Positions 1-64,000 of a DNA stretch of 64,000 nt are shown here, piece after piece (within the stretch, counting starts at the first letter, position 1; every line of letters begins with the position of its first letter). The position numbers were made by a program, and so were the translations under genes. Where the stretch lies: the IMG/VR virus record IMGVR_UViG_3300029156_000001, positions 1 to 64,000 of that record; one strand, given 5' to 3'. The notes under the pieces are model-generated. The model was not told where the DNA came from. It worked only from the letters and a program-made list of their open reading frames with translations, and made no database searches. This DNA is from a virus (lineage: Duplodnaviria; Heunggongvirae; Uroviricota; Caudoviricetes).

Positions 1-882
1 TGCCCCTTGCATTTGTGGCACGCATAACATAGGGGCAACCCCATGAGTGCGTATTCAGGATCTCGGCAGATGTAACATCTGTCGCTATACACATCGGTAG
101 ACGTACACCATTTCTCTTCCGTCGTCTTTTTCTCTGTCGAATATGGATCGTGATACTGTGCTTCCGTCTTTTCCCTGGCACGCTCCGCTAGACCTTTTTC
201 TAGCATCCAATATGCCGGATCATCTTTTTTCATTTTAGCCATGTCAAACGCCTCGGCTCGGTCCTGGTGCAAAGCCCGTGAACCTTGTTCCGTCGTGGCA
301 AAGCTCGTCCATTTCGTTCATAGTATCAATATAGAAAACCTGTTTGCCACGATGGATGAGTCCATTAGTAAATAGATCTTCAATGACATCTTCTGCCGCA
401 TTTGTGATCGATATACACTGATGCTGTTCACACCGATCACGAATCACGATGCTCTCCACCCCGTTCGAGATAATGTCGTATGCAAATTTCATTTCTTTTT
501 TCGAACTGGCTTTTTCGGTTCTTCTACTTCTTCGGTAGGATCAGGGTCGATCCATTCTACAGTGCCTCGTCCCTCATGGCCATGAATTGTCATGAGTGTT
601 TTGATGTTGTCGTAGATAGCTACTGACCCCAGGTTTGATAGCCATGAAAAGACAATCTTACCATTAGTGAGTTCGCAACCTTCACCCACTACGCCCGTGC
701 CACTGACGCCTGAAACGTCTTCGGCACGGACGAAGTGGAAACGTCTGATACCCGGTTTGTTAGCATTCATAGTAAAGCTTTAGCAAGAGCAAATCCTCCT
801 GCGATGAGAACAGCAGAATAAAATACTACCTCTTGCCATGATGGCACGAGCTTAGTGAGATTACTACCCCAATCGCCAAGCA

Positions 883-2148
883 TTAGAAACCTGCTTTCTT
901 GAGGGCACGCATACGTGCCTGCTCCATTTTCTGTGCAATTTTAGCACCGTCCTTGAGGGCAGCAAACTCGTGGCCTCGGACCTGTCGCATAACTGCGGCA
1001 GCTTCAAGGAGACGATCACCCTGCGGATACTCAGCCCCAGCGTGTGTGGGACCTCGGCCACGGGCGTCGGCCTTCGAGGCCATGACTACCCTACGAGCAA
1101 GTAGGTCACCCTGTACGACTCCAAGTCGCATGAGTAAACGAACCTTTTTGGCGGGCTTCAAATCAATAAATCTATGTACATTCAGATGGTCCTTTGCCGT
1201 GACCGCTCCCACCTTGCGGTGGGTGTTCGGCACCCGCAAACGCTCACACATTGCATGCACCAGCGGTACACCCAAACGTTCGTGATCGTAGTGGTGTGGC
1301 AAATTGTCGTCCGGAGTGACGGCTTTACCCAAATCGTGAACTAGGGCCGCGAACATGGTTTCGTCGTCGGCCCCAAGCTCCACGGCTCGGTCGAGCACTT
1401 CTAGCGTGTGAACGTAGGCATCGCCCTCAGGATGATACTTCTCGGGCTGGATACGCCCCTGTAGTGCTGCGATTTCTGGAAAAGCAATCTCCAGGGCATT
1501 CATCTTTTCCAGGGCACAGAAGAACCGAGAGGGTTGCGGCGTACGTAGTGCCTTCTCAAGCTCTCCCCACAAACGCTCGCCCGGAAGGTCGAGAATTTCA
1601 GGCAGGGCTTCCTGAGCAGCAAGCACAAGACCAGCACTAATTTTCATTTCAAGCTGTGCCGCAAAACGAGCGGCACGCAGAACACGCAGGGGATCTTCTG
1701 CAAAATGATAACCCACGGGGGTAAGTGCCTTGTATTCAAGGTCTTCAACGCCACCGTAAGGATCGATGATGTTGCCCGTAAAAGGGTCCATTGCCATTGC
1801 GTTGATCGTAAGATCACGACGCCTGAGGTCTTCCTCAAGGGTCACGTCTTCGGTCTGACACTCGAAGCCTGTGTAGCCGGTGCCAGTCTTGCGTTCAAGG
1901 CGGGCCATAGCTACTTCGGCACCATCTACGGTCCATACTGGAAAGCTATCGCCAACCAGCTTACCGCCTTCGTCAGTCAGTAGAACTGCAATTCGGTGGG
2001 AGGTCATGCCGACCACCACGATATCCACATCCTTGGGTCTACGACCCAAGAGCATGTCTCGTACGTATCCGCCGACGATGTACGGCTGGCCGCCAGCGTC
2101 TCGGATCCGCTCACAAAGCGGTAGATACTTTTCGTGTCTCATGACCAC
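883..2148 (-). CDS. cca: CCA-adding tRNA nucleotidyltransferase with C-terminal HD domain (bifunctional Cca-like)
   Basis: N-terminal GGxVRDxLLG...DxD polymerase-beta head motif; RxxDxTINA motif; HD phosphohydrolase motif (HDLGK) in C-terminal half; 421 aa matches bacterial Cca length. Confidence 0.85.
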   Translation of the reverse strand: MVMRHEKYLPLCERIRDAGGQPYIVGGYVRDMLLGRRPKDVDIVVVGMTSHRIAVLLTDEGGKLVGDSFPVWTVDGAEVAMARLERKTGTGYTGFECQTEDVTLEEDLRRRDLTINAMAMDPFTGNIIDPYGGVEDLEYKALTPVGYHFAEDPLRVLRAARFAAQLEMKISAGLVLAAQEALPEILDLPGERLWGELEKALRTPQPSRFFCALEKMNALEIAFPEIAALQGRIQPEKYHPEGDAYVHTLEVLDRAVELGADDETMFAALVHDLGKAVTPDDNLPHHYDHERLGVPLVHAMCERLRVPNTHRKVGAVTAKDHLNVHRFIDLKPAKKVRLLMRLGVVQGDLLARRVVMASKADARGRGPTHAGAEYPQGDRLLEAAAVMRQVRGHEFAALKDGAKIAQKMEQARMRALKKAGF

Positions 2149-2521
2149 CTATTATAGCACCCAATGGTGCTAGTGTCAAGGTTTCTTTTCTTCGAATCTA
2201 CTACAATCCTTAACGTTGGCTACCACAATCGGGGGAGCTTCGATACCCGCTGGTCTCCAAAAACAGATTGTCTTGATTCGTTCGTGTTCGATGGTGTGTT
2301 CGATCAACTCACCTTCGCCCTCTGGGGGTGAAGGTGGGGCGTCCTGATATGGGGTGCCGTCGAAGATATCAAAATCATTGCTCGGAGGTTGGGGCAAACC
2401 CATTCCGCTCATGCCAGCATGATAAACTCGCTCTAATTCGCTTTCATGCACCGTCATGCCAAATCTACATTGCCAGCACTTACTACGTTTGGGATCTACT
2501 TGCGGCTCTTGTTCGTTCATA

Positions 2522-3004
2522 CTAAAAGATGGACATATCTGTCCACTCCACTTCGTCAGGATGGGGAGCGTAGCGTGCAATCTGCTTACGCAAGGTGTCC
2601 AACGGGACACTGTGCGTATTCCGTTGATGAAGCAACTCGGGATCCCAGGGGCCGGGAGAACGGATAATCTGTACCTCGTAACCATACTGGTCAGCAAGAT
2701 CCAAATACGGTTGCATTTCTTTAATGCGAGTGCTCGTGTTCGAGACAACTACGCACGGCACGTCATGAAACATAAGGTGTTCCACCTTAAGTTGACACAA
2801 ATGATGAGCCTGAGAAAGTTTACTGCTATCAAATTTGTATTTCGAACCCGATGATCTAATAAAGAATTCATCGGCTTCAAACCATGGCAACCCGTGACGA
2901 CCAGTTTCCCAAAAACTTTGAGATTCACTAGCAAGATGTCTAGCAATTGTGCTTTTGCCAGATCCGCTTATGCCACGAACAATGATTAGTTTACGTGTTT
3001 CCAT
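2522..3004 (-). CDS. P-loop kinase, polynucleotide kinase-like (candidate RNA 5'-kinase)
   Basis: Walker A GISGSGKST at the N-terminus; ~160 aa size typical of Pnk kinase domain/AAA_33; located in the tRNA-repair neighbourhood. Confidence 0.5.
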   Translation of the reverse strand: METRKLIIVRGISGSGKSTIARHLASESQSFWETGRHGLPWFEADEFFIRSSGSKYKFDSSKLSQAHHLCQLKVEHLMFHDVPCVVVSNTSTRIKEMQPYLDLADQYGYEVQIIRSPGPWDPELLHQRNTHSVPLDTLRKQIARYAPHPDEVEWTDMSIF

Positions 3005-3477
3005 TTTCTTTTATGTACAATATGTCCAACTGTTCTAGTGCAGACGTGATATTTCTGAGCTAGTAATCTGTAAGAACTACCGTTACGATGTTCGTTACGT
3101 ATTTGCTTGACTTGTTTTTCATTAAGCTTGGCGTTATGTCTATTAATGCCTCTAGTCATACAGGTTGCTGGCACACGGAATAGTCGTTGTTTTTGTGCTG
3201 CATCAATTGCATTATCTTTTTTGGTACCTAAAAACAAGTGATCTGGATTAACACATGGAGGATTGTCGCAACTATGACAAACACATAGGTCTTTAGGAAT
3301 GTCACCGTGATGTATGATCCACGAAACTATATGAGCTTTTCGCACCCGTCCTTGAAAACCAAACGTACCGTAATCATGTCTTTTAACACCGTTTCTAAAC
3401 AACCAGCAAGAGTTGGTCTTATCAACCTTGTCCCAAAAGCGGTCAAGGATTTGCTGATCGATCAGTTTTTTCTGCAT
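2986..3477 (-). CDS. HNH homing endonuclease (HNH_3 family with C-terminal HTH)
   Basis: CWxxxG...HIVSWxxxHG...CHxCDNPxCVNPDHLFLGTxxDN motif; C-terminal helix-turn-helix. Confidence 0.8.
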   Translation of the reverse strand: MQKKLIDQQILDRFWDKVDKTNSCWLFRNGVKRHDYGTFGFQGRVRKAHIVSWIIHHGDIPKDLCVCHSCDNPPCVNPDHLFLGTKKDNAIDAAQKQRLFRVPATCMTRGINRHNAKLNEKQVKQIRNEHRNGSSYRLLAQKYHVCTRTVGHIVHKRKWKHVN

Positions 3478-3714
3478 GCGAAAGACACCAATTACGAAAT
3501 GTTTTACGGGTCAAAAGCCAACAGACGCCGTTAGCTAGTCCAGTGGCGAGCAGATACAAGCAAAGTGCGATTACTATGACAAACTCTACCGTAAAATAGA
3601 AGAGAAAGCCCAAGAGTACCAGTAGCAGGATAATTTCTAACATACCACATTATATCTCAGGGCGGGCACTCTGTCAAGTGGCCCGCCCTGAAATGTTTTG
3701 TCAGGATTGAGGGA

Positions 3715-4119
3715 CTAGAAAAGCTTTTCGCCTTCGCCGCCACCCTCAGTTGCAGCAGCCACCGGCTCACCCTCAGCACCACCGTCTTCGCCACGTTGGG
3801 CATTCCCCGTGAAGAAGAAGCCGTTGACGTTTTCGAGCCGAACTTCAAGCTTGGAACGCTTTTGGCCGGTTTCCTTGTCTTCCCACTGGTTTTGCATAAG
3901 CTGACCACGAACGATCACTTGCTTACCCTTAACCAAATGCTGACCAATGACCTCGGCCTGTTTGCCGAAGCCAACACAATCTACAAACGTAGTAGTGCGG
4001 TACTCACCGAAGCCGTTGTTGACGGCGATAGAAAAGCGGGCGACGTTACTTTCGTCACCCATGACACGGGGGTTGTCAACTAGATTCCCCTGTAGAATTA
4101 CTTGGTTTAGATTACTCAT
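3715..4119 (-). CDS. ssb: single-stranded DNA-binding protein
   Basis: OB-fold SSB signature (VILxGNLxxDPxxR...G...ARFSIAVN...TxFxxCxxFGKxAE) with Gly-rich acidic tail. Confidence 0.8.
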   Translation of the reverse strand: MSNLNQVILQGNLVDNPRVMGDESNVARFSIAVNNGFGEYRTTTFVDCVGFGKQAEVIGQHLVKGKQVIVRGQLMQNQWEDKETGQKRSKLEVRLENVNGFFFTGNAQRGEDGGAEGEPVAAATEGGGEGEKLF

Positions 4120-4126
4120 AGTTTCC

Positions 4127-4507
4127 TCAGACAGTAGTTTGATTACGTTTTTTCGCCACGATTTCAGCTAGGGCACCCTCACGAGTAAGGGTTCCTGCGT
4201 CGATGCGGGCTTTTTGTTCACGAGATACACGGAACCGACACGGCACACCAATGGCCGCTTCGGTTTTTGCAGAGAAGTTATCGGGCGTTAGATCGGGATC
4301 GAAATAGACGCTATCGGGAACTGCGGGACGACGACTTTGTAGTTTTTGAAGACCACCACCCGCCAACCACTCTTGGAACGCCTGTTCACGATTAAGGGCT
4401 CCAGACGCAATACGCTCTTTCATTTCACGCGACACACGGAATCGTAGTCCAGTCTGTGCCGTGAAGTTATCAGCAGTAAGATCACTCATAGTATATTTTA
4501 CCTCCAT
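4127..4507 (-). CDS. hypothetical protein with internal tandem duplication
   Basis: two copies of a ~45 aa unit (F-R-V-S-R-E-x-K-x-R-I-x-x-G-x-L-x-R-E); sits immediately downstream of ssb. Confidence 0.4.
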   Translation of the reverse strand: MEVKYTMSDLTADNFTAQTGLRFRVSREMKERIASGALNREQAFQEWLAGGGLQKLQSRRPAVPDSVYFDPDLTPDNFSAKTEAAIGVPCRFRVSREQKARIDAGTLTREGALAEIVAKKRNQTTV

Positions 4508-4750
4508 TGATCAGGTACACTTACATTATGACACGATAGAGGCAAACTGTAAGGTAGATTCTAGGGTTTTCTTGGGACGTAAGTTGTTGTGTGCCATGAC
4601 GTTAGACCGGGGGTCATCTGGATATGTTGGGAACCCAATGGATCCTTGAACATCGGAGGAGTAGGGTTTTGGAGATCTTCCCTACTCACGACATTCGGTG
4701 TCTCATCCCCAGAATTGCTAGAAGTGTCCAATTAGGCCATAAGGGGATTT

Positions 4751-5899
4751 TTAGTGAAACTCACTTCCTCCCTTTCGGAGCAAATAAGCATCAGACACAA
4801 TTTTGAAGATCATGCGTTTGGGATTCGGGTCTTTTGACCCCTTGCCCCAAGTGCGTTCAATGTGCCAGGGTCGCACCACGACTCCTTCGCGAATATGGCT
4901 ATCTTCGAAGGTGGTGTCGCCCTGGGCTTCTTCTACCAATTGCTCGAAATCGAACACGCCTCGTGTGAGCACGGGCACCAGAGGTAGGCCATATTCCTTT
5001 TCTAGATACTCAAGCGTTGACCACGGCAAGTATTGACCGTTTAGGGAAATGTCGAATACACGATATCCCTTCTCGCTCTTGGCTCCATAGTGAAGATCCT
5101 GTACTCCCGCACCATAGATTTCACCAAAGATAAGGACGGAGTTGAGTTCGCCGTCCATGTCACGGCCCCATGCATGCACGGCCCACTCGAAGATACGTCC
5201 GAGTAGATCGTAGTGCAATTCTGCCGGTAGCCCATAGACGCCGCAGTCTCCGGGGTCACGCTGAGTACGATGCGTTCCGGTTACGAATTCGAAGTTCGTA
5301 TCACGCCAACCCCGGAAATGGATGCCGTGACAGCTATCGCGGCCTTCGTCCGTGGCATCGATGCCGATACGACGAACCCACCCAATACGGCTGTTGGTGC
5401 CATGAATCTTCTCTGTTACGACGATGGGTTCGCCGTAACAGAATTTATCTCTATGATTACGGAGATTTTGGATATCCGTGTAACGGTGGAAAAGCGGGTG
5501 TTCGTACCGCATCTGTCCCGCCGACATACCAGCAGGAGGAGCGGGCGGCTCATATTTCGTGATACCGTAATGTTCGCTCAAATCGGCACCGATTTCGGCA
5601 CCGCTTTCGTTGGGAACAAGAAATCCGAAGCTCACGACTTGTCGGAGTCGGGCAGCCCTAACGCGGCCAGAGTCCGCGTTCTTTTTGAAGGCAAGATACT
5701 GAGCTACGCCCCACTCCTCGGCCTGAGGCCGGGGAACCATACTATCAGGCTGTACGTGTACTAGAACGTCCCCAACGCTATGGGTATCCTTGCCTACGAT
5801 CACATCCCAGCCGCCGACCGTGGCCACTTCCAGCCGGTCAGCGTTCGGGTGCGGCTTGATCGCTTCGATGGCGACCGGCTGTACTACTAGTTCACTCAC
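4751..5899 (-). CDS. RNA ligase (Rnl2-like nucleotidyltransferase) fused to N-terminal tRNA-binding (CsaA/Trbp111/Myf-type) domain
   Basis: N-terminal ~110 aa with HPNADRLxV...G...VIVG...GDxV OB-fold tRNA_bind signature. Then motif I EKIHGTN (identical to T4 Rnl2), FGEIYGxGxQ motif, EGVVVRP motif IV and C-terminal K-x-K motif V. Confidence 0.75.
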   Translation of the reverse strand: MSELVVQPVAIEAIKPHPNADRLEVATVGGWDVIVGKDTHSVGDVLVHVQPDSMVPRPQAEEWGVAQYLAFKKNADSGRVRAARLRQVVSFGFLVPNESGAEIGADLSEHYGITKYEPPAPPAGMSAGQMRYEHPLFHRYTDIQNLRNHRDKFCYGEPIVVTEKIHGTNSRIGWVRRIGIDATDEGRDSCHGIHFRGWRDTNFEFVTGTHRTQRDPGDCGVYGLPAELHYDLLGRIFEWAVHAWGRDMDGELNSVLIFGEIYGAGVQDLHYGAKSEKGYRVFDISLNGQYLPWSTLEYLEKEYGLPLVPVLTRGVFDFEQLVEEAQGDTTFEDSHIREGVVVRPWHIERTWGKGSKDPNPKRMIFKIVSDAYLLRKGGSEFH

Positions 5900-6215
5900 T
5901 CTGGAAACGCTTTCTGATATCGCCGCCGATACCCCTTAATCCTTTTTCAAGATCATCTGCAAGCTGATCCTTGTCCACACGATCGAGAACGTCTCTTGCT
6001 TCCTCCCCAACAGATTGACGAACCTTGTCTACCATTTCAACGGCTTGTTCTGCCGTATCATTAGCTTTTTCAAGGTTATCATTGAGGCGTTTTACTTGAA
6101 AACACGCGAGCAGTAGCACGGCTACGGCAGCGACAATTAGAATAACTCGGGATCTTTTCATTCGCTTTCGCTCATAGTATTTTGGTGAGGGCGGCGAGAC
6201 TCGAACTCGCAACAT
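5892..6215 (-). CDS. small signal-anchored membrane protein
   Basis: N-terminal basic stretch followed by single hydrophobic helix (VILIVAAVAVLLLACF). Confidence 0.35.
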   Translation of the reverse strand: MLRVRVSPPSPKYYERKRMKRSRVILIVAAVAVLLLACFQVKRLNDNLEKANDTAEQAVEMVDKVRQSVGEEARDVLDRVDKDQLADDLEKGLRGIGGDIRKRFQSE

Positions 6216-6259
6216 CTAGCTTCTAAGGCTAGCGACTCTTCCAATTGGCCTACGCCCCC
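6183..6259 (-). tRNA. tRNA, short variable arm, apparent anticodon UAG (Leu-type) with A73 and encoded CCA
   Basis: hand fold: acceptor GGGGGCG/CGCCCTC, T-arm GCGAG-TTCGAGT-CTCGC, anticodon arm CTAGC-CTTAGAA-GCTAG; body resembles Trp-type tRNA. Confidence 0.55.
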
Positions 6260-6272
6260 GTATTTTGTGTTT

Positions 6273-6350
6273 TGGTGAGGTAGGTGGGAGTCGAACCCAC
6301 AAACTTCTAGTTTTTGAGACTAGTGACTCTGCCAATTGGCCTACTACCTC
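6273..6350 (-). tRNA. tRNA, short variable arm, apparent anticodon CAA (Leu-type) with A73 and encoded CCA
   Basis: paralog of the 6183-6259 tRNA (same D-arm TAGGCCAATTGG); anticodon arm CTAGT-CTCAAAA-ACTAG; T-arm GTGGG-TTCGACT-CCCAC. Confidence 0.55.
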
Positions 6351-6360
6351 ATTTGGGAGT

Positions 6361-6912
6361 TTACTCCCAGATGTATCTTTCTCCGTTCCAGCGACGACGC
6401 TTGGATTGTTCTTCTGGAAATCTAAAAGTGCCGATCACTCCTGGGGTCATGAGATCGGGTTGAAAGTTTTTACCGTATTGTTCTCGAAGCTCGGCGGTGT
6501 CTACGAGTTTCAGTTGTGGTTCCTGCGTCTCGACACAGGGGTTCCCATCTAGATCGAGGGCCTTTCCCCAATCTTTTAGAGTTGGCTTTGGCCATTCCAT
6601 TTTGCCTGCCGGTGCGTTATAGATACGATGGATACTGGCATCGAACTTGAGTTCGGTCACGGGGATCGGATCGTCCTTTCGAAGAACCGTATCAGGAGCA
6701 ACGATTAGCCATACGCTAACCAAACCCATGTTAATTAGTTGTTCTTGGGTGTAGGTGTCCGAGGCTTGTGGCGGCCCCAGAAGCTTGCCGTCGAGCCATT
6801 GATACACATAGGCTTCGTCTTCGCCGGGTTGACTATGCCAGCTACGAACAATCGTCATTTCGAAACGCTCGCCATCAGGGTCATAACTATTACCACAGTA
6901 TCTAACTTGCAT
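6361..6912 (-). CDS. hypothetical protein
   Basis: 183 aa ORF, tightly packed with neighbours on same strand. Confidence 0.4.
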   Translation of the reverse strand: MQVRYCGNSYDPDGERFEMTIVRSWHSQPGEDEAYVYQWLDGKLLGPPQASDTYTQEQLINMGLVSVWLIVAPDTVLRKDDPIPVTELKFDASIHRIYNAPAGKMEWPKPTLKDWGKALDLDGNPCVETQEPQLKLVDTAELREQYGKNFQPDLMTPGVIGTFRFPEEQSKRRRWNGERYIWE

Positions 6913-7441
6913 CGTTCAAAATCCTAATTGCCTTCGCGGCGTGCCGCTCAGTTAAACCGTCTTTGAAACTTGTGTGAACAAAGTTTTGTCTCTGTGAAGG
7001 TAACATGTCCGAATCATCATCAAGGATAACGAATTCACGTTCGAGACGAGGAAACTCTGCTTCGTGTTCTTTTAGCCAAAGTGCAATCTCGTCTCCACGC
7101 TCAGGACGATGTGGCTTACCCCACGTATCGTTGACCTGTCCCTGGAAGCTTTCATGTAGGGTGCCTTGTTCGGCTTGCCACACTATACTCAAATCTTTGG
7201 TTTGAGAATGGATTGTAATGTCTCGCTCAGCGAGCCATTTTGTGAGTTTTTTGCGGCCACGACCATTGAACATTCGCCACGTTGACGATAACACCACGAT
7301 TGCATTAGTTTCTTGTACGATCCGTTGAAGACGGTCGCACATATCGGGACACAATGTTGCAACGCTGTCAGCGTGTGGACCCGTCCAGGTCTTCTGACAG
7401 TTGAGAACTCCGTCCACATCTAGGAAGATGATTTTGTGCAT
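6902..7441 (-). CDS. HAD-superfamily phosphatase (polynucleotide 3'-phosphatase-like)
   Basis: N-terminal motif I FLDVDGVL (DxDGT-type), later SSTW and DDD motifs typical of HAD/PNK phosphatase domain. Confidence 0.55.
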   Translation of the reverse strand: MHKIIFLDVDGVLNCQKTWTGPHADSVATLCPDMCDRLQRIVQETNAIVVLSSTWRMFNGRGRKKLTKWLAERDITIHSQTKDLSIVWQAEQGTLHESFQGQVNDTWGKPHRPERGDEIALWLKEHEAEFPRLEREFVILDDDSDMLPSQRQNFVHTSFKDGLTERHAAKAIRILNDAS

Positions 7442-7531
7442 TACCAGAGGAGATCTTCGGTCTGTTGCTCTGTAATCTTCATGGTGTCATTATACGCCCT
7501 AACGAGCGTAAGTCAAGCTCTTTTTAGTGAA

Positions 7532-7608
7532 TGGTCCGACTAGCAGGATTCGAACCTGCACTCGATGGGCTCTCGACCCACCTCCTCTGCCAATTGGGAT
7601 ATAGTCGG
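7532..7608 (-). tRNA. tRNA, C1-G72 acceptor, apparent anticodon GAG with C33 (identity uncertain)
   Basis: perfect 7-bp acceptor CCGACTA/TAGTCGG, T-arm GCAGG-TTCGAAT-CCTGC, encoded CCA; anticodon loop TCGAGAG is atypical. Confidence 0.5.
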
Positions 7609-7691
7609 ATGGTGGGCCTCCGAGGTAATGCTCCCCGTTCTTCTGGTTAAAAGCCAGTTGCTTCACTTTAAAAGCTTGAAGCCCTTTTGTT

Positions 7692-7768
7692 TGGTACGGG
7701 CAGAAGGATTTGAACCCTCGTAAATCGGTTTAGAAGACCGATGCATTAGTCCACTATGCTATGCCCGC
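7692..7768 (-). tRNA. tRNA-Arg (anticodon UCU)
   Basis: acceptor GCGGGCA/TGCCCGT, D-stem GCAT/ATGC, anticodon arm TCGGT-CTTCTAA-ACCGA, T-arm GAGGG-TTCAAAT-CCTTC, encoded CCA. Confidence 0.7.
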
Positions 7769-7795
7769 ATTCTTCGTTCTAACGAACGAAGTGAG

Positions 7796-7871
7796 TGGTC
7801 GGTCCCCTGGGGTACGATCCCAGATCTGACAGATTAAGAGTCTGCTATGTTGCCAATTACACCAAGGACCG
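7796..7871 (-). tRNA. tRNA, apparent anticodon CUU (Lys-type), atypical T-loop
   Basis: acceptor CGGTCCT/GGGACCG, D-stem GTGT/ACAT, anticodon arm GCAGA-CTCTTAA-TCTGT, T-arm CTGGG-ATCGTAC-CCCAG (non-canonical T-loop). Confidence 0.4.
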
Positions 7872-8251
7872 TTTTCTAGAAGTAGTCGTCGTAATCGATT
7901 GGCTCTTTTCGTTTCTCGGGGTGCTCGTCATAATACTTACCTAGATCGCGAGCCCATTCCTGATAAAATGAAAGAGGTAATTGTTTCTGTTCTTTGACAG
8001 GGCGTTCTTTACTTGTTTCAATGGCAACTGCGGCCCCCAGAAACGCTGCTATAAAAGTACCAATCATCTGGAATTTTTTGCTGATCTCTTGGAGATCGCA
8101 GAGCATTGCTGATCACAAAAATGTAGTTCGTCTTCGCAGTTGCAATGATAGGCCCATCCGAAGATGCCATCCCACCAAAATGGTTGACATCCATTCGCTT
8201 CTGCTAGTTTTTTGATTTCCCTATCGATTTCTTCGGGCATTTTGATTATGG

Positions 8252-8674
8252 TCATCTGATCGCCTCTGCAAATGCATTCAGGCCCTCTTGTGTGTCGATG
8301 TGGTAGCAATTAGGCGTACCGCCTTCGGGCCACCATTCATCCGGTGCGGGACAACCACAGTGACCCGCTACGCGAACTACTGTACCGTGCGTTTCATGAA
8401 GCTTAATGGCTTGTTCCATCGTAAGCGAAACACGGGCCGGTGCTTTCCAGGTGGCCACCCAATAGTACCACGCTCGCGTGAGCGTCCAGCCGCCCTGACA
8501 CTCTTTGGTTCCGTCAGGACCGGAACCAAGATAGCCCACAATGTTGGATCGCACCTCACCTTTGCTTCGTAAGCACTCGGGCCAAGGATCTCGGATAGGA
8601 ATACCGGCTTCAATCAATTCGTTGGTGCATTCAACATCAACGATTTCAGGTTCTTCACCAGCTAAATTCTTCAT
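8252..8674 (-). CDS. hypothetical protein (Cys/Trp-rich)
   Basis: 140 aa ORF upstream of tRNA-Ile; no recognisable motif. Confidence 0.35.
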   Translation of the reverse strand: MKNLAGEEPEIVDVECTNELIEAGIPIRDPWPECLRSKGEVRSNIVGYLGSGPDGTKECQGGWTLTRAWYYWVATWKAPARVSLTMEQAIKLHETHGTVVRVAGHCGCPAPDEWWPEGGTPNCYHIDTQEGLNAFAEAIR

Positions 8675-8682
8675 GGTGTATT

Positions 8683-8760
8683 TGGTCCGAGAGGGAGGAT
8701 TTGAACCTCCGCATCACGACTTATCAGGCCGTTGCCTTGACCAGACTTGGCTACTCTCGG
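8683..8760 (-). tRNA. tRNA-Ile (anticodon GAU)
   Basis: acceptor CCGAGAG/CTCTCGG, anticodon arm ACGGC-CTGATAA-GTCGT, T-arm GGAGG-TTCAAAT-CCTCC, encoded CCA. Confidence 0.6.
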
Positions 8761-8761
8761 T

Positions 8762-9034
8762 TTATAGCAGTCCACTAATGCGTGCTGCTTGTGCGGGCGT
8801 AAAAGGCCGCATGTTTTCGTAGTTGGAATTACCCGCGAGACGCTCGACCACTTCGACGCCATCGTACAGAGTGGCAAACCACAAGATATATCCCATAGGA
8901 GCAAATTGCTCTTGAAGTTTACGAACTTCTTGACGGGCCTCGTCAATGTTATTGACTTCAATATGAATATCTGAATCGCGGCTCGTAAAGGTGCCGTTGT
9001 GGATGCCCCACGCAAGTCTTAGTGTCTTATTCAT
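8762..9034 (-). CDS. hypothetical protein
   Basis: 90 aa ORF between tRNA genes. Confidence 0.3.
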   Translation of the reverse strand: MNKTLRLAWGIHNGTFTSRDSDIHIEVNNIDEARQEVRKLQEQFAPMGYILWFATLYDGVEVVERLAGNSNYENMRPFTPAQAARISGLL

Positions 9035-9375
9035 TTTACTACCAGTCCATAGCGTGATTTAATAGTAGCAGATTCTAGAACTACAACACGATCTTCTGGT
9101 TCAATGTAGACGCACAATAGGTCGCAAGTTGTATTATCGAAAGGAATTCGTTTTGTTCCTGATCTGTTCGGACGATGAGACTTAAGGGTAACAATCCATC
9201 CTGTGTCTTCTGGAGTTTTTGTTCTAGTTGACTTAACTTGAACTCGTTGCAGTCTATCTTTGTAGACAACTAAGTCAAAAGGAGCTTTGCCAGATGTGTC
9301 CATAAAGACAAAGTATCCCTGAGCGGCGAAATGTGCCGCACTTTTAAGCTCACCAATAGTTCCTAAATCAGACAT
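9031..9375 (-). CDS. hypothetical protein
   Basis: 114 aa ORF; start overlaps stop of upstream gene (coupled). Confidence 0.35.
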   Translation of the reverse strand: MSDLGTIGELKSAAHFAAQGYFVFMDTSGKAPFDLVVYKDRLQRVQVKSTRTKTPEDTGWIVTLKSHRPNRSGTKRIPFDNTTCDLLCVYIEPEDRVVVLESATIKSRYGLVVK

Positions 9376-9382
9376 ATATTTT

Positions 9383-9469
9383 TGGCGGAAGGTAGAGAGA
9401 ATCGAACCCCGGGCCTTTTACAACCCCCCTGGTATTCAACACCAGTTTGTCACCTTGACGGTACCTTCC
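9383..9469 (-). tRNA. tRNA-Ser (anticodon UGA), type II
   Basis: 87 nt, acceptor GGAAGGT/ACCTTCC, anticodon arm CTGGT-GTTGAAT-ACCAG, long variable arm, T-arm GGGG-TTCGATT-CTCT, encoded CCA. Confidence 0.6.
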
Positions 9470-9944
9470 ATTTTTATTCGTGACTCAATCGACGCACGTT
9501 ACCTAGTGCCTGATGCATGGCACGAGTATAACCTTCCCAAAAGCGATAATCACTCAGGCGAGCACGAAAAGCGTCACAGTCCTTATCGCCAATTTCAGTG
9601 AGTTCCTTTTCAGCGGAAGCGGCACGCTCTTGGGCCGACTTGAGTTCTTCCTCAAGCTCCGCAACGATGCCCTTGTACTCGAACTTACTGAGCACGACGC
9701 TTTAGTCCCCGCTTTGACCAAGGGGCTCGTTGACTCTTACGTTGCTCACGCCGACGGGCTTTGATAAAGCTCTCTTCGTTGGCCTCTTGGGTCGGACGCG
9801 GCATATAGCCACGGAGCCAACGAAGGATGGTTTCGTTCACAAGCTCACCATTACGTCGAGCTTCCATCAGAGACGCGATGGCGTCCTTGGGCGTCACTTT
9901 GCCCTTTTTGACCCGTTCGCGTAGCGAACCTTCTTTCAACAGAC

Positions 9945-10421
9945 TCATTCTAAGTCCTCCGGAAAATGTTTTTTGGTTATAACCTCCCCGATACCGAGAT
10001 CGAGGATGTCTCGCAGTAGTCGTTGTACGTCACCATCATACGGTGCTTTGAGCCGTACGTCAAGCCAAGAGTAGAATTTTTCGTCTTCGACTATCTCGAT
10101 CTCGGTATCGGGGAGATCTTCAAAGTAATCTGCGTCCGTTCCGGCCGCAGGCCGGATCCGAATGATGATGTCACTCTTGCGAGAAGTAGAAGGGCGTGGG
10201 CCTTTTGTTGTTTTGGTCTCACGGATATTCGCCTTAGGCGAAGTTCCGTCATTTTGGAAATTTTGCGGCCCACCCCTTAGTCTACTCTGCAACGCCTCCT
10301 CAGGCGACAGCCCGAGGCTGATCTCTTCTTTTGTACGTCGGAAACGCTTTTCACCAGTCACAGCCTTGTACGACTCAATGTCGTGGATCTGGGCCGCGTG
10401 TTCGGGAGTGATTTCATTCAT
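9945..10421 (-). CDS. hypothetical protein
   Basis: 158 aa ORF. Confidence 0.35.
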   Translation of the reverse strand: MNEITPEHAAQIHDIESYKAVTGEKRFRRTKEEISLGLSPEEALQSRLRGGPQNFQNDGTSPKANIRETKTTKGPRPSTSRKSDIIIRIRPAAGTDADYFEDLPDTEIEIVEDEKFYSWLDVRLKAPYDGDVQRLLRDILDLGIGEVITKKHFPEDLE

Positions 10422-10464
10422 GACACCCTAGTATAGCACGCAAAGCGTGCTGGTCAAGTTATTT

Positions 10465-10552
10465 TGGAAGTAAGTGTGGGATTCGAACCCACGGGGCTGT
10501 TACACCCGGCAGCTTAGCAAGCTGCTACAATAAGCCACTCTGTCAACTTACC
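10465..10552 (-). tRNA. tRNA-Ser (anticodon GCU), type II
   Basis: 88 nt, anticodon arm GCAGC-TTGCTAA-GCTGC, long variable arm, T-arm GTGGG-TTCGAAT-CCCAC, encoded CCA. Confidence 0.6.
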
Positions 10553-10559
10553 ATTATTT

Positions 10560-10634
10560 TGGAGACCGGGGTGCGAATCGAACGCACGTATGAAGGGTTG
10601 CAGCCAACAGCCTAAGCCACTCAGCCACCCGGCC
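10560..10634 (-). tRNA. tRNA, possibly Cys (anticodon GCA?) with U73; anticodon stem poorly paired
   Basis: acceptor GGCCGGG/CCCGGTC (G2-U71), T-arm GTGCG-TTCGATT-CGCAC, U73 discriminator, candidate loop CTGCAAC. Confidence 0.35.
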
Positions 10635-10910
10635 TAATTTACGGCATTGAAATGTGTTCTGTTGATAGATAGATGGTTCCGTCACGACTCCATGTACAAT
10701 ACCACCCTAAAGCAGCAAGGTGTTCTTCGATCAACTCTTTTCTGGTATTGCCATATATGTTTACGTGTGCATATAATTTACCTTGACGTAAACGTTTGGC
10801 AATAGTACGCAAAGCACGTCGAACTTCCTTTTGGAGTGTTTTTTGCTTGCGTTTTTCATACATGGGCAGATACTTGTCGGTAAACTGTCGTGTTGTCGGA
10901 ATTTTTACCA

Positions 10911-11477
10911 TCATCCAATCTCCAAATCTAATTTTTCGAAACCACGATCTTCTACCAACTCCAAGTCCGTTCCGGACTTGAGCATACGATCATACAATAC
11001 AATCGAGACAGCTACGGCGAGATTGGTGCAATGTCGCGACGGGATTTGAATAAAGTGATGACAGTGTTGAAGCGTCACACGCTCTAGGCCACCGTCTTCG
11101 GGACCGAAGACGTAGATGGCATTTTTAGGATGTTCAAACGTCGTCAAGGGCTGGGTGCCCGGCGTGATCTCTACGGCTACCGGAACGGCGTCTTGAAATT
11201 GATCAAAGGGTCTGTCATACTGCCTAAGCTCAACGTCCGCATAGCCCTTCATGCGTTCCTCGCGGGGCAGACGATGCTTGCGATTCATGGAGACGCGGTT
11301 GCCCGTGTACCACAGTTGCCCCATTCCGAAGCACGAACAAGACCGTAGGACAGCACCGACATTACGAGCGTGCTTCGGATTAGTTAGGACGACGGCAGGA
11401 GGTACGCCGAACTTCTTTTTGCCCGGCTCAAAGGACTCCATGTCGCGAGTGAGTTTATCACGTAGTTTGTTGGTCAT
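10911..11477 (-). CDS. SpoU/TrmH-family RNA 2'-O-methyltransferase
   Basis: NVGAVLRSCSCFG motif (SPOUT class N-x-GA-x-x-R-x-x-x-x-FG), 188 aa. Confidence 0.65.
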   Translation of the reverse strand: MTNKLRDKLTRDMESFEPGKKKFGVPPAVVLTNPKHARNVGAVLRSCSCFGMGQLWYTGNRVSMNRKHRLPREERMKGYADVELRQYDRPFDQFQDAVPVAVEITPGTQPLTTFEHPKNAIYVFGPEDGGLERVTLQHCHHFIQIPSRHCTNLAVAVSIVLYDRMLKSGTDLELVEDRGFEKLDLEIG

Positions 11478-11759
11478 CCCACAACTCTTTCAGAAATCTG
11501 GGTGGAAAAGCTTTCTTTTTACGTCTACACCAGTCAAATACAAAATCCCATTGACGTTGCGAAGGAAATGCTGGTTTGCTCGCCAAGTAAAACCAATTGA
11601 ACTTATCGATGCCTGGATCACCCTTCAAAGTCATGAAACCTCGACGCTCTACCTCTGCCTCGCCCTTTTGGCCAACGAGATCAAAGGCTAGATCACAGTG
11701 GCCCCAGGCATGACAAGCGTGAAACGTGCCATCGCGGGCAAGGTATCCGAGTTCAGGTT

Positions 11760-12182
11760 TCATGACACATCCTTTATTCGTCGTTGTTTGTCACAATGTT
11801 TACACTCATCATTAAGACCAAAGGGTTTACTGGCGTTTTTAGAAAAGGTATTGTGAGGTAGGTAAATACGACATCTGTAGCATCGAATATTACCATCTAT
11901 GTCAGTAATTCTCCGTCCTCGCCTACCGGCTTCACTATTGCATGTCTTGTGTGAAAGTGCAACGTTATTTACATCAAAGAAAAGCACCTGAGGGTTGTTA
12001 CTGTCCAGCCAACTAACCTTGTGGTCAATTGACATATCTTGTGGCCTTTCGATAATTTGACCACATCTATAGCATGTTGTCAATCTTAATCGCTGAGCAA
12101 AACTATACAGTAAAGCTTTTACTAGCCTGTTGGTAGCGGTACCTATAGGCATGCCCAACTGCTGTCTTTTCTTTTTGCTCAT
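11760..12182 (-). CDS. HNH endonuclease (start trimmed to internal Met to avoid overlap)
   Basis: CYRCG...IDHKVSWLDSNN...N...HKTCN HNH motif; ORF track extends to 12437 but overlaps the next gene. Confidence 0.55.
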   Translation of the reverse strand: MSKKKRQQLGMPIGTATNRLVKALLYSFAQRLRLTTCYRCGQIIERPQDMSIDHKVSWLDSNNPQVLFFDVNNVALSHKTCNSEAGRRGRRITDIDGNIRCYRCRIYLPHNTFSKNASKPFGLNDECKHCDKQRRIKDVS

Positions 12183-12262
12183 GTTGGTTACGGGGCTGAG
12201 AATTGCACTCAGTTCCCTTGATTCAAAGTCAAGGATGTTTCTGTTACACCACCCCGTAGTGA

Positions 12263-12595
12263 TTACTTTTTGCGGCGGGCCGCAGATTCGCGACGACGAC
12301 GACGCTCTCTCTTTTTCTTCGCGGAGTATTTGGCCAAGCCACCAATTACACCAACGAAAACGCATGCCGCCAGGAATAGTACCATGATGGCGGCGACAAA
12401 GGCGAGCGGTCCCCAAAAGGGACAAGTCACCCACCACCAGGACCAGCCAGCGACGACGCCGACTTCCCCAAGTTTGAGTCCGACGAACAGCAGGCCAAGC
12501 AGGCCAAGAATAGGAAATGCGGGGCGAGCGGTTTCGGTAGACATGATTTTCTTCCGTTTGTTCGGCTTAGGAGCCGAGGTCATAGTAAGTTTCAT
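12263..12595 (-). CDS. small membrane protein (two TM helices, basic C-terminus)
   Basis: hydrophobic segments GLLGLLFVGL and FVAAIMVLFLAACVFVGVIGGL followed by KKKRERRRRRE. Confidence 0.4.
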   Translation of the reverse strand: MKLTMTSAPKPNKRKKIMSTETARPAFPILGLLGLLFVGLKLGEVGVVAGWSWWWVTCPFWGPLAFVAAIMVLFLAACVFVGVIGGLAKYSAKKKRERRRRRESAARRKK

Positions 12596-12648
12596 GCCCT
12601 ATTATACTCGCTCTGCTCGTGAAGTCAAACTTTAACTTCGAAATGTTC

Positions 12649-12722
12649 TGGCGACCCCAGGGAGTATCGATCTCCCGCTACCACCGTGACAGGGTGGCGT
12701 TCTACCATTAAACTATGGAGTC
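12649..12722 (-). tRNA. tRNA-Asp (anticodon GUC)
   Basis: acceptor GACTCCA/TGGGGTC, D-stem GTTT/GAAC, anticodon arm CCACC-CTGTCAC-GGTGG, T-arm GGGAG-ATCGATA-CTCCC, encoded CCA; 5' 15 nt overlap the last codons of pyrB. Confidence 0.65.
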
Positions 12723-13523
12723 AAGTGATGTTGCTAGTAAGGTTTTGCGTATTTGAAGACCGTATGCGACTTGCTTAAAATACACAGCCCTTTTGTCTTG
12801 TTCAATTGCGTTCGGCAATTCTTGTGTGCGTGGTAGTGGATGCATGATGATGGCATCTTCCTTAATATCAGGAAGCATTTTCTCCTCCATCCCATACAAG
12901 ACACCTTCTCTTTTGAGAGAGCGTTCCGTTTGTGGTCGTGTCATGTAAATGACATCGGCTTTGCCAATTTCATTGATATCTGGAAAATCAAAGATGTCCT
13001 GCTTGACAACCTCGACATCAAATTGATTTAGAACAGCAATGAATGAATTGATTGTACGGGCGTTTTCCAGGTCTCCCCAGATCAGAACCCTGTTGCCGTC
13101 GATCCTGCCCTTTTCTCGCCAGATAGTATAGGCGTCCGTTAGAGCCTGCGTTGGGTGACTACCGATGCCATCACCGGCATTGATGATAGGAACGGCTGCT
13201 ACTTCGGCAGCTTTTTGTGCGGCCCCCATTTCTGGATGCCTTAGCACAATAATATCGGCGTAGTTGCCCACGACCTTAATAGTATCTTCTAAAGATTCGC
13301 CTTTGGTAGTCGAGCTAGACGCAGTAGCATTCTCTACGGTAATGACGCCCCCGCCTAACCTAAGTGCGGCCGACTCAAACGACAATCGTGTTCTGGTGGA
13401 TGGCTCGTAAAAGAGAGTGGCTAAAACAAACGGATCACACTCGGCCACTTCGGCAGCAGACGTATGGAAGATCCTTTCTAGCGTATCTCTAGAAAACTGA
13501 TCGGCTTTTAGAATGTGCTTCAT
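12708..13523 (-). CDS. pyrB: aspartate carbamoyltransferase catalytic chain
   Basis: STRTR carbamoyl-phosphate binding motif, HPTQALTD, C-terminal HPLPR (ATCase rather than OTCase); ATG at 13521-13523 preferred over the TTG listed at 13541. Confidence 0.75.
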   Translation of the reverse strand: MKHILKADQFSRDTLERIFHTSAAEVAECDPFVLATLFYEPSTRTRLSFESAALRLGGGVITVENATASSSTTKGESLEDTIKVVGNYADIIVLRHPEMGAAQKAAEVAAVPIINAGDGIGSHPTQALTDAYTIWREKGRIDGNRVLIWGDLENARTINSFIAVLNQFDVEVVKQDIFDFPDINEIGKADVIYMTRPQTERSLKREGVLYGMEEKMLPDIKEDAIIMHPLPRTQELPNAIEQDKRAVYFKQVAYGLQIRKTLLATSLDSIV

Positions 13524-13527
13524 GTTT

Positions 13528-13601
13528 TGGCAGGGGATCAACGAATCGAACGCTGGTCTTCGGGTTTGGAATCCGATATGTTACCACTACACCAATCCCC
13601 T
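13528..13601 (-). tRNA. tRNA-Trp (anticodon CCA)
   Basis: A1-U72 and G73 as in E. coli tRNA-Trp, acceptor AGGGGAT/ATCCCCT, anticodon loop TTCCAAA, T-arm CAGCG-TTCGATT-CGTTG, encoded CCA. Confidence 0.65.
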
Positions 13602-13735
13602 ATATTTCATAATGACACTTAAGATACCAAAGTGTAGTTTATCTGGCACTATGATTGGTGCCGCCCCCAGGTAACGCTCCTGGTCCCCCTGGGTTTCAAC
13701 CAGATGTGCAAGACTTCTACACCAAGGCGGCGATT

Positions 13736-14869
13736 TTACGGCAGGTCGATAGGATCTCGAAAGACGATACCACCTACGAAAATTCGTGGAATCTGATCGT
13801 CCGTCCGATCAAAGAATCGAACGGTCAATATTTTTCCAATGTACTGTTGTCGTTCTTCGTACTGCCGACGACGTTCCGGCATGGAACCCTTCCAAAGACA
13901 CTCAAAGGTTGCATCCGTCACGTCATTGCGACAGACAAAGACGGCATGACCCTTCATTTTACCTATACCATCGATCACGTCTACCACTTCGAACTCGGCA
14001 TCTTGAAACTCTTTCACTTTCAAGAGTTCAGCAGAACGATATCCCCAAATGTATGTGCCGTTATGACTTCGTAGAATAGCACCCTCATATCCCCGCGTTA
14101 CAAACGTGCCATATGCTGACCACATATCAGTTTCGTTTGCAACCAGGACGGTTGGCACCCTTTCCACATTCTTACTTGGCTGGAAATGAGGTTTGAGATA
14201 AAGAGCGTCGGAGCGAGCCTTCCATGAGAGAGTGTCGTCCCCTAGTACCACCGGCATATCGTAAACATGAAAGATGAGTCGGGCACTTTCGGGCTTATAC
14301 GATTTAGTGCCGGGGACCGCCGATTTTGCCCAAGACGTAATTCGCTGACATGATTCTCCGTGAGTGTATAGTTCGCCATCTAGAGTGATACCTTCGGGCA
14401 GCCAGTTGGCAAGCTGTTCTTGTACCAGGGGGATCGTCCACGGCTTCCCTTGGCGGGAGGTCAGGGCGATACTACCATCGGCGGCCCTCTGAGCAAGGCA
14501 ACGTACCCCATCTAGCTTAGGCTGAATGTCTACGCCGCCTTCATAACTAAGATTTTTCCTTTTCGAGCCCTTGAAAGAATGGGCCAACATAGGCAAGGGT
14601 AGTTGCTCTTGAGCATCCTCTGGAGTAAGCGAGTATTTCCGCTCTAGTTTATATGTGTGTAGCGACTGTGCCTCCAGTACGGCTTGCTCGTCGGGAGTAG
14701 TAGCATTCTTACGTCCCGCGTTCTTTGCCTCGGCTGTCTTACGACTGATTTGAAGCTTACCCCCGACGGTGCCATATTCCGTCAGGATATCTGCACCGTC
14801 GGTGAAGACTCGCCACTGACGGAGATCGCCGCCTTTAGCTTTGTGAAACAGTGTAGGTAGTTTTTGCAT
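13736..14869 (-). CDS. ATP-dependent DNA ligase (T7-type)
   Basis: motif I KLDGVRCLA (K-x-D-G-x-R), motif IV EGAILR, motif V LLKVKEF; 377 aa. Confidence 0.8.
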   Translation of the reverse strand: MQKLPTLFHKAKGGDLRQWRVFTDGADILTEYGTVGGKLQISRKTAEAKNAGRKNATTPDEQAVLEAQSLHTYKLERKYSLTPEDAQEQLPLPMLAHSFKGSKRKNLSYEGGVDIQPKLDGVRCLAQRAADGSIALTSRQGKPWTIPLVQEQLANWLPEGITLDGELYTHGESCQRITSWAKSAVPGTKSYKPESARLIFHVYDMPVVLGDDTLSWKARSDALYLKPHFQPSKNVERVPTVLVANETDMWSAYGTFVTRGYEGAILRSHNGTYIWGYRSAELLKVKEFQDAEFEVVDVIDGIGKMKGHAVFVCRNDVTDATFECLWKGSMPERRRQYEERQQYIGKILTVRFFDRTDDQIPRIFVGGIVFRDPIDLP

Positions 14870-15134
14870 TGGTGATTTTCAGCCAGCGGATCAAATGTTT
14901 GACAGTTGTGGGACCAATGAAACAGTGTCCTTCGCCAAAGGTGTCATGCACAAGCCTGTGACATGGTTTACAAAGGCCAATTGTGATGGCACCCTTACGT
15001 CTGGAAAGAAGGTGCTCGTTGAACCTAGGATCCTTACGTGGCACCATATGATGCCGCGTAAAATCGTCCTTTTTGCACGGTCCACAAGCTCGACAAGTGG
15101 GAGGATAGAGCCATTTGCGTTTTTTAGCCATCAA
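14835..15134 (-). CDS. small HNH endonuclease
   Basis: CxxCxxC ... HHMVPR ... CKPCHRLVH zinc-ribbon HNH signature. Confidence 0.6.
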   Translation of the reverse strand: MMAKKRKWLYPPTCRACGPCKKDDFTRHHMVPRKDPRFNEHLLSRRKGAITIGLCKPCHRLVHDTFGEGHCFIGPTTVKHLIRWLKITNAKTTYTVSQS

Positions 15135-15382
15135 TCAACCCTACTGAGAATGTAGTCTTCTTCGAGAGCGTCCCATAGCCATTGTACTGCTAGTGACTTA
15201 GATGAAAAACCAGGACTGAGTTCTTCATAAAAGCGTTTATACTGGACGTTTTTGATGCCGGTCCACCACAATCCCTTATGTTTAAAAACGGCGTACTGGC
15301 CATTGTCAAAGGTTGATATCTTCATAGTGTTTGGTAGGCCCGGAAGGAATTGCACCCTCATCTGATGGTTCGTAGCCACCAA
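15131..15382 (-). CDS. hypothetical protein
   Basis: 83 aa ORF translationally coupled to downstream HNH gene. Confidence 0.3.
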   Translation of the reverse strand: MVATNHQMRVQFLPGLPNTMKISTFDNGQYAVFKHKGLWWTGIKNVQYKRFYEELSPGFSSKSLAVQWLWDALEEDYILSRVD

Positions 15383-15696
15383 TGCTGTCTGTTACACCAC
15401 AGGCCCATTTGTTTCTGTTATTCTACACGCCGCAGGCGTGTTGGGGTGAAAGTTCGGTTCTGCCCCGAATCCTCTCGGGTCACAGCCGAGTAGGCTACTA
15501 TTACAACACAATCACCGTTCGCTCCGCTCACGGATTTAGATGTACCGCGAGCAGTCTTTCGAGCACCACAGACAAAACCTCTTCTGCAAGTAGATTCGTG
15601 TTGTCATGGTGTTCGTCTTACTAATCACCTTCCAGGCGGTCATATCATGAATGCCGAAGAAGCATATCACTTGACGCCACCACGGGCCGGTAAACA

Positions 15697-16365
15697 TCAG
15701 AATGAGTAGCCCAGAAGGACGAAGAGTGTACCGCCATTGAGGCTGGGGCTGTTCACGAAGATATCAGAGTCACTGGCTCCGAAGTGCTGCCGGTACAGAC
15801 CCGCGAGGCTCCAGTTGTCGGACATGAACCATCTGCTGCCGACTTGAGCGTACGGAGCATAGCCGGTGTCACGGTCACTGATAACAGACGTGTACGTGGG
15901 GTCGATGTCGGTATCGATACTGAAAGCCGAGACGCCACCACTAGCAAAAACTTGCCAACGATCAGTCAGCATCCAGTTTTTACGAAGGCCAAAGTAGAGT
16001 TCACGGACCGTCGAGGTTGTGTCACTCACGGGGCGGTTTTCGTAAAAGCCGTCGCTGGAAATGTTCTGGCCCAGCGAAAAGCCAACTTCCGGACCGAAGC
16101 CGTCCTTGCCGCAGAAATCGGCCTGGACGGTAAAAAGCTGTTGCTCGTCGGTTTGCTCCCAATCATTCTGGGCATCGTAGTTTCGCCAACCGTATCCGAT
16201 ATCGACGGTCGGGGCGAGTTGTCCTTGCGGGCCTTGACAGGCGGCGAGGAGGACTAGGGTTGCCGTAGCAAGTAGTAGATTCTTCATGCGTGCATTATAC
16301 TGCACGCATGGAGGGTTGTCAACCTTCTTCTGCTTCAATTTGTTGCAGGGCGTGTGCTTTGGCAA
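15697..16365 (-). CDS. outer-membrane beta-barrel protein with lipoprotein-type signal (Lom/Ail/OmpX-like)
   Basis: signal peptide with LAAC lipobox, alternating amphipathic beta-strand pattern, aromatic-rich, C-terminal ...GYSF (terminal Phe typical of OM beta-barrels). Confidence 0.5.
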   Translation of the reverse strand: MPKHTPCNKLKQKKVDNPPCVQYNARMKNLLLATATLVLLAACQGPQGQLAPTVDIGYGWRNYDAQNDWEQTDEQQLFTVQADFCGKDGFGPEVGFSLGQNISSDGFYENRPVSDTTSTVRELYFGLRKNWMLTDRWQVFASGGVSAFSIDTDIDPTYTSVISDRDTGYAPYAQVGSRWFMSDNWSLAGLYRQHFGASDSDIFVNSPSLNGGTLFVLLGYSF

Positions 16366-16497
16366 TGCCTACCTCAGAGGCAAACTTGAAAGCGAAAATT
16401 AGGACTGTGCCTGTAATTACCGCAATTAGGACTTTTGAAGTGTTTTCGTTGATTTCGATTTTCATTAATCTCGTGCCTCGACTAGAGTGGTCGGGAA

Positions 16498-16570
16498 CCC
16501 GAGAATCGCACTCGGAGCTTCGGCTTATGAGGCCGACGTGTTACTGTTACACCAATTCCCACTCGTTTTA
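16498..16570 (-). tRNA. tRNA-Met (anticodon CAU), elongator or Ile2-type
   Basis: D-stem GTGT/ACAC, anticodon arm TCGGC-CTCATAA-GCCGA, T-arm CCGAG-TGCGATT-CTCGG, encoded CCA. Confidence 0.55.
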
Positions 16571-16786
16571 CTCATGATAGTAAAATTGTGCATTACGACT
16601 AAGATCCTGCATCGCCTGTCTTAGAACGAGAGTGTGTTCATCAGGACCGCGATCCCAAATAAAACATTCCATCGCGGCGTGCCGACAGGCATTAGGCATG
16701 TAGATGCTACCATTCCGAAGAGGGGTTTCAAAATCAGGAATGATAGCTACAACAGCATTAAAGAGATCTTCTTTAGAATATTGCAT
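16568..16786 (-). CDS. hypothetical protein (start trimmed to internal Met)
   Basis: ORF track start 16822 would overlap the upstream tRNA; internal Met at MQYSKEDLF avoids the overlap. Confidence 0.3.
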   Translation of the reverse strand: MQYSKEDLFNAVVAIIPDFETPLRNGSIYMPNACRHAAMECFIWDRGPDEHTLVLRQAMQDLSRNAQFYYHE

Positions 16787-16802
16787 AGTGTTTGGTAGGG
16801 TA

Positions 16803-16881
16803 GGTGGGAGTCGAACCCACAAACGACGCAGATTTTAAGTCTACCGGCGATGCCAATTAGCCTACTACCCCGCTTGTTTCT
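16803..16881 (-). tRNA. tRNA, short variable arm, apparent anticodon UAA (Leu-type) with A73 and encoded CCA
   Basis: paralog of the 6183/6273 tRNAs: acceptor GGGGTAG/CTACCCT, D-arm TAGGCTAATTGG, anticodon arm GTAGA-CTTAAAA-TCTGC, T-arm GTGGG-TTCGACT-CCCAC. Confidence 0.5.
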
Positions 16882-17326
16882 TTTTCAAGGCAATTGTGCC
16901 TTCGCGTACCCTAACACGATACCCATTATCGGTCCAGAAAGCACATTCGTCAACAGCGTCTTGGCGTCTGCCAATTGTGACCTGTAAGGCTTGCCAAGGC
17001 TCGTTGTCGGCATTGCGGCCCAGAATGATCCAGACGGGTTCGCTAGTCTCCACGGACTTCCCCTTCTATACGATCAAAGTCTTGCATGGCCGCATGAGCT
17101 TCGTAGTAGCCGTTATTGGTGCCGGGGCTGGTACTGGACTTTTTGATGGCCAATACAAGGTTGCTTAGGCCACGAAATACCCGAATCCATTGATCTCGTG
17201 AGAGCGAGAAGGGCTGTTCGGGTGTACTCGCAGGACCAGATTTGATCAGCCAGTCTTGGTTTTCGTCAGTCATACCCTACTATACCCCAGGAAGTGATGA
17301 TTGTCAAGCACTTCCTGGGGGTTGTT

Positions 17327-17404
17327 TGGTCGGAGCGGCTGGATTCGAACCAGCGTTCTGTAGCTTCCAAGGCCACCGAGGACTCCAGACTCCTCCACGC
17401 TCCG
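17327..17404 (-). tRNA. tRNA-Pro (anticodon UGG)
   Basis: C1-G72 as in bacterial tRNA-Pro, D-stem GAGG/CCTC, anticodon arm GTGGC-CTTGGAA-GCTAC, T-arm GCTGG-TTCGAAT-CCAGC, encoded CCA. Confidence 0.7.
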
Positions 17405-17412
17405 ATTGTGAT

Positions 17413-17501
17413 TGGCTCATGGACTAGGGTTTGCACCTAGGGTGGGGATTACTCCCGCGAGCTTAACAGGCTCGTGCCTTCGACTACTCGGCCATCCATG
17501 A
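17413..17501 (-). tRNA. type II tRNA with Tyr-like body but anticodon GUU
   Basis: 89 nt, acceptor TCATGGA/TCCATGA, D-arm GCC-GAGTAGTCGAA-GGC, anticodon arm CGAGC-CTGTTAA-GCTCG (E. coli tRNA-Tyr has CUGUAAA), long variable arm, T-arm CTAGG-TGCAAAC-CCTAG, encoded CCA. Confidence 0.5.
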
Positions 17502-17504
17502 ATA

Positions 17505-17579
17505 TGGCTGGGATACTACGACTCGAACGTAGAATACAAGAGTAACAATCTTGCGTGTTACCAATTACACCATATCCCA
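17505..17579 (-). tRNA. tRNA-Asn (anticodon GUU)
   Basis: U1-A72 as in E. coli tRNA-Asn, D-stem GTGT/ACAC, anticodon arm CAAGA-TTGTTAC-TCTTG, T-arm CTACG-TTCGAGT-CGTAG, encoded CCA. Confidence 0.65.
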
Positions 17580-17585
17580 ATGTTC

Positions 17586-17661
17586 TGGTTGCGGGACTGA
17601 GATTCGAACTCAGGTTGCCGGATTCAGAGTCCGGAGTATTGGGCCTCTATACTATCCCGCG
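17586..17661 (-). tRNA. tRNA-Gln (anticodon CUG) with unpaired C1xA72
   Basis: acceptor CGCGGGA/TCCCGCA, D-stem GTAT/ATAC, anticodon arm CCGGA-CTCTGAA-TCCGG, T-arm CTGAG-TTCGAAT-CTCAG, encoded CCA. Confidence 0.6.
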
Positions 17662-17750
17662 TTTCAAAAGACGCGACCACTCGCCACCCACCCCGGATTA
17701 CCTCCTACGGAGGAGAGCCGGGCCTAAGCCTTGTCCGTCGCGTCTTTGTT

Positions 17751-18011
17751 TTATCTATTTGCCTCGCGAAGAATGGCGTCTACTTCATCCATGTCTGGAC
17801 TACTTGTGTTATGCCAATAGAAGCACGTTCTACAACAGTAGGGACGAATACCCTCTCGACTATCGGCTTCTCGTGCCGCTTTGGCAGATTTATAAGCCCT
17901 CTTGCTGTAGCAACGTTTTTCAAGCCGTTCTTTTTTGAGTTGTCTTTTAGATTTCATTGTTTTGGTAGGCAATGAGGGTAACGATCCCCCGTCTTTGGTA
18001 TGTAACACCAA
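17751..18011 (-). CDS. hypothetical zinc-finger protein
   Basis: 86 aa, CC...C...H cluster near C-terminus (YCCRTCFYWH). Confidence 0.3.
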   Translation of the reverse strand: MVLHTKDGGSLPSLPTKTMKSKRQLKKERLEKRCYSKRAYKSAKAAREADSREGIRPYCCRTCFYWHNTSSPDMDEVDAILREANR

Positions 18012-18026
18012 TGTTCTTCCATTGAA

Positions 18027-18419
18027 CTAATCGCCCTCTTGTTCCGTCTTCGGAACATTGTCTGAATGCGGTGCTACCGCTTGCCACTGTACATCGTTAT
18101 AAGGATCTGACAAATCGTCACAGTAATGGGTTTGCTTGGAACGATTGAACGTTAAGCGTCCCTCTCGATGCAGTTTGCCTTTGTCAAATTTGAAACGCAG
18201 GCACGATTTGTAGCCCGCTTGAGTATTTGGCTCGAAAAAGATACGGACCGCTTCATATAGGTGGACCGGCGGAAAAACTAGGCCATCTTCCTCAAACGAA
18301 GGAATGGTAAATTTGATCCACCAATAACCTTCGCTGCCGGCACTGATCCACTGTTCATAAGTGGGAGGGTTGTTTTGCCACGTCATGCCACAGTATAGCA
18401 CTCGATGGTGGCATGTCAA
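18027..18419 (-). CDS. hypothetical protein
   Basis: 130 aa ORF in co-directional gene string. Confidence 0.35.
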   Translation of the reverse strand: MTCHHRVLYCGMTWQNNPPTYEQWISAGSEGYWWIKFTIPSFEEDGLVFPPVHLYEAVRIFFEPNTQAGYKSCLRFKFDKGKLHREGRLTFNRSKQTHYCDDLSDPYNDVQWQAVAPHSDNVPKTEQEGD

Positions 18420-18685
18420 GCTATGACTTCAAATTCTTCTAGAAGCCATACCTCATCATCAACCCATTCGGACCAACCATCGAAGAGAATCTCAATAGAC
18501 CAACGTTCTGGTCCGTTTTCCTTAATTCTCACTTGACAACCCTCATGTTGTCCTTGTGTCCTAAGGTCAGCCTGTAAATCTTGCTGGATAAATGCGATTG
18601 CTTTTTGCTTATCTAGATAGATATCAATATTTTGTGGTGAACAATCGACCGAATCCCACCCTCGTCTAACAAGATATACTTTCAT
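18416..18685 (-). CDS. hypothetical protein
   Basis: 89 aa ORF, start/stop coupled with neighbours. Confidence 0.3.
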   Translation of the reverse strand: MKVYLVRRGWDSVDCSPQNIDIYLDKQKAIAFIQQDLQADLRTQGQHEGCQVRIKENGPERWSIEILFDGWSEWVDDEVWLLEEFEVIA

Positions 18686-18945
18686 GAGATTCTAATCTTA
18701 ATTTTGCGATAAACACCACTTTTTGCTGTTAGGTGATGCAAATGCACAAGATTCAAATACTCAAGAAACTCCTGTTTGTTACGATAAACAATATGGGGAC
18801 ATTTTCCGCTTTTGTTTTTTAGTATCCATTGATCATTTTCTACGCAGACAATGTACTTCTCTTGAATTTCATCTTTGAGCACCCATGCGACATGATCACC
18901 TGGGTCTACATCGTAAATGAGTGGGCTGTTATCTAGTATTAGCAT
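18682..18945 (-). CDS. hypothetical protein
   Basis: 87 aa ORF, coupled. Confidence 0.3.
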   Translation of the reverse strand: MLILDNSPLIYDVDPGDHVAWVLKDEIQEKYIVCVENDQWILKNKSGKCPHIVYRNKQEFLEYLNLVHLHHLTAKSGVYRKIKIRIS

Positions 18946-19019
18946 ATTAATGTTTTGGAGCCGGTTCCCGGTACCGCCCCGGGGGCTAAAGCTTACAAGG
19001 CAATTGTTTTACTATTAAA

Positions 19020-19391
19020 CTAAACCGGCTTACGCCTAATGCGTTTGGCGTTTTTGTGTGATTTGAAAGCACGGCAAATACTGCATCTACAGCCACCATC
19101 ATACTTTCTATTTGTACCATGTTTTGCTGGTGGAATCTGACTAATGGTTTTAGCAAGATGACATGGGTGGCATAAAACTTGACACTTCGCAAGTTCTTTT
19201 TGTAGTCTCTTTTCGGACCAAGACCAAACTCTATGTTCTATTTTTTGACTAGGATCAATATGATCAACCTCTAGTCTTTTACTGGAGCCACACTTTACAC
19301 AAGGACCATTTTTCTCTAGCCAATCAGCACGTCGTCGAGCCACCATGAGACGCTGATATTCTCGTTGTTTATTTGGATCCTTGTATGGCAT
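19020..19391 (-). CDS. HNH endonuclease
   Basis: CVKCGS...EVDHIDPS...CHPCH motif. Confidence 0.7.
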   Translation of the reverse strand: MPYKDPNKQREYQRLMVARRRADWLEKNGPCVKCGSSKRLEVDHIDPSQKIEHRVWSWSEKRLQKELAKCQVLCHPCHLAKTISQIPPAKHGTNRKYDGGCRCSICRAFKSHKNAKRIRRKPV

Positions 19392-19623
19392 ATGGACTAA
19401 AAGACATCAGGCACTTTCCATGTATCTTTCCAAATTGGTGCTCGAAAAACACGATCTTCTTTTGTGTTGTGCCATGCTCCGCATGAACATGGGCCATCAT
19501 CAAGATCGCATTCTGATCCGTTACGTCTTTTCCATCCTGTGCGTTCGTCCGTTTCCCAATCGGTATCGAAGACCGCTTCTAGGTAACCATCTTCGCGATA
19601 TACACATCTGGTGATAGCCATAA

Positions 19624-19929
19624 CTATTTGTACAGCTTAAAGCTTTCGAAAAGTTCAGGCCACTCTTTACGGGGACAGAATGCGACCGCAACAGTTTCGT
19701 GACCAATGACGGATTCCGTGATGACAACGTGATTGTCCGCGTTAGACATAGCTTGTGCTAATTCTGCATCGTTTACGATACAGGTGACCTTCCTAAAGGA
19801 GTCCGCAAGCCATCGTTGCATATCTCGATGGCCCGCATACTTGAGAAAGCAAGCCACCGAGGCGTGAGCGACACCATTTATTGCATACCCAAGGGGTACG
19901 TCTTCTCGCACCAGAATATACATTTTCAT
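19624..19929 (-). CDS. peptidyl-tRNA hydrolase, PTH2 family
   Basis: KMYILVREDVxLGxxxxGVAHASVA aligns with PTH2 MxLVVRxDLxMGKGKxAAQCSHA; C-terminal ...FKLYK matches PTH2 C-terminus (...LKLY); ~100 aa size. Confidence 0.7.
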   Translation of the reverse strand: MKMYILVREDVPLGYAINGVAHASVACFLKYAGHRDMQRWLADSFRKVTCIVNDAELAQAMSNADNHVVITESVIGHETVAVAFCPRKEWPELFESFKLYK

Positions 19930-19941
19930 GTCGCTACTCTC

Positions 19942-20286
19942 CTAATTATTGTAAGCCTTACGGCCAAAAAGTCGTACTGCACGGTACATCATATGACGTT
20001 TAATTAAACCTACCCCCGACTCTTTCATGACACGTAAAAAGATGCCGTCTGCATCCTTGCGTGATACCTCATGTGAGGAATAGAGCCAATCATGTAGGAC
20101 TGCCGCCTTGGTATACTTGCCTGTGGGCGGCACAATGTTCCAGAATGCACGGGGCACACTGGCAAAGTCTGTTGTAAATGAAGCGGGAACAACAAAAGTA
20201 TCTCTAGCACCCTCGTACACGAGATCTTGCAGTAGTTCCCATCTGTCGTTTTTACCCTCTTTAACGTGAAGCTCTGTTACGAACAT
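19942..20286 (-). CDS. DUF1353-family phage protein
   Basis: TDFASVPR...W...P..G.Y..AAVLHDWLY pattern characteristic of DUF1353. Confidence 0.45.
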   Translation of the reverse strand: MFVTELHVKEGKNDRWELLQDLVYEGARDTFVVPASFTTDFASVPRAFWNIVPPTGKYTKAAVLHDWLYSSHEVSRKDADGIFLRVMKESGVGLIKRHMMYRAVRLFGRKAYNN

Positions 20287-20333
20287 ATTATCCCCCCTTT
20301 TTTATTAGGACCCATAAGATAATACGCTAAGAG

Positions 20334-20408
20334 TGGTACTCCGAGAGGGTATCGATCCCTCTTCTCCACCTTGAAAGGGTGGTATCCTAGCCAGTAGACG
20401 ACCGGAGC
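20334..20408 (-). tRNA. tRNA-Glu (anticodon UUC)
   Basis: acceptor GCTCCGG/TCGGAGT, anticodon arm CCACC-CTTTCAA-GGTGG, T-arm GAGGG-ATCGATA-CCCTC, encoded CCA. Confidence 0.6.
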
Positions 20409-20439
20409 TATCGGGCGGCGATGCCGCCCTCAAAGTTAT

Positions 20440-20517
20440 TGGTCTGCGGTGTGAGAATCGAACTCACCCGGAGAGATCAGGCCCCGACTCTCCCCTTAGG
20501 GAGTTCCCTGACCGCAG
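20440..20517 (-). tRNA. tRNA-like element with canonical acceptor/T-arm but unresolvable D/anticodon arms (possible pseudo-tRNA)
   Basis: acceptor CTGCGGT/ACCGCAG, T-arm GTGAG-TTCGATT-CTCAC, encoded CCA; interior contains GGAGAG...CTCTCC stem enclosing a 12-nt loop instead of a 7-nt anticodon loop. Confidence 0.35.
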
Positions 20518-20840
20518 TATTCTTCACGAAGCTCGCGAAGGGCAATTTTGTAGAGACGATAGTATTCGCTATCATCAGGTAGGCCGTGACGGTAATCCGA
20601 ACCACGAAGTTCGTGATATAGATTTAGGGCGGCGGTGATCTTGGGCTTCCTTCTTTGTGCCATGTTGGCCGCCCTAAAGGATTCCTTAAGCTTCACTCGT
20701 TGAGCAGTAGGAATGTCGCTCCAGCTAACGTCGCCCCAACTGGTGCGGGGGAACTTAGGAAGCGGACCAGTCTTACGTTCAGACTTTAGTTGTACTTGCT
20801 CGACTGCCAGATCTTTGATTAGTTGTTTCAATTCTCTCAT
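20496..20840 (-). CDS. hypothetical protein
   Basis: 114 aa ORF; 3' end overlaps the tRNA-like element. Confidence 0.3.
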   Translation of the reverse strand: MRELKQLIKDLAVEQVQLKSERKTGPLPKFPRTSWGDVSWSDIPTAQRVKLKESFRAANMAQRRKPKITAALNLYHELRGSDYRHGLPDDSEYYRLYKIALRELREEYCGQGTP

Positions 20841-20944
20841 ATCTATTCTCCATTTAAAGCGTTTACTTGAAATACAAAAACAGATATGGTGTCACGGTGG
20901 TCTATGTGTCTACGACATGATTTGCCTTTCGGGCAAAGAGTTGA

Positions 20945-21020
20945 TGGAGGGCACGGTGAGGTTCGAACTCACATCTTCCCGGTTTAGAGCCGGGTGCATT
21001 TCCACTAATGCTACGTGCCC
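20945..21020 (-). tRNA. amber suppressor tRNA (anticodon CUA), U73
   Basis: fully canonical 76-nt fold: acceptor GGGCACG/CGTGCCC, D-arm GCAT-TAGTGGAA-ATGC, anticodon arm CCCGG-CTCTAAA-CCGGG (U33, anticodon C-U-A, A37), T-arm GTGAG-TTCGAAC-CTCAC, encoded CCA. Confidence 0.65.
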
Positions 21021-21147
21021 CTACTCCCCGCTAACGGGGGAATTGTAAATGGCTGCCCTGGTTATGTTGCTTCCTTAGGAATTCAGATATCATGCAAGAA
21101 AACTGGCTACAGCCGCATTTGTTTCTGCCGCTTTTGCGGCAGTTGAG

Positions 21148-21223
21148 TGGTGGAAAGCTGGGGAATCGAACCCCACACACGGAGCTTGCAAAGCTCTGTC
21201 GCCTCCTTGGTACATGGCCCCCC
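21148..21223 (-). tRNA. tRNA-Ala (anticodon UGC), G3-U70
   Basis: acceptor GGGGGGC/GCTTTCC with G3-U70, anticodon arm (A)GAGC-TTTGCAA-GCTC(C), T-arm TGGGG-TTCGATT-CCCCA, ends CCACCA; D-arm poorly defined. Confidence 0.45.
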
Positions 21224-21234
21224 CATTATAAGCG

Positions 21235-21312
21235 AGTGACTAGGATTCGAACCTAGATCGTGAGCGTCAATAAGACTGGCCAGTCTGGGTGCTCATGTGT
21301 TACCGTTACACT
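21235..21312 (-). tRNA. tRNA-like element with expanded (~25 nt) anticodon-region loop; possible pseudogene
   Basis: T-arm CTAGG-TTCGAAT-CCTAG, D-arm GTGT-AACGGTA-ACAC, acceptor AGAGTGA/TCACTCG, no encoded CCA; TGAGC...GCTCA stem encloses 25 nt including palindrome AGACTGGCCAGTCT. Confidence 0.3.
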
Positions 21313-22664
21313 ATCACTCTATTCTCATATGTCTTTTACAGCATCTTCCGGAAGCTTCGTCTGTTTCTGTTACACTGACGTTGACATAATCGAAGTTCTA
21401 AAACTCGAAAAAGGTAGGACTTGCACCCACCAGCGGTTGTACGACCTATTTAGCTGCCTAATATTTTACGAGGACTCGAACCTCTTACCCTCCAAGGGAA
21501 TGCCGAATCGAACGGCTAACTGCTATTTTCATTTTCGAGCGTTTTGAAACGCAGGCACGACTGGAATCGAACCAGTATTTCCCTGCCGGGCGTACTATCC
21601 ATATTATACTACGTCTTAGTCCTGCGTTGAAAGATAGAGCATCTTGCGATCCCCTTCGTTTGTTTCGCTAGGATTCGCTGTAAATTCTTTCAAGGGCTTC
21701 CACACCCTCACCGGATCGTACGAACCCCGGCGGCTTCTACAACTATTACTATCCACAAACAAACTGAGGCTACGTCACACCTGTCGCAAGTTCACGTAGT
21801 CAGGTTCAGAAGGCATCGGCAATGTACTAGTCATTGCTTACTGAATTCATTTCCTTCGTCTGCCATACTCTATTGTACTATTGTAGGGGTTAAGGACTCC
21901 CTACGAGCCCCAATTTTGGTAACCACTGAAATTGGAAACGGGGCCGATTCACCTTTTTGGATCCACACTTTTATCTTGTCGGCAAAACCATTAGTGTTCT
22001 TAAATCTCGCACCGATCTAGTATAGGCAGCATTCCCGTGGTGACACACGGTCTCTTGCCACAACCTTAATCGTACGCTTCGGATGCGTCACCATCCATCC
22101 CTGTACTCGCTCATCCAGCTTCCGCAACGCTAGTGGATACCAGCCTTGCCGAAGGCAAGCTTTTCTCTATCCTGCGGCACACCCGAAGGCGACCGACTAA
22201 CAGCCTCAGCCCGGCCAAGAGCATAAGGTTTAATGTCCGGAGAACTCGGACAATACGTTCGCTTCGCTCACGAAGCGTTGATTTTGCGGGTTATGGGCCT
22301 CCCGCCAGCCACCTAAGAGTAACCGTCCGCTTTGACGTAACGAGACAGCAAGCGTAGCCGTCTCCCTCTTTCGGTCGTTCGATTTTGGAGCAAAAGCTCC
22401 AAGGAATATATCGTGCCGGTAGCTAAGCGGCAGCCGGTGATCGCTAATACAGGCCAAGTTTCCATCGATGTTTCCATCGTGTACTGACAAGCTGGTGGCT
22501 GGACGATACGTCCCTTACAGCAGCGGACGCTGAGCGTCTCCGCTGCCGTAGAGGTGATCCCGAGTTGTCGGATGGCATCGCTGCCAGAGCCCGAGGTATT
22601 GCCGCCTCACGATCCCCTGCGAAAAGCAGGCTAGACCCGGCTCGTCACGTCACCGCGACAGGAC

Positions 22665-22692
22665 ATTATACACCGACCAAGGCCAATGTCAA
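22665..22692 (-). promoter_or_regulatory. strong sigma70-type promoter (TTGACA-17-TATAAT) firing into the ORF-free region 22660-21330
   Basis: minus-strand sequence TTGACATTGGCCTTGGTCGGTGTATAAT (plus-strand reverse complement at 22665-22692). Confidence 0.6.
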
Positions 22693-22703
22693 GCTGTCCC
22701 TAG

Positions 22704-22728
22704 AAAAAATCAACCCGGCACTTCCGGG
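22704..22728 (-). terminator. intrinsic terminator downstream of HNH gene
   Basis: hairpin CCCGGAAGTGCCGGG followed by TTGATTTTTT on the minus strand. Confidence 0.6.
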
Positions 22729-22770
22729 TCTGAGATAAATATACACTACACGAGACGGTTTGTCAAACAC

Positions 22771-23250
22771 CTAATCTATATCTTTCCACCTTCGTCTGTG
22801 GATGATATGGGCTACCATTGTCTTAGAAATGCCAAACAGTACAGCAATCTTCATCTGGGACATACCATCGGAGGCAGATTGTCGGATTGCGATAACGTCC
22901 TTAATCGTCAGTTTTGCCCTCATTTGTGGGGCACGTCCTTTATCCATCATATCACGGATATTGGTCTTTTGGGTGCCCTGAAACAAATGATCTGGTCGTA
23001 CGCACCTTCGATTATCGCACTCGTGTAAAATATATTGATCGTCTAAGGTGCCATACGTAAGTCGCCAGGACATACGATGGGCACCGATTGTGCCTTCTGA
23101 TCTGCGACCAAGTGCAAACCACCCATAGCCATTTGGATAAAGTGCTCCGGTCCACTCCCAACATTGAGTAGACATATTGCTATCTACACCAAATATACCA
23201 GAGTGTTTATTGACCTTGGCCCAAAAACGATCTTCGATTGATTTTTTCAT
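22771..23250 (-). CDS. HNH homing endonuclease (HNH_3 family with C-terminal HTH)
   Basis: CWEWTG...AHRMSW...HxCDNRRCVRPDHLFQGTQKTN motif; paralog of the 2986-3477 endonuclease. Confidence 0.8.
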   Translation of the reverse strand: MKKSIEDRFWAKVNKHSGIFGVDSNMSTQCWEWTGALYPNGYGWFALGRRSEGTIGAHRMSWRLTYGTLDDQYILHECDNRRCVRPDHLFQGTQKTNIRDMMDKGRAPQMRAKLTIKDVIAIRQSASDGMSQMKIAVLFGISKTMVAHIIHRRRWKDID

Positions 23251-23314
23251 ATACGGATTTAGGGGTGGACAGTCCGAAGACTGGCCACCCCTAGCAACAA
23301 GGAAAGGTTATTTC

Positions 23315-24163
23315 TTATAGACGAATGATGAAGCCCCCGGCTCCAGCGGCGGGATCCGTGTCGTCGTCGTAGTCGTCTTCATCGAAAACGTAACAGGTCT
23401 CTTCCTCTTCCTCAACCTCCGTCTCGTCGTAGAGCGGACTTTGGAGGATGGTCGCGTGATCGACCTCGCGGAGCACTTCGTATTTGCAGACCCGGAGCTT
23501 CTGAGCGGAAGCGTAGGGCACGCTCACGCAGTCAGCGGGATCGACAGCAACCAGGACGACGCGACCGCCACTGGTAGCCCAGGACGACGCATAGCTCTGC
23601 GAGCCTACGTGATATCCGTACGAGCACGACTGACGGGCATCGTCGTCCACCTGATTACGCGGCATGGAAATCACTTTGCCCGGCGAGTTGTCAACCGTGC
23701 CAGTGTATCGATCAGTGAAATCACCGCTGATACCTTTGTAGCCAACGAAGCGTCCATCTTCCATGAGGGCCATGCCCTCATTTTCAAGGAAGCCATAAAG
23801 CTCCTCGACCGAACGACGCGACGGGTTGGACATGAGCCGCTCAAGGAACCGCACAAGCGGCTGGAACGGCAGACCTTGATTGAAGAATTGCGTAATGCGA
23901 GTGGCAACGGTGCCATGCACCGGCTCGCCATCGAAGGACACTTCACCGTATTGGTTAACGGTAACGTTGCCATCGGTATAGGTACTCATGGCTTGCGGAA
24001 TATCCACCAGCGTCGGGAGCACGTCCCAGGTCTTGTCACGAATCGCATCAAGAATGGCTTGATGGTTCGGGTGACTTTGACCAATCGAATGAGTTTGACC
24101 TTCGAGAATCAGGGTGACGTTGAGATCGCCCGTGATCAGGTACTTCGGTTGTTCAGTATTCAT
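23315..24163 (-). CDS. hypothetical protein with acidic C-terminal tail
   Basis: 282 aa; C-terminus EVEEEEETCYVFDEDDYDDDTD; coupled to downstream rIIA-like gene. Confidence 0.4.
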   Translation of the reverse strand: MNTEQPKYLITGDLNVTLILEGQTHSIGQSHPNHQAILDAIRDKTWDVLPTLVDIPQAMSTYTDGNVTVNQYGEVSFDGEPVHGTVATRITQFFNQGLPFQPLVRFLERLMSNPSRRSVEELYGFLENEGMALMEDGRFVGYKGISGDFTDRYTGTVDNSPGKVISMPRNQVDDDARQSCSYGYHVGSQSYASSWATSGGRVVLVAVDPADCVSVPYASAQKLRVCKYEVLREVDHATILQSPLYDETEVEEEEETCYVFDEDDYDDDTDPAAGAGGFIIRL

Positions 24164-24165
24164 GG

Positions 24166-26115
24166 TTAGGATCCCAATTCGTTTTTCATTTTGATGTATT
24201 CAAGTACATCTTTAAGGTCTGCGTATCGTAGGTTGATGTTACTGATCAGCGGATACCGCTGTCGGAAAAGGTCAAGGTAGTCCGGAGCTTCCGGAAGTGT
24301 CAGATCGAATCGTTGCAGTAACGTACGCCACTCATGCGGCGGCTGCTCCGTCCGTAGGAAGGCCACGACGTTCGTGCATGTTTCTGACAGACCGTCGATT
24401 CCATTAAGAAAACTACTCTCGTAAGGATTATAACTATCGTGATGCCATACGGCCCGGGTCATGTCGTTAGCTGTGGTGACGAAGGTTTCCATCGCTTTAC
24501 GGGCCAGCACTTCAAGGTCTTTCAGACCAAGGCCGTCTCGTAGTTTTTCATAGCGATTCATCGGCAGTCCGTACACCGTCTCGATACCAATGCTGGCAGC
24601 GATACGCTGAGCTTCGGAGGGATCCATATGAACCCCCATGAAAACAACATGGTATCCTCTACGTTGGACGCATGCTGCCTTGGTAGTGGTCACGTTGGCT
24701 TCGTCAACGTTTGTCCACTTCTCAGACATGCGACGAGCCCAGCCGTCACCAATTTGCTTAATGTAGGTACGGTTGCCACCGTTAGAGCCGCCGCCTCCGT
24801 TATTGCGGGGTGCTTGAGGAATTTCCGTTAGCTTGATCGCGGGCTCGCCCAGCATTTTAGCAAAGCGTGCTGCGTTTTCGATGGTGGCAAGATAGACAAT
24901 CGTGCCTCGCTCTTGGTTACGGATCCAGTGTCGCAGGTTGTTCTTAAGTCCTTGCCTAATGCTGCCGGGTTCTTCCACGTCGCATTCAACGAATGCATAT
25001 TGCGAACCCGAGTAAGGACGCAGATGACTCTCGAAACGGTCCTGCCCAACAAAAAGCTTATCTCCGCGAAGCTCCGCTTTACGAAGAGTGTAGACGCCTT
25101 CGCGTGCAGTCGGTAGCGAATTGACCGTAGCAGAAAAGTTAAGTAGGTTGCCAAATTGCTTAAGGGCAATCAAACGCTCCAGTAGGCTATTGCAATGTCC
25201 AAGCGAAGATTGAATTTTCTTGTTGACAATCTCCTGAGCTTCATTAATACGTTTTTGAATAGCGGCCACAGTGGCCTTATCGTATTGGAGTTCTTCTCGG
25301 CTCACGGCAGGCTGACACTCACCCACGGGCACGTACAGCACAAGCTCCGCAGATCGACCAAGCTTGTGTTCAATTTTGTTTTCTGAAACAGCGTAACACA
25401 CCTTGCCCATGACGACGCTGATTTTTCCAGCGGCATTCGCATCGCCATCGTAGATGGCCCAACCGTCACCCTCGTAGACCGGCTCTGCCTCTTCTTCGAA
25501 TTCAACACGGGCACCCGTGAAATTCGGCTTGACAGGGAAAAACCGGAAAACACTTTCGGCGTTACGTTGGAATTCGTATTGATCCCCAGGTCGCGTATCG
25601 AGACGAACCTCAAGGCCATCGGGCTCGTCAGTGGATTGCGTATTGACCAAAGCAATGGTCGGCTCACCCGTTTCGGCTTTAAATGCTGAATATGTACGAG
25701 CTTCGCCATTCAGATAAGCGACAACCGTAAACATATCGGTATAGGCAAAGGGCGATTTCGAGCCCAGGCCAAAGCCACCAGTCGCTTCTTCGGATTCACG
25801 ATTGATAGATTCGAAGTAAACGGTGTAAACATTGAGGATGGCGTCGTGATCGAGGCTCGGTCCGAAGTCGCGGATCGCGAACCAGGGCTCCATCGAGTTC
25901 GGAAGATGAACGTCGAAAGGCACGTCGGCCTTGCCGACCGCGATGTGGGCGTCTGCCGCGTTGGTGGAAAGTTCGCGGACGATGGCAAGCCTGGGATCCG
26001 TATAGAGCCCGTCGGACAGGATTTGGAACGCCTGGACGTTCGCTGCGATCCGGAAGGTTTGCTCCGGAAAGTCGCCTGAACGCTTAATGTCGCGTTTCTG
26101 AGAGGTGAGTTTCAT
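24166..26115 (-). CDS. rIIA: rIIA-like protein (HATPase_c N-terminal domain)
   Basis: N-terminus FRIAANVQAFQILSDGLYTDPRLAIVRELSTNAADAH aligns with T4 rIIA [37 protein letters not shown]; 649 aa. Confidence 0.6.
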   Translation of the reverse strand: MKLTSQKRDIKRSGDFPEQTFRIAANVQAFQILSDGLYTDPRLAIVRELSTNAADAHIAVGKADVPFDVHLPNSMEPWFAIRDFGPSLDHDAILNVYTVYFESINRESEEATGGFGLGSKSPFAYTDMFTVVAYLNGEARTYSAFKAETGEPTIALVNTQSTDEPDGLEVRLDTRPGDQYEFQRNAESVFRFFPVKPNFTGARVEFEEEAEPVYEGDGWAIYDGDANAAGKISVVMGKVCYAVSENKIEHKLGRSAELVLYVPVGECQPAVSREELQYDKATVAAIQKRINEAQEIVNKKIQSSLGHCNSLLERLIALKQFGNLLNFSATVNSLPTAREGVYTLRKAELRGDKLFVGQDRFESHLRPYSGSQYAFVECDVEEPGSIRQGLKNNLRHWIRNQERGTIVYLATIENAARFAKMLGEPAIKLTEIPQAPRNNGGGGSNGGNRTYIKQIGDGWARRMSEKWTNVDEANVTTTKAACVQRRGYHVVFMGVHMDPSEAQRIAASIGIETVYGLPMNRYEKLRDGLGLKDLEVLARKAMETFVTTANDMTRAVWHHDSYNPYESSFLNGIDGLSETCTNVVAFLRTEQPPHEWRTLLQRFDLTLPEAPDYLDLFRQRYPLISNINLRYADLKDVLEYIKMKNELGS

Positions 26116-26220
26116 GGTTTCCTTGTTGTTGTGCCCCCTTCATCGAGGACACCACATTATACGCCCTATCGGACATATGTCAAGCCGGGGCAAGTAAAAA
26201 CTCACCCCGGCTTGGATTGA

Positions 26221-27228
26221 TCAGTCTCGCTCAGGCGTGGGCATTTGCATAAGCAGCCCACCATTGAGCCCTTCGGAGCCACCCATAAACCATTGCGGGT
26301 ATTCTCCGTTCCACTGGTCCGCAAGTCGCATCTGGAGTTCGATCCTTTTCATTTCCAGAAACACGGGGTTGCTTTGAGCTTCCGCAGTAGCTTCGTTGAT
26401 GGACCGCAGGCCGTCCGCTTCACCTTGAGCGATCGTGCGTGCTTTTTCAGCAAAGGCCAAAGCTTCTTGTTCGATCTGAGCGTTCTTGTCGGTCTGTGCC
26501 TCTAGCAGAGCGGCGGCAACCACCTTCTCTTGCTGAGCCACGAACGTTGCGTTGATCGACTCTTGGATCTGAGGGTCTTCGTAGGTGAAGCCACCGAACA
26601 TACCGACAGTCGTAATGGTGATGCCGTACTGCTCAAAGAACGGAATGGTATCTGCCCTAATAGCCTCGATGATCTCGGTCTTTTCGGTACGCAAAAGATC
26701 CATGTTGGATCGTGCGGCCCTGTCGGCGGCAACCGCCTGGATGCGGGCACGAACCTCGGTATCCATAACGTCTGCCAGCGAACGGGCACGATACTGATAC
26801 AGGAATCTCGACGTATCTGCTTCCTCAACCTTGCCGGTTGCAGTAAACCCTACCGAGAAGCCGATGGAATCTTTGGACTCAATCCAGATAGCTTCATCCC
26901 TATCTGCGTTGGTGCCACCTTCGGCAACCCATTCACGAGTCACGGGGGTACGGTCAACAGTGATTACGCGAATCTGAGGCATGTACTCGCCAGTCAGATA
27001 AACGTAACCAGTTTTCACCCAGCGGTGCGGCACCTGGATCCGCTTGGTCGCAACCTTGCGGGTCTCAAGATACTCTTCCGAATCGAAGGAAACTTGATCA
27101 GCGTTATTGCTATCTAGCGGAATAACGTAAGCAGTCTCGGAGTTTTCGATAGTCTCGAACACCTGAGGCATGTACGGACGACAACTAGTAAGGCCAATAA
27201 TGACCAAGAGCGGCAGTAGGAATTTCAT
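26221..27228 (-). CDS. SPFH/band-7 domain lipoprotein
   Basis: signal peptide with LTSC lipobox; central SPFH-like region and Ala/Glu-rich coiled coil (EQEALAFAEKARTIAQGEADGLRSINEATAEAQ). Confidence 0.55.
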   Translation of the reverse strand: MKFLLPLLVIIGLTSCRPYMPQVFETIENSETAYVIPLDSNNADQVSFDSEEYLETRKVATKRIQVPHRWVKTGYVYLTGEYMPQIRVITVDRTPVTREWVAEGGTNADRDEAIWIESKDSIGFSVGFTATGKVEEADTSRFLYQYRARSLADVMDTEVRARIQAVAADRAARSNMDLLRTEKTEIIEAIRADTIPFFEQYGITITTVGMFGGFTYEDPQIQESINATFVAQQEKVVAAALLEAQTDKNAQIEQEALAFAEKARTIAQGEADGLRSINEATAEAQSNPVFLEMKRIELQMRLADQWNGEYPQWFMGGSEGLNGGLLMQMPTPERD

Positions 27229-27473
27229 GATGTGGTAATGGCCCTTTTGATAGCTCGGCCATAAAAAGCGAAAGTAGTGAGTAGAACGGCCACGGCACTA
27301 TAGATAGGCGTATTGGACCGAAGGGTCTGATTCAGGAACATGGAAGTGGACTCTTGAGAGCCGCCATTGACTTGTCGCATCGCGGCGTCGATCGCTTGGC
27401 TGGGATCAGCCTGCACGAAGAATGCCACGGCAATGATCGCCAGGACGACCAAGGTAAATAGAAAGTGTTTCAT
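27225..27473 (-). CDS. small two-TM membrane protein
   Basis: 82 aa, two hydrophobic helices; coupled between SPFH gene and Thg1-like gene. Confidence 0.4.
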   Translation of the reverse strand: MKHFLFTLVVLAIIAVAFFVQADPSQAIDAAMRQVNGGSQESTSMFLNQTLRSNTPIYSAVAVLLTTFAFYGRAIKRAITTS

Positions 27474-28147
27474 TGAGTGAATGTCTCGATGTAATCTCGT
27501 TGTTGGGTGAAGATGGGAATGTTCCTATCTACCCTTTTCCCTTTTTCAAGCACACAAAAACCACGCTTAAAATGCGTGGGTGTATCATTCCAGTTGGTAC
27601 CTTCTGCCATTAGCATATCTTGTAGATCGCTACAGGACTTATCCTGGCACTCTCGATGGCTGAAATTGGCACGGGCTACCATCTGAACAGAATTGCGAGT
27701 AGCATCCTGCTGTCTCCAAATGAAGTAGTTGGCCACCTCCTCACGAGGGAGGTTAAAGATACGGGCGTCGAATTGTGCCAATGGTTTCACCATTGGATTG
27801 CCTGCTCTCTTGTCTGCCGTTAGCATATACCTATTAAATGCGTTGGTTGACACCGATGCAGCAATTGATACCATTTTCTGAATATTGCCACCGAACCACG
27901 CCTGGGTATCAAGTGTATCATAATCAGTAATTAGAATAGAGATCTCGTCACTTTGACCATAGGCCAGTTTCGCACCTTGAATCTCTTGCATCAAAGAGGT
28001 TGCCGTCGCGACCATTGTATTGTGTAATGTCTGATCGAATGGCGTATCAAACCCACGAGTGTACGAGTGGAACGCTCGCCCATCGACACGTAGAATCGCA
28101 GGCATCCTACGTACGAGGGAGTGCTTCCACACGCCCTCGTACGTTTT
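27470..28147 (-). CDS. Thg1-like protein (tRNA-His guanylyltransferase family 3'-5' nucleotidyltransferase)
   Basis: ILRVDGRAFHxYTRGF...PFDxxLHNTM...LAYGQSDEISIL closely matches Thg1 VVVRLDGRNFHRF...AYGQSDEYSFVF; start placed at MKTYEG (28147) to abut the upstream gene stop. Confidence 0.75.
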   Translation of the reverse strand, partial: KTYEGVWKHSLVRRMPAILRVDGRAFHSYTRGFDTPFDQTLHNTMVATATSLMQEIQGAKLAYGQSDEISILITDYDTLDTQAWFGGNIQKMVSIAASVSTNAFNRYMLTADKRAGNPMVKPLAQFDARIFNLPREEVANYFIWRQQDATRNSVQMVARANFSHRECQDKSCSDLQDMLMAEGTNWNDTPTHFKRGFCVLEKGKRVDRNIPIFTQQRDYIETFTQ

Positions 28148-28158
28148 CATTCTGTCAC

Positions 28159-28869
28159 CTAAGCTTGTTCGGTCCATGCTTTGTCTCCAGTCCAGATGAT
28201 GTAGGTATAACTCTCGACAATCGGGCAGCAGTACCACTTGGTTCTACCCACAGTCCCCTGGTCGAAAGCATGATGGTGTCCGAAGAACCAATGCTTTGGT
28301 CTAAAGTGTTCACGGAGAGCTTCGAGCGATCGTTTGTCTCCTATGCCGAAGATTTCGTCACCATGACGTTCATCAGAATAGGGCACAGTATAAGGATGCT
28401 CGTGACTAAAGATTGCGTGAATGTCACCCTCGGTTTCGAGAGCGGCCATCACTTCACCATATTTAATGGTTTCTTGTGGCCACCAGCTTTTACCCTCGAT
28501 CCTATATGCCTTATCAATAGAGGAGGCACCACCGAAGAACATCATGCGGTATCCGTCCACTTCGAGGACGGAACCGCGTGGCATGTACGTCCAGCCGGGT
28601 TGCCACGCTCCACCGTCTTTTTCAAGCTGATCGAAATTCTCGTGGTTACCATCAAGCCAAAGCTTTTCGACCGCATGGTAGCGGTCGAGGAGATCGCCAG
28701 TGAAGAAGCCGCGACTGGCCTTGAAGGGTTTAGTGCCGGGCCAACCATACGAAAAGTCTCCCACCTGGACAATATGCGTAATGTCCGAGTGTTGACGCAT
28801 GGCTTTTGCAATCATGCGATTCAACGCATGCCACGATCCATGCACATCACCAATAATGAGAAACTTCAT
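28159..28869 (-). CDS. metallophosphoesterase (calcineurin-like phosphoesterase)
   Basis: GDVHG...VGDFxxxG...GNHE motifs in order. Confidence 0.7.
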   Translation of the reverse strand: MKFLIIGDVHGSWHALNRMIAKAMRQHSDITHIVQVGDFSYGWPGTKPFKASRGFFTGDLLDRYHAVEKLWLDGNHENFDQLEKDGGAWQPGWTYMPRGSVLEVDGYRMMFFGGASSIDKAYRIEGKSWWPQETIKYGEVMAALETEGDIHAIFSHEHPYTVPYSDERHGDEIFGIGDKRSLEALREHFRPKHWFFGHHHAFDQGTVGRTKWYCCPIVESYTYIIWTGDKAWTEQA

Positions 28870-29262
28870 TTAGAAAACTTGATTCAGTGATTCGGGCAGG
28901 GTTTTGATAAGGGCAGGAAAGGGTACTCGGTAAACGAATCCGTAAGCTGTTTTCAGGTCTCTCTCCATAGCCTCGGCGGCTGGAGTGTTCATGGAGTGAA
29001 TAACGATATCGGGATCTTCAACGAACCCTACGTTTTTCAGCATCCATCGAACGACTCCACTTCCGGTATTCTCGTTCGAAGGGTCCACGTAAGTCTCGCC
29101 GCCAAGGTCGTGATCCAGAAACACAACATCGTATTTCTGCATAGTGAGACACTGAATCGCTAGGCGAGCAGTCTTCACGATTTCAACGATACACCTTTCG
29201 CCAATCTTTTCGTTAAAGGCATCGATGCGTCGTTGGTCGTCTTCTAGAATCAGGATTCTCAT
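28870..29262 (-). CDS. stand-alone response-regulator receiver (REC/CheY-like) domain protein
   Basis: MRILILEDD ... DVVFLDHDLGG ... receiver-domain acidic pocket and conserved positions; ORF track N-terminal extension (29502) is low-complexity and overlaps another ORF, so start set at internal Met. Confidence 0.5.
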   Translation of the reverse strand: MRILILEDDQRRIDAFNEKIGERCIVEIVKTARLAIQCLTMQKYDVVFLDHDLGGETYVDPSNENTGSGVVRWMLKNVGFVEDPDIVIHSMNTPAAEAMERDLKTAYGFVYRVPFPALIKTLPESLNQVF

Positions 29263-29528
29263 ATCGTGGCTATCGTCATAATTGCGACGATAAGTGTAAG
29301 GACCCGCCAGGACACTGTGACTGTATAGTCTTTTTTGAGAGGTTCGATTGGCCCCGGCGGGTTGTTTTCTTGCATTTGAAGAAAGGCACGAGCCTTCCTT
29401 AGAGCGACGATCTGTCCCTTGTGATGCTCCACCGTTGGCTGGTGTAGTTTCTGTGGTCCTTCGTCGGCTCGGACGACCGCCTCGGCACGGGCGACCTCGC
29501 AATCGATCCAGTTGAGTACCGTTTTCAA
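29259..29528 (-). CDS. small membrane protein
   Basis: 89 aa, C-terminal TM helix VLTLIVAIMTIATI; ATGA start/stop overlap with REC gene. Confidence 0.3.
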   Translation of the reverse strand: MKTVLNWIDCEVARAEAVVRADEGPQKLHQPTVEHHKGQIVALRKARAFLQMQENNPPGPIEPLKKDYTVTVSWRVLTLIVAIMTIATI

Positions 29529-29794
29529 GACTCTTCTACGATAATGTCAATCCACGTTACATTCTTGGGATTGATACCTTGGGGGCGACCATCAACGAAG
29601 AGGCTCATTGTTTCCAGTTTGCCTACGTCCGCGAAGACACTGATGGCTTGCTGTATGGCTTCCTCAAGTTGAGCCTGATCAATGCTCGGATCTTCCTTTT
29701 GGGCTTCCTCAAGCATTTTCTGGCGACTTTGCTTATCGGAAGTGAGCGACGTACCGCCCGCGAAGTGAACAACGAATTGTAGTGATTCGATCAT
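29525..29794 (-). CDS. hypothetical protein
   Basis: 89 aa acidic ORF, coupled. Confidence 0.3.
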   Translation of the reverse strand: MIESLQFVVHFAGGTSLTSDKQSRQKMLEEAQKEDPSIDQAQLEEAIQQAISVFADVGKLETMSLFVDGRPQGINPKNVTWIDIIVEES

Positions 29795-29826
29795 AGTGCC
29801 TTATTATACCTCCGTGACGGCGGAAG

Positions 29827-30018
29827 TCAAGTCTTCTTCGGGTAATCGTTGCAATGGAAGCCCTCGCCACGGAAGATAATGCCCCCAAGGCGACTAATTT
29901 GCTTTACAAGCTTGAGTGCTCCGCACTCAGGACACTTACGTTTAGCACCCTCGGTGATCTTTTGCACGAATTCGCATTTGTGATCGCATTTACTACAACG
30001 ATATTCGTAGGTGGGCAT
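29827..30018 (-). CDS. FmdB-family zinc-ribbon protein
   Basis: MPTYEYRCxxCxHxxE...CPECG pattern diagnostic of FmdB/putative regulatory zinc ribbon. Confidence 0.55.
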   Translation of the reverse strand: MPTYEYRCSKCDHKCEFVQKITEGAKRKCPECGALKLVKQISRLGGIIFRGEGFHCNDYPKKT

Positions 30019-30332
30019 TACTTTGCTTCTCGTAGAAGTCTCGTGACGCGACCATATTCAGCGATGGCAAAATCGACAGCCCCCTCTAGGCCACCGGCTC
30101 GTCCTTTTTCGGTGCGGTCTTTTCCGTTTGGGGTACCGAATGCCATATCAAGACGAGTACGCATCCCGCAATAGGTCTTAGTGATACTACTGCATCGTCT
30201 ATTCTCTTGATCGGCACGTTCCTCGGCTGCTTCCAGGTTCTCTTTCAGTTCCCGGTTTTCGTCTTGTAGTCGTTTCGTATAAGCTCTGAGAGCTTCAATT
30301 TCTACATTGAGATCTGTAATTTCATCACTCAT
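30018..30332 (-). CDS. hypothetical coiled-coil protein
   Basis: 104 aa, heptad-like LxxLxxE pattern. Confidence 0.3.
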   Translation of the reverse strand: MSDEITDLNVEIEALRAYTKRLQDENRELKENLEAAEERADQENRRCSSITKTYCGMRTRLDMAFGTPNGKDRTEKGRAGGLEGAVDFAIAEYGRVTRLLREAK

Positions 30333-30654
30333 TTTTATCCTCGATTGTAGCTACACCAGCTAGGAAGGTTCCGAATAGACTCATGAGAATCATTCCGAAG
30401 TGACCCTCTTTCACGATCATTGCCGTTGTGATGGTTCCCATCACAAGGCAGGGGATCATATTAATTAGACGATGTTTCACAGCCCAACCGAGAGCCATGA
30501 GCCGTTCCTTGTCAGCGGCGGGCATTCGCTCCCAATTGGAGTCATTGAGAGAGGGGCCAAAAATCTCGTCGTGTGCGGCACCGCCAACGTGATCGTCACC
30601 AAATCCGTTACGTACAAGAATTTCGCACGTTTCTTTTAGCTGTTCGTAAGTCAT
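30325..30654 (-). CDS. hypothetical membrane protein
   Basis: 109 aa, two C-terminal hydrophobic helices. Confidence 0.3.
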   Translation of the reverse strand: MTYEQLKETCEILVRNGFGDDHVGGAAHDEIFGPSLNDSNWERMPAADKERLMALGWAVKHRLINMIPCLVMGTITTAMIVKEGHFGMILMSLFGTFLAGVATIEDKNE

Positions 30655-31290
30655 TAGTGCCCAATTGCAAATCCAGTAGTAATTGTGACGTTCGGCTTAA
30701 ACTCTTCGCCAGGATCGGGCGTATGGAGCGAAACCTCGTTCTCCTCAGTCGTGAAGATGCAGCCCTGGCTACTGTCCACGTAGATCTGGACCGGCAGATC
30801 GCCAGAGGGGTCGCACTCTTGGAGCTTACGGATTAGGTCGCTGGTTTTCATTCTCTCATCCATCCCACGGTTTCCTTGAGCCCCATTTCAAGCCTCTGCA
30901 TCGTTTGACAAACGACGCCGACATGGATGCCAAGACGTTCACTCGCGGCCCCAGGAGGGTCCTCTTCGTGAGCACAACTCACGAAAGCGATAAGAATGCG
31001 AGCCTCATCGGGTGACAAAGTAATGTCCACGGCTGTCGGTTGAATCTTCATGACTCAGTATAGCACAGATAGACTCTAAGTCAAGGTGTTATCTCTGATA
31101 TGTGCGGTCCGTTCATGGCTCGTTCGTACATAGCGTTCCACGGGACCGAGATACTGGATATCGGACCATTCTGTGCCGCTGTCTTGATCGCTGTGACCAA
31201 CCGTGGTACAGACGACCTCTTGCCCCTGAGCGTCGGCATAGGTGACGGTTCCACACAATTTTGCCATTTTGGCTGAGTACCATGCGTGCA

Positions 31291-31710
31291 TCATTCTTCT
31301 CCACAGCTATAAACAGTAATTTCTTTGCCCTTATATTTCATGGGCAGTCTGTCAGAATCTTCCCCATAAAGCATAATACCTCTGCATTCAGACTCATCAT
31401 TATGCTTATACATTTCACGCAAAATACGTCGGATCGTACCACCGTATTCGATAAAGTCATCTACGATCACGTATTGATCAAATAGATAGCCCTCAACCGT
31501 AAAAGAGGAATGAGTATTGTCGCCGGGCTTACGCACAATTGCGAAAGGTCGCTTGGTCTTGTTGGCCAGGGCAACACCCACAAGAATGCCGCTCAGGCCA
31601 GTACACACAATCCCCACATCGGCGGGTAGCTGTGTTGCAATACGATTTACTGCCTTCTTACGTTTTACCGTATCGAAAGCAATATCGTGGTATCCTGTAA
31701 GTAGTGTCAT
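31291..31710 (-). CDS. type I phosphoribosyltransferase domain protein
   Basis: PRPP-binding motif YVIVDDFIEYGGT. Confidence 0.55.
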   Translation of the reverse strand: MTLLTGYHDIAFDTVKRKKAVNRIATQLPADVGIVCTGLSGILVGVALANKTKRPFAIVRKPGDNTHSSFTVEGYLFDQYVIVDDFIEYGGTIRRILREMYKHNDESECRGIMLYGEDSDRLPMKYKGKEITVYSCGEE

Positions 31711-33295
31711 GGGTACTATTCCCGGTATTTCTCGGTCATATTCGTGGTTGTTTTGTCATTCATCGTGTCACCTTAGGGGAGTCTTGTTTCTTACGGCGTG
31801 TATTTTCCGCTTTATTTTCAAGCTTGATTCTTACATACGCTCATGTGAGAAGTCAAGTGCTTATCGCAAGAGATTGCCACCAAAAATGTGGCTATCGGGA
31901 TGGCTTTCAGCAAAATCACAAGCGGACGGATAGCTTTGGAAGTTCTCAATACAGAGGGCACCACCAGCACCCAGATAGACGACCCAATACATTTTAAGCC
32001 TCACGATCTCCAATGATCATAGTAGAACAGTGTTCGCGTCCAAGGTTTCCGAGAGTGTCAACAGGATGCATATAGCATACGGCAGCCCACACTGGCTTAT
32101 CGTTTATCCACCAAGGGAAGATGTAAGTTTTACCGACCTTCATTTTGAAGCAGGAACCCACCAAGCAACCCCAAACCCAAAGCCAAGAATGATGATAGCA
32201 AACGAGCGATAGCGATAATCCTCGTGGACGTGATCGCTGCCGATCCTGAGGCAATTGTCAATGCTGACGAAGCAGCAGCGGCGATTAATCTTAATCTCAG
32301 GGGTGTAGACCTGGATCTGGCGGCCACGCTTTTGATCTTCTAGGATCCTGTGTAGTTGTTAACCACAAGCTAGAGAGTTGGGACGGTTTGCCGTATTCGA
32401 TACGGCCTGAGATTGTGTGATGGCGGCTAACGTGCTTCATGCATTTACGTTCGAAGAATGCTCTGAGGGCTTGTTTCATCTTAGGTTCTATCTTTTTCGA
32501 GCACTCTTAAGATCTTCACAACCCTCCAAGAAGGCATGATAGAAGAAAACCTATGACAAGCATGATCGGGGTCAGTGGCAGTAATTTGAAAGATTTGTGT
32601 GCGGCCTTCCATAAGATGTATTGTTTTGACTTTGTATTCAGTTTTGGTTATCATTTATTTTCAAGCTCCTCAATCTTATACACAAGAGAAGCCATAGTAG
32701 AAACATCATCTGGATAGAGATGATCGAAGGCGACAAGAGCCTCATAGAGAAGCTCTAGCTCTTGTTGTGTTAGACTGAGTGTTTTCATTGCTTCGATCTC
32801 TTGGGCTGTCAGAATGGCATACCGCCGCCCACACACTCACTATACCATACATAGCCTCTAAGTCAAGGACTATCTGCCCCCAGCAACAAACGCCAGGATC
32901 ACAAAGAGGCACGCTGTCCCAATAATGAGCACGTCGCCCACCCAGGAGCCTCTGGTGCGGCACCCACAATGGATCCACTGGACCTTATCAGGGGGCATTT
33001 GTCCACTTACTACTCTATTGCAGTTACTACAGATGAGGGTGGTCGTTCGATGGCTTGAAAATGATTGATTCATAGTGTCTCAGTATAGCCGCTAACTGTC
33101 ACACGTCAAGTGAAAAATAGACCTTGACAATCAGAAGATTGAGTGTATTATCTGTTCGCTGACACCCATAAAGTGTCAGATGGAGCCCGGGATGGGCGAG
33201 GATGGCCCTGGCAAGGCTTGAAAAAGACAAATGTGGGGTTTGCAGCCGTCAAACCGGCCCAGAATGGGCTCATATGCGTTTTTCCTCGTATTTGC

Positions 33296-33324
33296 TTGAC
33301 TTGACCCGTATTAGAGTGTATAAT
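33296..33324 (+). promoter_or_regulatory. sigma70-type promoter (TTGACT-17-TATAAT)
   Basis: ttgacttgacccgtattagagtgtataat; first of the plus-strand early promoters. Confidence 0.5.
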
Positions 33325-33329
33325 CGCGT

Positions 33330-33509
33330 ATGCAAACATTCATCGTATATCAAGGCGAAGACGAACAACTCATCACGACCCCTGAAGCAGAGGCCGCGAT
33401 GCTACCGATTTACTTTATCGAAGGCGGGCGTAAGCTCGAAGACTACGATCGAGAAGAGTACACTTCTGAGGCTATCCAGGTGACTGTGAGTATGAGGTCG
33501 CGAGGATAA
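33330..33509 (+). CDS. hypothetical small protein (59 aa, below ORF-track cutoff)
   Basis: ATG 6 nt after -10 region; MQTFIVYQGEDEQL...; leaderless-type arrangement. Confidence 0.25.
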   Translation: MQTFIVYQGEDEQLITTPEAEAAMLPIYFIEGGRKLEDYDREEYTSEAIQVTVSMRSRG

Positions 33510-33523
33510 TCTTGAAAAGGAAT

Positions 33524-33551
33524 TGACAATCTGATCTGGTAGCGTATAATG
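33524..33551 (+). promoter_or_regulatory. sigma70-type promoter (TTGACA-16-TATAAT) for tRNA-fMet
   Basis: ttgacaatctgatctggtagcgtataat ~90 nt upstream of the plus-strand tRNA. Confidence 0.55.
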
Positions 33552-33639
33552 CTATGTCGCGTGATGGTCACTTTAAGCCGGGCCACCCCAAACGGATAAA
33601 AAAGCAGGGGAGACGCGACACAAGACAGAAACAATGGAT

Positions 33640-33716
33640 CGCGGAGTGGAGCAGCCCGGCAGCTCGCCAGCTTCATAAGCTGGAGGTCGTAGGTTCGAAT
33701 CCTACCTCCGCTACCA
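33640..33716 (+). tRNA. initiator-type tRNA-fMet (anticodon CAU), C1 unpaired with U72
   Basis: CGCGGAGTGGAGCAGCCCGGCAGCTCG... nearly identical in D-arm to E. coli tRNA-fMet (CGCGGGGTGGAGCAGCCTGGTAGCTCG), anticodon loop TTCATAA, T-arm GTAGG-TTCGAAT-CCTAC, 3' CTCCGCTACCA. Confidence 0.65.
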
Positions 33717-33881
33717 ACAATCGGTAGACACCCTTGAGCCCGACTCTACCGATTGCTGAAAAAGGGGCAAGAAAGAAGTGGACAAACCAATCGGGACCGT
33801 CGATTTTCCGCCGATTGTTACAAAACCACAGCCGTAGACGGACGGAAGCGGTGAACCTTGCGAGGTGACATCGCCCCCTTG

Positions 33882-33905
33882 GAGCCCCGTAAGGGGCTTC
33901 TTTTT
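33882..33905 (+). terminator. intrinsic terminator
   Basis: hairpin GAGCCCC-GTAA-GGGGCTT followed by CTTTTT. Confidence 0.55.
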
Positions 33906-33908
33906 ATT

Positions 33909-34442
33909 ATGCAGAGATTTTGGAACAAAGTACATAAACTACCGGGTGATGATGCTTGTTGGATATGGCAGGCCAGCCTCAATAGTGGTGGTTATGGACA
34001 GTTTAGATTTGATGGCAAGGTTCGCCGTGCTCATCAAGTTAGCTGGAAATTGGAGAAGGGCCAGTGGGCCCCTTACTTATGCCATACGTGTGATACACCC
34101 GCATGTGTCAATCCTGCTCACTTATATGAAGGTGACAATCAGGGCAATATGGACGATAAATATAAACGTGGTAGGTCCAATCATCGTACCAAATATAGTA
34201 ACCATCTTGTACGTCGTATTCGCCGTATGTATGCTGTCGGATTTTCCAGCACATATATCATAGAGCAATTACAATTACCTAATAGCACCGTACATAACAT
34301 TTTGAACGGTAATACTCGTAGGAGTGCCGGGGGTCCAATTAGACAACCTGGACAACGTTATTATGGTAATCGCTTCAAAAAGACAGATTCACAGAATCGT
34401 AGAAGTGTCAATCGGCCTCTTACTATGTCCCAAAAATCGTAG
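33909..34442 (+). CDS. HNH homing endonuclease (HNH_3 family)
   Basis: CWIWQASLNSGGYGQF...AHQVSW...CHTCDTPACVNPAHLYEGDNQGN; start set at MQRFWNKV right after the terminator. Confidence 0.75.
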   Translation: MQRFWNKVHKLPGDDACWIWQASLNSGGYGQFRFDGKVRRAHQVSWKLEKGQWAPYLCHTCDTPACVNPAHLYEGDNQGNMDDKYKRGRSNHRTKYSNHLVRRIRRMYAVGFSSTYIIEQLQLPNSTVHNILNGNTRRSAGGPIRQPGQRYYGNRFKKTDSQNRRSVNRPLTMSQKS

Positions 34443-35030
34443 GAGGCCCACATCAACCCTTACTGGGGGACCGGGGCTTTCCCGCTTGCACGGGCAGGGC
34501 TCCCGGCCCCGAAGGGCCGACTTCCGATACTCGGGATTGGGCGAAGTCACTACTCCCAATCGCGGAACCCCGTAGTGGCGAACAAGTCAGCGTGCGGGGT
34601 CTTCGTCCCTCAGGACGCATACAGTATAGCTCGAAAACGAGCGATGTCTACTCTTTTCGCTCAAAAATGTGAGCGAAGCTTTTGAGCATATCTGCCAATC
34701 GACTCAGATCCACGTCCCCACCGTTTCCAGCGTTGCGGATCTTCATGACGGCTTCGTGCCACTCTCTACAGAGTGTTGCTACGCTTTTCTGTTCCATGAC
34801 GACAGTATACCCGGGACTAAGCATCAGGCAAGTGCCAAGTATATACTTTTTTCTTTTTCCAGCTCGGTCGAAGACCGTCCTACCTATATGATAGTACAAC
34901 AGAGCATCGTTTTTCACGATAATCTCGAAAAAGATTTGACCCCTGGTCTACTTACGCTATACTCCTAGCGTCATCGCAATGGAGCGATGCAAAACAAAAC
35001 CAGCCCGCGTAGGGCGGAAAGAGACCAATC

Positions 35031-35249
35031 ATGGCCAAGTCCAAAAAGACCGAAGAGAAACGCGGCCGGGGCCGCCCCGCCAGCTTCCCGAACACCGATA
35101 CCGTCGCCCTCCTGGCTCGGATCCCTGTCGCGACCCGCGAGCAGCTCCGTCAGGTCGCAGAACGTCGCGAGGAGCCCATCAACGTCACGCTCAACCGTTT
35201 CATCGAGCAGGGTTTCAAGAACGCCACTCGCAGCCGCAAGAGTAGCTGA
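35031..35249 (+). CDS. small basic DNA-binding protein (AT-hook GRGRP plus RHH/Arc-like C-terminus)
   Basis: KRGRGRPAS AT-hook; C-terminal REQLRQVAERREEPINVTLNRFIEQG resembles ribbon-helix-helix. Confidence 0.35.
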   Translation: MAKSKKTEEKRGRGRPASFPNTDTVALLARIPVATREQLRQVAERREEPINVTLNRFIEQGFKNATRSRKSS

Positions 35250-35267
35250 GTCACTCCTACGCGGGAC

Positions 35268-35305
35268 TAAGGGTCACCCCTAAATGGGGGTGGCCCTTCT
35301 TTTTT
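35268..35305 (+). terminator. intrinsic terminator
   Basis: GGGTCACCCC-TAAAT-GGGGGTGGCCC hairpin followed by TTCTTTTTT. Confidence 0.65.
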
Positions 35306-35391
35306 CAGAATCCGCTTGCTTTCTCGCAAGCGGGAGGTATACTCTGGGGAATCGAGGGAAACGACCCTCACAACCCACTTAGGAGAACGAC

Positions 35392-36480
35392 ATGATCAAG
35401 GGATTTTTCAACCCCCGCACCGAAGGCGACACGTTCAAGGGTCTCGGTCTTGCGATGGGCATGGATGGCACCGTCGCGGACGCCATTCACCGTGACCTCT
35501 ACGGTTTCCTCAAGGCCGCAGGCCGAGACTACCACATCAAGAAAGTTCCGGCTTTCGACTGGTCCCCTGTCGGAGCGATGGATGCCGAGTCGGGCGAGAT
35601 GGTCCCCGGGGCCATCGAGGTCGAGAACCAGTATCACCTTCGCCGGTCGCACGATCACCGGATCGTGAGCCCCGGCACCGTCACCGATTCCTACGCTCCG
35701 CTGTCCCTCATGGACGTGGCCGAGGAGATCGCCCCCTGGGTCCAGGCCGGATGGGCTACCCCGGATGCCGTGTTCGAAGCCCGCAACGGCTCGCTCGAAG
35801 TCCTGGTCCTGCGTCTCGATGCGGGTATGGACGCGAACGAACTCCGCGATGGTGACTTCTATGTTCACTACATCGTGATTCAGAACCCGCACGGTCGGGG
35901 TGGCAAGGCCCGGGGCAAGATCATCAGCTTCCGGATCGTCTGTGCCAACACGTTCGCCGCCGCCGTTTCGGCCGCGAGTGACTTCACGATCACGCACCGG
36001 GTTGCGAAGGGCGATCCGGAGGAGCAAGCCGCGATCATGCAGGAGCGGACGAAGGAAGCGGTCGCTGCGTGGGAAAAGGTCCAGGCTCACATCGCTGACC
36101 TTGCCAAGCGGATCAACGTTTGGGCCGATGCCACGATCACTTTCGCGGACGCGGAGCACCTCACCGATCAACTTCTTGGCCTTGCCGACGGTGGGACGAA
36201 AACTCTCGCGGGCAAGGATGCCAGCGGACAAGCGAAGAACGATCGCGAGGCCGTCCTCGCCGCCTACGCCATGCCGCAGTACGGCACCAACGGGGCCACC
36301 GTTTACGATTGGATCAACGGTGTCACCTTCGTCAATTCCAGCCCGAACTCGGATCGGGTCAAGGGGTCCAAGGTCTCGATGATCGACCGGGTGGTCCGTA
36401 ACGTGGACCCGAACGGTACCGGCCTCAAGGTCGAGGTCAAGGCCCAGAAGGTTGTCGATGCCTTCCTCGGGGCCAAGTGA
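35392..36480 (+). CDS. hypothetical protein, possibly DUF932/TIGR03299 phage-plasmid-like family, in GC-rich island
   Basis: AGGAG RBS 8 nt upstream; 362 aa; ~65% GC versus ~50% elsewhere; family assignment from memory only. Confidence 0.4.
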   Translation: MIKGFFNPRTEGDTFKGLGLAMGMDGTVADAIHRDLYGFLKAAGRDYHIKKVPAFDWSPVGAMDAESGEMVPGAIEVENQYHLRRSHDHRIVSPGTVTDSYAPLSLMDVAEEIAPWVQAGWATPDAVFEARNGSLEVLVLRLDAGMDANELRDGDFYVHYIVIQNPHGRGGKARGKIISFRIVCANTFAAAVSAASDFTITHRVAKGDPEEQAAIMQERTKEAVAAWEKVQAHIADLAKRINVWADATITFADAEHLTDQLLGLADGGTKTLAGKDASGQAKNDREAVLAAYAMPQYGTNGATVYDWINGVTFVNSSPNSDRVKGSKVSMIDRVVRNVDPNGTGLKVEVKAQKVVDAFLGAK

Positions 36481-36501
36481 TAACACTCTCCGGGGTCGAG
36501 G

Positions 36502-36530
36502 TTGACAAACCTCGGCCCTGGAGGTATGTT
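36502..36530 (+). promoter_or_regulatory. sigma70-type promoter (TTGACA-17-TATGTT)
   Basis: gttgacaaacctcggccctggaggtatgtt immediately upstream of 36536 ORF. Confidence 0.45.
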
Positions 36531-36535
36531 ACATC

Positions 36536-36769
36536 ATGGCTCGCCATACTATCGGTAATCGGCGGGGTTCCGTTCGCGGTGCTCCCCCCGATGTCTACAT
36601 GGGCTTCATGGATGCGTCCGCTGGAGCCGAGGACGAGAAAGCTATCTGGGAGCCCGTGTTTCGCCTCCTCCGAAGTTGGGGAGGGTTCGCGGTCGCCTGG
36701 GTCCTGTTCTACTTTTTCATGGCAATTTTGTGGGCAATCGGTCTACTACCGGACGAGTTCGCAGGTTGA
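36536..36769 (+). CDS. small membrane protein
   Basis: 77 aa, C-terminal TM helix FAVAWVLFYFFMAILWAIGLL. Confidence 0.4.
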   Translation: MARHTIGNRRGSVRGAPPDVYMGFMDASAGAEDEKAIWEPVFRLLRSWGGFAVAWVLFYFFMAILWAIGLLPDEFAG

Positions 36770-36787
36770 GATAACCCGAGGGGCCGC

Positions 36788-36816
36788 TTGACAAAGGCGG
36801 CCCCTCGGTGTATACT
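36788..36816 (+). promoter_or_regulatory. sigma70-type promoter (TTGACA-17-TATACT) embedded in hairpin GAGGGGCCGC...GCGGCCCCTC
   Basis: cttgacaaaggcggcccctcggtgtatact; the -35 lies in the loop of a GC hairpin (terminator/promoter overlap). Confidence 0.45.
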
Positions 36817-36825
36817 AGAAGCGTT

Positions 36826-37047
36826 ATGAAGCTCGTCCCGAAAACCCGCAAGGGTAAGAACAAGATCGCTGAGGCGGGCACCGACCGCTGGCACGTCGTC
36901 GGCACGGCCGATAGCGTACAATGCCTTGGGAATCGTCCCGGCCTTTTGATCCGTCCGACGTTAGAACATCAGCCGCAACCCGATAAGCGGCGTTGGATTC
37001 TGGCCCAAAATGATCCTGATTTTGAGCTTGTCTGGGGAGAGGATTGA
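36826..37047 (+). CDS. hypothetical protein
   Basis: MKLVPKTRKGKNK... ATG 10 nt after -10; ORF track lists longer 36808 start. Confidence 0.35.
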   Translation: MKLVPKTRKGKNKIAEAGTDRWHVVGTADSVQCLGNRPGLLIRPTLEHQPQPDKRRWILAQNDPDFELVWGED

Positions 37048-37061
37048 GGGTATACTAAGCC

Positions 37062-37433
37062 ATGACCACTTATCGAATCAACTGGACGGATCGCACCGGC
37101 TACTACACCGAGATCGACGCCGATTCTCCCGAGGAGGCCCTGGAGTATTTCAACGATGGTCTCGACGGCGATGGCATCGAGCCCGACGGCTTCGCGGAAA
37201 GCGAGCCAGGCAGCATCGAGATCGCTCCGCTAGATAGTAACGGGGAGCCGATGGATCCGATCCCGCAGCCCCGTACCTTCGCGGCTCTCTTGTCGCTGCT
37301 TTGCTTGCATTGTCCCGAGGGGACGATGGGGGAGGACCTCGACGGGCAACTGGTATTCTATACCGGTCTAAAAGAAACGACCGACAGAAACGTCGAGGCT
37401 TTCAAACCTGAGGACGAGGACGAGAATCCCTAA
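37062..37433 (+). CDS. hypothetical acidic protein
   Basis: 123 aa, Asp/Glu-rich; preceded by GGTATACT -10. Confidence 0.4.
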   Translation: MTTYRINWTDRTGYYTEIDADSPEEALEYFNDGLDGDGIEPDGFAESEPGSIEIAPLDSNGEPMDPIPQPRTFAALLSLLCLHCPEGTMGEDLDGQLVFYTGLKETTDRNVEAFKPEDEDENP

Positions 37434-37636
37434 AAAAGTAGGAGTCTCAGAATAAGTAGTTACAGGGAGAGAGGGCGACCCTCTCCCCCTGGGGGCGGAA
37501 AACAATTCCCCTGCCATAATGGCATACGAAAATTCTTCCGGCTGCCAATTTGGCGTCCCGCCGGAAGGTACTCTCCAACGGTAACAGTATAGCTCCCTTT
37601 GGCCACTTGTCAAGCTGAAAAACATTTGGATTTTTC

Positions 37637-37665
37637 GTTTGCATTTCTCGCTCCGCGTGGTATAA
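37637..37665 (+). promoter_or_regulatory. early-promoter module TTGCATTTCT-N-TGGTATAAT
   Basis: tttgcatttctcgctccgcgtggtataat; member of reiterated promoter family. Confidence 0.5.
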
Positions 37666-37671
37666 TCTGGC

Positions 37672-38322
37672 ATGAAACGAACGATCAAAGCACTCACGGA
37701 AGCGGTCGGGGGGCTCTCGAATCCCTCGAAAATGCCCGGCCTTTCCTACGGTATCCCTGCCGCCGCCTGCCCCGTGGGGGCGATCTTGCGACGGAACCCG
37801 GATAGCGTATGCGGATCCTGCTACGCTCACGGGGGCATGTACAATTTTCCGGTCGTGAAAGCGGCCCTTGCTCGCCGCCTGGAAATTCTTTCCGCCGACC
37901 TCGACCAATGGCGTCGGGATATGACGGAACTTCTTTCCCGGAAGTACGCCCGCAAGGCTGGCGATGCGAAAGTTTTTCGCTGGCACGATAGCGGTGACCT
38001 CCAGGGTGCGGAACATCTTTCGGTCATCGTCCAGATCGCGAAAGATCTTCCCGATGTCCGGTTCTGGCTCCCCACGAAGGAATATCGTACCGTGCGGGAA
38101 TGGGTGCGGACGAATGGGGAATTTCCTTCCAACCTCACGGTACGGATTTCGGCCCCGATGATCGGAGCGGAAAGCATTTCCAGTATTCCGGGAACGGTCG
38201 GGTCTACCGTGAACACCGGAACGGGTTTCCAATGCCCCGCCTACTCCCAAGGGGGAGAGTGCAAAAATTGCCGAGCGTGCTGGAGTCAGGAAAACGTTTC
38301 AGTAAACTACCCCTTGCATTAG
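37672..38322 (+). CDS. hypothetical Cys-rich protein (KMPGLSYG...CPVG...CGSCYAHGG)
   Basis: 216 aa; conserved-looking Cys cluster; no confident family assignment. Confidence 0.45.
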   Translation: MKRTIKALTEAVGGLSNPSKMPGLSYGIPAAACPVGAILRRNPDSVCGSCYAHGGMYNFPVVKAALARRLEILSADLDQWRRDMTELLSRKYARKAGDAKVFRWHDSGDLQGAEHLSVIVQIAKDLPDVRFWLPTKEYRTVREWVRTNGEFPSNLTVRISAPMIGAESISSIPGTVGSTVNTGTGFQCPAYSQGGECKNCRACWSQENVSVNYPLH

Positions 38323-38542
38323 CGGCGGGACAGGGTATACTATCACGGTCGAAGGGCCACGAGGACCCGAGACCGTAGAATCGAGACCCGCTAGCGTCGA
38401 AACGCGGGGGACACCGATAGGCTCCAATCGTCCGAAACAAGGGGTGGCCGTGCGGGGTCTATATATGGCAAGCCGGAACCGCATTTTTCGGCTGCCGTTT
38501 CTCTGACGCCCTGAGAGACCGCAGGACGAGGGTGGCCCAAAC

Positions 38543-38601
38543 GTGCGTGGCTTAGCTACGCGGGCTGGCGGTGCTGCCGCGAGAGCGGCCCACAGGCCGC
38601 C
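38543..38601. repeat. GC-rich palindromic repeat element, copy A
   Basis: GTGCGTGGCTTAGCTACGCGGGCTGGCGGTGCTGCCGCGAGAGCGGCCCACAGGCCGCC; copies at 39851-39905 and 43001-43059. Confidence 0.55.
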
Positions 38602-38633
38602 ATATGACAAATGCAATTTCAAGCATTCTCCGC

Positions 38634-38661
38634 TTGACGTTTGGGTAAGCGGAGGTATAAT
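38634..38661 (+). promoter_or_regulatory. sigma70-type promoter (TTGACG-16-TATAAT)
   Basis: cgcttgacgtttgggtaagcggaggtataat upstream of 38670 ORF. Confidence 0.5.
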
Positions 38662-38669
38662 GTAGTGCA

Positions 38670-38993
38670 ATGACATACCGAGAAACAATCGCCTGGATTT
38701 GGGAACGACCCGCGAGGGCTCTCAAAATTTACTTCGGCGGAAGCCGTACCGCTGCCATTCAAGAAATGTGCATCGGTTGCGTGGGTACCGCTCAAGAGGC
38801 CAAGAAATGCGTTTGCATCGATTGCCCTCTCTGGCCCTTCCGTCCCGGTGCGACCCGTGGCGAGGTGCCCGACTTCGTGCCGACTGAGGCCGAGCTACGT
38901 GCCCTGGCCGATGCCAAGGTGCCCGATGCCGTGCGGGCCAATGCGGCCCGAATGGGGAAGGCACGAGCCAAGGGCCGCGAAGAAACTTCTTGA
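38670..38993 (+). CDS. hypothetical Cys-rich protein
   Basis: 107 aa; CIGCVG...CVCIDCPLW. Confidence 0.4.
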   Translation: MTYRETIAWIWERPARALKIYFGGSRTAAIQEMCIGCVGTAQEAKKCVCIDCPLWPFRPGATRGEVPDFVPTEAELRALADAKVPDAVRANAARMGKARAKGREETS

Positions 38994-39016
38994 CTTCCCT
39001 CGTCAATAGTGTATAC
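38989..39016 (+). promoter_or_regulatory. sigma70-type promoter (TTGACT-16-TATACT)
   Basis: cttgacttccctcgtcaatagtgtatact. Confidence 0.5.
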
Positions 39017-39168
39017 TATTGACGTGGGAAAGAAAAAGAAAGAACGACTCCCGGCTGAGGTCGAGGAACTCAAAGCACGGGCGGCGGGAATGGCATTCGC
39101 CACCCGTGGGCGTGCTCGCCGTTTCAAGGATCGTAAGAAAGACGCCGACCGTAAGGCGTGCCGAGGAA

Positions 39169-39357
39169 ATGAAGCAAAAAACCACGATAACGATTAGTCG
39201 CCACGAGCTACTGGGCATCATTCGGGCTCATATCAATCTCTCGCAAAAGACCGTGGCTATCATTCCGAATGATGCGACGATTTCCGTAGAAACGGGCGAG
39301 TGCTACAATGCGACCGTGGAGGATCATAATCCTCTGGAAATTTCCTGGGAATCCTAG
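39169..39357 (+). CDS. hypothetical protein
   Basis: 62 aa from ATG with GAGGAAATG RBS; preceded by a ~58 aa Lys/Arg-rich ORF starting GTG 39024. Confidence 0.3.
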   Translation: MKQKTTITISRHELLGIIRAHINLSQKTVAIIPNDATISVETGECYNATVEDHNPLEISWES

Positions 39358-39438
39358 TTGCCCCGTTGTCGTTTCGGTGGTATACTGTAGTGTCGTTCAA
39401 TGAGGGACGACAACGAGATAACACCGAAAAGGATTCTC

Positions 39439-39783
39439 ATGCAAACGATCACTCAAGAACAAGCCGCCGCACGCATCCGTCAGTCCCGGGGCCGTTTGTT
39501 CGGCGTCACGTTCGTCAAGCGTTCCGACGGCTCGCTTCGCAACCTCACCGGCCGCCGTGGTGTCACCGCTGGCGTCAAGGGTGGCGGTAGCGGCTCCAAG
39601 TTCAACGCTGCGGCCCACAACCTCCTGACCGTGGCCGAGTTCGTCACGGACGAGGACACCCCCAGGGATGCCAAGGGGCGTTTCAACGGGGCGGGTAGCC
39701 TGGGCTACCAGTACCGCCATATCCCGATCGAGGGGATCCGGTCGCTTCGGATCGGTGGCGAAACCTTCGCAGTCGAAGCCTAG
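39439..39783 (+). CDS. hypothetical protein (Gly-rich central loop)
   Basis: MQTITQEQ... with AAGGA RBS; promoter GGTGGTATACT at 39378-39386. Confidence 0.4.
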   Translation: MQTITQEQAAARIRQSRGRLFGVTFVKRSDGSLRNLTGRRGVTAGVKGGGSGSKFNAAAHNLLTVAEFVTDEDTPRDAKGRFNGAGSLGYQYRHIPIEGIRSLRIGGETFAVEA

Positions 39784-39850
39784 TCCAAAGAACGGCATCT
39801 GTAGCCACCCAGGCGGCCCGAAAGGGCCGCCCACTAGTAGCCACAAAAAT

Positions 39851-39905
39851 GTGCGTGGCTTAGCTACGCGGGCAGAGCCCGCGTGGGGGAGAGGGCCGCA
39901 CAAGC
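39851..39905. repeat. GC-rich palindromic repeat element, copy B (partial)
   Basis: GTGCGTGGCTTAGCTACGCGGGCAGAGCCCGCGTGGGGGAGAGGGCCGCACAAGC. Confidence 0.5.
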
Positions 39906-39931
39906 GGCTTGCTTGAAATCGAAAAATCTAT

Positions 39932-39960
39932 TTGCATTTCTAGCTTCGCTAAGGTATACT
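39932..39960 (+). promoter_or_regulatory. early-promoter module TTGCATTTCT-N-GGTATACT
   Basis: tttgcatttctagcttcgctaaggtatact. Confidence 0.5.
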
Positions 39961-39965
39961 GTGGC

Positions 39966-40169
39966 ATGAAGTACGTGATCAACAGAGGCCCCTTCGATGC
40001 CACCGTCGATGAGGCCCGTGAGAGTGGGCAGCGACTCGGCCAGTGGTTCGTAAACAACCTCCTGACTGATACGCTTGTCGAGGGCCGTGAGGATACGCCC
40101 CGCCTGTTCTACTGTGAGGATTGTGATTTTCCCACAGTAGTTCTTGACTTCGTGACGATTCTGGAGTAG
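39966..40169 (+). CDS. hypothetical protein
   Basis: MKYVINRGPFDATVDEARESGQRLGQWF...; 67 aa. Confidence 0.35.
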   Translation: MKYVINRGPFDATVDEARESGQRLGQWFVNNLLTDTLVEGREDTPRLFYCEDCDFPTVVLDFVTILE

Positions 40170-40178
40170 AATATAGTC

Positions 40179-40679
40179 ATGAAGCTGACAAAAGGAGCAA
40201 TTCTTGTGCGTGCTCGCCGCATCATCGATGAGACCATCGAGCGATGCCCGCAGTATGCGGACAAACTTCGGAGCATTCGTTTTGAGGTCTCGGGTCGCAT
40301 GACGGCCTGTGCTGGAAAAGCGTTCTACGCTCGCAACCTCGTCAAGCTCTCGCTGCCGTATTTCGCGGACGAGGGTAACGCCGACTCTCACCTGTTCGAG
40401 ACCGTTACACACGAGGCCGCTCACCTCGTCATGGGGCCGGGTTACGGTCATGGTGGCCTGTGGAAACGATGTCACCGGGAGATGGGTGGCAAGGGCGAAC
40501 GGTGTCATAGCCTGGAGCTTGCTAGTGGCTACACTCGCCGCAAGAGTCAAGCCCGGGTAGAGTCTCAATGTTCGCGGTGCGATCAGCCCATCACGCTCGG
40601 CCCACGCCAAGCCAAAAAGCATGAGGCCCTGAGAGCGGCGGGACGAGAGGGCTACCGTCACCGTCAGTGTCCGCGATAA
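40179..40679 (+). CDS. SprT-like zinc metalloprotease-domain protein
   Basis: HEAAHLV (HExxH) in SprT-like context, C-terminal Cys-rich zinc ribbon. Confidence 0.5.
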   Translation: MKLTKGAILVRARRIIDETIERCPQYADKLRSIRFEVSGRMTACAGKAFYARNLVKLSLPYFADEGNADSHLFETVTHEAAHLVMGPGYGHGGLWKRCHREMGGKGERCHSLELASGYTRRKSQARVESQCSRCDQPITLGPRQAKKHEALRAAGREGYRHRQCPR

Positions 40680-40699
40680 ACAAAATTCCCAGGGGTCGC

Positions 40700-40727
40700 T
40701 TGACTTTGCGACCCCTGGGAGTATAAT
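40700..40727 (+). promoter_or_regulatory. sigma70-type promoter (TTGACT-16-TATAAT)
   Basis: cgcttgactttgcgacccctgggagtataat. Confidence 0.5.
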
Positions 40728-40732
40728 GGGAC

Positions 40733-40942
40733 ATGAACTTCAACGGAGCAATGCGAAAAGATGCCGTGACCGTCAACGCCGACGGCACCTATACCGTCAA
40801 AGGTGGCGGGTGGTTCTGGGTACGCATCCAGCGGACGGATAGCGGCCTCTCCGTGATCGAGACTCCCCAGGGCATGATGGCTAAGCCAGCGGCCCGCCTG
40901 TTCGTGACACGGGCCAAGAGAACGGTCGAGAGACACTTTTGA
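40733..40942 (+). CDS. hypothetical protein
   Basis: 69 aa ORF 5 nt after -10. Confidence 0.35.
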   Translation: MNFNGAMRKDAVTVNADGTYTVKGGGWFWVRIQRTDSGLSVIETPQGMMAKPAARLFVTRAKRTVERHF

Positions 40943-41034
40943 CAATCTCACAATTCTATTTGCTTTTTCGAGCCCTGTGGGTATACTGTATTCATGTAAG
41001 CGAAATGGTACAAAGCAGATGGGGAAACCTGCGT

Positions 41035-41217
41035 GGCACTGATCCCCGAGACGCCCGAGGAACTCCGAGGGCTGCTCGCTGTCTATGGTGGCGAAGCCTA
41101 TTGCCCTGATTGTGAGGCTGCCCTAGACGACGTTCTAGCACCGGTCTGCCCCACCTGTGGGGAGGGTGTTGGTTGTGCCCCTGAGTATACGCCCGTGAGG
41201 GATAAACAATGAGTGCG
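41035..41217 (+). CDS. small zinc-ribbon protein with GTG start (not in ORF track)
   Basis: hand translation VALIPETPEELRGLLAVYGGEAYCPDCEAALDDVLAPVCPTCGEGVGCAPEYTPVRDKQ; two CxxC pairs; downstream of TGTGGGTATACT promoter. Confidence 0.3.
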
Positions 41218-41393
41218 GTCGAGAGATATCGGCACGCCGTTGCTGAGAAATCCAGAGCGGAAGAGTATCGTCGTACTGCTGTCCAGCATTGTGATACCTA
41301 CCGTGCAATACATCGGCTGCGATACTGGACAAATGAGGTCCGCGAAGCACTCGAAGCCCTTGACAAATCGTTATTGCGTGGTACAATAGAAGC

Positions 41394-41651
41394 ATGAAGC
41401 AACTAACACGAGATGAGGCCGAAGCACAGGCCACTCAGATTTTCTACAGAATCAACCTCCTGGCTGCCATGATGCAGCGAGTCTTGGTTGCTGCTGTTGC
41501 CAAGCCGCACGAAGCCCATTCATGGACCGTGGTTGGTAAGACCATCGAGGCCAGAGTGGCAAAGATGAAAGATACCTTCAAGCTGTTTGCCATGTGGGCT
41601 CTCCCGGAGTATACTGGCGACGATGCCCTCGATAACCAACAATCGTCTTAG
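41394..41651 (+). CDS. hypothetical protein
   Basis: 85 aa; overlaps stop of upstream 62 aa ORF (ATGA). Confidence 0.35.
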   Translation: MKQLTRDEAEAQATQIFYRINLLAAMMQRVLVAAVAKPHEAHSWTVVGKTIEARVAKMKDTFKLFAMWALPEYTGDDALDNQQSS

Positions 41652-41819
41652 GCGGTACGCCGCAAGGCACGAGCCTACGCCCGATGGTGACGCCTTAGAT
41701 GTGGGTGTGCAAATGGGCAAGGCTTGTGGCCTATTCGTGCTCCTGCTGCCCGTCTCAGTTTTCATAGCAATACTCTGGGTAGAACTTGCACAACGACTAG
41801 GGTAGAGTATACTAAAGAC

Positions 41820-41993
41820 ATGAAGCAACAAGCAGCAAGGTTTTGGGTGTGGAACGTGTATCGGTTGAGCGGTCGCCTCATTGATACCGTGTTCACGGTT
41901 CCCGACATGACCAACGAAGAAGTAACACGCGGCCTCATTGACCACGACGGCTACCCCGCCGATATCATCGTGAGACGTGAGGTGAAGCAGTAG
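41820..41993 (+). CDS. hypothetical protein
   Basis: MKQQAARFWVWNVYRL...; promoter TTGCAC-17-TATACT at 41785-41813. Confidence 0.35.
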   Translation: MKQQAARFWVWNVYRLSGRLIDTVFTVPDMTNEEVTRGLIDHDGYPADIIVRREVKQ

Positions 41994-41998
41994 AAACA

Positions 41999-42032
41999 CC
42001 GGGGGTTCAATTTCCCCCGATTCTTTGTCGTT
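41999..42032 (+). terminator. intrinsic terminator
   Basis: CCGGGGGTTCAATTTCCCCCG hairpin then ATTCTTTGTCGTT; second hairpin CCGGGGCGGCAGG...CTGTCGCCCCGG + TTATTT at 42041-42080. Confidence 0.5.
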
Positions 42033-42511
42033 GCTTCATACCGGGGCGGCAGGTTTGACGGCCTGTCGCCCCGGTTATTTGTGCCCCTAGGAACGTAGTT
42101 CCAGAAATCGTACGAGTGTCGAAATGTGCCTTTTAATGGGCTCATGCACCCTACCCCCGTACGCACTACTGCGTATGAAATTCTTTCCTAGGTACTAACC
42201 CCTAAGAAGAACTTTCCCTGTCATATTGACAGTGCGTCTGCCAGATTGGCAGGAAAATGTTTCAGGGTAGATTTGGCCGTTTCCTATCAGGTTTCCTAGC
42301 TCACACGTCGATAAGAGGGGTAGGCAAGGAGGACATAGAAAATGATTATCGCACTCGTTAGCATCGTGGCCCTTGAGGTACTCTACTGGATGGAGATGGC
42401 CGAGGTCCGCAAAATCTTGCGGCAATAATTTCCAGCAATCAATAATCAAGAATCACTGGCCAACAACCGATAAGGGGGTATACTGTGGCAACGGTAACGC
42501 AAGGAAACGGC

Positions 42512-42703
42512 ATGGATACATTCAAGGGACTGCTCCCCTCAGGGGATTGCATCGAGGCAACCCGCAAGCTCAAGGCCCTAGAGGCCGCCGCCAGCGATGG
42601 CCAGCCCGTCTATGCGGAGATGGCCGCCCGGATCGAGGCTCGCCGGATCGAGCGAGCACAAGCCCTCCTGAGAGCCGCTCTCAAGAAGGGGGCTCAGGGG
42701 TGA
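42512..42703 (+). CDS. hypothetical protein
   Basis: MDTFKGLLPSGDCIEATRKLKALEAAAS...; GGGGGTATACT -10 at 42478. Confidence 0.35.
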   Translation: MDTFKGLLPSGDCIEATRKLKALEAAASDGQPVYAEMAARIEARRIERAQALLRAALKKGAQG

Positions 42704-43000
42704 GGGGCTGGCGTAGGCGGTGGGTACGCTTGTGCCGATGGGTGACCCGGGCACCGGATAGGAGAAAATCCAGATAGCCCACAAGTATACCCCCGTGCCT
42801 ACCGATAAGGTAGGTATGGAAACGATCAAAGCAAACGGGAATATCATCCTCCTCCTGTCCTTCGTCTGCACTGTGGGGTACGGCCTTGTTCGCCTGGCCT
42901 CCATGCTGCAAACGCTCCAGCAAGGTTGATTTTTCAGAAACGGGCCTAGCCCACGCTATGATACGCCCCAATTGCCGTAGGTGAGAGGCCGCCTAAATCA

Positions 43001-43059
43001 GCGTAGCTTAGCCACGCGGGCGGGCGGTGCTGCTAGCACGGGCCACTAGAGGCCGCCTC
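43001..43059. repeat. GC-rich palindromic repeat element, copy C (core in inverted orientation)
   Basis: GCGTAGCTTAGCCACGCGGGCGGGCGGTGCTGCTAGCACGGGCCACTAGAGGCCGCC. Confidence 0.55.
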
Positions 43060-43099
43060 AGGGTAGATTAGATTTTTGCTATTTTCAGCTTGCATTTCT

Positions 43100-43127
43100 C
43101 CCCCTGTGGGGTATAATAGAATATGGA
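43100..43127 (+). promoter_or_regulatory. early-promoter module TTGCATTTCT-N-GGGTATAAT
   Basis: cttgcatttctccccctgtggggtataat. Confidence 0.5.
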
Positions 43128-43326
43128 AACAGAAACGCTCTACATCGTGGAACACGACGACTCCGACGACGACTGCAAGCGTAGTAGCTACTACCTCGCA
43201 CGCACACCCCACGCATGGCAGGATTCGGATTTCCTCGCCTGCCTCTCCATGTGTGCCCTCAGTTCGCGAGGGGTGGAGGAGAGGGCTCGCAAGCTGTACC
43301 CCACGGCCGATATCAGGTGGGCATAG
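43123..43326 (+). CDS. hypothetical acidic protein
   Basis: 67 aa, leaderless-like (ATG overlapping -10). Confidence 0.3.
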   Translation: METETLYIVEHDDSDDDCKRSSYYLARTPHAWQDSDFLACLSMCALSSRGVEERARKLYPTADIRWA

Positions 43327-43344
43327 GAATATTCGATTTCTAGC

Positions 43345-43372
43345 TTGCATTATCCCCCCACTGTGGTATACT
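43345..43372 (+). promoter_or_regulatory. early-promoter module TTGCAT-16-TATACT
   Basis: cttgcattatccccccactgtggtatact. Confidence 0.5.
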
Positions 43373-43416
43373 GTCAGCGAGTCAAGAGAACAACACCCCA
43401 CACAAGGAAACGAACC

Positions 43417-43650
43417 ATGCAACACGCGATCAACACGAAGGAAAACGGCGGCCGATTCCATGACAAGCACACCCTGGCCAACGCCCGGGAGTTCATGGCC
43501 CGCCGCAAGAGGGGTAATCAGGAAAAGGCTCCCCTTAGGCTCGTGGGCACCAATCAAGGTGGACGAGTCGAGGGGGGCCGCCTGTGCCTCACCCTGGAGG
43601 CCGCATTGACCGACATGGCCAAGATCATGGGCCGTGCCCCGAGCAAGTAG
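43417..43650 (+). CDS. hypothetical protein
   Basis: MQHAINTKENGGRFHDKHT...; AAGGAAAC RBS. Confidence 0.35.
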   Translation: MQHAINTKENGGRFHDKHTLANAREFMARRKRGNQEKAPLRLVGTNQGGRVEGGRLCLTLEAALTDMAKIMGRAPSK

Positions 43651-43749
43651 ACAGCACACGAGAGCCGTAAGTACGAATGGGTGAGGCCCACCAAAGCCTG
43701 TAAATCCTGAATCGCAGTAAGACTCTCTCGCACACGTTTCGTTTCCGTG

Positions 43750-43793
43750 GACCCCATCCTTTCCGGCCCGATCCGGAGGGTGTGGGGTTTTTT
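43750..43793 (+). terminator. intrinsic terminator closing the plus-strand early block
   Basis: CCCCATCC...CCGGCCCGATCCGG...GGGTGTGGGG hairpin followed by TTTTTT. Confidence 0.55.
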
Positions 43794-43871
43794 CGTTTAT
43801 GGGAAATTCTTTCCGCTCGGAGGGGCCCAGGGTACCTTATACACAGGGCGACACAGTTTTCCAGTTAGTAC

Positions 43872-44417
43872 CTACTCAGCTATTTCGGTGTGCGAACGGA
43901 CACCCAACACCTCAAGTGTTCGCAACTGCTCTACAGAATAGAATTCATGAGGCGGCTGTATACCTTTGGTGCCATTACAAATATCACAAAGAATTACGGC
44001 ATTACTATGAGTAAGCGGCATTCCTAGATGTTGTGGTACGTGATGATCAACCTGTAGGTCTCGATCTACCGTACCACAATTGAAGCATTTGTTTTCAAAG
44101 CGAGTGAAGACTTGTTCAAAATCCATGACCGCAAACGTTTCAATGACACCGTGCTTTTTACCGCGTCGTTTTACGCGACTAACACGGCTGACCATTTGGC
44201 GACGGCGAGCGTTTTGACGGTATAGAATAGCGTACTTTTCTTTGCCACCACCCTCATGATACTCTATGTGTTTCTGATGGCGATTTTTCTCATATGCACG
44301 ACTATTCTGTTCACTCAGGCATACACGACATAAGCGATGTTGACCGTCCTTCTGATATTTATCTTTACAGAAGTCTGTCGTAGGTTTCAAAGTCTTACAA
44401 CGCGAACACACTTTCAT
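43872..44417 (-). CDS. HNH endonuclease
   Basis: CFNCG...QVDHHVPQ...HSNAVILCDICN. Confidence 0.7.
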   Translation of the reverse strand: MKVCSRCKTLKPTTDFCKDKYQKDGQHRLCRVCLSEQNSRAYEKNRHQKHIEYHEGGGKEKYAILYRQNARRRQMVSRVSRVKRRGKKHGVIETFAVMDFEQVFTRFENKCFNCGTVDRDLQVDHHVPQHLGMPLTHSNAVILCDICNGTKGIQPPHEFYSVEQLRTLEVLGVRSHTEIAE

Positions 44418-44435
44418 TGATGAATCGTGTGCTTC

Positions 44436-46604
44436 TCAGGAACCATTATGTAGCCCCCAATACTGCAACATACCAATCAAGCCAATGGCCTGGGGTAGAT
44501 GGTCATTCCAACTTTGTTCAGACCACGAGAACAACCTAGACACTTTATCGCTATGTGTCTCGCGATAGTGCTTGGCGTGATTCAGCCAACGAACCATCCT
44601 ACGGCCACGACCAAGACCAATTTCGGCTTGGGCCGCTAGGCTCAAGACGAACCACCCTTGGAAGATTTCATTGCCACCCGTTGTCAGAGCACGAGAAAGT
44701 TCATCTTGACCCAACGGCGAGCCGTGATGGCGAGCCGTTGCTACAAACCACCTATAATTGTTGCCGTCGTAAATATCGCTCTCGAACAGTGACTCGGCGG
44801 CAACAAGAACACTACGAAGCAAAGCGTTCCCATAGCGACTATCTCTGCCCCTAAAAGCTACAGCGTACAGACACATCTTGGCATGCTGTTCAAAAGCAAG
44901 CTCAAACGCCTGGGCCGCATCATAGTCGGGCATGTCTGCCGTATCATAGACCTGACCCGCGTTCACGCGACTCAAGAAGCCGGTATCCATACTCGATTTC
45001 AAGATCGTCTCAGTCATCAACTTCATCCATGCATATAGATGACTGCGTGTCTCAATGTCCGCAATAGCATAATAGGAACAGATCGAATCAATCTGCCACA
45101 TTTGGTCACGACGCCAGTTCGTATGACCCTGAGCAGGATTCTCTGTCACAACGGCGGCAATCTCCGCAAGGGTCGAAAAACTACTCCAACCCTGTGGATT
45201 CGGGTAATTATGCAAGCAGAGCAAATTCACCTCTGCCGCCATCCTTAGTTCGTCCCTTGCGAGCGGATCGTTCGTCAGATACACCAACGCCTGCCACGGC
45301 TTATTATTCCTACACTGATGAGCACGGTCAATCGGGCGGTAGTCGGTGATACCATCATCTGCATCCCCTTCATTCCAATTTCCAGCCTCGCGGAACGCGG
45401 GGATAGCATTGACATGGAAGTCCATAGGAATAAAGTCGAACGGGACAAACCCATTATTTTCATGGGCCCAATCGTCTACTGTTTTAATAGTGCCATCGGC
45501 ACGATACATATTCCAAGCTTGACGCTCAGAATACATATGTGCTCGGAGTCTCTCTACAAGGATCGATTCCGAGCAGAGTTCATATCCAGAGTAGTGCCTG
45601 ATTTCAAAGCCACCGGGACCGCCTTGATTTTCTCTATGAATAGGATGGAACGGACCAAAGTTTATAGAGTAGATGCCGTGACCACCGTTCGTGCCCCCAC
45701 TCTCAAGTGCGGCACTTACATCCAGTGCCTTATCCAACAACTTTTCACGGATCGCTTCGCGTCCCGTGAAGTTTTGGTATTCGAAAGCGTTTGTGTAGCG
45801 ACCGATCCGAGTTTTTGTTACGCCGAAGGTCTCTTTCTGATGCCACGCATTAGAGAAACCAACTCCCCCATGCATCTTCTCCCAAGCAAGAGTATCAGGA
45901 GAGATTTCGCGGTTGACAATTAGGAGCCGTCGATGGAACGATGCTTGCTTGGGAAAGTAATGATGATATCCTGCATCTTCGCAAATCCAGAACACGTTGC
46001 CATTTCTCACACTGTCAATACGATTAGAACCCATACGGGGCACGATAGAAGCACGAGATTCAGTAGTGACTCTGAGATCGGTGAAGTAGACGCCGCCCAA
46101 TACACTTTCGACGTTCGCGTTAGAAACTCTCACGTCGAAAGAGAGGTTAGGGTCACCCTCCACAAACGTAAGGTAAATATGAACACCAAATAGCTTCCCA
46201 CCACGGCCATTATCAAGTTCTTTGAAACCACGAACGGTGGTGAGGAAGCGGCCTTCCTTCACTACGTCATAATCATCAGATTCCGTGAAGGTAGCCTGCC
46301 ACACTTGTCCATCGGTTGTTGTTGCGTCAACCGTAATCGGTGCGAAGTTACGCATCGGCGGTACGCCGACCTCGTAAGGGAATCGGGACTCTGTTACTTC
46401 GTAGGTAGACAGACCGCCGGGGTTTTTACTCGGGACGCGAGCAATAAGCTCTACCGAGTCTGATGCACCGTGGGCGTCCCTAGTGACAACCTGCTGTTGA
46501 CACGGGATGCCATCGATCAAATGCTGGCCCGCGTACTTCGTTGGTACAACGGCACGCAGGATGAAAGATTCCTCTGGCGAAGCCAGAACTTCAATCGTAC
46601 TCAT
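44436..46604 (-). CDS. large hypothetical protein (722 aa), possibly a carbohydrate-active or virion-associated protein
   Basis: long uninterrupted ORF; aromatic/Gly-rich with many W/Y/H; no motif I can name. Confidence 0.45.
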   Translation of the reverse strand: MSTIEVLASPEESFILRAVVPTKYAGQHLIDGIPCQQQVVTRDAHGASDSVELIARVPSKNPGGLSTYEVTESRFPYEVGVPPMRNFAPITVDATTTDGQVWQATFTESDDYDVVKEGRFLTTVRGFKELDNGRGGKLFGVHIYLTFVEGDPNLSFDVRVSNANVESVLGGVYFTDLRVTTESRASIVPRMGSNRIDSVRNGNVFWICEDAGYHHYFPKQASFHRRLLIVNREISPDTLAWEKMHGGVGFSNAWHQKETFGVTKTRIGRYTNAFEYQNFTGREAIREKLLDKALDVSAALESGGTNGGHGIYSINFGPFHPIHRENQGGPGGFEIRHYSGYELCSESILVERLRAHMYSERQAWNMYRADGTIKTVDDWAHENNGFVPFDFIPMDFHVNAIPAFREAGNWNEGDADDGITDYRPIDRAHQCRNNKPWQALVYLTNDPLARDELRMAAEVNLLCLHNYPNPQGWSSFSTLAEIAAVVTENPAQGHTNWRRDQMWQIDSICSYYAIADIETRSHLYAWMKLMTETILKSSMDTGFLSRVNAGQVYDTADMPDYDAAQAFELAFEQHAKMCLYAVAFRGRDSRYGNALLRSVLVAAESLFESDIYDGNNYRWFVATARHHGSPLGQDELSRALTTGGNEIFQGWFVLSLAAQAEIGLGRGRRMVRWLNHAKHYRETHSDKVSRLFSWSEQSWNDHLPQAIGLIGMLQYWGLHNGS

Positions 46605-46942
46605 CGTACTCCTCTTCCTCGGACGACAATAGTATTTCTAGTTCGGTATACACGTAGATCGCTGCCACGACGGCGTAGGTTCCAAGCATTCAAGGCGTCT
46701 CCGTAGGCGTAGTTTGAACGTTGTACAACAAAACGAGTCTGATCTCGTCTACGGAGATCGTGACGAATGTCGCGTCGGGCCTTACGGCGTTGAATTCGTT
46801 TGTCATGAGCAAGCTTTGCTTGCACGTTTCGGTAAACCGTCAGTTGTGCCGAGTACGAGCCATACTGGCTGTACTCGGGGATCGGCGGCTGTTGAGCAGT
46901 AGCGATACCGCATAGGAGTAGAATAGCAAGTAAGAATTTCAT
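46601..46942 (-). CDS. secreted basic protein
   Basis: cleavable signal peptide MKFLLAILLLCGIATAQQ; Arg-rich mature region. Confidence 0.4.
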   Translation of the reverse strand: MKFLLAILLLCGIATAQQPPIPEYSQYGSYSAQLTVYRNVQAKLAHDKRIQRRKARRDIRHDLRRRDQTRFVVQRSNYAYGDALNAWNLRRRGSDLRVYRTRNTIVVRGRGVR

Positions 46943-47216
46943 AGATTGCTCCAGTATCCCGTGCTAAGGTATTGGCTTTTCTGTTCAGAGGTAACTCTTT
47001 GATGAAGAGGAGAATGCTCGCCATCAAATTGGTATTCAGATTGTCCCGTCAGCGGGTCTCTCCAGATGGTATAGCCATCTGATTCACAGCGATAAATCTC
47101 AGTCATCGCTTCTCGGGCTCTCGATAGAGAGTCCGTAAGATCGTCTTTTTTCACCGCGAATTCGTCTCCTTTGACAACGCTGGTTGCCAAGCGGTTAATT
47201 AAGTCGTCCATCTCGC

Positions 47217-47918
47217 TCATTTTACATCCATTCTCCAGCGATCTCCGCTGGCATGGATTGTCCAGCCGGTGAACCGGCCTTTCAAATACTCCTCAACACT
47301 TGGTTGTGGGCATTCAGGTAACACTACATGATACTCAGTTGTGTCGGGATCGTAAAGGTCATCTAGCTGTTCTTCAATCCACTCCTCAAGCTTATTAGCT
47401 TGAGCCTGCTCTGTCGGCGTTAGCCGACAGGTTTCCTTCAAGACCTCTGCTGTTTCAACTACGGCCTGAGAGGCCATGATAGCGGCTTCGTTTGTTTTTT
47501 CTACCGCTTCGCGAACTTGATCAATGCCTTTGGATAGCCTCTGCCAATTTGGCGTAACCTCTTCGGAAGCCGGCATCTGTTTTGCCATAATCTCCTCGAT
47601 AGGAGTTTTGGGCACAGGCACTCGGTTCATCAGGTCACGCAATTCTTCAATTGTTGTCGGATTAGGGTCTCGCATGTCCACGACCTGTGTGATCATCTTG
47701 TCACTCTTAGGAAAATTCAAGGTCCATGATTTGTCACACTCTATTGCTTTATGTATCTCTTGTCCTTTGGAGATATTTTTAGTAGCTCGACCAAAAATCC
47801 AATCATTTGCAATATCGTAATGATTCTCGCAGTATTCGACCCATATTTGACCACTACGACTTACGCTTCCGGACGCCTCATGGTCGCAGAAGCGACACTT
47901 TACGAAGTGTTCTTTCAC
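47217..47918 (-). CDS. hypothetical protein with N-terminal zinc-binding motif
   Basis: CRFCDHEASG...YCENHYD; 233 aa. Confidence 0.4.
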   Translation of the reverse strand: MKEHFVKCRFCDHEASGSVSRSGQIWVEYCENHYDIANDWIFGRATKNISKGQEIHKAIECDKSWTLNFPKSDKMITQVVDMRDPNPTTIEELRDLMNRVPVPKTPIEEIMAKQMPASEEVTPNWQRLSKGIDQVREAVEKTNEAAIMASQAVVETAEVLKETCRLTPTEQAQANKLEEWIEEQLDDLYDPDTTEYHVVLPECPQPSVEEYLKGRFTGWTIHASGDRWRMDVK

Positions 47919-48053
47919 GCAATTTCCTCAGCAGATACTTCAATGACCTCGGTGTCATCTGTGATCACGGGGGACACACCGATGTCTTTAGCAATTTCCA
48001 TTGCTACAGATTCATTGTCAGCTTCAACAAGATACGTCTCACGTACCAGTTTT

Positions 48054-48506
48054 TCAATCACCACTCGATAGTTCGTCATACTCTTCTCCAAGGGCATCAG
48101 AGCCGCCTTTTATATTAGATGTGGGGTTCATTTGGCCACAAGTTGTACAGAATATAGCTGGCTGGACACAGGCCACAATTGAGAATCCTTCAATAAGCTC
48201 GGGATGAGGACATGATGCCTGTGCCATAATGAGTTCGAGTTCAACATCTTTTTGACGTTCTCGAATATCGGCTATCTTTTCTTTAAGCTTTTCCAGATCA
48301 AACTTGGACAATTGTAAAGGTTCCATTTCTGTTTTCTCGCAGCGTATACGAGTGTCTTTGTGATACAATGCCAAGGAAGCAACTTCGACAGGGATAGCTA
48401 TAATACGAACCATATTCGTCCGTGCCACTCTCTGACTTTCCAGATCCGTCACAAACGGCACACCTATGGGTATCAGTGACAGTGAGTTCCATACGGCGTT
48501 TATCAC
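48054..48506 (-). CDS. hypothetical zinc-ribbon protein
   Basis: 150 aa; CPHPELIEG...CTTCGQMNP. Confidence 0.35.
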   Translation of the reverse strand: MINAVWNSLSLIPIGVPFVTDLESQRVARTNMVRIIAIPVEVASLALYHKDTRIRCEKTEMEPLQLSKFDLEKLKEKIADIRERQKDVELELIMAQASCPHPELIEGFSIVACVQPAIFCTTCGQMNPTSNIKGGSDALGEEYDELSSGD

Positions 48507-48526
48507 CGTCTGCCTTTTCGGGGAGC

Positions 48527-49102
48527 TTACTCACGATACACCTCGTAACCAACGGTTTCGCGGGTTTGATCACCAACCATTTCGATCATATAGAATCGCG
48601 GAACATAAGTTGTAGCTTGAACCCCGTGCTCGTTGTCACGTAGCGACAACGTGTACGGAGCATTTCTCATGCCGGTTAGACCCGAGACAACAAAATAGTA
48701 GCCATACCCTGCATGCGGCAGAGAATAATCGTCTACGGTCAGTAAACCATCCACCCCTTCAAACCGACGGACAAAGACAACTGTTTTTGTATGATGTAGG
48801 TCACTTCGATAGACTTCGATTACCGGAATAACGGATTGATCTGTTTGAAGGGTGAAAGATACTACCGCATTCTGGTCTGGTAGCATGTGGAACCAGTCAA
48901 CGTCCATCCGGCCGCAAATGTCGGGCGGACTAAAGCTATTGACAACCGTAACAAAGTCTGCTTCGCGGGCACCATCATTGGGCTCGGTTTCAAACACACA
49001 AACAACATCATCCTCTCCCGGTGTCAACGTGGTTGACGCTCGCGAGGAGTCGTGACTACAGCCAACCAACAAAACACTGAACAAAATTGCAATAAGCTTC
49101 AT
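48527..49102 (-). CDS. lipoprotein
   Basis: MKLIAILFSVLLVGCS lipobox. Confidence 0.5.
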   Translation of the reverse strand: MKLIAILFSVLLVGCSHDSSRASTTLTPGEDDVVCVFETEPNDGAREADFVTVVNSFSPPDICGRMDVDWFHMLPDQNAVVSFTLQTDQSVIPVIEVYRSDLHHTKTVVFVRRFEGVDGLLTVDDYSLPHAGYGYYFVVSGLTGMRNAPYTLSLRDNEHGVQATTYVPRFYMIEMVGDQTRETVGYEVYRE

Positions 49103-49680
49103 ACTTTCCAGCCCTTCGGATCATTCAAAAATCTCAGGTCACCAGTAATTTCTACGGGGCCACCATACATATCGACCCCGACATCGTAACGCTTTTTGCC
49201 CTTCATTTCGCGGGCATGGCTAGCGGAATATCCATTGTGCTGATGACCATGTAGATGGACGGCCCCGTGAAACTTACCATTCCAGTCATTCATGGGATAG
49301 TGGCACATCACGAAATGCGTACCGTCGATTTCGACCTCATGGATATCATCTAGAATTTCAACTTCTAGTGAGTAATCCTCTACAATCTTTTTCAAGCCAC
49401 TCGTGCCGAATTTCGGCACGGGCCTATCGTGGTTCCCCAGGACAACACGCTTTTTGCCATGTAGCATGCTCATCTTGTCAGCGATAAACCCATCCGTGGC
49501 CGGAGGGCCCATTCCAAAATCGCCAAGAAAGTAGATGATGTCGTCGTCGGCCACTAGAGCGTTCCAACGATTGATCATGTACGTGTCCATCTCGGGTTGG
49601 CTCGCGAACGGTCGCGAGACAAACCGAATGATGTTTTTATGTCCAAAGTGCGTGTCGGACGTTACAAAGATGCGGCTCAT
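49099..49680 (-). CDS. metallophosphoesterase (Ser/Thr phosphatase-like)
   Basis: TSDTHFGH...LGDFG...GNHD...HGHQH motifs. Confidence 0.7.
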   Translation of the reverse strand: MSRIFVTSDTHFGHKNIIRFVSRPFASQPEMDTYMINRWNALVADDDIIYFLGDFGMGPPATDGFIADKMSMLHGKKRVVLGNHDRPVPKFGTSGLKKIVEDYSLEVEILDDIHEVEIDGTHFVMCHYPMNDWNGKFHGAVHLHGHQHNGYSASHAREMKGKKRYDVGVDMYGGPVEITGDLRFLNDPKGWKV

Positions 49681-49686
49681 ACTAGT

Positions 49687-50022
49687 TCACTTTTTATCAA
49701 ACACGGTTTCGAAATCAATCCAAGTGAGCGGATTCCACCATCTAAACGATGACATTTTGCGGGTGACCAGTTTTCCAACAAACAGCGACCAATCATCACT
49801 GGCTTTGTAATTTCTTTCTGGCACAGGTTCACCACACACGGGACAAACCATTTCATGTACATGAAACAGGCTTCCATGTGGCACGTACGTATACCAACCA
49901 CACGTATTATGCTGTAGGTAATGTCTATAAACTTCCGAAGGAGAGACTCGCACTATATTAACCCCACTTGGGAAAGATGTCCCCATCATATAGCCCCAGC
50001 ACTTCGCCGTCGTAGATAACAC
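49687..50022 (-). CDS. hypothetical zinc-ribbon protein
   Basis: CPVCGEPVPERN; 111 aa. Confidence 0.3.
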   Translation of the reverse strand: MLSTTAKCWGYMMGTSFPSGVNIVRVSPSEVYRHYLQHNTCGWYTYVPHGSLFHVHEMVCPVCGEPVPERNYKASDDWSLFVGKLVTRKMSSFRWWNPLTWIDFETVFDKK

Positions 50023-50430
50023 CTACCGCCTCACAGATGGCCTTGGCTTCTGATTCATTTACGGCATCAAACGACTCTAGAAATCGCCTACAGGGTCCTT
50101 CGTAACCATACTCCAGGCCGTTGCAGCCCATAGTTTCGTCCACGACGAGCATAATACTTGAATACGTCTTCATGCCACTAGACTAGTTTTCATTTTGGTA
50201 GGTTCATCACCCGTTGGGTGTTTAATTGTGTTTCAAGATCAAGAGAAAGGTTATACACTTCATCTACACGTTGCATAGATGCACTACAGACTTCGTTATA
50301 CTTACGGCGACACTCCTCATCGCCGCGACAGTAAATTGGATAGTTGTCATAGTCAAAGGTGTCTACAGCGACGATGAGGTAGTCTGCTTCTACTGTTTTG
50401 GCGTCAGTCAGCCAGCGTTCAATATCTGTT

Positions 50431-51060
50431 CTACTTGCTGTCATGGCTTATCTGGATTACGGCGTCAATAGTTTTTAGTCGTTGTAACAGGTCAGGCGAC
50501 TGTAGTCGTACGTACGGAATGTCATTCCATTCAAGTAACATGGCAATTCCATGAGTAATTGTCTGTAGAGTTTGCATATCGAGCGATTTGCGTACGCCAT
50601 CACTCTCAATGAGGTCTTCGTGAGGATCAATAAGAAAAACAAGGGCTCCTGGTTCCTGTAGGGAGTCCAGGTATTCCTTAGAGCGTCGATACTCTGCTCC
50701 TGCGTTAGTGGCAAACAACGCCGCATAGACCAGATTGTCCGGACCTCTGTCAAAAACAATGCCAGGGGCATGCAGATCGGCTGCATTCTTGAGGGCACAC
50801 TCATGATTCTCACGATGGCGTTTCGCCACCGTGGCTTGAAATGCATCAGCACTCAGGGCGTTAGCACTAAATGAACTCAGTTCTACGTTACCTTCTTCAA
50901 TGATCTCGCGAGCGGCCTCTTCCACGGTCAGGAAACCATGTCGTAGCGAGAGTTCTTTGAGCAAGGTTGATTTGCCGCAACTGTGGGCCCCGCAGAGATA
51001 GATACGTGTGAGCATCATCCCTGCCCCGTCACAGGGCAGAGTCGCCCTTCCTGCATGCAT
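50431..51060 (-). CDS. P-loop NTPase/kinase (AAA-like nucleoside or nucleotide kinase)
   Basis: Walker A GAHSCGKST; probable true start at MMLTRIYLCG. Confidence 0.45.
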   Translation of the reverse strand: MHAGRATLPCDGAGMMLTRIYLCGAHSCGKSTLLKELSLRHGFLTVEEAAREIIEEGNVELSSFSANALSADAFQATVAKRHRENHECALKNAADLHAPGIVFDRGPDNLVYAALFATNAGAEYRRSKEYLDSLQEPGALVFLIDPHEDLIESDGVRKSLDMQTLQTITHGIAMLLEWNDIPYVRLQSPDLLQRLKTIDAVIQISHDSK

Positions 51061-51356
51061 TTACGATTGAATCGCCGTATACGCCACTTTTGATACCAGG
51101 ACACTCTGCGGTCGCATGGCACCAATACAACATCGCGAGCCGCTGCGGCGTCGAGCGTGTTCATCATACGCTGCTCTGTATCTTCGATGGATCCGCCAGC
51201 AGCAACAAGGTGCCCATCTAGGAGACACATTTCGAAGATCGGGCCCGCCGCTCGGTTTTCCTCGGCTGAGTTGTCAAGCACAAACCAATTACGGAGAGTG
51301 ATCTCATACCACACTTCGCCATAGTGCTCGTGATCTAAGTAGTTTCTATACGCCAT
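51015..51356 (-). CDS. hypothetical protein
   Basis: 113 aa ORF. Confidence 0.3.
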   Translation of the reverse strand: MAYRNYLDHEHYGEVWYEITLRNWFVLDNSAEENRAAGPIFEMCLLDGHLVAAGGSIEDTEQRMMNTLDAAAARDVVLVPCDRRVSWYQKWRIRRFNRKCMQEGRLCPVTGQG

Positions 51357-51717
51357 AAAAGTGTCCCGCTGTCAAAACAAGGCACGCAGTATGTGCCAAT
51401 TGGTCAAGTCCGATTACTTTCCAGAATGCGTACAATCGTTGTTCGCGATGATATGTTCCGGCCAACCGACTAGAGAGCCAATCTGTAGGCCAGTGAAGCA
51501 TACCATTAAAACACGCGAATGCAAGTCCAAAGGTAGAAGAATCCGCTATTTCTGTGGGCAAGAGCATTGCCCACAGAACTAGGATATATATACAAACGTG
51601 AGTAGTCAGCGTATTGTTACATTTACTTTTTGTGAGCCCCGTCTTCGTGCTCTGAAAAACAAAGTCCGCAACGAAGTGGGCGAACAAAAGCCAAATGACA
51701 AGATATACGTCAATCAT
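51346..51717 (-). CDS. DUF3307-like membrane protein
   Basis: HFVADFVFQ motif (HxxxDFxxQ) in N-terminal TM helix, three further TM segments. Confidence 0.4.
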   Translation of the reverse strand: MIDVYLVIWLLFAHFVADFVFQSTKTGLTKSKCNNTLTTHVCIYILVLWAMLLPTEIADSSTFGLAFACFNGMLHWPTDWLSSRLAGTYHREQRLYAFWKVIGLDQLAHTACLVLTAGHFYGV

Positions 51718-52885
51718 TGAGTGCCTTCACTAGTTCGTTCGAGATATGCTCACACATGATATCCACAAGAAACTGATCCCACCACTTAGCGTCTACCCTA
51801 TCGGGTAGAGTAGATTGTTGAGCTTGTAGCTCAACGAAGGCCAAATCGGTATCGAGAATCCCCTGTACTGTTTCAAGCGGCACGCGACCTTGTTTGATAT
51901 CTAGCAACAAGGGGGCGTCCGCGAGAGGGAAATTCACGCGACCAAAGGACAAGAGTTCAATCAACTCCTTAGACACGCGAACCGCGTGACTAAGGGCTTT
52001 CCAGTCCACGCCTTCGCTGTCCGCTGCGGCGTGAGCACGTTTACCGTAACGATCGATCGCCTTCTGGATTGATTCGCGTACCAGTTCAATCCTAGTTGTA
52101 TCACCAAACCACTTGCCACCAATTTGCACTTCTAGAACCTTTTGGGGATTCGTACGACAGTCCTGGATGGCGTTTTGTAGATAAGGATTGAGTGCCTCAA
52201 GACGCAATGCTTGCTCTAGAGGTTCGTCGTCTGAATACGCATGCAGAATAGCTACAGCATTTTGTAGTTGATTCAGTCTGTCGCCTTTCATACTGTACTT
52301 CGCGGCTTGACCGCGAGCATACCCAATAAAAGCATTCATCTGTTTAGAGAGTAGTCTATCGCGATCAGCGATAATACGATCCCACACCCATCCGTTTTTA
52401 GGATCCTTATAGACGCAATTCTCAGGTGCGAAAAGCATATCGACTGCTACAGTCTGCCCTTGCGTTGCCAAACGCAAGAAGTGATGTAAACTGTAATACT
52501 CGCAGTCGAGTTCGCCAGCTTCGTTTTTGCGGGTATCATCGCTGGGAGACGATGAGGCAGTTTTGGGGATTCGCCCCAATAGAACCTCCTCTATCGTAGG
52601 CAGGAAGATACCCTTATAGTCTAAATCCGAAGAGGGGGTCGAAGTTCCGTACAGATGGCTGCCGAACTTGATCTCGCAAATCAGATTCATCGGTCTTAAT
52701 GTGTTCATCGTACCATGCCTTGAAAAGATGTAGGGCGTCTTCCTCGGAGTACGACGTAAAGCTGCCATACTCAGTAAACGTAATTCGGACGGATGTACCA
52801 GCAGACGATTCAGCTTCCGAGCCGCGATAGGAATGAGTTTTCTTATCGGAAGTGTCACAGGTCTCTGACCACCACGAGACTTCAT
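51710..52885 (-). CDS. Pol-beta-superfamily nucleotidyltransferase domain protein
   Basis: FGSHLYGTSTPSSDLDY (GS-x9-13-D-x-D) minimal NTase motif near N-terminus; 391 aa with uncharacterised C-terminal region. Confidence 0.45.
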   Translation of the reverse strand: MKSRGGQRPVTLPIRKLIPIAARKLNRLLVHPSELRLLSMAALRRTPRKTPYIFSRHGTMNTLRPMNLICEIKFGSHLYGTSTPSSDLDYKGIFLPTIEEVLLGRIPKTASSSPSDDTRKNEAGELDCEYYSLHHFLRLATQGQTVAVDMLFAPENCVYKDPKNGWVWDRIIADRDRLLSKQMNAFIGYARGQAAKYSMKGDRLNQLQNAVAILHAYSDDEPLEQALRLEALNPYLQNAIQDCRTNPQKVLEVQIGGKWFGDTTRIELVRESIQKAIDRYGKRAHAAADSEGVDWKALSHAVRVSKELIELLSFGRVNFPLADAPLLLDIKQGRVPLETVQGILDTDLAFVELQAQQSTLPDRVDAKWWDQFLVDIMCEHISNELVKALND

Positions 52886-53163
52886 ACTGGTACATGATGG
52901 CCAAGGTCCATCTCTTTTAGCGTAAAGAAGAGTTCACCAAATACATAAAGGATTTGTTCTCCGCACTCCTCTTCGGCCGCCTGATGAATCCAGTAACAAG
53001 ACTGACACATCGCGTAGTGACTCCATCTACCGTCCCAGAGTCCAGTATGTTTCTTGTATTGTTCACCAACACCCATTGTCCGTCTACACTCGACACACTG
53101 ACGGGGTTTGCGAGCCTTGACGACCTTGGTCTCGTATACGTCAGGAAGATCAACGTCCATCAT
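52882..53163 (-). CDS. hypothetical zinc-binding protein
   Basis: CVECRR...CQSCYWIH; 93 aa. Confidence 0.3.
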   Translation of the reverse strand: MMDVDLPDVYETKVVKARKPRQCVECRRTMGVGEQYKKHTGLWDGRWSHYAMCQSCYWIHQAAEEECGEQILYVFGELFFTLKEMDLGHHVPV

Positions 53164-53542
53164 CTACCTGCTCAAATGTAAAGCCGTAGATACGCTCAAG
53201 TTCTTTCACAATTGCAATGAAGTGTGGCATTGCCGAATCTTTGCCCGCCTTCACGAGATTCGATTGAGCAACCGCTAACTGAGCCAACATAAGTGCATAT
53301 GACTCATCAGTTACACAACAAGGACCTGAATACCGTTCGTCGTGCCGAATGCGTAGTGGCTTATTATCGGGATTTTTTCTTGTCATTGACAATATTTTGT
53401 AGAAGAAGCGTTAGAGATACTGCCATCATGGCCACATCTTTGGGATGGCCAATCCGCCAAGTGTCTCCAGTGCTCCTATTTCTGAGAAACATACCTTGCG
53501 GCATTTCCTCAATTTCGTATTCTTCACCAGTTTTCAAGAGGG

Positions 53543-54058
53543 TCACGCTAAAATCTCTCTCAGGTCAAACTCTTGCATAGAGCAATCTTGTTCTTTTGCG
53601 TAGTCGATGCAGTTTTTTGTTCCGCCCGGCAGACCAGGAAAGCAATAGGCTGCCAACTTGTCACAGTGTTGTACCATCCACTCATTGCGTTTCTGCAACT
53701 TCGCAGCGGAGTACCCAGGCTCACAAACATACCGCACGCAAGAGCACTTGTCAAGAAGATCCCGATATTTCTGCCGCGAAGCGGCAGGCCACTTTGAATC
53801 ATATCCCTCAAACGGCAGAGCAACCGTAATTGGCAAATTCAGATGGAGGCCCACCTGGATCCAGAATTGGTCAATCCCAAGTGCTCCACCTGAGATAAGG
53901 GAAAGTTCAGGATCTCCACTTTTCTCATTTTCGAGAAATGCGAGCATGTTGCGACGGATTGCCCTGAAGTTATCTAGGGCGTCATAGCCGCCCAGCTTAT
54001 CTGGCCTAGGGCCCGTTACTGCTATCTTCATGTAGTTGAATACCGTAGTTTTGACCAC
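53543..54058 (-). CDS. SLOG/YpsA-like (DUF1273) Rossmann-fold protein
   Basis: GGALGIDQ motif in Rossmann-like context; family assignment tentative. Confidence 0.35.
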   Translation of the reverse strand: MVKTTVFNYMKIAVTGPRPDKLGGYDALDNFRAIRRNMLAFLENEKSGDPELSLISGGALGIDQFWIQVGLHLNLPITVALPFEGYDSKWPAASRQKYRDLLDKCSCVRYVCEPGYSAAKLQKRNEWMVQHCDKLAAYCFPGLPGGTKNCIDYAKEQDCSMQEFDLREILA

Positions 54059-54428
54059 GCTTACAGAACACCCATGTAAGTCGCTGGGTCTTGCCGTTTG
54101 TGATCGTAGTCGTTTGAAAAAGCTTCAAGAGGTCCGTCATGAACATTGTGTATTCGGTGCCGCGATCATCTTGAAAGTCAAAGTTTGCTGCGGACCGACC
54201 ACGGGAGAATCCGGTGATCGTCAGAACGGCATCAAATGGCTCGTTCGCACGCCAGTCGGGTGACACATCGATTCGTGTTGCTGCCTTGCCAGCGGCGTTA
54301 CCAAACTTGCGTTCAACCGCCAACCAAGACTCGTATGTATTACCCTTGTATGTCCACGCATACATACGCTCTGGGTAATACATGGGTTGACCCGTTCTAG
54401 GATTGAACGGAATATCCCCCTTATACAT
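54006..54428 (-). CDS. hypothetical protein
   Basis: 140 aa ORF. Confidence 0.3.
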   Translation of the reverse strand: MYKGDIPFNPRTGQPMYYPERMYAWTYKGNTYESWLAVERKFGNAAGKAATRIDVSPDWRANEPFDAVLTITGFSRGRSAANFDFQDDRGTEYTMFMTDLLKLFQTTTITNGKTQRLTWVFCKRGQNYGIQLHEDSSNGP

Positions 54429-55048
54429 CAGGCAAACCTCGTCGGCGGCCCCACGGGCGGTCCATCATATTCCTTCTTTTTGACTTCTGCCACGGCGTCA
54501 ACACTAAACGCACGCCGCTCCTCTTTTCGCGACTGTACCTCAGCGGCCTTCCACCCACGGTTGCGGTAGAATCCCCATTGCCTTCTTTTTAAGCCAAATC
54601 GAATAAACAAACTCCACGCACCGGCTTCGCCCTCCGGGATTGTGATACGGTGAGCATCATGCTTCGTACGTAGTTTGCAAATGGGATGTAACGGACGGCG
54701 TAGATAAGTCACCGAAGGTCCATACGGAACAGATCTCCGCTCGGGCTGTTCTTCAAGGTACGATCCATTGAGTAGAATACTCAAGCTATTCCACGGATGA
54801 TCATGTAGGCCGTCATCGTCACCGGCCCAGAACCGATGGAGATAGATACCAAGCCAAGGCGTCGATAGGACATAGAATCGTTCTAGATAGTCTTCTTGTT
54901 TTCCGTCGCGTTCGCGACGAATCATACGTCTACAGCTTCGACGTTTTCCATTAGAATCTACTCTTTCCTTAGACTCAAGATATGCCGCTAGTCGTTCGTA
55001 CCATTTACGTGGTGTGGTGTCGTGGGTCATTATCGAGCCTCCCTTCAT
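54428..55048 (-). CDS. hypothetical protein
   Basis: 206 aa ORF. Confidence 0.35.
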   Translation of the reverse strand: MKGGSIMTHDTTPRKWYERLAAYLESKERVDSNGKRRSCRRMIRRERDGKQEDYLERFYVLSTPWLGIYLHRFWAGDDDGLHDHPWNSLSILLNGSYLEEQPERRSVPYGPSVTYLRRPLHPICKLRTKHDAHRITIPEGEAGAWSLFIRFGLKRRQWGFYRNRGWKAAEVQSRKEERRAFSVDAVAEVKKKEYDGPPVGPPTRFA

Positions 55049-55568
55049 CTTGAAGTTCTATCTCATCTGCCGTGGTGGTGTGCCACGGCAGATAATCTAC
55101 TTGAACGCCTGCCTGTTCCAGAAGTTCTAGACCTAGTGCCCGAGAGGGACCACTGTGCCCTGGATATGGATATAGTTCTGCATACACGACACGAACGATT
55201 TTTGCCTGAATGATGAGTTTGGCACATTCAAGACAGGGTGTGAGTGTCGTATAGATGGTTCCACTAATAGAACTCGTTGTCGAACGAGCGACCTTCATAA
55301 TGGCATTGGCCTCGGCATGCAGACATTCTGGCTTCGTAACAAGTCTTGTACATGTTCGCGTGACGCCAAGCTCTACAAACTCCTCGTACTCTTCCATCGT
55401 CTCAGGACTATTATCAAATCCCTCGGGCATACCGTTTACGCCCTCGAACCGACCCCCTTCGGGAACGACAAGTAGGGCACCCACCTTTTTACGTGTTGCG
55501 TGCGATAGCTCAGCAAACGCAAAAGCACTTTTCATGTAGGCGTTATCTAGATCTGATTGTTTTGCCAT
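55005..55568 (-). CDS. deoxycytidylate (dCMP) deaminase
   Basis: HAEANAI...PCLECAKLI zinc-binding deaminase motifs. Confidence 0.8.
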   Translation of the reverse strand: MAKQSDLDNAYMKSAFAFAELSHATRKKVGALLVVPEGGRFEGVNGMPEGFDNSPETMEEYEEFVELGVTRTCTRLVTKPECLHAEANAIMKVARSTTSSISGTIYTTLTPCLECAKLIIQAKIVRVVYAELYPYPGHSGPSRALGLELLEQAGVQVDYLPWHTTTADEIELQDEGRLDNDPRHHTT

Positions 55569-55762
55569 GTGATTTCTTAAAAGGGTCTAGCATATTTGCG
55601 GCCTTAGTTGGGCCGAACAAGGAACTCATTTCTTTCTTGATGCCATCAAGAAAGGCTCTTGCAATAGCATCGAAGAAAACCTCTTCATCGATTTCAGGAC
55701 AATGATGGGCGGCCTTCGAAGCAAAGCTTCGAAATGCTCCAAGTTCCTGTTGCATGATCCGC

Positions 55763-56284
55763 CTAGCTCGGAGTCGGGCTACCGTCGTCGGGTCCGGGGT
55801 TTGCCCTGTATTCGAATTGTTTGATTTGTTCAATGTACTTTTCTTTGAGTTTGTCGTAAATTTCCTCGACGGCCATTTCGGGATTGTCTTGTGTGACACT
55901 TCTCACTAAGCGTGCCATCAAGGAAAACTGCTTGTTGATACTGATGAAATCTGCGGCCAATCGTTTTGTTAGCTGTCCGATAGCAAGCTGGAGACCAAGA
56001 TGTTGTGACTTGTCTAAGCTAGATTTCACAATGTCAAACTGCCTACGCTTTAGGGCCGTCTCAGTGGGCTCATCAGTCCAAAAGATTTCGCCTTCTTCTT
56101 CAAGCGATTGATAGATCTTGTGTGCGTGTGGCCTATCATCGGCCTCAACCATTACACCACTATATTGCATCTGAGCGGGGCGAAAGTGTCTGCGAACAAA
56201 CTCCTCCATATTAGTTTCATCCACATATAGATTGAACTTGGTATTGGAGGGGTCTCTCATCACGTACACATAAAACTTTGTCAT
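55763..56284 (-). CDS. hypothetical protein
   Basis: 173 aa ORF. Confidence 0.35.
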   Translation of the reverse strand: MTKFYVYVMRDPSNTKFNLYVDETNMEEFVRRHFRPAQMQYSGVMVEADDRPHAHKIYQSLEEEGEIFWTDEPTETALKRRQFDIVKSSLDKSQHLGLQLAIGQLTKRLAADFISINKQFSLMARLVRSVTQDNPEMAVEEIYDKLKEKYIEQIKQFEYRANPGPDDGSPTPS

Positions 56285-56724
56285 TTTTGTACCAGTACAA
56301 ATCGATCGCCTTCTAAGATCGAATCAACTACGGGGCGTATCTGACGTTCCCAATTGAGACCACCAAGACCGCAGCCTAGTTGCGGCAGGAAGATGGAACG
56401 ATGGTCACCAACATCTCCTAAGATTCTAGCGAGATCCACAAGTTCATGACAGCCTTGTTCAACCCATCGCATCTGAGACGGTCTACGCCAATTGTGTTTT
56501 GTTGGCAAACAGATGATCGGGTTGTCCACATATAGGCGACTATCAAATTGACGAATGTGGTTACCGAGACGCTTTGGCAATTCTGGAAAACGCTCGGCAG
56601 CATCTTTCGCTAGACCGGCCCCCATGACCGCCGTTTCATCATGACGAACGCATGTGTTCGTGGGAATGACTACCCAGCCATCTTCGGCGGCCTCTTGCCA
56701 AATGTCACCTTGTATATATCGCAT
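56281..56724 (-). CDS. macro-domain protein (ADP-ribose binding/hydrolase)
   Basis: IQGDIWQ...VVIPTNT...GAGLAKD pattern of macro domains. Confidence 0.6.
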   Translation of the reverse strand: MRYIQGDIWQEAAEDGWVVIPTNTCVRHDETAVMGAGLAKDAAERFPELPKRLGNHIRQFDSRLYVDNPIICLPTKHNWRRPSQMRWVEQGCHELVDLARILGDVGDHRSIFLPQLGCGLGGLNWERQIRPVVDSILEGDRFVLVQK

Positions 56725-56766
56725 CGTACGTATTATACACTGATCTGGCAGAAAGTCAAGAAGATT

Positions 56767-57408
56767 TTAGCGGACATTGCTCAGGCCAAGGGTCTTCAAG
56801 TCCTTTTTGCCTAGCTGACGTTGACGAACCTTGGTCTCGCCATCCACGGTACGATACTCGTGACGGCCCGTCAAGAAGCTCCAATACTTCTCACGTTCCT
56901 CAGTTTTCTTGTACCACACCTCGAACCAGCAATCATTGATGCGTTCAAACCTACGACCGTCGCACTCACACTTATCCTTATCGACCTTCGGACGATAGCG
57001 ATAACGGTCGTAAGCGTGCTCACGAAGAAGACCATGTTCGTCTTCGTAGAACGGACCAGGAAGACGCCAACGACTATTCAGAGACGCGATGTACTCCGAG
57101 TATCTCTGAACTTCCATCCAGAAGTGGTCGCGGGCGTGCCAGCCACGCAGGGAGCGAGCGTCGGCATGCTCGCAGAATTCGCTGTAAATCTTGTCCAGCG
57201 GTCGGCCCACTTGCTTGCGGAGCCACTTGGTTAGCGGCTGGATACGGTCACCAAAGCTCAGGCCCCAACCATCCCACCGTCTCTTCATGCCTTCCTTCTC
57301 AGGAAGGTCCTCCAGGCGACTGTCAGTCGCCTGGGTTTTCTTCTTCCGACTGTATCCCCGGCCCCGTCGGCCGGTGTCGATGATCACATCCTTCATGTCC
57401 GAACGCAT
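56767..57408 (-). CDS. hypothetical protein
   Basis: 213 aa ORF. Confidence 0.35.
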   Translation of the reverse strand: MRSDMKDVIIDTGRRGRGYSRKKKTQATDSRLEDLPEKEGMKRRWDGWGLSFGDRIQPLTKWLRKQVGRPLDKIYSEFCEHADARSLRGWHARDHFWMEVQRYSEYIASLNSRWRLPGPFYEDEHGLLREHAYDRYRYRPKVDKDKCECDGRRFERINDCWFEVWYKKTEEREKYWSFLTGRHEYRTVDGETKVRQRQLGKKDLKTLGLSNVR

Positions 57409-57821
57409 GATACGATTCCTTTTTTACTGCCTCAAGAATTACAGATAATTCGGCAGCCCTCGTATCTAGGTGCAAGTGCTCGGCTTCGTGCTGTCGTTTC
57501 CGATAGGACGCAAGGCGATGACTTAGCCAGCTAACTAGAGCTTCTTTATCCAACAGTGGACGCAGATTGGAGCTTAAACTCGACCGTCAAACCGTCTGTA
57601 GTTTCTAAACATTTGACTCTTACTAAGACTTCGGCACTTTCGTCGCCCGTAATCTTAGGTCGTAGCCAAGCATTCATTAGAGGTTTAACAAGGTCAATGT
57701 GCCGACGCTGTTGGTCGTTGGCAAACTCAATTCCATTTGCGACAGAACGGCGAATTTTGCCATTCTGGATAAGTACGGTGCTACTGTATTTGGTTTTCAG
57801 CATACAAGCATGATACAGCAG

Positions 57822-58538
57822 TTAGTCAATGTTGTCAAGTTCACATGCCTGAATCTTAGACGTTAAGTGACTCTTTGTCCAATAGGTAAGCAGATGATGT
57901 TTCGCAATCATGACCTCTATGGGGGACAACGTTTTTTGAGGGTTCTTACTGATAGATTTGGGATACATGACAAATTTCTGAGCGTTAATCCCTACATCCA
58001 ATACAAGATATCCAGTAAGTCCCTGTTCATCGAAACCAACGACATGAGGCACACCTAACATATGTCCTAATTCGTGCAGGCTGACAGCATAAGCTTTAGC
58101 GGGGTTAGTTTCTAACCTATCAGCATCAAGAACAATCCGTTCATATTTTGGATACCAAACACCAATGAGATCGGGCCTAGATGATCCATAAGTGAAGGAC
58201 TGTAGGTCTGCCAAATGGATCTCAATAACGTGTTTTCGATACGAGAGTGTCCTAAAGATAGCGTTAGTGTCTTTGTATAGGGTCCACCGTATAGGCAAGT
58301 GCCTAGCCCACTCTTCTAAAGCTTTTTCTAGATTGGCCCAGGTTACAGGATATGTAGCGATCTGATCCTCAAAAACCGCGATCTCCATGTTGATATAAAA
58401 CATATCGCTCACTGGAGATACAATTTGGGGCTCAACCAAATACTCACGAGTTACGTTTGTCATCGCGGACGGGGCAAAGCAGCTACCCACGATTGTCAAT
58501 AGTATGCCTAGGGCGGCCTGTCGTACTTTCATGAGCAT
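57822..58538 (-). CDS. secreted metzincin-type zinc metalloprotease
   Basis: signal peptide; HELGHMLGVPH (HExxHxxGxxH). Confidence 0.6.
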   Translation of the reverse strand: MLMKVRQAALGILLTIVGSCFAPSAMTNVTREYLVEPQIVSPVSDMFYINMEIAVFEDQIATYPVTWANLEKALEEWARHLPIRWTLYKDTNAIFRTLSYRKHVIEIHLADLQSFTYGSSRPDLIGVWYPKYERIVLDADRLETNPAKAYAVSLHELGHMLGVPHVVGFDEQGLTGYLVLDVGINAQKFVMYPKSISKNPQKTLSPIEVMIAKHHLLTYWTKSHLTSKIQACELDNID

Positions 58539-59032
58539 ATCTCCGTTAGCCTATAGCAATCGCCGCTCTCCAGAGCGGCTATCTCATCACTACCGTTAAA
58601 GAATACTCTAACGACAAAACCAGAAAAAGCTTGAAAAAACAAGTTTGTGTGTACTATGTGTTTATGGCCGCCTTCTTAACGGCCATATCTCTTCGAAGCA
58701 CAGGCTTCGCTTCGCATGACCCTGCCACAGCCTACTGGGGCTATGGTATCAAGAAATGGACACTTTGTCAAGCACTTTCGCATGGAAACATCGATTCACG
58801 CAGAGCAGGATTTTGAGAGTTTTCCGGACAAGCTTCCGGAGGATGTCATCATGGTTCATTTCAAGATGGTGGGAGTTGGACCGAATACTTTAAAGAGAGC
58901 CGAGCACCTTGGGCCTAAGATTTGTCAGATTGTTCGCGAACAGCCCGGGTTTTTTGTTATGAGCCGAGGAGGCTCCGGTTTACGAGAGGCCATGCATGAC
59001 CTCGTGGACCGTTTTTGTGATGCACAAGAAGG

Positions 59033-59434
59033 ATGCGAATGAAACAGTGTGCTAAATGTGATGACACGAAGCCCCTCAACGAGTTTTATGTAAACGTTAA
59101 GATGTGTAGCGGCAGGCATAGTTATTGCAAGTCATGCTGTAGAAAAGACAAACAACGTAAAAGAGACGTTACAAAAGATGCAGTTTTTAACTCTTATGGC
59201 GGCTATGTTTGTGCGTGCTGTGGTGAAACAGAACCTAACTTTTTAACAATAGATCATATGAATAATGATGGAGCGGCTCATCGCAAGAGTATCAATGGTG
59301 GCGGCACTCGGTTGTACGATTGGTTGAAGGCCCGCGATTTCCCTGATGGTTACCAAGTGTTATGTCTAAATTGTAACATGGGTAAATATCGAAATGGTGG
59401 CGTTTGTCCACATCAAAGTGCCGCAACCGTGTAA
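59033..59434 (+). CDS. HNH endonuclease
   Basis: CAKCD...CKSCC...CACCG...IDHMNNDG...CLNCN. Confidence 0.7.
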   Translation: MRMKQCAKCDDTKPLNEFYVNVKMCSGRHSYCKSCCRKDKQRKRDVTKDAVFNSYGGYVCACCGETEPNFLTIDHMNNDGAAHRKSINGGGTRLYDWLKARDFPDGYQVLCLNCNMGKYRNGGVCPHQSAATV

Positions 59435-59443
59435 GGAGACAGA

Positions 59444-59794
59444 ATGAATCAGAAAAATAAGAGATCGAGAGATCGTAAACGTGTACAGAACCTTGATGGT
59501 TCTGTTATGAATACTGGCGGCCACGTAGTTTCACATAGCCGTGACGCCGCACCTGTTGTCCGTACGCCTCAGAAGGCGACTGGCGATGTGCCCGCTGAAA
59601 ACACTAAAGGGATCGCTAAGGCTTCTCCGTTTTTCAAGAAGGTAGCAGAGGTTGTAAAGCCTAAGTCCAAGGAAGAAGAAAAGAAGGCTATCGCTAAGGC
59701 AACTGAAAAGGTGATCGAAAAGAAGACCCCTGAGAAAAAGTCCGTTATCTCTCAAGACAGAACGCAAGACGTAGACGGAGACGAATCTAACTAA
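59444..59794 (+). CDS. Lys-rich basic protein (possible histone-like or nucleic-acid binding)
   Basis: KKAIAKATEKVIEKKTPEKK low-complexity basic tail. Confidence 0.35.
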   Translation: MNQKNKRSRDRKRVQNLDGSVMNTGGHVVSHSRDAAPVVRTPQKATGDVPAENTKGIAKASPFFKKVAEVVKPKSKEEEKKAIAKATEKVIEKKTPEKKSVISQDRTQDVDGDESN

Positions 59795-60387
59795 TGACAA
59801 TTAGTGGTGTAGCGGCCTCTGGCACCCCCTCCTATGCCGACGTACAGGATGTCATTGAGGCGATTGTCTATAAAGAAGGACGTAGACAGCCGATCCCTGG
59901 GATGGATTTTGAAGATACCGCCCAGGAAGTTCGGTTGGAATGTATCCGTGTGTTACAGTTCTATGACGCTTCACGTATTGGGCCATCGCCATACAAGTAT
60001 CTACAAACATGCGTACGAAACTTTCTGTTCAACAAGCGTCGTGGCATCTGGGTTCCAAACAACCCGCCATGTGTGCGATGTCCCCTGTGGGACAAGGTTC
60101 GAAAGACTTGTACCATTGATGAAGTAGGGTGCGACAAGATTGATCAGTATAGACAAAACATGGCAACAAAGGCGGACCTACGACGGCCCCGCTCTTTGCA
60201 ATTTGATGTCTCTGATAATCAACACGAGGAAGATGTGGATGCTATGGTGTTAGATCAAAGTATTCGCGATGCTCTGCCGTCGCACCTAATTGATGCCTAC
60301 AATAAGATGTTGGCGGGTGAAAAGATCCCTCAGCGTTTCAAGAAGCAGATTCGCGATATTGCCACAGGAGTCATTAACAATGCCTAA
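59794..60387 (+). CDS. possible sigma-factor-like protein (sigma70 region-2-like segment plus Cys4 cluster)
   Basis: EDTAQEVRLECIRVLQFYD...CVRNFLFNKRR resembles ECF region 2; weak. Confidence 0.3.
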   Translation: MTISGVAASGTPSYADVQDVIEAIVYKEGRRQPIPGMDFEDTAQEVRLECIRVLQFYDASRIGPSPYKYLQTCVRNFLFNKRRGIWVPNNPPCVRCPLWDKVRKTCTIDEVGCDKIDQYRQNMATKADLRRPRSLQFDVSDNQHEEDVDAMVLDQSIRDALPSHLIDAYNKMLAGEKIPQRFKKQIRDIATGVINNA

Positions 60388-61150
60388 GATCTTCCCTGAA
60401 GAAGAGAAGTCACGGGTGCGGTCTTTGGCCGACGAAGGGCACAGTCATGCCGAGATTGCTCGGAAGATGAAAGAGGAGTTCCCTGCCAACTGGAGTGCCA
60501 AGAACGCCAATCGCACGGTGGCCAGCGTACTCAAGAAGGCCGACGAGACTCTCAGTCGTACAGAGGACAAAACGCTTGACGAGATGACACGGGAGGAGCG
60601 ATTCCTCTTCATCGAACATAGACTACAGAACAGTCCTCGTTTCAGAATGACTTTCAAGAGCTTTGGCGGCGACGAGAAGGAACTCTTCATTTCAGAATAC
60701 CTCTCTGTGATCAAATCAACAGATACTCTAACGGAGGTTGAGGAACAGGCCGTGTTCGCGGCCATCCTAGAGTTAATTTTGGCTTTTCAAGCACTCAACA
60801 GAAAAGAACAAGAGGAAAAGTGGCGGGACGAATCATTGAATGGTGATATTCCTGAAGGCGATCCTAAGTATCGTCGTCATGTAGACAATAAATATCAACA
60901 GGAATATGATCAGCACATGAAGCTCTATCAAAAAGGCATGAGTGAGCTGAAGATGTCTCGTGCTCAACGACTCAAAGAGGTACGCTCTCAGAAGCAAACT
61001 CTTGTTGACTTGGCTGAAGCTTTGTCGCAAAAGAATGCTCAGGCCGAGGTGGCCGACGAGATTGAGCGTCTCTCGAAAGTTAAAGACGAAGAACTACAGA
61101 AACTATTGGAGGGTGGACATGTCCACGGGGTCTTTGAACAATACAACTAA
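60380..61150 (+). CDS. HTH plus coiled-coil protein (function unknown)
   Basis: N-terminal HSHAEIARKM helix-turn-helix; long coiled-coil C-terminus; start set at MPKIFPEE. Confidence 0.35.
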   Translation: MPKIFPEEEKSRVRSLADEGHSHAEIARKMKEEFPANWSAKNANRTVASVLKKADETLSRTEDKTLDEMTREERFLFIEHRLQNSPRFRMTFKSFGGDEKELFISEYLSVIKSTDTLTEVEEQAVFAAILELILAFQALNRKEQEEKWRDESLNGDIPEGDPKYRRHVDNKYQQEYDQHMKLYQKGMSELKMSRAQRLKEVRSQKQTLVDLAEALSQKNAQAEVADEIERLSKVKDEELQKLLEGGHVHGVFEQYN

Positions 61151-62087
61151 ACAACTCAAAATCGCAATGCTCTATGCTTCCTGGGAAAAGTTCGGGGAGA
61201 AGTGGTGTACGCCAGAATCGGTTCGTTCAGAACTGGCACATCGAGGCCATGACATTCGTACATACAATCTATACCACGACGAAGGACGCCTATTTCCTGA
61301 TAACGTTAGGCACTATTCCAATCAAGGCATGAACCAACTCATGCAAGATTTCCGTACTAATCAATTCACACCAGACCTCATCTTCGTGATGGATTATGGA
61401 CCGTGGGACGCTATCCAATTTGATAAGCGATACTTCCCCGGTGTTGTGTTGATTAAAGAAGCTGGAGATGAGCCTCAAAGTCATAGGCAACATTTTTCAG
61501 CGGCCCCGAGAGTGCATATGATGCTTTCGCCTGATAGAGAGTGTGTGAACCGCTACCATACATGCGGCTACGATGCACGCTATTGGACGCACTTTGCCGA
61601 CACTCGGATTTTCTATCCTCGTCCCGACGTTAAGGTCGATTTTGATTGTGTGACCACATGTGGTCCGCGTGGCGGCGGTTTGACGGAGGAGATTCAAAGT
61701 GCTCTTGGGGGCTCTTTCAATAACGAGAGATACTTCTATGATGTTGAGCATGCCAAAAGGCTATGCATGGGAAAGATGGTTTTCCAGTGTTCACAATACA
61801 AAGAAGTGACTCGTAGGATTTTTGAAGGTATGGCTTGTGGCAAGCTTGTCATCACTGACCGCTTGCCACAGGAAACCGGTCTGTCAGAGATGTTTGTCGA
61901 GGGCGAGGATATCATCTACTATGATGATGCTCAAGATGCCATCGAGAAGATTCGTTACTACGCCTCGCATGACGCGGAGCGAGAAGCTATTGCTCGGCGT
62001 GGCTATGAAAAAGTATTAGCTGAACATACTCAAGTTCAGCGTTGCGATGTCATTGAACAATGTGTTGAAGAAGTGGTGCTAGTGTGA
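61119..62087 (+). CDS. CgeB-like glycosyltransferase (GT1-fold C-terminal domain)
   Basis: GMACGKLVITD...EGEDIIYYDD...ARRGYEKVLAEHT typical of DUF3880/CgeB-type GT. Confidence 0.5.
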   Translation: MSTGSLNNTTKQLKIAMLYASWEKFGEKWCTPESVRSELAHRGHDIRTYNLYHDEGRLFPDNVRHYSNQGMNQLMQDFRTNQFTPDLIFVMDYGPWDAIQFDKRYFPGVVLIKEAGDEPQSHRQHFSAAPRVHMMLSPDRECVNRYHTCGYDARYWTHFADTRIFYPRPDVKVDFDCVTTCGPRGGGLTEEIQSALGGSFNNERYFYDVEHAKRLCMGKMVFQCSQYKEVTRRIFEGMACGKLVITDRLPQETGLSEMFVEGEDIIYYDDAQDAIEKIRYYASHDAEREAIARRGYEKVLAEHTQVQRCDVIEQCVEEVVLV

Positions 62088-62374
62088 AATATACCCCCAG
62101 ACTTGATTTTGTTCTAGTACGCATGGATGAGCCCAATGCAGAATCTAAGGGTGGCATTCTGCTGCCCGAGTCTGCTAGAGAGGACCGTGTGCCGGGTGAA
62201 GTCTTGGCTATTGGCCCTGGACGACCCACTGAGCATGGTGCAGTCATCAAGGTAGACGACATTGAGATTAGTGATCGTGTCATCTTCAATAAGTTTACCG
62301 CGTATGAACTAGACGAAGATGAGCGACTTTATATTGTGCGTGGACATGACATTACGTGCAAGGTGAGTGAATGA
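62084..62374 (+). CDS. groES: co-chaperonin GroES
   Basis: ILLPESA...GEVLAIGPG...VxxGDRVIFNK; 96 aa. Confidence 0.75.
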   Translation: MKYTPRLDFVLVRMDEPNAESKGGILLPESAREDRVPGEVLAIGPGRPTEHGAVIKVDDIEISDRVIFNKFTAYELDEDERLYIVRGHDITCKVSE

Positions 62375-63180
62375 CGAGCAGCGATAGACACCTTTCTTCT
62401 AACGTACAGCGTTGGCACTATGGCGTACAACGCTATAAAGAGAACAGAGACGTGTTCTGTGAACGCGGACTATTCTCTATTGTAGTGCTTGCTCATGGTA
62501 GACCAGAGGTTACACGAAGCACGGTACTTGGTACTCTGCAAAATGTAGCTATGTTTGCTGGCGAGGTTGAGTGGATCTTCATTGAGAATGGTGGCTGTGA
62601 TGCCAACTATGAGTTCTTTCAGGGTTTAAATCTTGATAGAAAAGTTGTGGTTCGACAAAGTAACTACGGCATCAATGAGGCACTCAACCAAGGCTGGGCT
62701 CTGTCGCGTGGCGAATATGTTATGATCCTTGAAAACGATTGGGAGACCCAGGTGTCAGAGAACTTCTTGAGCGTAGCTCAAGATATTTTCTGTGATCAGC
62801 CGCTCGTGGGTATGATTCAACTGCGGGATCCCCGTGACCCAAATGAAAATCATGGCTTAGGCAAGCCGCTGTATAATCCTTGGACGTGTGATCCCTCCCT
62901 TATTCATGACTTTGGTGTCACAATGAGTCGTCAACGGACTTCGAGTAACCATACCTATTTAGTGGCCAATCATCCTCACGGCTTCAATAATAACCCGATC
63001 ATTGTTCGTAAAGAGGTCTACCGTGAGTGTGGAGCATATCCTGAAGCTGAAGTTGGATGTGATCCTAGACATGGTGAGACAGAGTATTCTGAACGAGTTT
63101 CTAAAACTGGCTGGCTAACAGCCTATATTGGTTTGCCCCTGTATCATCACATGGGGCGAGTACAAACGGTGGCAACATGA
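62371..63180 (+). CDS. glycosyltransferase family 2
   Basis: FSIVVLAHGRPE...NGGCD...ILENDW motifs. Confidence 0.5.
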   Translation: MTSSDRHLSSNVQRWHYGVQRYKENRDVFCERGLFSIVVLAHGRPEVTRSTVLGTLQNVAMFAGEVEWIFIENGGCDANYEFFQGLNLDRKVVVRQSNYGINEALNQGWALSRGEYVMILENDWETQVSENFLSVAQDIFCDQPLVGMIQLRDPRDPNENHGLGKPLYNPWTCDPSLIHDFGVTMSRQRTSSNHTYLVANHPHGFNNNPIIVRKEVYRECGAYPEAEVGCDPRHGETEYSERVSKTGWLTAYIGLPLYHHMGRVQTVAT

Positions 63181-63467
63181 TTGAATTTAACGACGGCGTG
63201 TTCCGTGGAACGCCCTATCAGTTTGAAAACAGCAGTGGCGACAACAACAGTTACGTCTATACCGAACCGTGGCCGTGGGTCTGTCCAAAGCCACGCGTTG
63301 AACCCTTCACGATCACCACAAGCACAATTTGTGCTTGTGGGGGTAAGTCTGCACGCGAGAAGGTGCAAGAGGAAATTCTAAATAAGATGGCTGAGGCCGT
63401 CGAGAACGACGACCTCAAGAAAGCTCGTGAGCTGGCGAAGCTCGCGAAAGCATTGAAGGAGATGTAA
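63177..63467 (+). CDS. hypothetical protein
   Basis: 96 aa; coupled (ATGA). Confidence 0.3.
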   Translation: MIEFNDGVFRGTPYQFENSSGDNNSYVYTEPWPWVCPKPRVEPFTITTSTICACGGKSAREKVQEEILNKMAEAVENDDLKKARELAKLAKALKEM

Positions 63468-63715
63468 TGGTAAATCAAGGTGACAGAGTAAATTTGGGTG
63501 ACCGCGAAGCGGTCGTAACGAGTACGTGGGGCCAAGGTAAGCATCGTGCGTATGCTCTTGATGATGGTACTACTGTGCTTGATTTGACGGAAGATCAGGT
63601 TGTTAGTCGTGGTAATACCACGACTACAAGTACGCCACCTACTGTTTCTAGGTGGCCCATGACAACCAGAGAAGATTTTGATGAAGAAGAAGACGAAACC
63701 GATCTTAGTGATTGA
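63467..63715 (+). CDS. hypothetical protein
   Basis: 82 aa; coupled. Confidence 0.3.
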   Translation: MVNQGDRVNLGDREAVVTSTWGQGKHRAYALDDGTTVLDLTEDQVVSRGNTTTTSTPPTVSRWPMTTREDFDEEEDETDLSD

Positions 63716-64000
63716 TACCAGGGAGAAGACCCCCTGGGACTTTAGTTACGACGATGCGTTTGAGCGTGTTGTTTATCGTAAACTTGATTCTGGTGACTAC
63801 AGTATTGAGGGTATGGAGAACATCATTGTTGTTGAACGTAAAGCGTCTGTGGATGAACTCTATAACAACTTCTTGAAAGAGAAGAAGCGTCGTATCTATG
63901 CGGAGTTTGAAAGACTGGAGAACCACCCTTTCAAGTTCTTGGTTGTCGAAGCTACATGTGAAGACATCATGAATCCACATCAGTATTACGTTAATAAGAA
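63705..64000 (+). CDS. partial CDS (5' part), non-ATG start, continues beyond window
   Basis: open plus-strand frame ...DTREKTPWDFSYDDAFERVVYRKLDSGDYSIEGMENIIVVERK... runs to the window end; the listed minus-strand ORF here is probably its antisense shadow. Confidence 0.3.

Follow-up and report, generated by a model that had tools for sequence, protein, structure and literature searches.

The locus and its transcription signals

The locus described here lies at the head of a phage tRNA island, within the window, i.e. the whole 64,000-nt stretch of DNA that was analysed; it is preceded by rIIB, adjoined by an HNH_3 endonuclease gene (22771-23250), and followed by the tRNA array. All of the RNA features discussed are on the minus strand. 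As the original prediction had it, the region from 21330 to 22700 is without a credible ORF, whichever stop codon is reassigned: the longest start-to-stop ORFs encode 86 (22230-22490, minus strand, TTG start) and 74 amino acids, and with TAG, TGA, or TAA read as sense, no gene appears in the stretch, and the longest stop-free run, of 189 codons, is antisense to every neighbouring gene. The 1.25-kb stretch is a conserved non-coding locus. The phage has 25 tRNAs and a suppressor tRNA(CUA), and genes for Thg1-like, PTH2, and RlaP proteins and for a ligase accompany the RNA locus; a function connected with translation or the maintenance of tRNAs is suggested by this setting. Elsewhere in the window, the part from 33.8 to 44.3 kb has an amber-recoded appearance.

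A sigma-70 consensus promoter, TTGACA-16-TATAAT, is present at 22665-22692, where one had been proposed. Its boxes match the consensus at 12/12 positions, with the spacer being of 16 bases rather than the 17 originally counted. There are six perfect promoter matches in the window, compared with 0.02 expected, all six in gene direction, and transcription from the present one is predicted to start near 22658. Six related loci (L008, L010, L013, L014, L017, and L018) have a promoter with a 16-bp spacer and no more than 1-2 mismatches before the homologous RNA; in L015, L009, L011, and L016 only a TATAAT box was read, by eye. The proposed terminator ahead of the promoter is also borne out, in that the HNH stop codon is followed, ahead of the promoter, by an intrinsic-terminator-like hairpin (22712-22730; a 7-bp stem with 5 GC pairs, then GATTTTTTCT), which would end the rIIB/HNH transcription unit. 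At the other end of the stretch, a second terminator-like hairpin, GGUGGG-UGCAAGU-CCUACC followed by UUUUU (21413-21431, read from the sequence), is predicted to act about 90 nt short of tRNA-Leu(CAG).

The stretch had been described as GC-rich and highly structured. The former applies only in part, the GC content being 0.52 versus about 0.49 for the window. The latter holds, in thermodynamic terms, for the whole transcript (MFE z-score -3.1 for 1254 nt, a value computed from 12 shuffles only) and for the 5' 165 nt (-3.9), but not for most other pieces (-1.4 to +0.7). On the sequences available, the real support for RNA structure is comparative, not thermodynamic.

Relatives of the locus

At least 11 contigs of related uncultured phages have the RNA locus between rIIB and the tRNA array, and the order rIIB, promoter, RNA, tRNAs is found in nine loci that were fetched through their rIIB homologues. 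Scanning with conserved motifs gave one true relative in IMG/VR (L017), one new relative (L018) together with four chance matches in metagenomes, and, in genomes, L008 again plus one chance match and nothing else; a collection scan with the module A motif gave five chance matches only, and there was no match at all to the exact D sequence or to one B motif. Neither blastn of the stretch nor megablast of the surrounding 15 kb gave a match among 50,697 phage records. The nearest cultured rIIA relatives, including Phaeobacter phage MD18 (∼35% identity), have protein genes after rIIB and no RNA gap, and no homologous RNA was found in five distant rIIA relatives (L001-L005). The family is small, with 6-11 sequences, some of them close kin, so that the covariation statistics given below reflect few independent events.

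Among these relatives the RNA modules show 70-86% nucleotide identity beside rIIB at 54-67% amino acid identity, and the available evidence is that modules A, A2, B, C, and D (below) are each under purifying selection for structure. The identities bear on the possibility that the stretch is a protein gene in an alternative code, or consists of decayed tRNA genes or other junk. The suppressor tRNA(CUA) and the amber-recoded look of 33.8-44.3 kb might be taken to favour the former, and the tRNA-Tyr and tRNA-Gly genes that relatives have in this region, and that the window does not have, the latter. Such explanations are very improbable, however, because reassigning any one stop codon opens no long frame, the substitutions are compensatory inside helices rather than codon-spaced, and the RNA is more conserved than the neighbouring protein.

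RNA modules

Module A, the 5' leader (22495-22659), comprises hairpins, then a conserved single-stranded motif, GACAACUCGGGAUCA (22555-22569), then a further hairpin (22518-22548) with compensatory changes in 6/8 pairs. The motif, whose invariant part across loci is GACAAYUYGGRAYCA, occurs in exactly one copy in each of the 11/11 loci, directly past the promoter and with the hairpin next. It invites comparison with boxA-type elements: four loci (L013, L016, L017, and L018) have CUCUUUGACAA, which is identical at 10/11 positions to the rrn boxA core of Escherichia coli, CUCUUUAACAA, the nut-type consensus being GCUCUUUAACAA-like; the window reads AUCCGACAA. A likeness of GGAUCACCUC in module A to the 3' end of 16S rRNA was also considered, and was dropped because its CACCUC part varies among the relatives.

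It may be that the locus is a cis-acting leader of the tRNA operon, in which module A serves boxA/nut- or put-type antitermination and the remainder protects or organises processing, with no function in trans. The promoter-proximal position of A in all 11 loci, the near-boxA sequence in four of them with a hairpin following as in lambda nut, and the consideration that, unless protected, a long RNA that is not translated would be exposed to Rho are in its favour. We nevertheless consider a cis-leader role rather unlikely, since the boxA-like CUCUUU part is absent from the window and five other loci, a terminator-like hairpin lies between the stretch and the first tRNA, and 270-900 nt of conserved multi-helix structure and mobile modules would be left unexplained.

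Module A2 (22411-22507) has 85.6% identity over 97 nt to L013 and aligns to L008; other complementary stems take the place of its GNRA-capped hairpin, CACGAUG-GAAA-CAUCG, in both. A 'punctuation' hairpin, CGCUUCG-UGAG-CGAAGCG(A) (22259-22277), stands directly 5' of module B. A near-identical hairpin (96.6% over 29 nt) abuts the 5' side of tRNA-Tyr in L010, and the hairpin is also found directly 5' of tRNA-His in L016; L013, which is without module B, has it as well.

Module B (22000-22267) is a 268-nt multi-helix domain with 10 helices and has 70-75% nucleotide identity to its counterparts in L008, L014, L015, L017, and L018. In the alignment of B, 95% of cells are paired over 74 pairs, 29 of which are changed on both sides, a number reached in 0/500 shuffles and compared with 2-11 in slid controls. 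The covariance model built on it (R1) scores 251 bits in the stretch, finds no second copy in the window, and, when used to search the loci, identifies module B in six only, with no further copies. The loops of helices 8 and 10, GUGACG and UGUCAC, are invariant and mutually complementary. In five relatives A and B run on into a 420-nt 3' domain, in which 44/108 pairs are compensated; the resulting RNA is about 900 nt long and has more than 180 conserved pairs. In L008 and L015 this large RNA stops a few nucleotides 5' of tRNA-Tyr. A profile of the relatives' 3' domain found no such domain in the window.

Beyond B, a linker with local hairpins (21870-21999; MFE z-score -1.1) has no homologue among the relatives, nhmmer giving nothing beyond a weak, low-posterior alignment to L016 (E = 1.6e-4). 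Module C follows (21767-21869), with 79% identity to L015 and further examples in L011 and L016. It comprises a GAAGG/CCUUC stem, the exposed palindrome UGAAUUCA, a hairpin whose loop, ACUAGU, is palindromic, and a 3' hairpin, CUACGU...ACGUAG around GAACUUGCGACAGGUGUG, in which 5/6 outer pairs are compensated. Both palindromes vary yet stay palindromic, the first being UGAAUUCA, UGGUACCA, or UGGCCA and the second ACUAGU or UCCGGA. Segment E (21642-21766; MFE z-score -1.2) is closed by a 9-bp stem, GUUUGUUUG/CAAACAAAC, and gave no nhmmer match among the relatives. In all, ∼40% of the stretch (21870-21999, 21642-21766, and 21405-21531) is without a homologue in the few relatives available.

tRNA-like elements

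The three T-arm-like hairpins originally noticed in the stretch are present: GAGG-TTCGAGT-CCTC at 21470-21484, GCCG-TTCGATT-CGGC at 21502-21516, and ACTGG-TTCGATT-CCAGT at 21560-21576 (all in plus coordinates), as is the 7-bp closure ACGCAGG/CCTGCGT formed by 21621-21627 and 21549-21555. The last hairpin and the closure are part of module D (21548-21628), which is tRNA-shaped. D has an outer 8-bp stem, AACGCAGG/CCUGCGUU, a conserved 6-nt bulge, ACUAAG, an inner 3-bp acceptor, and D and T arms bearing GG and UUCGAUU, respectively; at the anticodon position there is a 3-bp stub with a 4-nt loop in place of an arm, and there is no CCA. Features of the tRNA elbow are retained, i.e. GUAU-AAUAUGGAUA-GUAC, ACUGG-UUCGAUU-CCAGU, and UA past the inner acceptor. 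D does not qualify as a full tRNA, in that ARAGORN makes no call and another stem closes off the acceptor, and the Rfam tRNA model (RF00005) aligns to 21557-21614 over model positions 5-66 with 27.9 bits, compared with a cut-off of 29 bits.

The D and T arm features are kept in four loci, with compensatory changes in the stems, and 7/22 pairs of the cloverleaf are compensated among three lineages. The covariance model of D (R2) scores 116 bits in the window, 116 in L009, 77 in L015, and 71 in L008, compared with at most 25 bits for real tRNAs, and finds a single copy in each of these four loci, with no further copies in the window or other loci. In L008 and L015, D begins about 5 nt past tRNA-Gly(GCC) and has an insert of 40-55 nt at the anticodon position; in L015 the order of C and D is reversed. 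The other two T-loop hairpins lie in D2 (21440-21531), a region with a cloverleaf-like predicted fold (the MFE structure, with a z-score of -0.3) that places them on either side of a mini-hairpin, CCCU-UGG-AGGG; neither nhmmer nor R2 found a homologue of D2 among the relatives.

Three options had been put forward for the stretch. That of a long non-coding RNA stands in so far as the locus is non-coding, with its own promoter and tRNA-like elements; a single ∼1.3-kb RNA is too simple, because the modules vary in combination and order among the phages. That of a split tRNA with an intron tied to the neighbouring homing endonuclease, here widened to any self-splicing intron that the HNH enzyme would mobilise, might appear attractive given the adjoining HNH_3 gene and the tRNA-like pieces within the stretch, but is already contradicted by the data, and we consider it exceedingly improbable. 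The HNH gene is upstream of the promoter and terminator and so outside the RNA, and relatives keep the RNA straight after rIIB with no HNH gene there; D is self-contained and conserved as such; and no tRNA halves and no split gene flank the stretch. With respect to group I and II introns, the only Rfam match is to a group II D1-D4 model (12.3 bits, E = 7.7), and it sits on a terminator hairpin. The tRNA islands of L009 and L010 carry HNH and PD-(D/E)XK endonuclease genes at other sites and on either strand. As a homing-endonuclease insertion, the HNH gene is incidental to the locus.

The third option was that of a tRNA-like array or decoy. D, perhaps with D2, could imitate the elbow and acceptor of tRNA and so bind a tRNA-recognising protein as a decoy or adaptor. 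Candidate targets are Ro60, as with Y RNAs, an enzyme of modification or repair, and a host defence, e.g. an anticodon nuclease. D retains, in a molecule with no anticodon, the GG of the D loop, the UUCGAUU of the T loop, and the U8-A9 features, and the phage encodes Thg1-like, PTH2, and RlaP proteins. Bacterial Y RNAs, of which phage-encoded examples exist, include Deinococcus radiodurans Yrn1, which has D-like and T-like arms in the same order as D (PMC4201824). Module D resembles Y RNAs in that its tRNA-like core is borne by a long terminal stem, the 5' strand of which has a conserved bulge: this bulged stem, GGACUAAGA, recalls the Ro60-binding stem, and the 5' strand GACUAAG is one mismatch from the Y RNA motif GNCGAA(N)G. 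L009, moreover, has D plus a Ro60/TROVE-like gene. By contrast with D, YrlA (RF02553) is circularly permuted and ends at the anticodon position (PMC4201824), and the YrlA model gave no match on the stretch at E ≤10. In the window, a tblastn query consisting of the last 210 aa (C-terminal) of the L009 protein found no Ro60 homologue, and there is no ORF of a suitable size. Some 11 kb separates D from the Ro60 gene of L009, as against a reported distance of no more than 4 kb for Y RNAs (PMC4201824). Anticodon nucleases require an anticodon loop, which D does not have. Overall, mimicry as the principal function seems quite unlikely to us.

Comparison with known RNA families

The RNA modules match no described RNA family. 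Rfam 15 at the gathering threshold finds only tRNAs in the whole window; on the stretch at E ≤10 there are only the sub-threshold match on D and the 12-bit chance match, and the relatives give the same picture. The original failure to see a tmRNA or an RNase P RNA is in accord with this, ARAGORN finding no tmRNA in the window and Rfam neither RNA in the stretch at E ≤10. There is no Rfam match to HEARO/IscB omega-RNA, and the neighbouring protein is of 159 aa with HNH_3 and HTH domains only, whereas IscB was taken to be a protein of at least 400 aa with RuvC and HNH domains.

GOLLD and ROOL, large RNAs whose niche is phage tRNA islands with tRNAs sometimes embedded (PMC12286853), are the closest parallels in setting. 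GOLLD is, like the present RNA, a large multi-domain phage RNA in a tRNA island, modular with a conserved and a variable part, and with tRNAs embedded or adjacent (that of phiCbK contains tRNA-Gly(TCC)); the universal part, however, is 3' in GOLLD and 5' here. The GOLLD model (RF02032) gave no match at E ≤10 on the stretch, L008, and L018, and none at E ≤1 on L014, L015, and L017; it would have been detected, because the model scores 165 bits on phiCbK in the same run. Comparison with GOLLD env-38 and phiCbK GOLLD by nhmmer and blastn gave chance and T-arm matches only. A 12-mer, AGCUUGUGAUAG, is common to the stretch and env-38; it corresponds to no conserved GOLLD position and is consistent with chance. 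ROOL, a phage/prophage RNA of about 600 nt found near tRNA islands and with no known protein partner, likewise has no Rfam match in the stretch or relatives, and no similarity to env-120 was found.

The shared niche, including the tRNA contained in phiCbK GOLLD, raises the possibility that the present RNA is a self-assembling ornate RNA like GOLLD and ROOL, forming symmetric homo-oligomers by loop-loop and palindromic contacts and so an RNA-only particle in which tRNAs, or parts resembling them, are displayed or enclosed. The relatives' RNA of ∼900 nt, with its many conserved pairs, is in keeping with such a particle, as are the two exposed palindromes of module C, which persist through sequence change, and the complementary GUGACG and UGUCAC loops of module B, given that the reported GOLLD and ROOL interfaces include self-complementary GC contacts. 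Against self-assembly, homology to GOLLD or ROOL is lacking in both sequence and structure, the palindrome argument is post hoc and concerns 2-3 independent changes, with about 1.6 chance 6-nt palindromes expected per 110 nt, C is separate from the large RNA in L015, and the window copy is without the 3' domain. We therefore regard it as fairly improbable.

A more elaborate proposal, which we hold to be unlikely and advance only as speculation, is that the A-B RNA constitutes a third, independent giant ornate class beside GOLLD and ROOL, of about 900 nt in the relatives and represented in the window by a shorter mosaic version. It would assemble through symmetric contacts made by the palindromic C segments and the GUGAC/GUCAC loops of B, and early in infection the covalently linked D and D2 mimics would make contact with the tRNA or translation machinery of the host.

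GOLLD and ROOL, which have no known function, were recently shown to be RNA-only cages. An unrelated family occupying their niche would show that ornate RNAs have evolved there repeatedly and would provide a second, independent handle on what RNAs of this type do. The modular variants, e.g. the window without the 3' domain and L013 without B, are in effect natural domain deletions and swaps.

Discussion

The interpretation that we favour, and which is probably correct in outline, is that this is a dedicated non-coding locus that is transcribed early by the host, processed by tRNA enzymes, and yields stable trans-acting RNAs. Host RNA polymerase would start at the sigma-70 promoter (∼22658) and make an untranslated RNA of roughly 1250 nt, this precursor being expressed early and without phage factors, and the precursor would then fold into the independent modules A, A2, B, C, E, D, and D2. 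Host tRNA-processing enzymes, including RNase P, RNase Z, and others, may cut it at the tRNA-shaped D; in the relatives, cleavage would occur at the true tRNAs alongside and possibly also at the punctuation hairpin. Recognition of D by RNase P and RNase Z is not assured, because its acceptor is closed and bulged and has no CCA. Cleavage would release stable structured RNAs that act in trans during infection. As a compact conserved tRNA mimic without an anticodon, D might be of use as a probe for enzymes that recognise tRNA shape.

Precedents for the proposed release of stable RNAs include RNAC and RNAD of phage T4 (species 1 and 2) and, in eukaryotes, mascRNA of MALAT1. RNAC and RNAD are encoded in the T4 tRNA gene cluster and are matured together with the tRNAs. 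They are stable phage RNAs, the function of which is still unknown (PMC9697503), and are similar to the present RNA in being non-coding and in coming from a phage with rII genes; by contrast, they are classed as late RNAs and are of about 120-140 nt, while the present locus is ten times longer and has an early-type sigma-70 promoter. The mascRNA is, like D, a tRNA-like element with a reduced anticodon arm inside a long non-coding transcript, and RNase P and RNase Z cuts define the RNA ends there, whereas for D cleavage is only predicted; MALAT1 is also eukaryotic, and the acceptor stem of D is extended and closed. A weak match to the mascRNA model (23.9 bits) is present in L008 at 12295-12351.

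Genomic context and coding status

The window derives from a 105-kb phage contig (JGI 3300029169 Ga0168037_100002); at window positions from 1 to ~29 kb the minus strand carries all genes. In minus-strand order, genes for a rIIA-like protein (24166-26115), a rIIB-like protein (23315-24163; PF26926) and a 159-aa HNH_3/HTH endonuclease (22771-23250) are followed by the stretch studied here (21330-22700), by tRNA-Leu(CAG) (21232-21320), the first tRNA after it, and by the rest of an array (25 tRNAs in total). The phage also codes for Thg1-like, PTH2, RlaP and ligase proteins. The longest ORF within the stretch is 86 aa, and reading TAG, TGA or TAA as sense gives no convincing frame (maximum 189 codons, on the opposite strand); the original prediction that no credible ORF exists here is thus upheld, and a coding reading is scarcely credible.

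The strong minus-strand promoter that had been proposed is present at 22692-22665, matching the sigma-70 consensus at 12/12 positions with a 16-bp spacer, just downstream of a terminator-like hairpin (22730-22712, minus strand). Transcription from it would be early, by unmodified host RNA polymerase. Perfect TTGACA-N16/17-TATAAT promoters number six in the window against 0.02 expected, all six along the local gene direction, i.e. on the minus strand at 2151-2179, 3649-3677, 16294-16322, 22665-22692 and 26156-26183, and on the plus strand at 33523-33550, where the promoter precedes tRNA-Met (33640) at a gene-orientation switch.

Conservation in related contigs

A search of 50,697 deposited phage genomes gave no match to the stretch, so contigs encoding rIIB homologues (54-67% identity) were fetched, and two further relatives (L017, L018) came from motif scans, giving a family of 6-11 sequences, none of them from a cultured phage and some closely related to one another. 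Immediately 3' of rIIB, every fetched rIIB-homologue contig shows 1.6-3 kb without genes, within which parts of the stretch are kept at 70-86% nucleotide identity (nhmmer, blastn), a level that, judged against rIIB protein divergence, exceeds the expectation for neutral DNA. In L008, L010, L013, L014, L017 and L018 the conserved RNA is likewise preceded by a near-consensus promoter, again with a 16-bp spacer; in L015, L009, L011 and L016 a TATAAT box alone was read by eye. L008 (NZ_JAILWB010000012.1; 157,945 bp) is phage-like and binned in a Hydrogenophaga sp. MAG, which hints at a Comamonadaceae host or a binning artefact.

No relative examined carries an HNH gene in the interval from rIIB to the promoter; in the islands of L009 (12457-13173) and L010 (11281-11622, 12712-13080, 13991-14494), genes for HNH and PD-(D/E)XK endonucleases occupy other positions, on one strand or the other. 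For free-standing homing endonucleases the RNA/tRNA islands of the relatives seem to be hot spots and, on these grounds, the HNH neighbour is an incidental insertion of that type. The suggestion of a split tRNA or intron linked to this gene fails, since relatives lack it there and Rfam gives no intron match; an intron is a very remote prospect.

Conserved RNA modules

The original observation is confirmed, but the thermodynamic stability of the stretch taken alone is modest (MFE z-score -3.1 overall, -3.9 for the first 165 nt, weak in the remainder), and the description 'highly structured' requires comparative evidence. Module A (22659-22495; all modules are on the minus strand) comprises the motif GACAACUCGGGAUCA, found once per locus in 11/11 loci directly after the promoter, and, 3' of the motif, a hairpin with compensatory changes in 6/8 pairs. 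Module A2 (22507-22411) is 86% identical to L013, and a punctuation hairpin (22277-22259) recurs in L010 and L016, directly 5' of tRNA 5' ends. Module B (22267-22000) folds into 10 helices with 74 pairs, 95% of cells being paired; 29 of the 74 pairs are altered on both sides, a count reached in 0/500 shuffles (slid controls, 2-11). Its invariant loops GUGACG and UGUCAC are mutually complementary, predicting a kissing contact. The B covariance model finds exactly one copy each in the window, L008, L014, L015, L017 and L018, and none in L009, L010, L011, L013 or L016.

Module C (21869-21767; also in L015, L011 and L016) has a 3' hairpin with 5/6 outer pairs compensated and two exposed segments that stay palindromic despite sequence change, as UGAAUUCA, UGGUACCA or UGGCCA in the first and ACUAGU or UCCGGA in the second. 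Module D (21628-21548) is a tRNA-shaped cloverleaf in which the D arm bears GG and the T arm UUCGAUU. Its 3-bp inner acceptor is lengthened by an 8-bp stem lying beyond a conserved bulge, ACUAAG; the anticodon arm is reduced to a 3-bp stub, and at the anticodon position L015 and L008 carry insertions of 40-55 nt. The D model recovers single copies in the window, L009, L015 and L008 (116-71 bits), real tRNAs scoring <=25 bits. Downstream lie D2, two T-loop hairpins with a cloverleaf-like MFE fold, and a terminator-like hairpin (21431-21413, minus strand). The three T-arm-like hairpins and 7-bp closure first noticed by eye were all recovered, the third hairpin scoring 27.9 bits with the Rfam tRNA model. 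Among the few relatives, 21999-21870, 21766-21642 and D2 have no homologues, and ~40% of the stretch is without comparative support in those examined.

In L008, L014, L015, L017 and L018, A and B are followed by a further domain of ~420 nt (108 predicted pairs, 44 compensated), making a predicted RNA of ~900 nt that ends, in L008 and L015, a few nt 5' of a tRNA-Tyr sequence (an ARAGORN call in L008, a by-eye reading in L015 that ARAGORN does not call). The profile of this 3' domain has zero matches in the entire window; the window copy is therefore a mosaic variant, A-A2-B then C, D and D2. These last three occupy the place of the relatives' tRNA-Tyr, tRNA-Gly(TCC) and tRNA-Gly(GCC), none of which ARAGORN finds in the window. 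Module sets and orders vary, e.g. in L015 tRNA-Gly(GCC) is followed directly by D and then C; thus the unit of selection is the module rather than the whole 1.3-kb stretch. An extra conserved non-coding module common to L010 (11725-11820) and L016 (~2300-2400), CGUCGCAAGGCAAGCGACCGGA...GCCUGGGCAAGCACUCUAGAG.UUGCGACGUA, is not in the window; the islands therefore carry RNA modules beyond A-D2.

The stretch is a real feature, a non-coding locus that has a consensus promoter of its own and conserved covarying modules and heads a tRNA island; that it is junk is barely conceivable, and a conserved functional structured-RNA locus, neither coding nor intron, is very probable.

Relation to known RNAs and possible mode of action

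Rfam 15 assigns no family to A, B, C or the 3' domain in the window or in five relatives with E limits as loose as 1-10, and in the same run GOLLD of phage phiCbK, which has an embedded tRNA-Gly(TCC), scored 165 bits as a positive control. Direct comparison with published GOLLD env-38 and ROOL env-120 sequences (PMC12286853 supplement) yields matches at chance level only. Self-assembly into a particle in the GOLLD/ROOL manner, to which only the palindromes and genomic niche point, is unlikely. Signatures of tmRNA, RNase P and group I introns had not been seen by eye, and ARAGORN and Rfam likewise find no match to tmRNA, RNase P, introns or YrlA in the stretch. The feature is of a known kind, the large structured RNAs that phage tRNA islands carry, outside the described families, and to that kind it contributes a modular architecture and an anticodon-less tRNA mimic.

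In architecture, a tRNA-like core upon a bulged terminal stem, D resembles bacterial Y RNAs and shares its arm order with Yrn1 (PMC4201824), although the YrlA model does not match it. L009 alone has a TROVE-like gene, ~11 kb from D, and tblastn with the C-terminal 210 aa of its product recovers no Ro60 homologue in the window. Action as a tRNA-mimic decoy or Y-RNA-like adaptor is decidedly improbable.

The preferred explanation is that a precursor would pass through the tRNA-processing machinery, with maturation at D in the window and at flanking tRNAs in the relatives, and that the released RNAs would act in trans. Such maturation would parallel MALAT1/mascRNA, and the T4 RNAs RNAC and RNAD, which mature together with the T4 tRNAs, offer a second parallel. 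The function of RNAC/RNAD is still unknown (PMC9697503). Processing is a tentative proposal with slightly less than an even chance; the explanation as a whole, i.e. a structured-RNA locus with early transcription, processing and trans action, is somewhat favoured. A leader acting only in cis, in antitermination and processing, would fit the boxA-like CUCUUUGACAA of four relatives, but this element is absent from the window and such a role is not likely.

Other features of the tRNA islands

Between tRNA-Ala and the next tRNA, L008 (13863-13945) and L015 (13622-13703) carry an 82-nt element scoring 68-70 bits with the Rfam tmRNA model and spanning model positions 1-374, which looks like the tRNA-like domain minus the entire mRNA and pseudoknot part; an unrelated 127-nt spacer (21021-21147) takes its place in the window. 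A conserved, unusually long tRNA-Asn(GUU) of 89-90 nt (window 17413-17501, minus strand; L008 17334-17422; L010 19306-19394; L016 6835-6924), possibly with a long variable arm or insertion, adjoins a normal 75-nt tRNA-Asn(GUU). Two sequences that ARAGORN does not call score with the Rfam tRNA model, 18959-19029 (minus strand) at 43.9 bits and L014 11752-11845 at 38.5 bits; the latter, tRNA-like with an insertion of ~30 nt in the region of the anticodon loop, may be a tRNA that contains an intron or is expanded in another way.

From 33800 to 44300 (plus strand), GC content is 0.55-0.62 vs ~0.48 elsewhere and long ORFs are nearly absent under the standard code, and reading TAG as sense yields a near-contiguous plus-strand ORF series. 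Amber recoding may affect part of the genome; the array includes a suppressor tRNA(CUA) (20945-21020), and relatives have tRNA(CUA) and RF-1-like genes.

Follow-up and report, generated by a model that had tools for sequence, protein, structure and literature searches.

The locus and its genes

The gene considered here, which encodes a Thg1-like protein (TLP), lies in a window of 64,000 nucleotides, the window being the whole stretch of DNA that was analysed (positions 1 to 64,000 of the IMG/VR virus record IMGVR_UViG_3300029156_000001). The window belongs to a 105-kb JGI metagenome contig (3300029169, Ga0168037_100002), on whose record window position x is position x + 8671. The source is a phage, given the presence of rIIA/rIIB, terminase and structural genes. 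On sequence comparison, the phage belongs to a lineage without a close cultured relative; its terminase is 24-26 % identical to any GenBank phage counterpart. A megablast of positions 26000-30000 against the GenBank phages returned no match, so that annotation could not be transferred from a close relative. The TLP gene is part of a string of abutting or overlapping genes on the same strand, which encode, in order, a Zn-ribbon protein, two 89-aa ORFs, a cREC domain protein, a metallophosphoesterase (MPE), the TLP, an 82-aa membrane protein and an SPFH lipoprotein. The features closest to the TLP, beginning upstream, are as follows.

29803..29830, minus strand: sigma-70-like promoter match (11/12), from a consensus scan only, in itself no evidence of function
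28870..29262, minus strand: cREC (cyclic-phosphate-processing receiver-like) domain protein, 130 aa; PF20274 cREC_REC, 3.4e-15
28159..28869, minus strand: metallophosphoesterase (MPE), 236 aa; Pfam Metallophos, 1.3e-13
27470..28177, minus strand: TLP, bacterial type, 235 aa; PF04446, PHROG 4717, PDB 4kgk and AF2/Foldseek
27225..27473, minus strand: predicted membrane protein, 82 aa; ORF list and gene calls
26221..27228, minus strand: SPFH/Band 7 lipoprotein, last gene of the string; Pfam Band_7, 6.4e-08; PHROG 200 lipoprotein, 6.9e-20

Within this string, the cREC and MPE genes adjoin, the stop codon of the former lying directly against the start of the latter; the MPE and TLP genes share 19 nt at the start of the TLP gene, and 4 nt at the TLP stop are shared with the gene for the 82-aa membrane protein. 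The cREC, MPE and TLP genes look co-transcribed, and the promoter match at 29803..29830 is upstream of the packed string that holds them. The 82-aa membrane protein, for which there is no significant family in Pfam or PHROGs, is probably encoded on the same transcript as the TLP. An initial sequence-only reading of this DNA had set the TLP between a metallophosphoesterase and an SPFH lipoprotein; the former is indeed immediately upstream, but the latter is not adjacent, as the membrane protein gene comes between. Beyond the SPFH gene come rIIA/rIIB, behind a perfect sigma-70-like promoter match (consensus scan).

The two genes that precede the TLP gene have family ties that may bear on its role. 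The cREC domain has been defined and tied to RNA repair and to NAD+/ADPr systems (PMC7824862, PMC9503650), and calcineurin-like phosphoesterases occasionally occur with it in the RNA-repair neighbourhoods of phages (Iyer et al. 2022, PMC9503650). For the MPE, a single-sequence search of PDB returned nothing, and Dbr1 was reached by the family profile only (4peh, 3.7e-12, full length). The AF2 model of the MPE (pLDDT 96.1) likewise has Dbr1 as its best Foldseek matches (E 5.8e-10), with a small margin over generic metallophosphoesterases at the level of the fold (TMq 0.68 versus about 0.6). Of known enzymes, the MPE thus comes nearest to Dbr1, which debranches RNA lariats, and it is likely an RNA or nucleotide phosphodiesterase for end healing.

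Identification of the TLP

The ORF that encodes the TLP spans 27470..28237 on the minus strand, where it has a GTG start and 255 aa. However, the gene itself is almost certainly 27470..28177 on the minus strand, with an ATG start at 28177 and a product of 235 aa, because a GGAG lies 7 nt 5' of this ATG, the same start was picked by the metagenome gene caller, and the alignment with BtTLP, the Thg1-like protein of Bacillus thuringiensis with a solved structure, begins at residue 5 of the 235-aa version. The extent proposed at the outset, 27470-28147, therefore had the 3' end and stop codon right and the start approximately ten codons short, position 28147 being a Lys codon directly after an internal Met.

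Assignment to the Thg1 family, which had been made from two motifs, is borne out by matches far beyond chance to PF04446, PHROG 4717 and PDB 4kgk, and both motifs are in place, RVDGRAFH occupying residues 30-37 and AYGQSDEIS residues 72-80. The HMM search that had been suggested as a check gave 109.3 bits against Pfam Thg1 PF04446, for which the cut-off is 29.2 bits (E 1.7e-31, profile positions 2-130 of 130). The match to PHROG 4717 'tRNA-His guanylyltransferase' covers the whole protein (6.6e-91), while the match to 4kgk, i.e. BtTLP, is full length with about 50 % identity (1.5e-67). In the same search of PDB sequences, scores were 3e-13 for the archaeal MaTLP and about 1e-12 to 6e-10 for the yeast, Candida and human Thg1. 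There was no match at E<=0.01 to the Pfam C-terminal Thg1 model PF14413, nor did the NCBIfam search return any match for the TLP, the cREC protein or the contig's RlaP protein (see below). The AF2 model of the TLP (pLDDT 85.7, pTM 0.86) combines a palm fold like that of polymerases with the C-terminal region of Thg1, according to Foldseek against PDB; the top 32 matches, which are all the significant ones, consist of Thg1/TLP structures only, and the TM score against BtTLP (4kgm) is 0.85.

Active site and type of enzyme

By family, the phage TLP is predicted to be a 3'-5' nucleotidyltransferase, and it is most likely catalytically competent, its active site being intact as judged by alignment. 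Absence of the catalytic carboxylates had been named beforehand as grounds for giving up the Thg1 assignment; they are present as D32, D77 and E78. These are the counterparts of D30/D75/E76 in BtTLP and of D29/D76/E77 in hThg1, and they are invariant across 24 relatives of the phage TLP. In BtTLP, D30 and D75 bind metal and E76 is the third carboxylate (PMC3701042). The residues of the NTP/triphosphate site of BtTLP whose roles have been described, namely R28, E12, H35, S74, K99, R131 and R147 (PMC3701042), are likewise kept as R30, E14, H37, S76, K101, R139 and R155, all of them invariant in the 24 relatives.

The phage TLP is of the bacterial type rather than an anticodon-reading tRNA-His guanylyltransferase, because the HINNLYN motif is absent and a Met stands at the position of M158 of BtTLP. 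The segment aligned to the HINNLYN region is WRQQDATRNSVQM, in which the motif position itself reads QDATRNS and Met166, rather than Asn, corresponds to M158. BtTLP (4KGK/4KGM) and the phage TLP thus have in common their full-length similarity, fold, carboxylates, NTP-site residues, Met and lack of HINNLYN. The eukaryotic Thg1 of yeast, human and Candida (3OTB, 3WBZ, 5XOX) share with the phage TLP the superfamily, the two-metal palm site and, by prediction, the chemistry of 3'-5' addition; however, they are only about 20-23 % identical to it, and the phage protein is without both HINNLYN and Asn161/158, so that non-templated, tRNA-His-specific G-1 addition is not to be expected of it. Sequence comparison accordingly places the phage TLP nearer its bacterial counterpart than the Thg1 enzymes of eukaryotes.

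There are two differences from BtTLP. Unlike that of BtTLP, the gene is carried by a phage and sits in a cREC-MPE string. In addition, K43, the ATP-positioning lysine that serves 5' adenylylation in BtTLP, is Thr45 in the phage TLP. This position is K/R in 17 of the 24 relatives and T/V/E, hence non-basic, in the six closest, which make up the phage's own clade. Since a K43A change costs BtTLP about 10-fold in adenylylation without affecting guanylylation (PMC3701042), Thr45 is read as variation and not as loss of function. The clade may prefer GTP for activation, and given Thr45, it may activate 5' ends by a chemistry other than that of the BtTLP model.

RNA repair genes on the contig

Elsewhere in the window there are further genes whose families point to the repair and rescue of tRNA.

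883..2142, minus strand: CCA-adding/repair enzyme with HD domain, 419 aa; Pfam PolyA_pol, PolyA_pol_RNAbd and HD
2522..3004, minus strand: P-loop kinase, polynucleotide-kinase-like, 160 aa; Pfam AAA_33; PHROG 505 polynucleotide kinase, 1.6e-12
4751..5899, minus strand: ATP-dependent RNA ligase, DRB0094 type, 382 aa; Pfam RNA_ligase PF09414
6902..7441, minus strand: HAD 'Swiss-army-knife' RNA-repair phosphatase; Pfam HAD_SAK_2
19624..19929, minus strand: peptidyl-tRNA hydrolase PTH2; Pfam PF01981
51710..52885, minus strand: RlaP (RNA-ligase-associated Pol-beta nucleotidyltransferase); Pfam PF10127

The CCA enzyme matched the NCBIfam 'multifunctional CCA addition/repair protein' at 2e-113 with 379 bits, which is below the curated cut-off of 451, and the DRB0094-type ligase matched TIGR02306 above cut-off (6.3e-46). 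A second RNA ligase, of the Rnl1 type, is encoded just left of the window on the same contig, as is a SpoU methylase elsewhere on the contig. An RNA ligase, a polynucleotide kinase, end-healing phosphoesterases, a CCA enzyme and tRNA genes, i.e. the set described in PMC7824862, are therefore all found on the contig of the TLP, which, to judge from these family matches, carries an all but complete kit for the repair and rescue of tRNA. Within it, the polynucleotide-kinase-like protein is a candidate source of the 5'-phosphate needed by the TLP. The neighbourhood of the TLP is also rich in nucleotide and NAD+ conflict genes.

TLP genes in other phages

By tblastn, homologues of the TLP occur in 164 of 50,697 GenBank phage records. 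All are less than 60 % identical, the best being that of Stenotrophomonas phage CM1 at 52 %, and most carry the label 'tRNA-His guanylyltransferase'. The PHROG 4717 genes, which form one family with the phage TLP, include those of Pseudomonas phage 201phi2-1, Bacillus phage G, Caulobacter CcrColossus and Rhizobium phage RHph_I1_18, and they are repeatedly linked to a CCA-adding enzyme, RNA ligase, PNK and tRNAs. In RHph_I1_18, for example, an operon beside tRNAs runs CCA-NTase, DUF1127, TLP, RNA ligase A and PNK. Compared with these GenBank phages, the direct succession cREC-MPE-TLP is peculiar to the lineage of this phage.

Among IMG/VR viral contigs, at least 566 have a TLP homologue (pattern scan, confirmed). 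A protein identical to the phage TLP is encoded on a contig of 168,763 bp. In 23 of 67 non-redundant IMG/VR loci, at least one of the RNA-repair genes of this phage has a homologue no more than 6 kb from the TLP, these neighbours being MPE (6), CCA enzyme (5), RlaP (5), RNA ligase (5), HAD_SAK (3), AAA_33 kinase (2) and cREC (1). The other 44 have no RNA-repair neighbour recognisable by single-sequence tblastn, and the link between TLP and RNA-repair genes is therefore recurrent but not general. A Pfam census that took in 150 of 212 neighbour proteins had Metallophos as the commonest family with 8 matches, a raw count without background control, for which reason enrichment near the TLP is suggestive only. 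tRNA genes are within 6 kb of the TLP in 14 of 57 IMG/VR loci.

The three closest relatives of the locus (65-69 % identity) keep cREC, MPE and TLP upstream of rIIA/rIIB. In two of them (L087 and L089), four genes, including a NUDIX-NAMPT insert, part the MPE gene from the TLP gene, and the protein that precedes the TLP (332 and 388 aa) has no PHROGs or Pfam match; in the third (L088), a Ro60/TROVE gene is close by. Because of the NUDIX and NAMPT neighbours in L087 and L089, the cREC-MPE pair may serve NAD+/ADPr metabolism and not the TLP.

The tRNA genes as possible substrates

The 26 tRNAs of the window, all possible substrates for the TLP, comprise 25 found by ARAGORN and a tRNA-Thr(UGU) at 18956-19029 found by Rfam. 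Nearly all are in one dense array.

6183..21320, minus strand: tRNA array; 24 ARAGORN calls and one Rfam-only tRNA-Thr

The TLP gene had been described as part of a tRNA island. This holds in a loose sense only; the TLP is outside the array, whose span of 6183-21320 is 6 kb downstream of it, past rIIA and rIIB.

The first alternative for the function of the TLP is that it matures or edits the phage's own tRNAs, correcting mis-cut 5' ends or encoded 5' mismatches. The spacing of the array, with only 3-8 nt between some tRNAs, favours this reading, and so does the fact that some other phage TLPs abut tRNA arrays; there is also a precedent for the activity in Dictyostelium DdiTLP3, a TLP-type enzyme that carries out templated rebuilding of the 5' acceptor strands of many tRNA species, as in the 5' editing of protist mitochondria (PMC6471195). 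However, DdiTLP3 and mitochondrial editing require genome-encoded 5' mismatches, and the phage tRNAs lack them, with one odd exception. It had been proposed to look for mismatched 5' ends in the array, and the outcome was negative; there are no systematic mismatches, 23 of the 26 tRNAs having a standard 1:72 pair. The exceptions are Gln-CUG (C1.A72), an initiator-like Met (C1.U72) and a tRNA-like gene at 21232-21320 (A1.G72). A 1:72 mismatch is a familiar feature of bacterial initiator tRNA, and that of Gln-CUG is presumably a normal feature of that tRNA as well. The tRNA-like gene is the odd one and counts in favour of the editing reading, having a 25-nt 'anticodon loop' with an extra hairpin and no encoded CCA, when CCA is encoded by all the ordinary tRNAs of the window; a copy of it was sought in related loci and none was found. 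General 5' editing of the phage tRNAs was rejected, as deviations are limited to these three genes. Added to this is the finding that 43 of the 57 IMG/VR TLP loci are without a tRNA inside 6 kb, and action on the phage's own tRNAs as maturation or editing enzyme is, overall, an unlikely though credible account.

The second alternative is the one that the annotation would suggest, namely that the TLP is a tRNA-His G-1 guanylyltransferase, acting on the tRNA-His of the host or on a phage tRNA-His outside the region read. This is the standard annotation of the family in PHROGs and GenBank, and BtTLP is able to place a G-1 across from C73 in vitro and gives weak complementation of yeast thg1 (PMC3061083). 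The sequence-only reading had also allowed for it. Yet ARAGORN and Rfam found no tRNA-His in the window or its flanks (positions 1657-81851 of the JGI contig record, about 80 kb of the 105-kb contig), and no tRNA-His is next to the TLP in any of 60 other loci scanned. The lack of HINNLYN, the motif for anticodon recognition, also speaks against a G-1 role. Moreover, bacteria encode G-1 in the genome, and the kinetic preference of BtTLP is for 5'-truncated tRNAs, whatever their identity, to which addition is templated (PMC3061083). With no tRNA-His in the 80 kb read and the 1:72 pairs mostly ordinary, neither a G-1 role nor systematic editing gains support, and we regard the G-1 role as quite improbable.

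Proposed role of the TLP

A third alternative takes its lead from the neighbouring MPE, and would have the TLP act with this Dbr1-like enzyme on RNA other than tRNA, either on 5' ends left after removal of 2'-5' or aberrant linkages or on a phage non-coding RNA. Consistent with it are the overlap of the TLP gene with an MPE gene nearest to the lariat debranching enzyme, the recurrence of the narrow MPE family on contigs equal in size to those of TLP homologues (including contigs of 1.9 kb and 3.2 kb), the Ro60/TROVE protein gene in relative L088, and the activity of DdiTLP4 on non-tRNA substrates (PMC6471195). However, the fold-level preference of the MPE for Dbr1 is slight, the two genes are apart in two of the three close relatives, and no candidate substrate was identified, which makes this a doubtful reading. 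The idea that the TLP makes a small nucleotide product as signal or decoy, like the GGDEF and Cas10/mCpol cyclases, draws on a distant kinship of the palm domains (Foldseek ranks 33-46; PMC2904730) and on the conflict genes nearby, but it was rejected as scarcely credible on account of weak fold scores (E > 0.02, TM about 0.3), in a protein that is identical to a characterised tRNA-repair enzyme at about half of its residues and keeps all the tRNA/NTP-site residues.

In our assessment, it is reasonably probable that the phage TLP carries out templated 3'-5' fill-in of 5'-truncated tRNAs, as part of a phage programme of tRNA upkeep, in agreement with the sequence-only reading. This is the best-supported role because of the likeness to BtTLP, the absence of tRNA-His from the 80 kb read, the lack of any sign that the tRNAs need 5' editing, and the RNA-repair gene content of the contig. 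By analogy with BtTLP, its closest characterised relative, the enzyme would take a tRNA whose 5' acceptor strand is shortened by a single nucleotide or a few, activate its 5'-monophosphate with a purine NTP or use a 5'-triphosphate directly, and then add the missing nucleotides in the 3'-to-5' direction, with the intact 3' acceptor strand as Watson-Crick template. It would be one tool of a kit that keeps both host and phage tRNAs usable during infection, in which the PNK-like kinase would supply 5'-phosphates, and phosphoesterases, ligases and the CCA enzyme would handle other lesions. The cREC protein and MPE next to the TLP may be end-cleaners coupled to it. Damage to the tRNAs would probably come from host nucleases, making the kit a counter-defence. 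The substrate of the TLP, the source of the damage, the direction of the benefit and the coupling with the neighbours are what we infer from the analysis as a whole. We know of no host nuclease that trims the 5' acceptor strands of tRNAs in phage defence. None of the bacterial TLPs has a known physiological substrate (PMC6471195), and in the literature, no paper was found in which a phage TLP had been assayed.

Templated repair might be taken one step further, to the speculative and rather improbable view that cREC, Dbr1-like MPE and TLP are one cassette that reverses a host attack, of a kind yet unknown, on the 5' side of the tRNA acceptor stem. In such a cassette, removal of an aberrant end or linkage would fall to the phosphoesterases and rebuilding of the strand to the TLP, which would activate with GTP and not ATP.

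Relation to earlier work and significance

That phages have Thg1 homologues and that these may act in RNA repair is already known, and what is described here is to that extent routine annotation in line with proposals of 2010 and 2021. Anantharaman, Iyer and Aravind noted Thg1 in phage 201phi2-1 in 2010, described bacterial neighbourhoods of Thg1, PNK, Macro and RNA ligase, and suggested RNA repair against host defences, so the idea that phage homologues serve in this way has long been in print (PMC2904730). In 2021, Iyer et al. counted Thg1 among the RNA-repair genes that occur sporadically in jumbo phages, in the work that defined cREC (PMC7824862). A 2019 review of the Thg1/TLP family does not mention viruses. 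Mildly new are the lineage-specific order of cREC, Dbr1-like MPE and TLP and the missing ATP-positioning lysine.

The locus is one more well-contextualised example, from a lineage without a cultured relative, and it leaves existing beliefs unchanged. If the cassette view were true, a bacterial-type TLP would for the first time have a physiological role, and a new class of defence directed at tRNA would be indicated. As reverse polymerases, TLPs of the bacterial type are striking in their biochemistry, and phages that have a TLP beside end-healing enzymes, ligases, a CCA enzyme and a tRNA array are good places to seek both the substrate of the TLP and a host nuclease that damages the 5' ends of tRNAs.

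Thg1-like protein and the adjoining metallophosphoesterase

At the position of K43, the ATP-positioning lysine of the Bacillus thuringiensis Thg1-like protein, the phage Thg1-like protein (TLP) has threonine, its six nearest relatives have Thr, Val or Glu, and 17 of 24 relatives have Lys or Arg. As judged from sequence, Thr at this site may represent a shift toward GTP-dependent 5' activation.

28043-28045, minus strand: codon of TLP residue 45 (Thr), equivalent of K43
28159-28869, minus strand: Dbr1-like metallophosphoesterase (MPE), assigned by PDB family profile and AF2 fold; its gene overlaps that of TLP

In the family-profile comparison, the nearest PDB family of the MPE was that of Dbr1, the RNA lariat debranching enzyme (E 3.7e-12, full length), the runner-up scoring 1.9e-4. 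Dbr1 also tops the fold matches of the AF2 model (pLDDT 96), with generic metallophosphoesterases close behind in score. The MPE family is narrow, with 258 homologues, many of which occur on contigs equal in length to ones bearing TLP homologues.

The corresponding region in close relatives

Among the loci of the three closest TLP relatives (L087, L088 and L089), the neighbourhood carries additional genes.

L087 1971-6023 and L089 1917-6023: a block of NUDIX, small ORF, NAMPT/NAPRTase and 332/388-aa protein, between MPE and TLP
L088 2535-4028: Ro60/TROVE protein, upstream of cREC, the gene preceding MPE

In both L087 and L089, the gene of the 332/388-aa protein overlaps the start of TLP, and its product had no match in Pfam or PHROG.

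Unusual members of the tRNA array

21232-21320, minus strand: tRNA-like gene (Rfam tRNA, 45.9 bits)
20945-21020, minus strand: amber-suppressor-type tRNA with a CUA anticodon, labelled 'Pyl' by ARAGORN
18956-19029, minus strand: tRNA-Thr(UGU) (Rfam, 43.9 bits), not called by ARAGORN
17413-17501, minus strand: tRNA of 89 nt whose anticodon (GUU) is that of Asn

The tRNA-like gene has an extra 5-bp hairpin inside a 25-nt 'anticodon loop', a discriminator C and an A1.G72 mismatch, and is the one array member in which CCA is not encoded. Its ARAGORN label, Leu(CAG), was judged unconvincing, and a search of related loci found no further copy. The 89-nt tRNA has a long variable arm in the style of type II tRNAs, and its neighbour at a distance of 3 nt is an ordinary tRNA-Asn(GUU) of 75 nt. 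In the tRNA-Thr(UGU), the anticodon stem contains two U.U mismatches and the T-loop (GGCGGUA) is unusual.

Other regions and the CCA-adding enzyme

22771-23250, minus strand: HNH_3 homing-endonuclease-like gene
2986-3477, minus strand: HNH_3 homing-endonuclease-like gene
883-2142, minus strand: full CCA-adding/repair enzyme with HD domain
L005 (contig sequence left of the window) 12708-12989, about 9160-9441 of the contig record: 93-aa protein with a precomputed Pfam match to PF26761 (Acb5)

One of the two HNH_3 genes occupies the interval separating rIIB from the tRNA array; at this place relatives have genes for tRNA-Gly and tRNA-Tyr, both absent from the phage's own array. Positions 36001-44000 have a G+C of 0.55-0.58 versus 0.47-0.51 elsewhere in the window, and most genes there are without family assignment, the few matches including DUF932, GP88 and SprT-like; this stretch may be a module whose origin differs from that of its surroundings. 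The CCA-adding enzyme adjoins the 93-aa protein, which, going by family name alone, may be an anti-CBASS factor. Since all ordinary tRNAs of the array (6183-21320, minus strand) already encode their own CCA, the presence of this enzyme suggests a role in repair rather than maturation.
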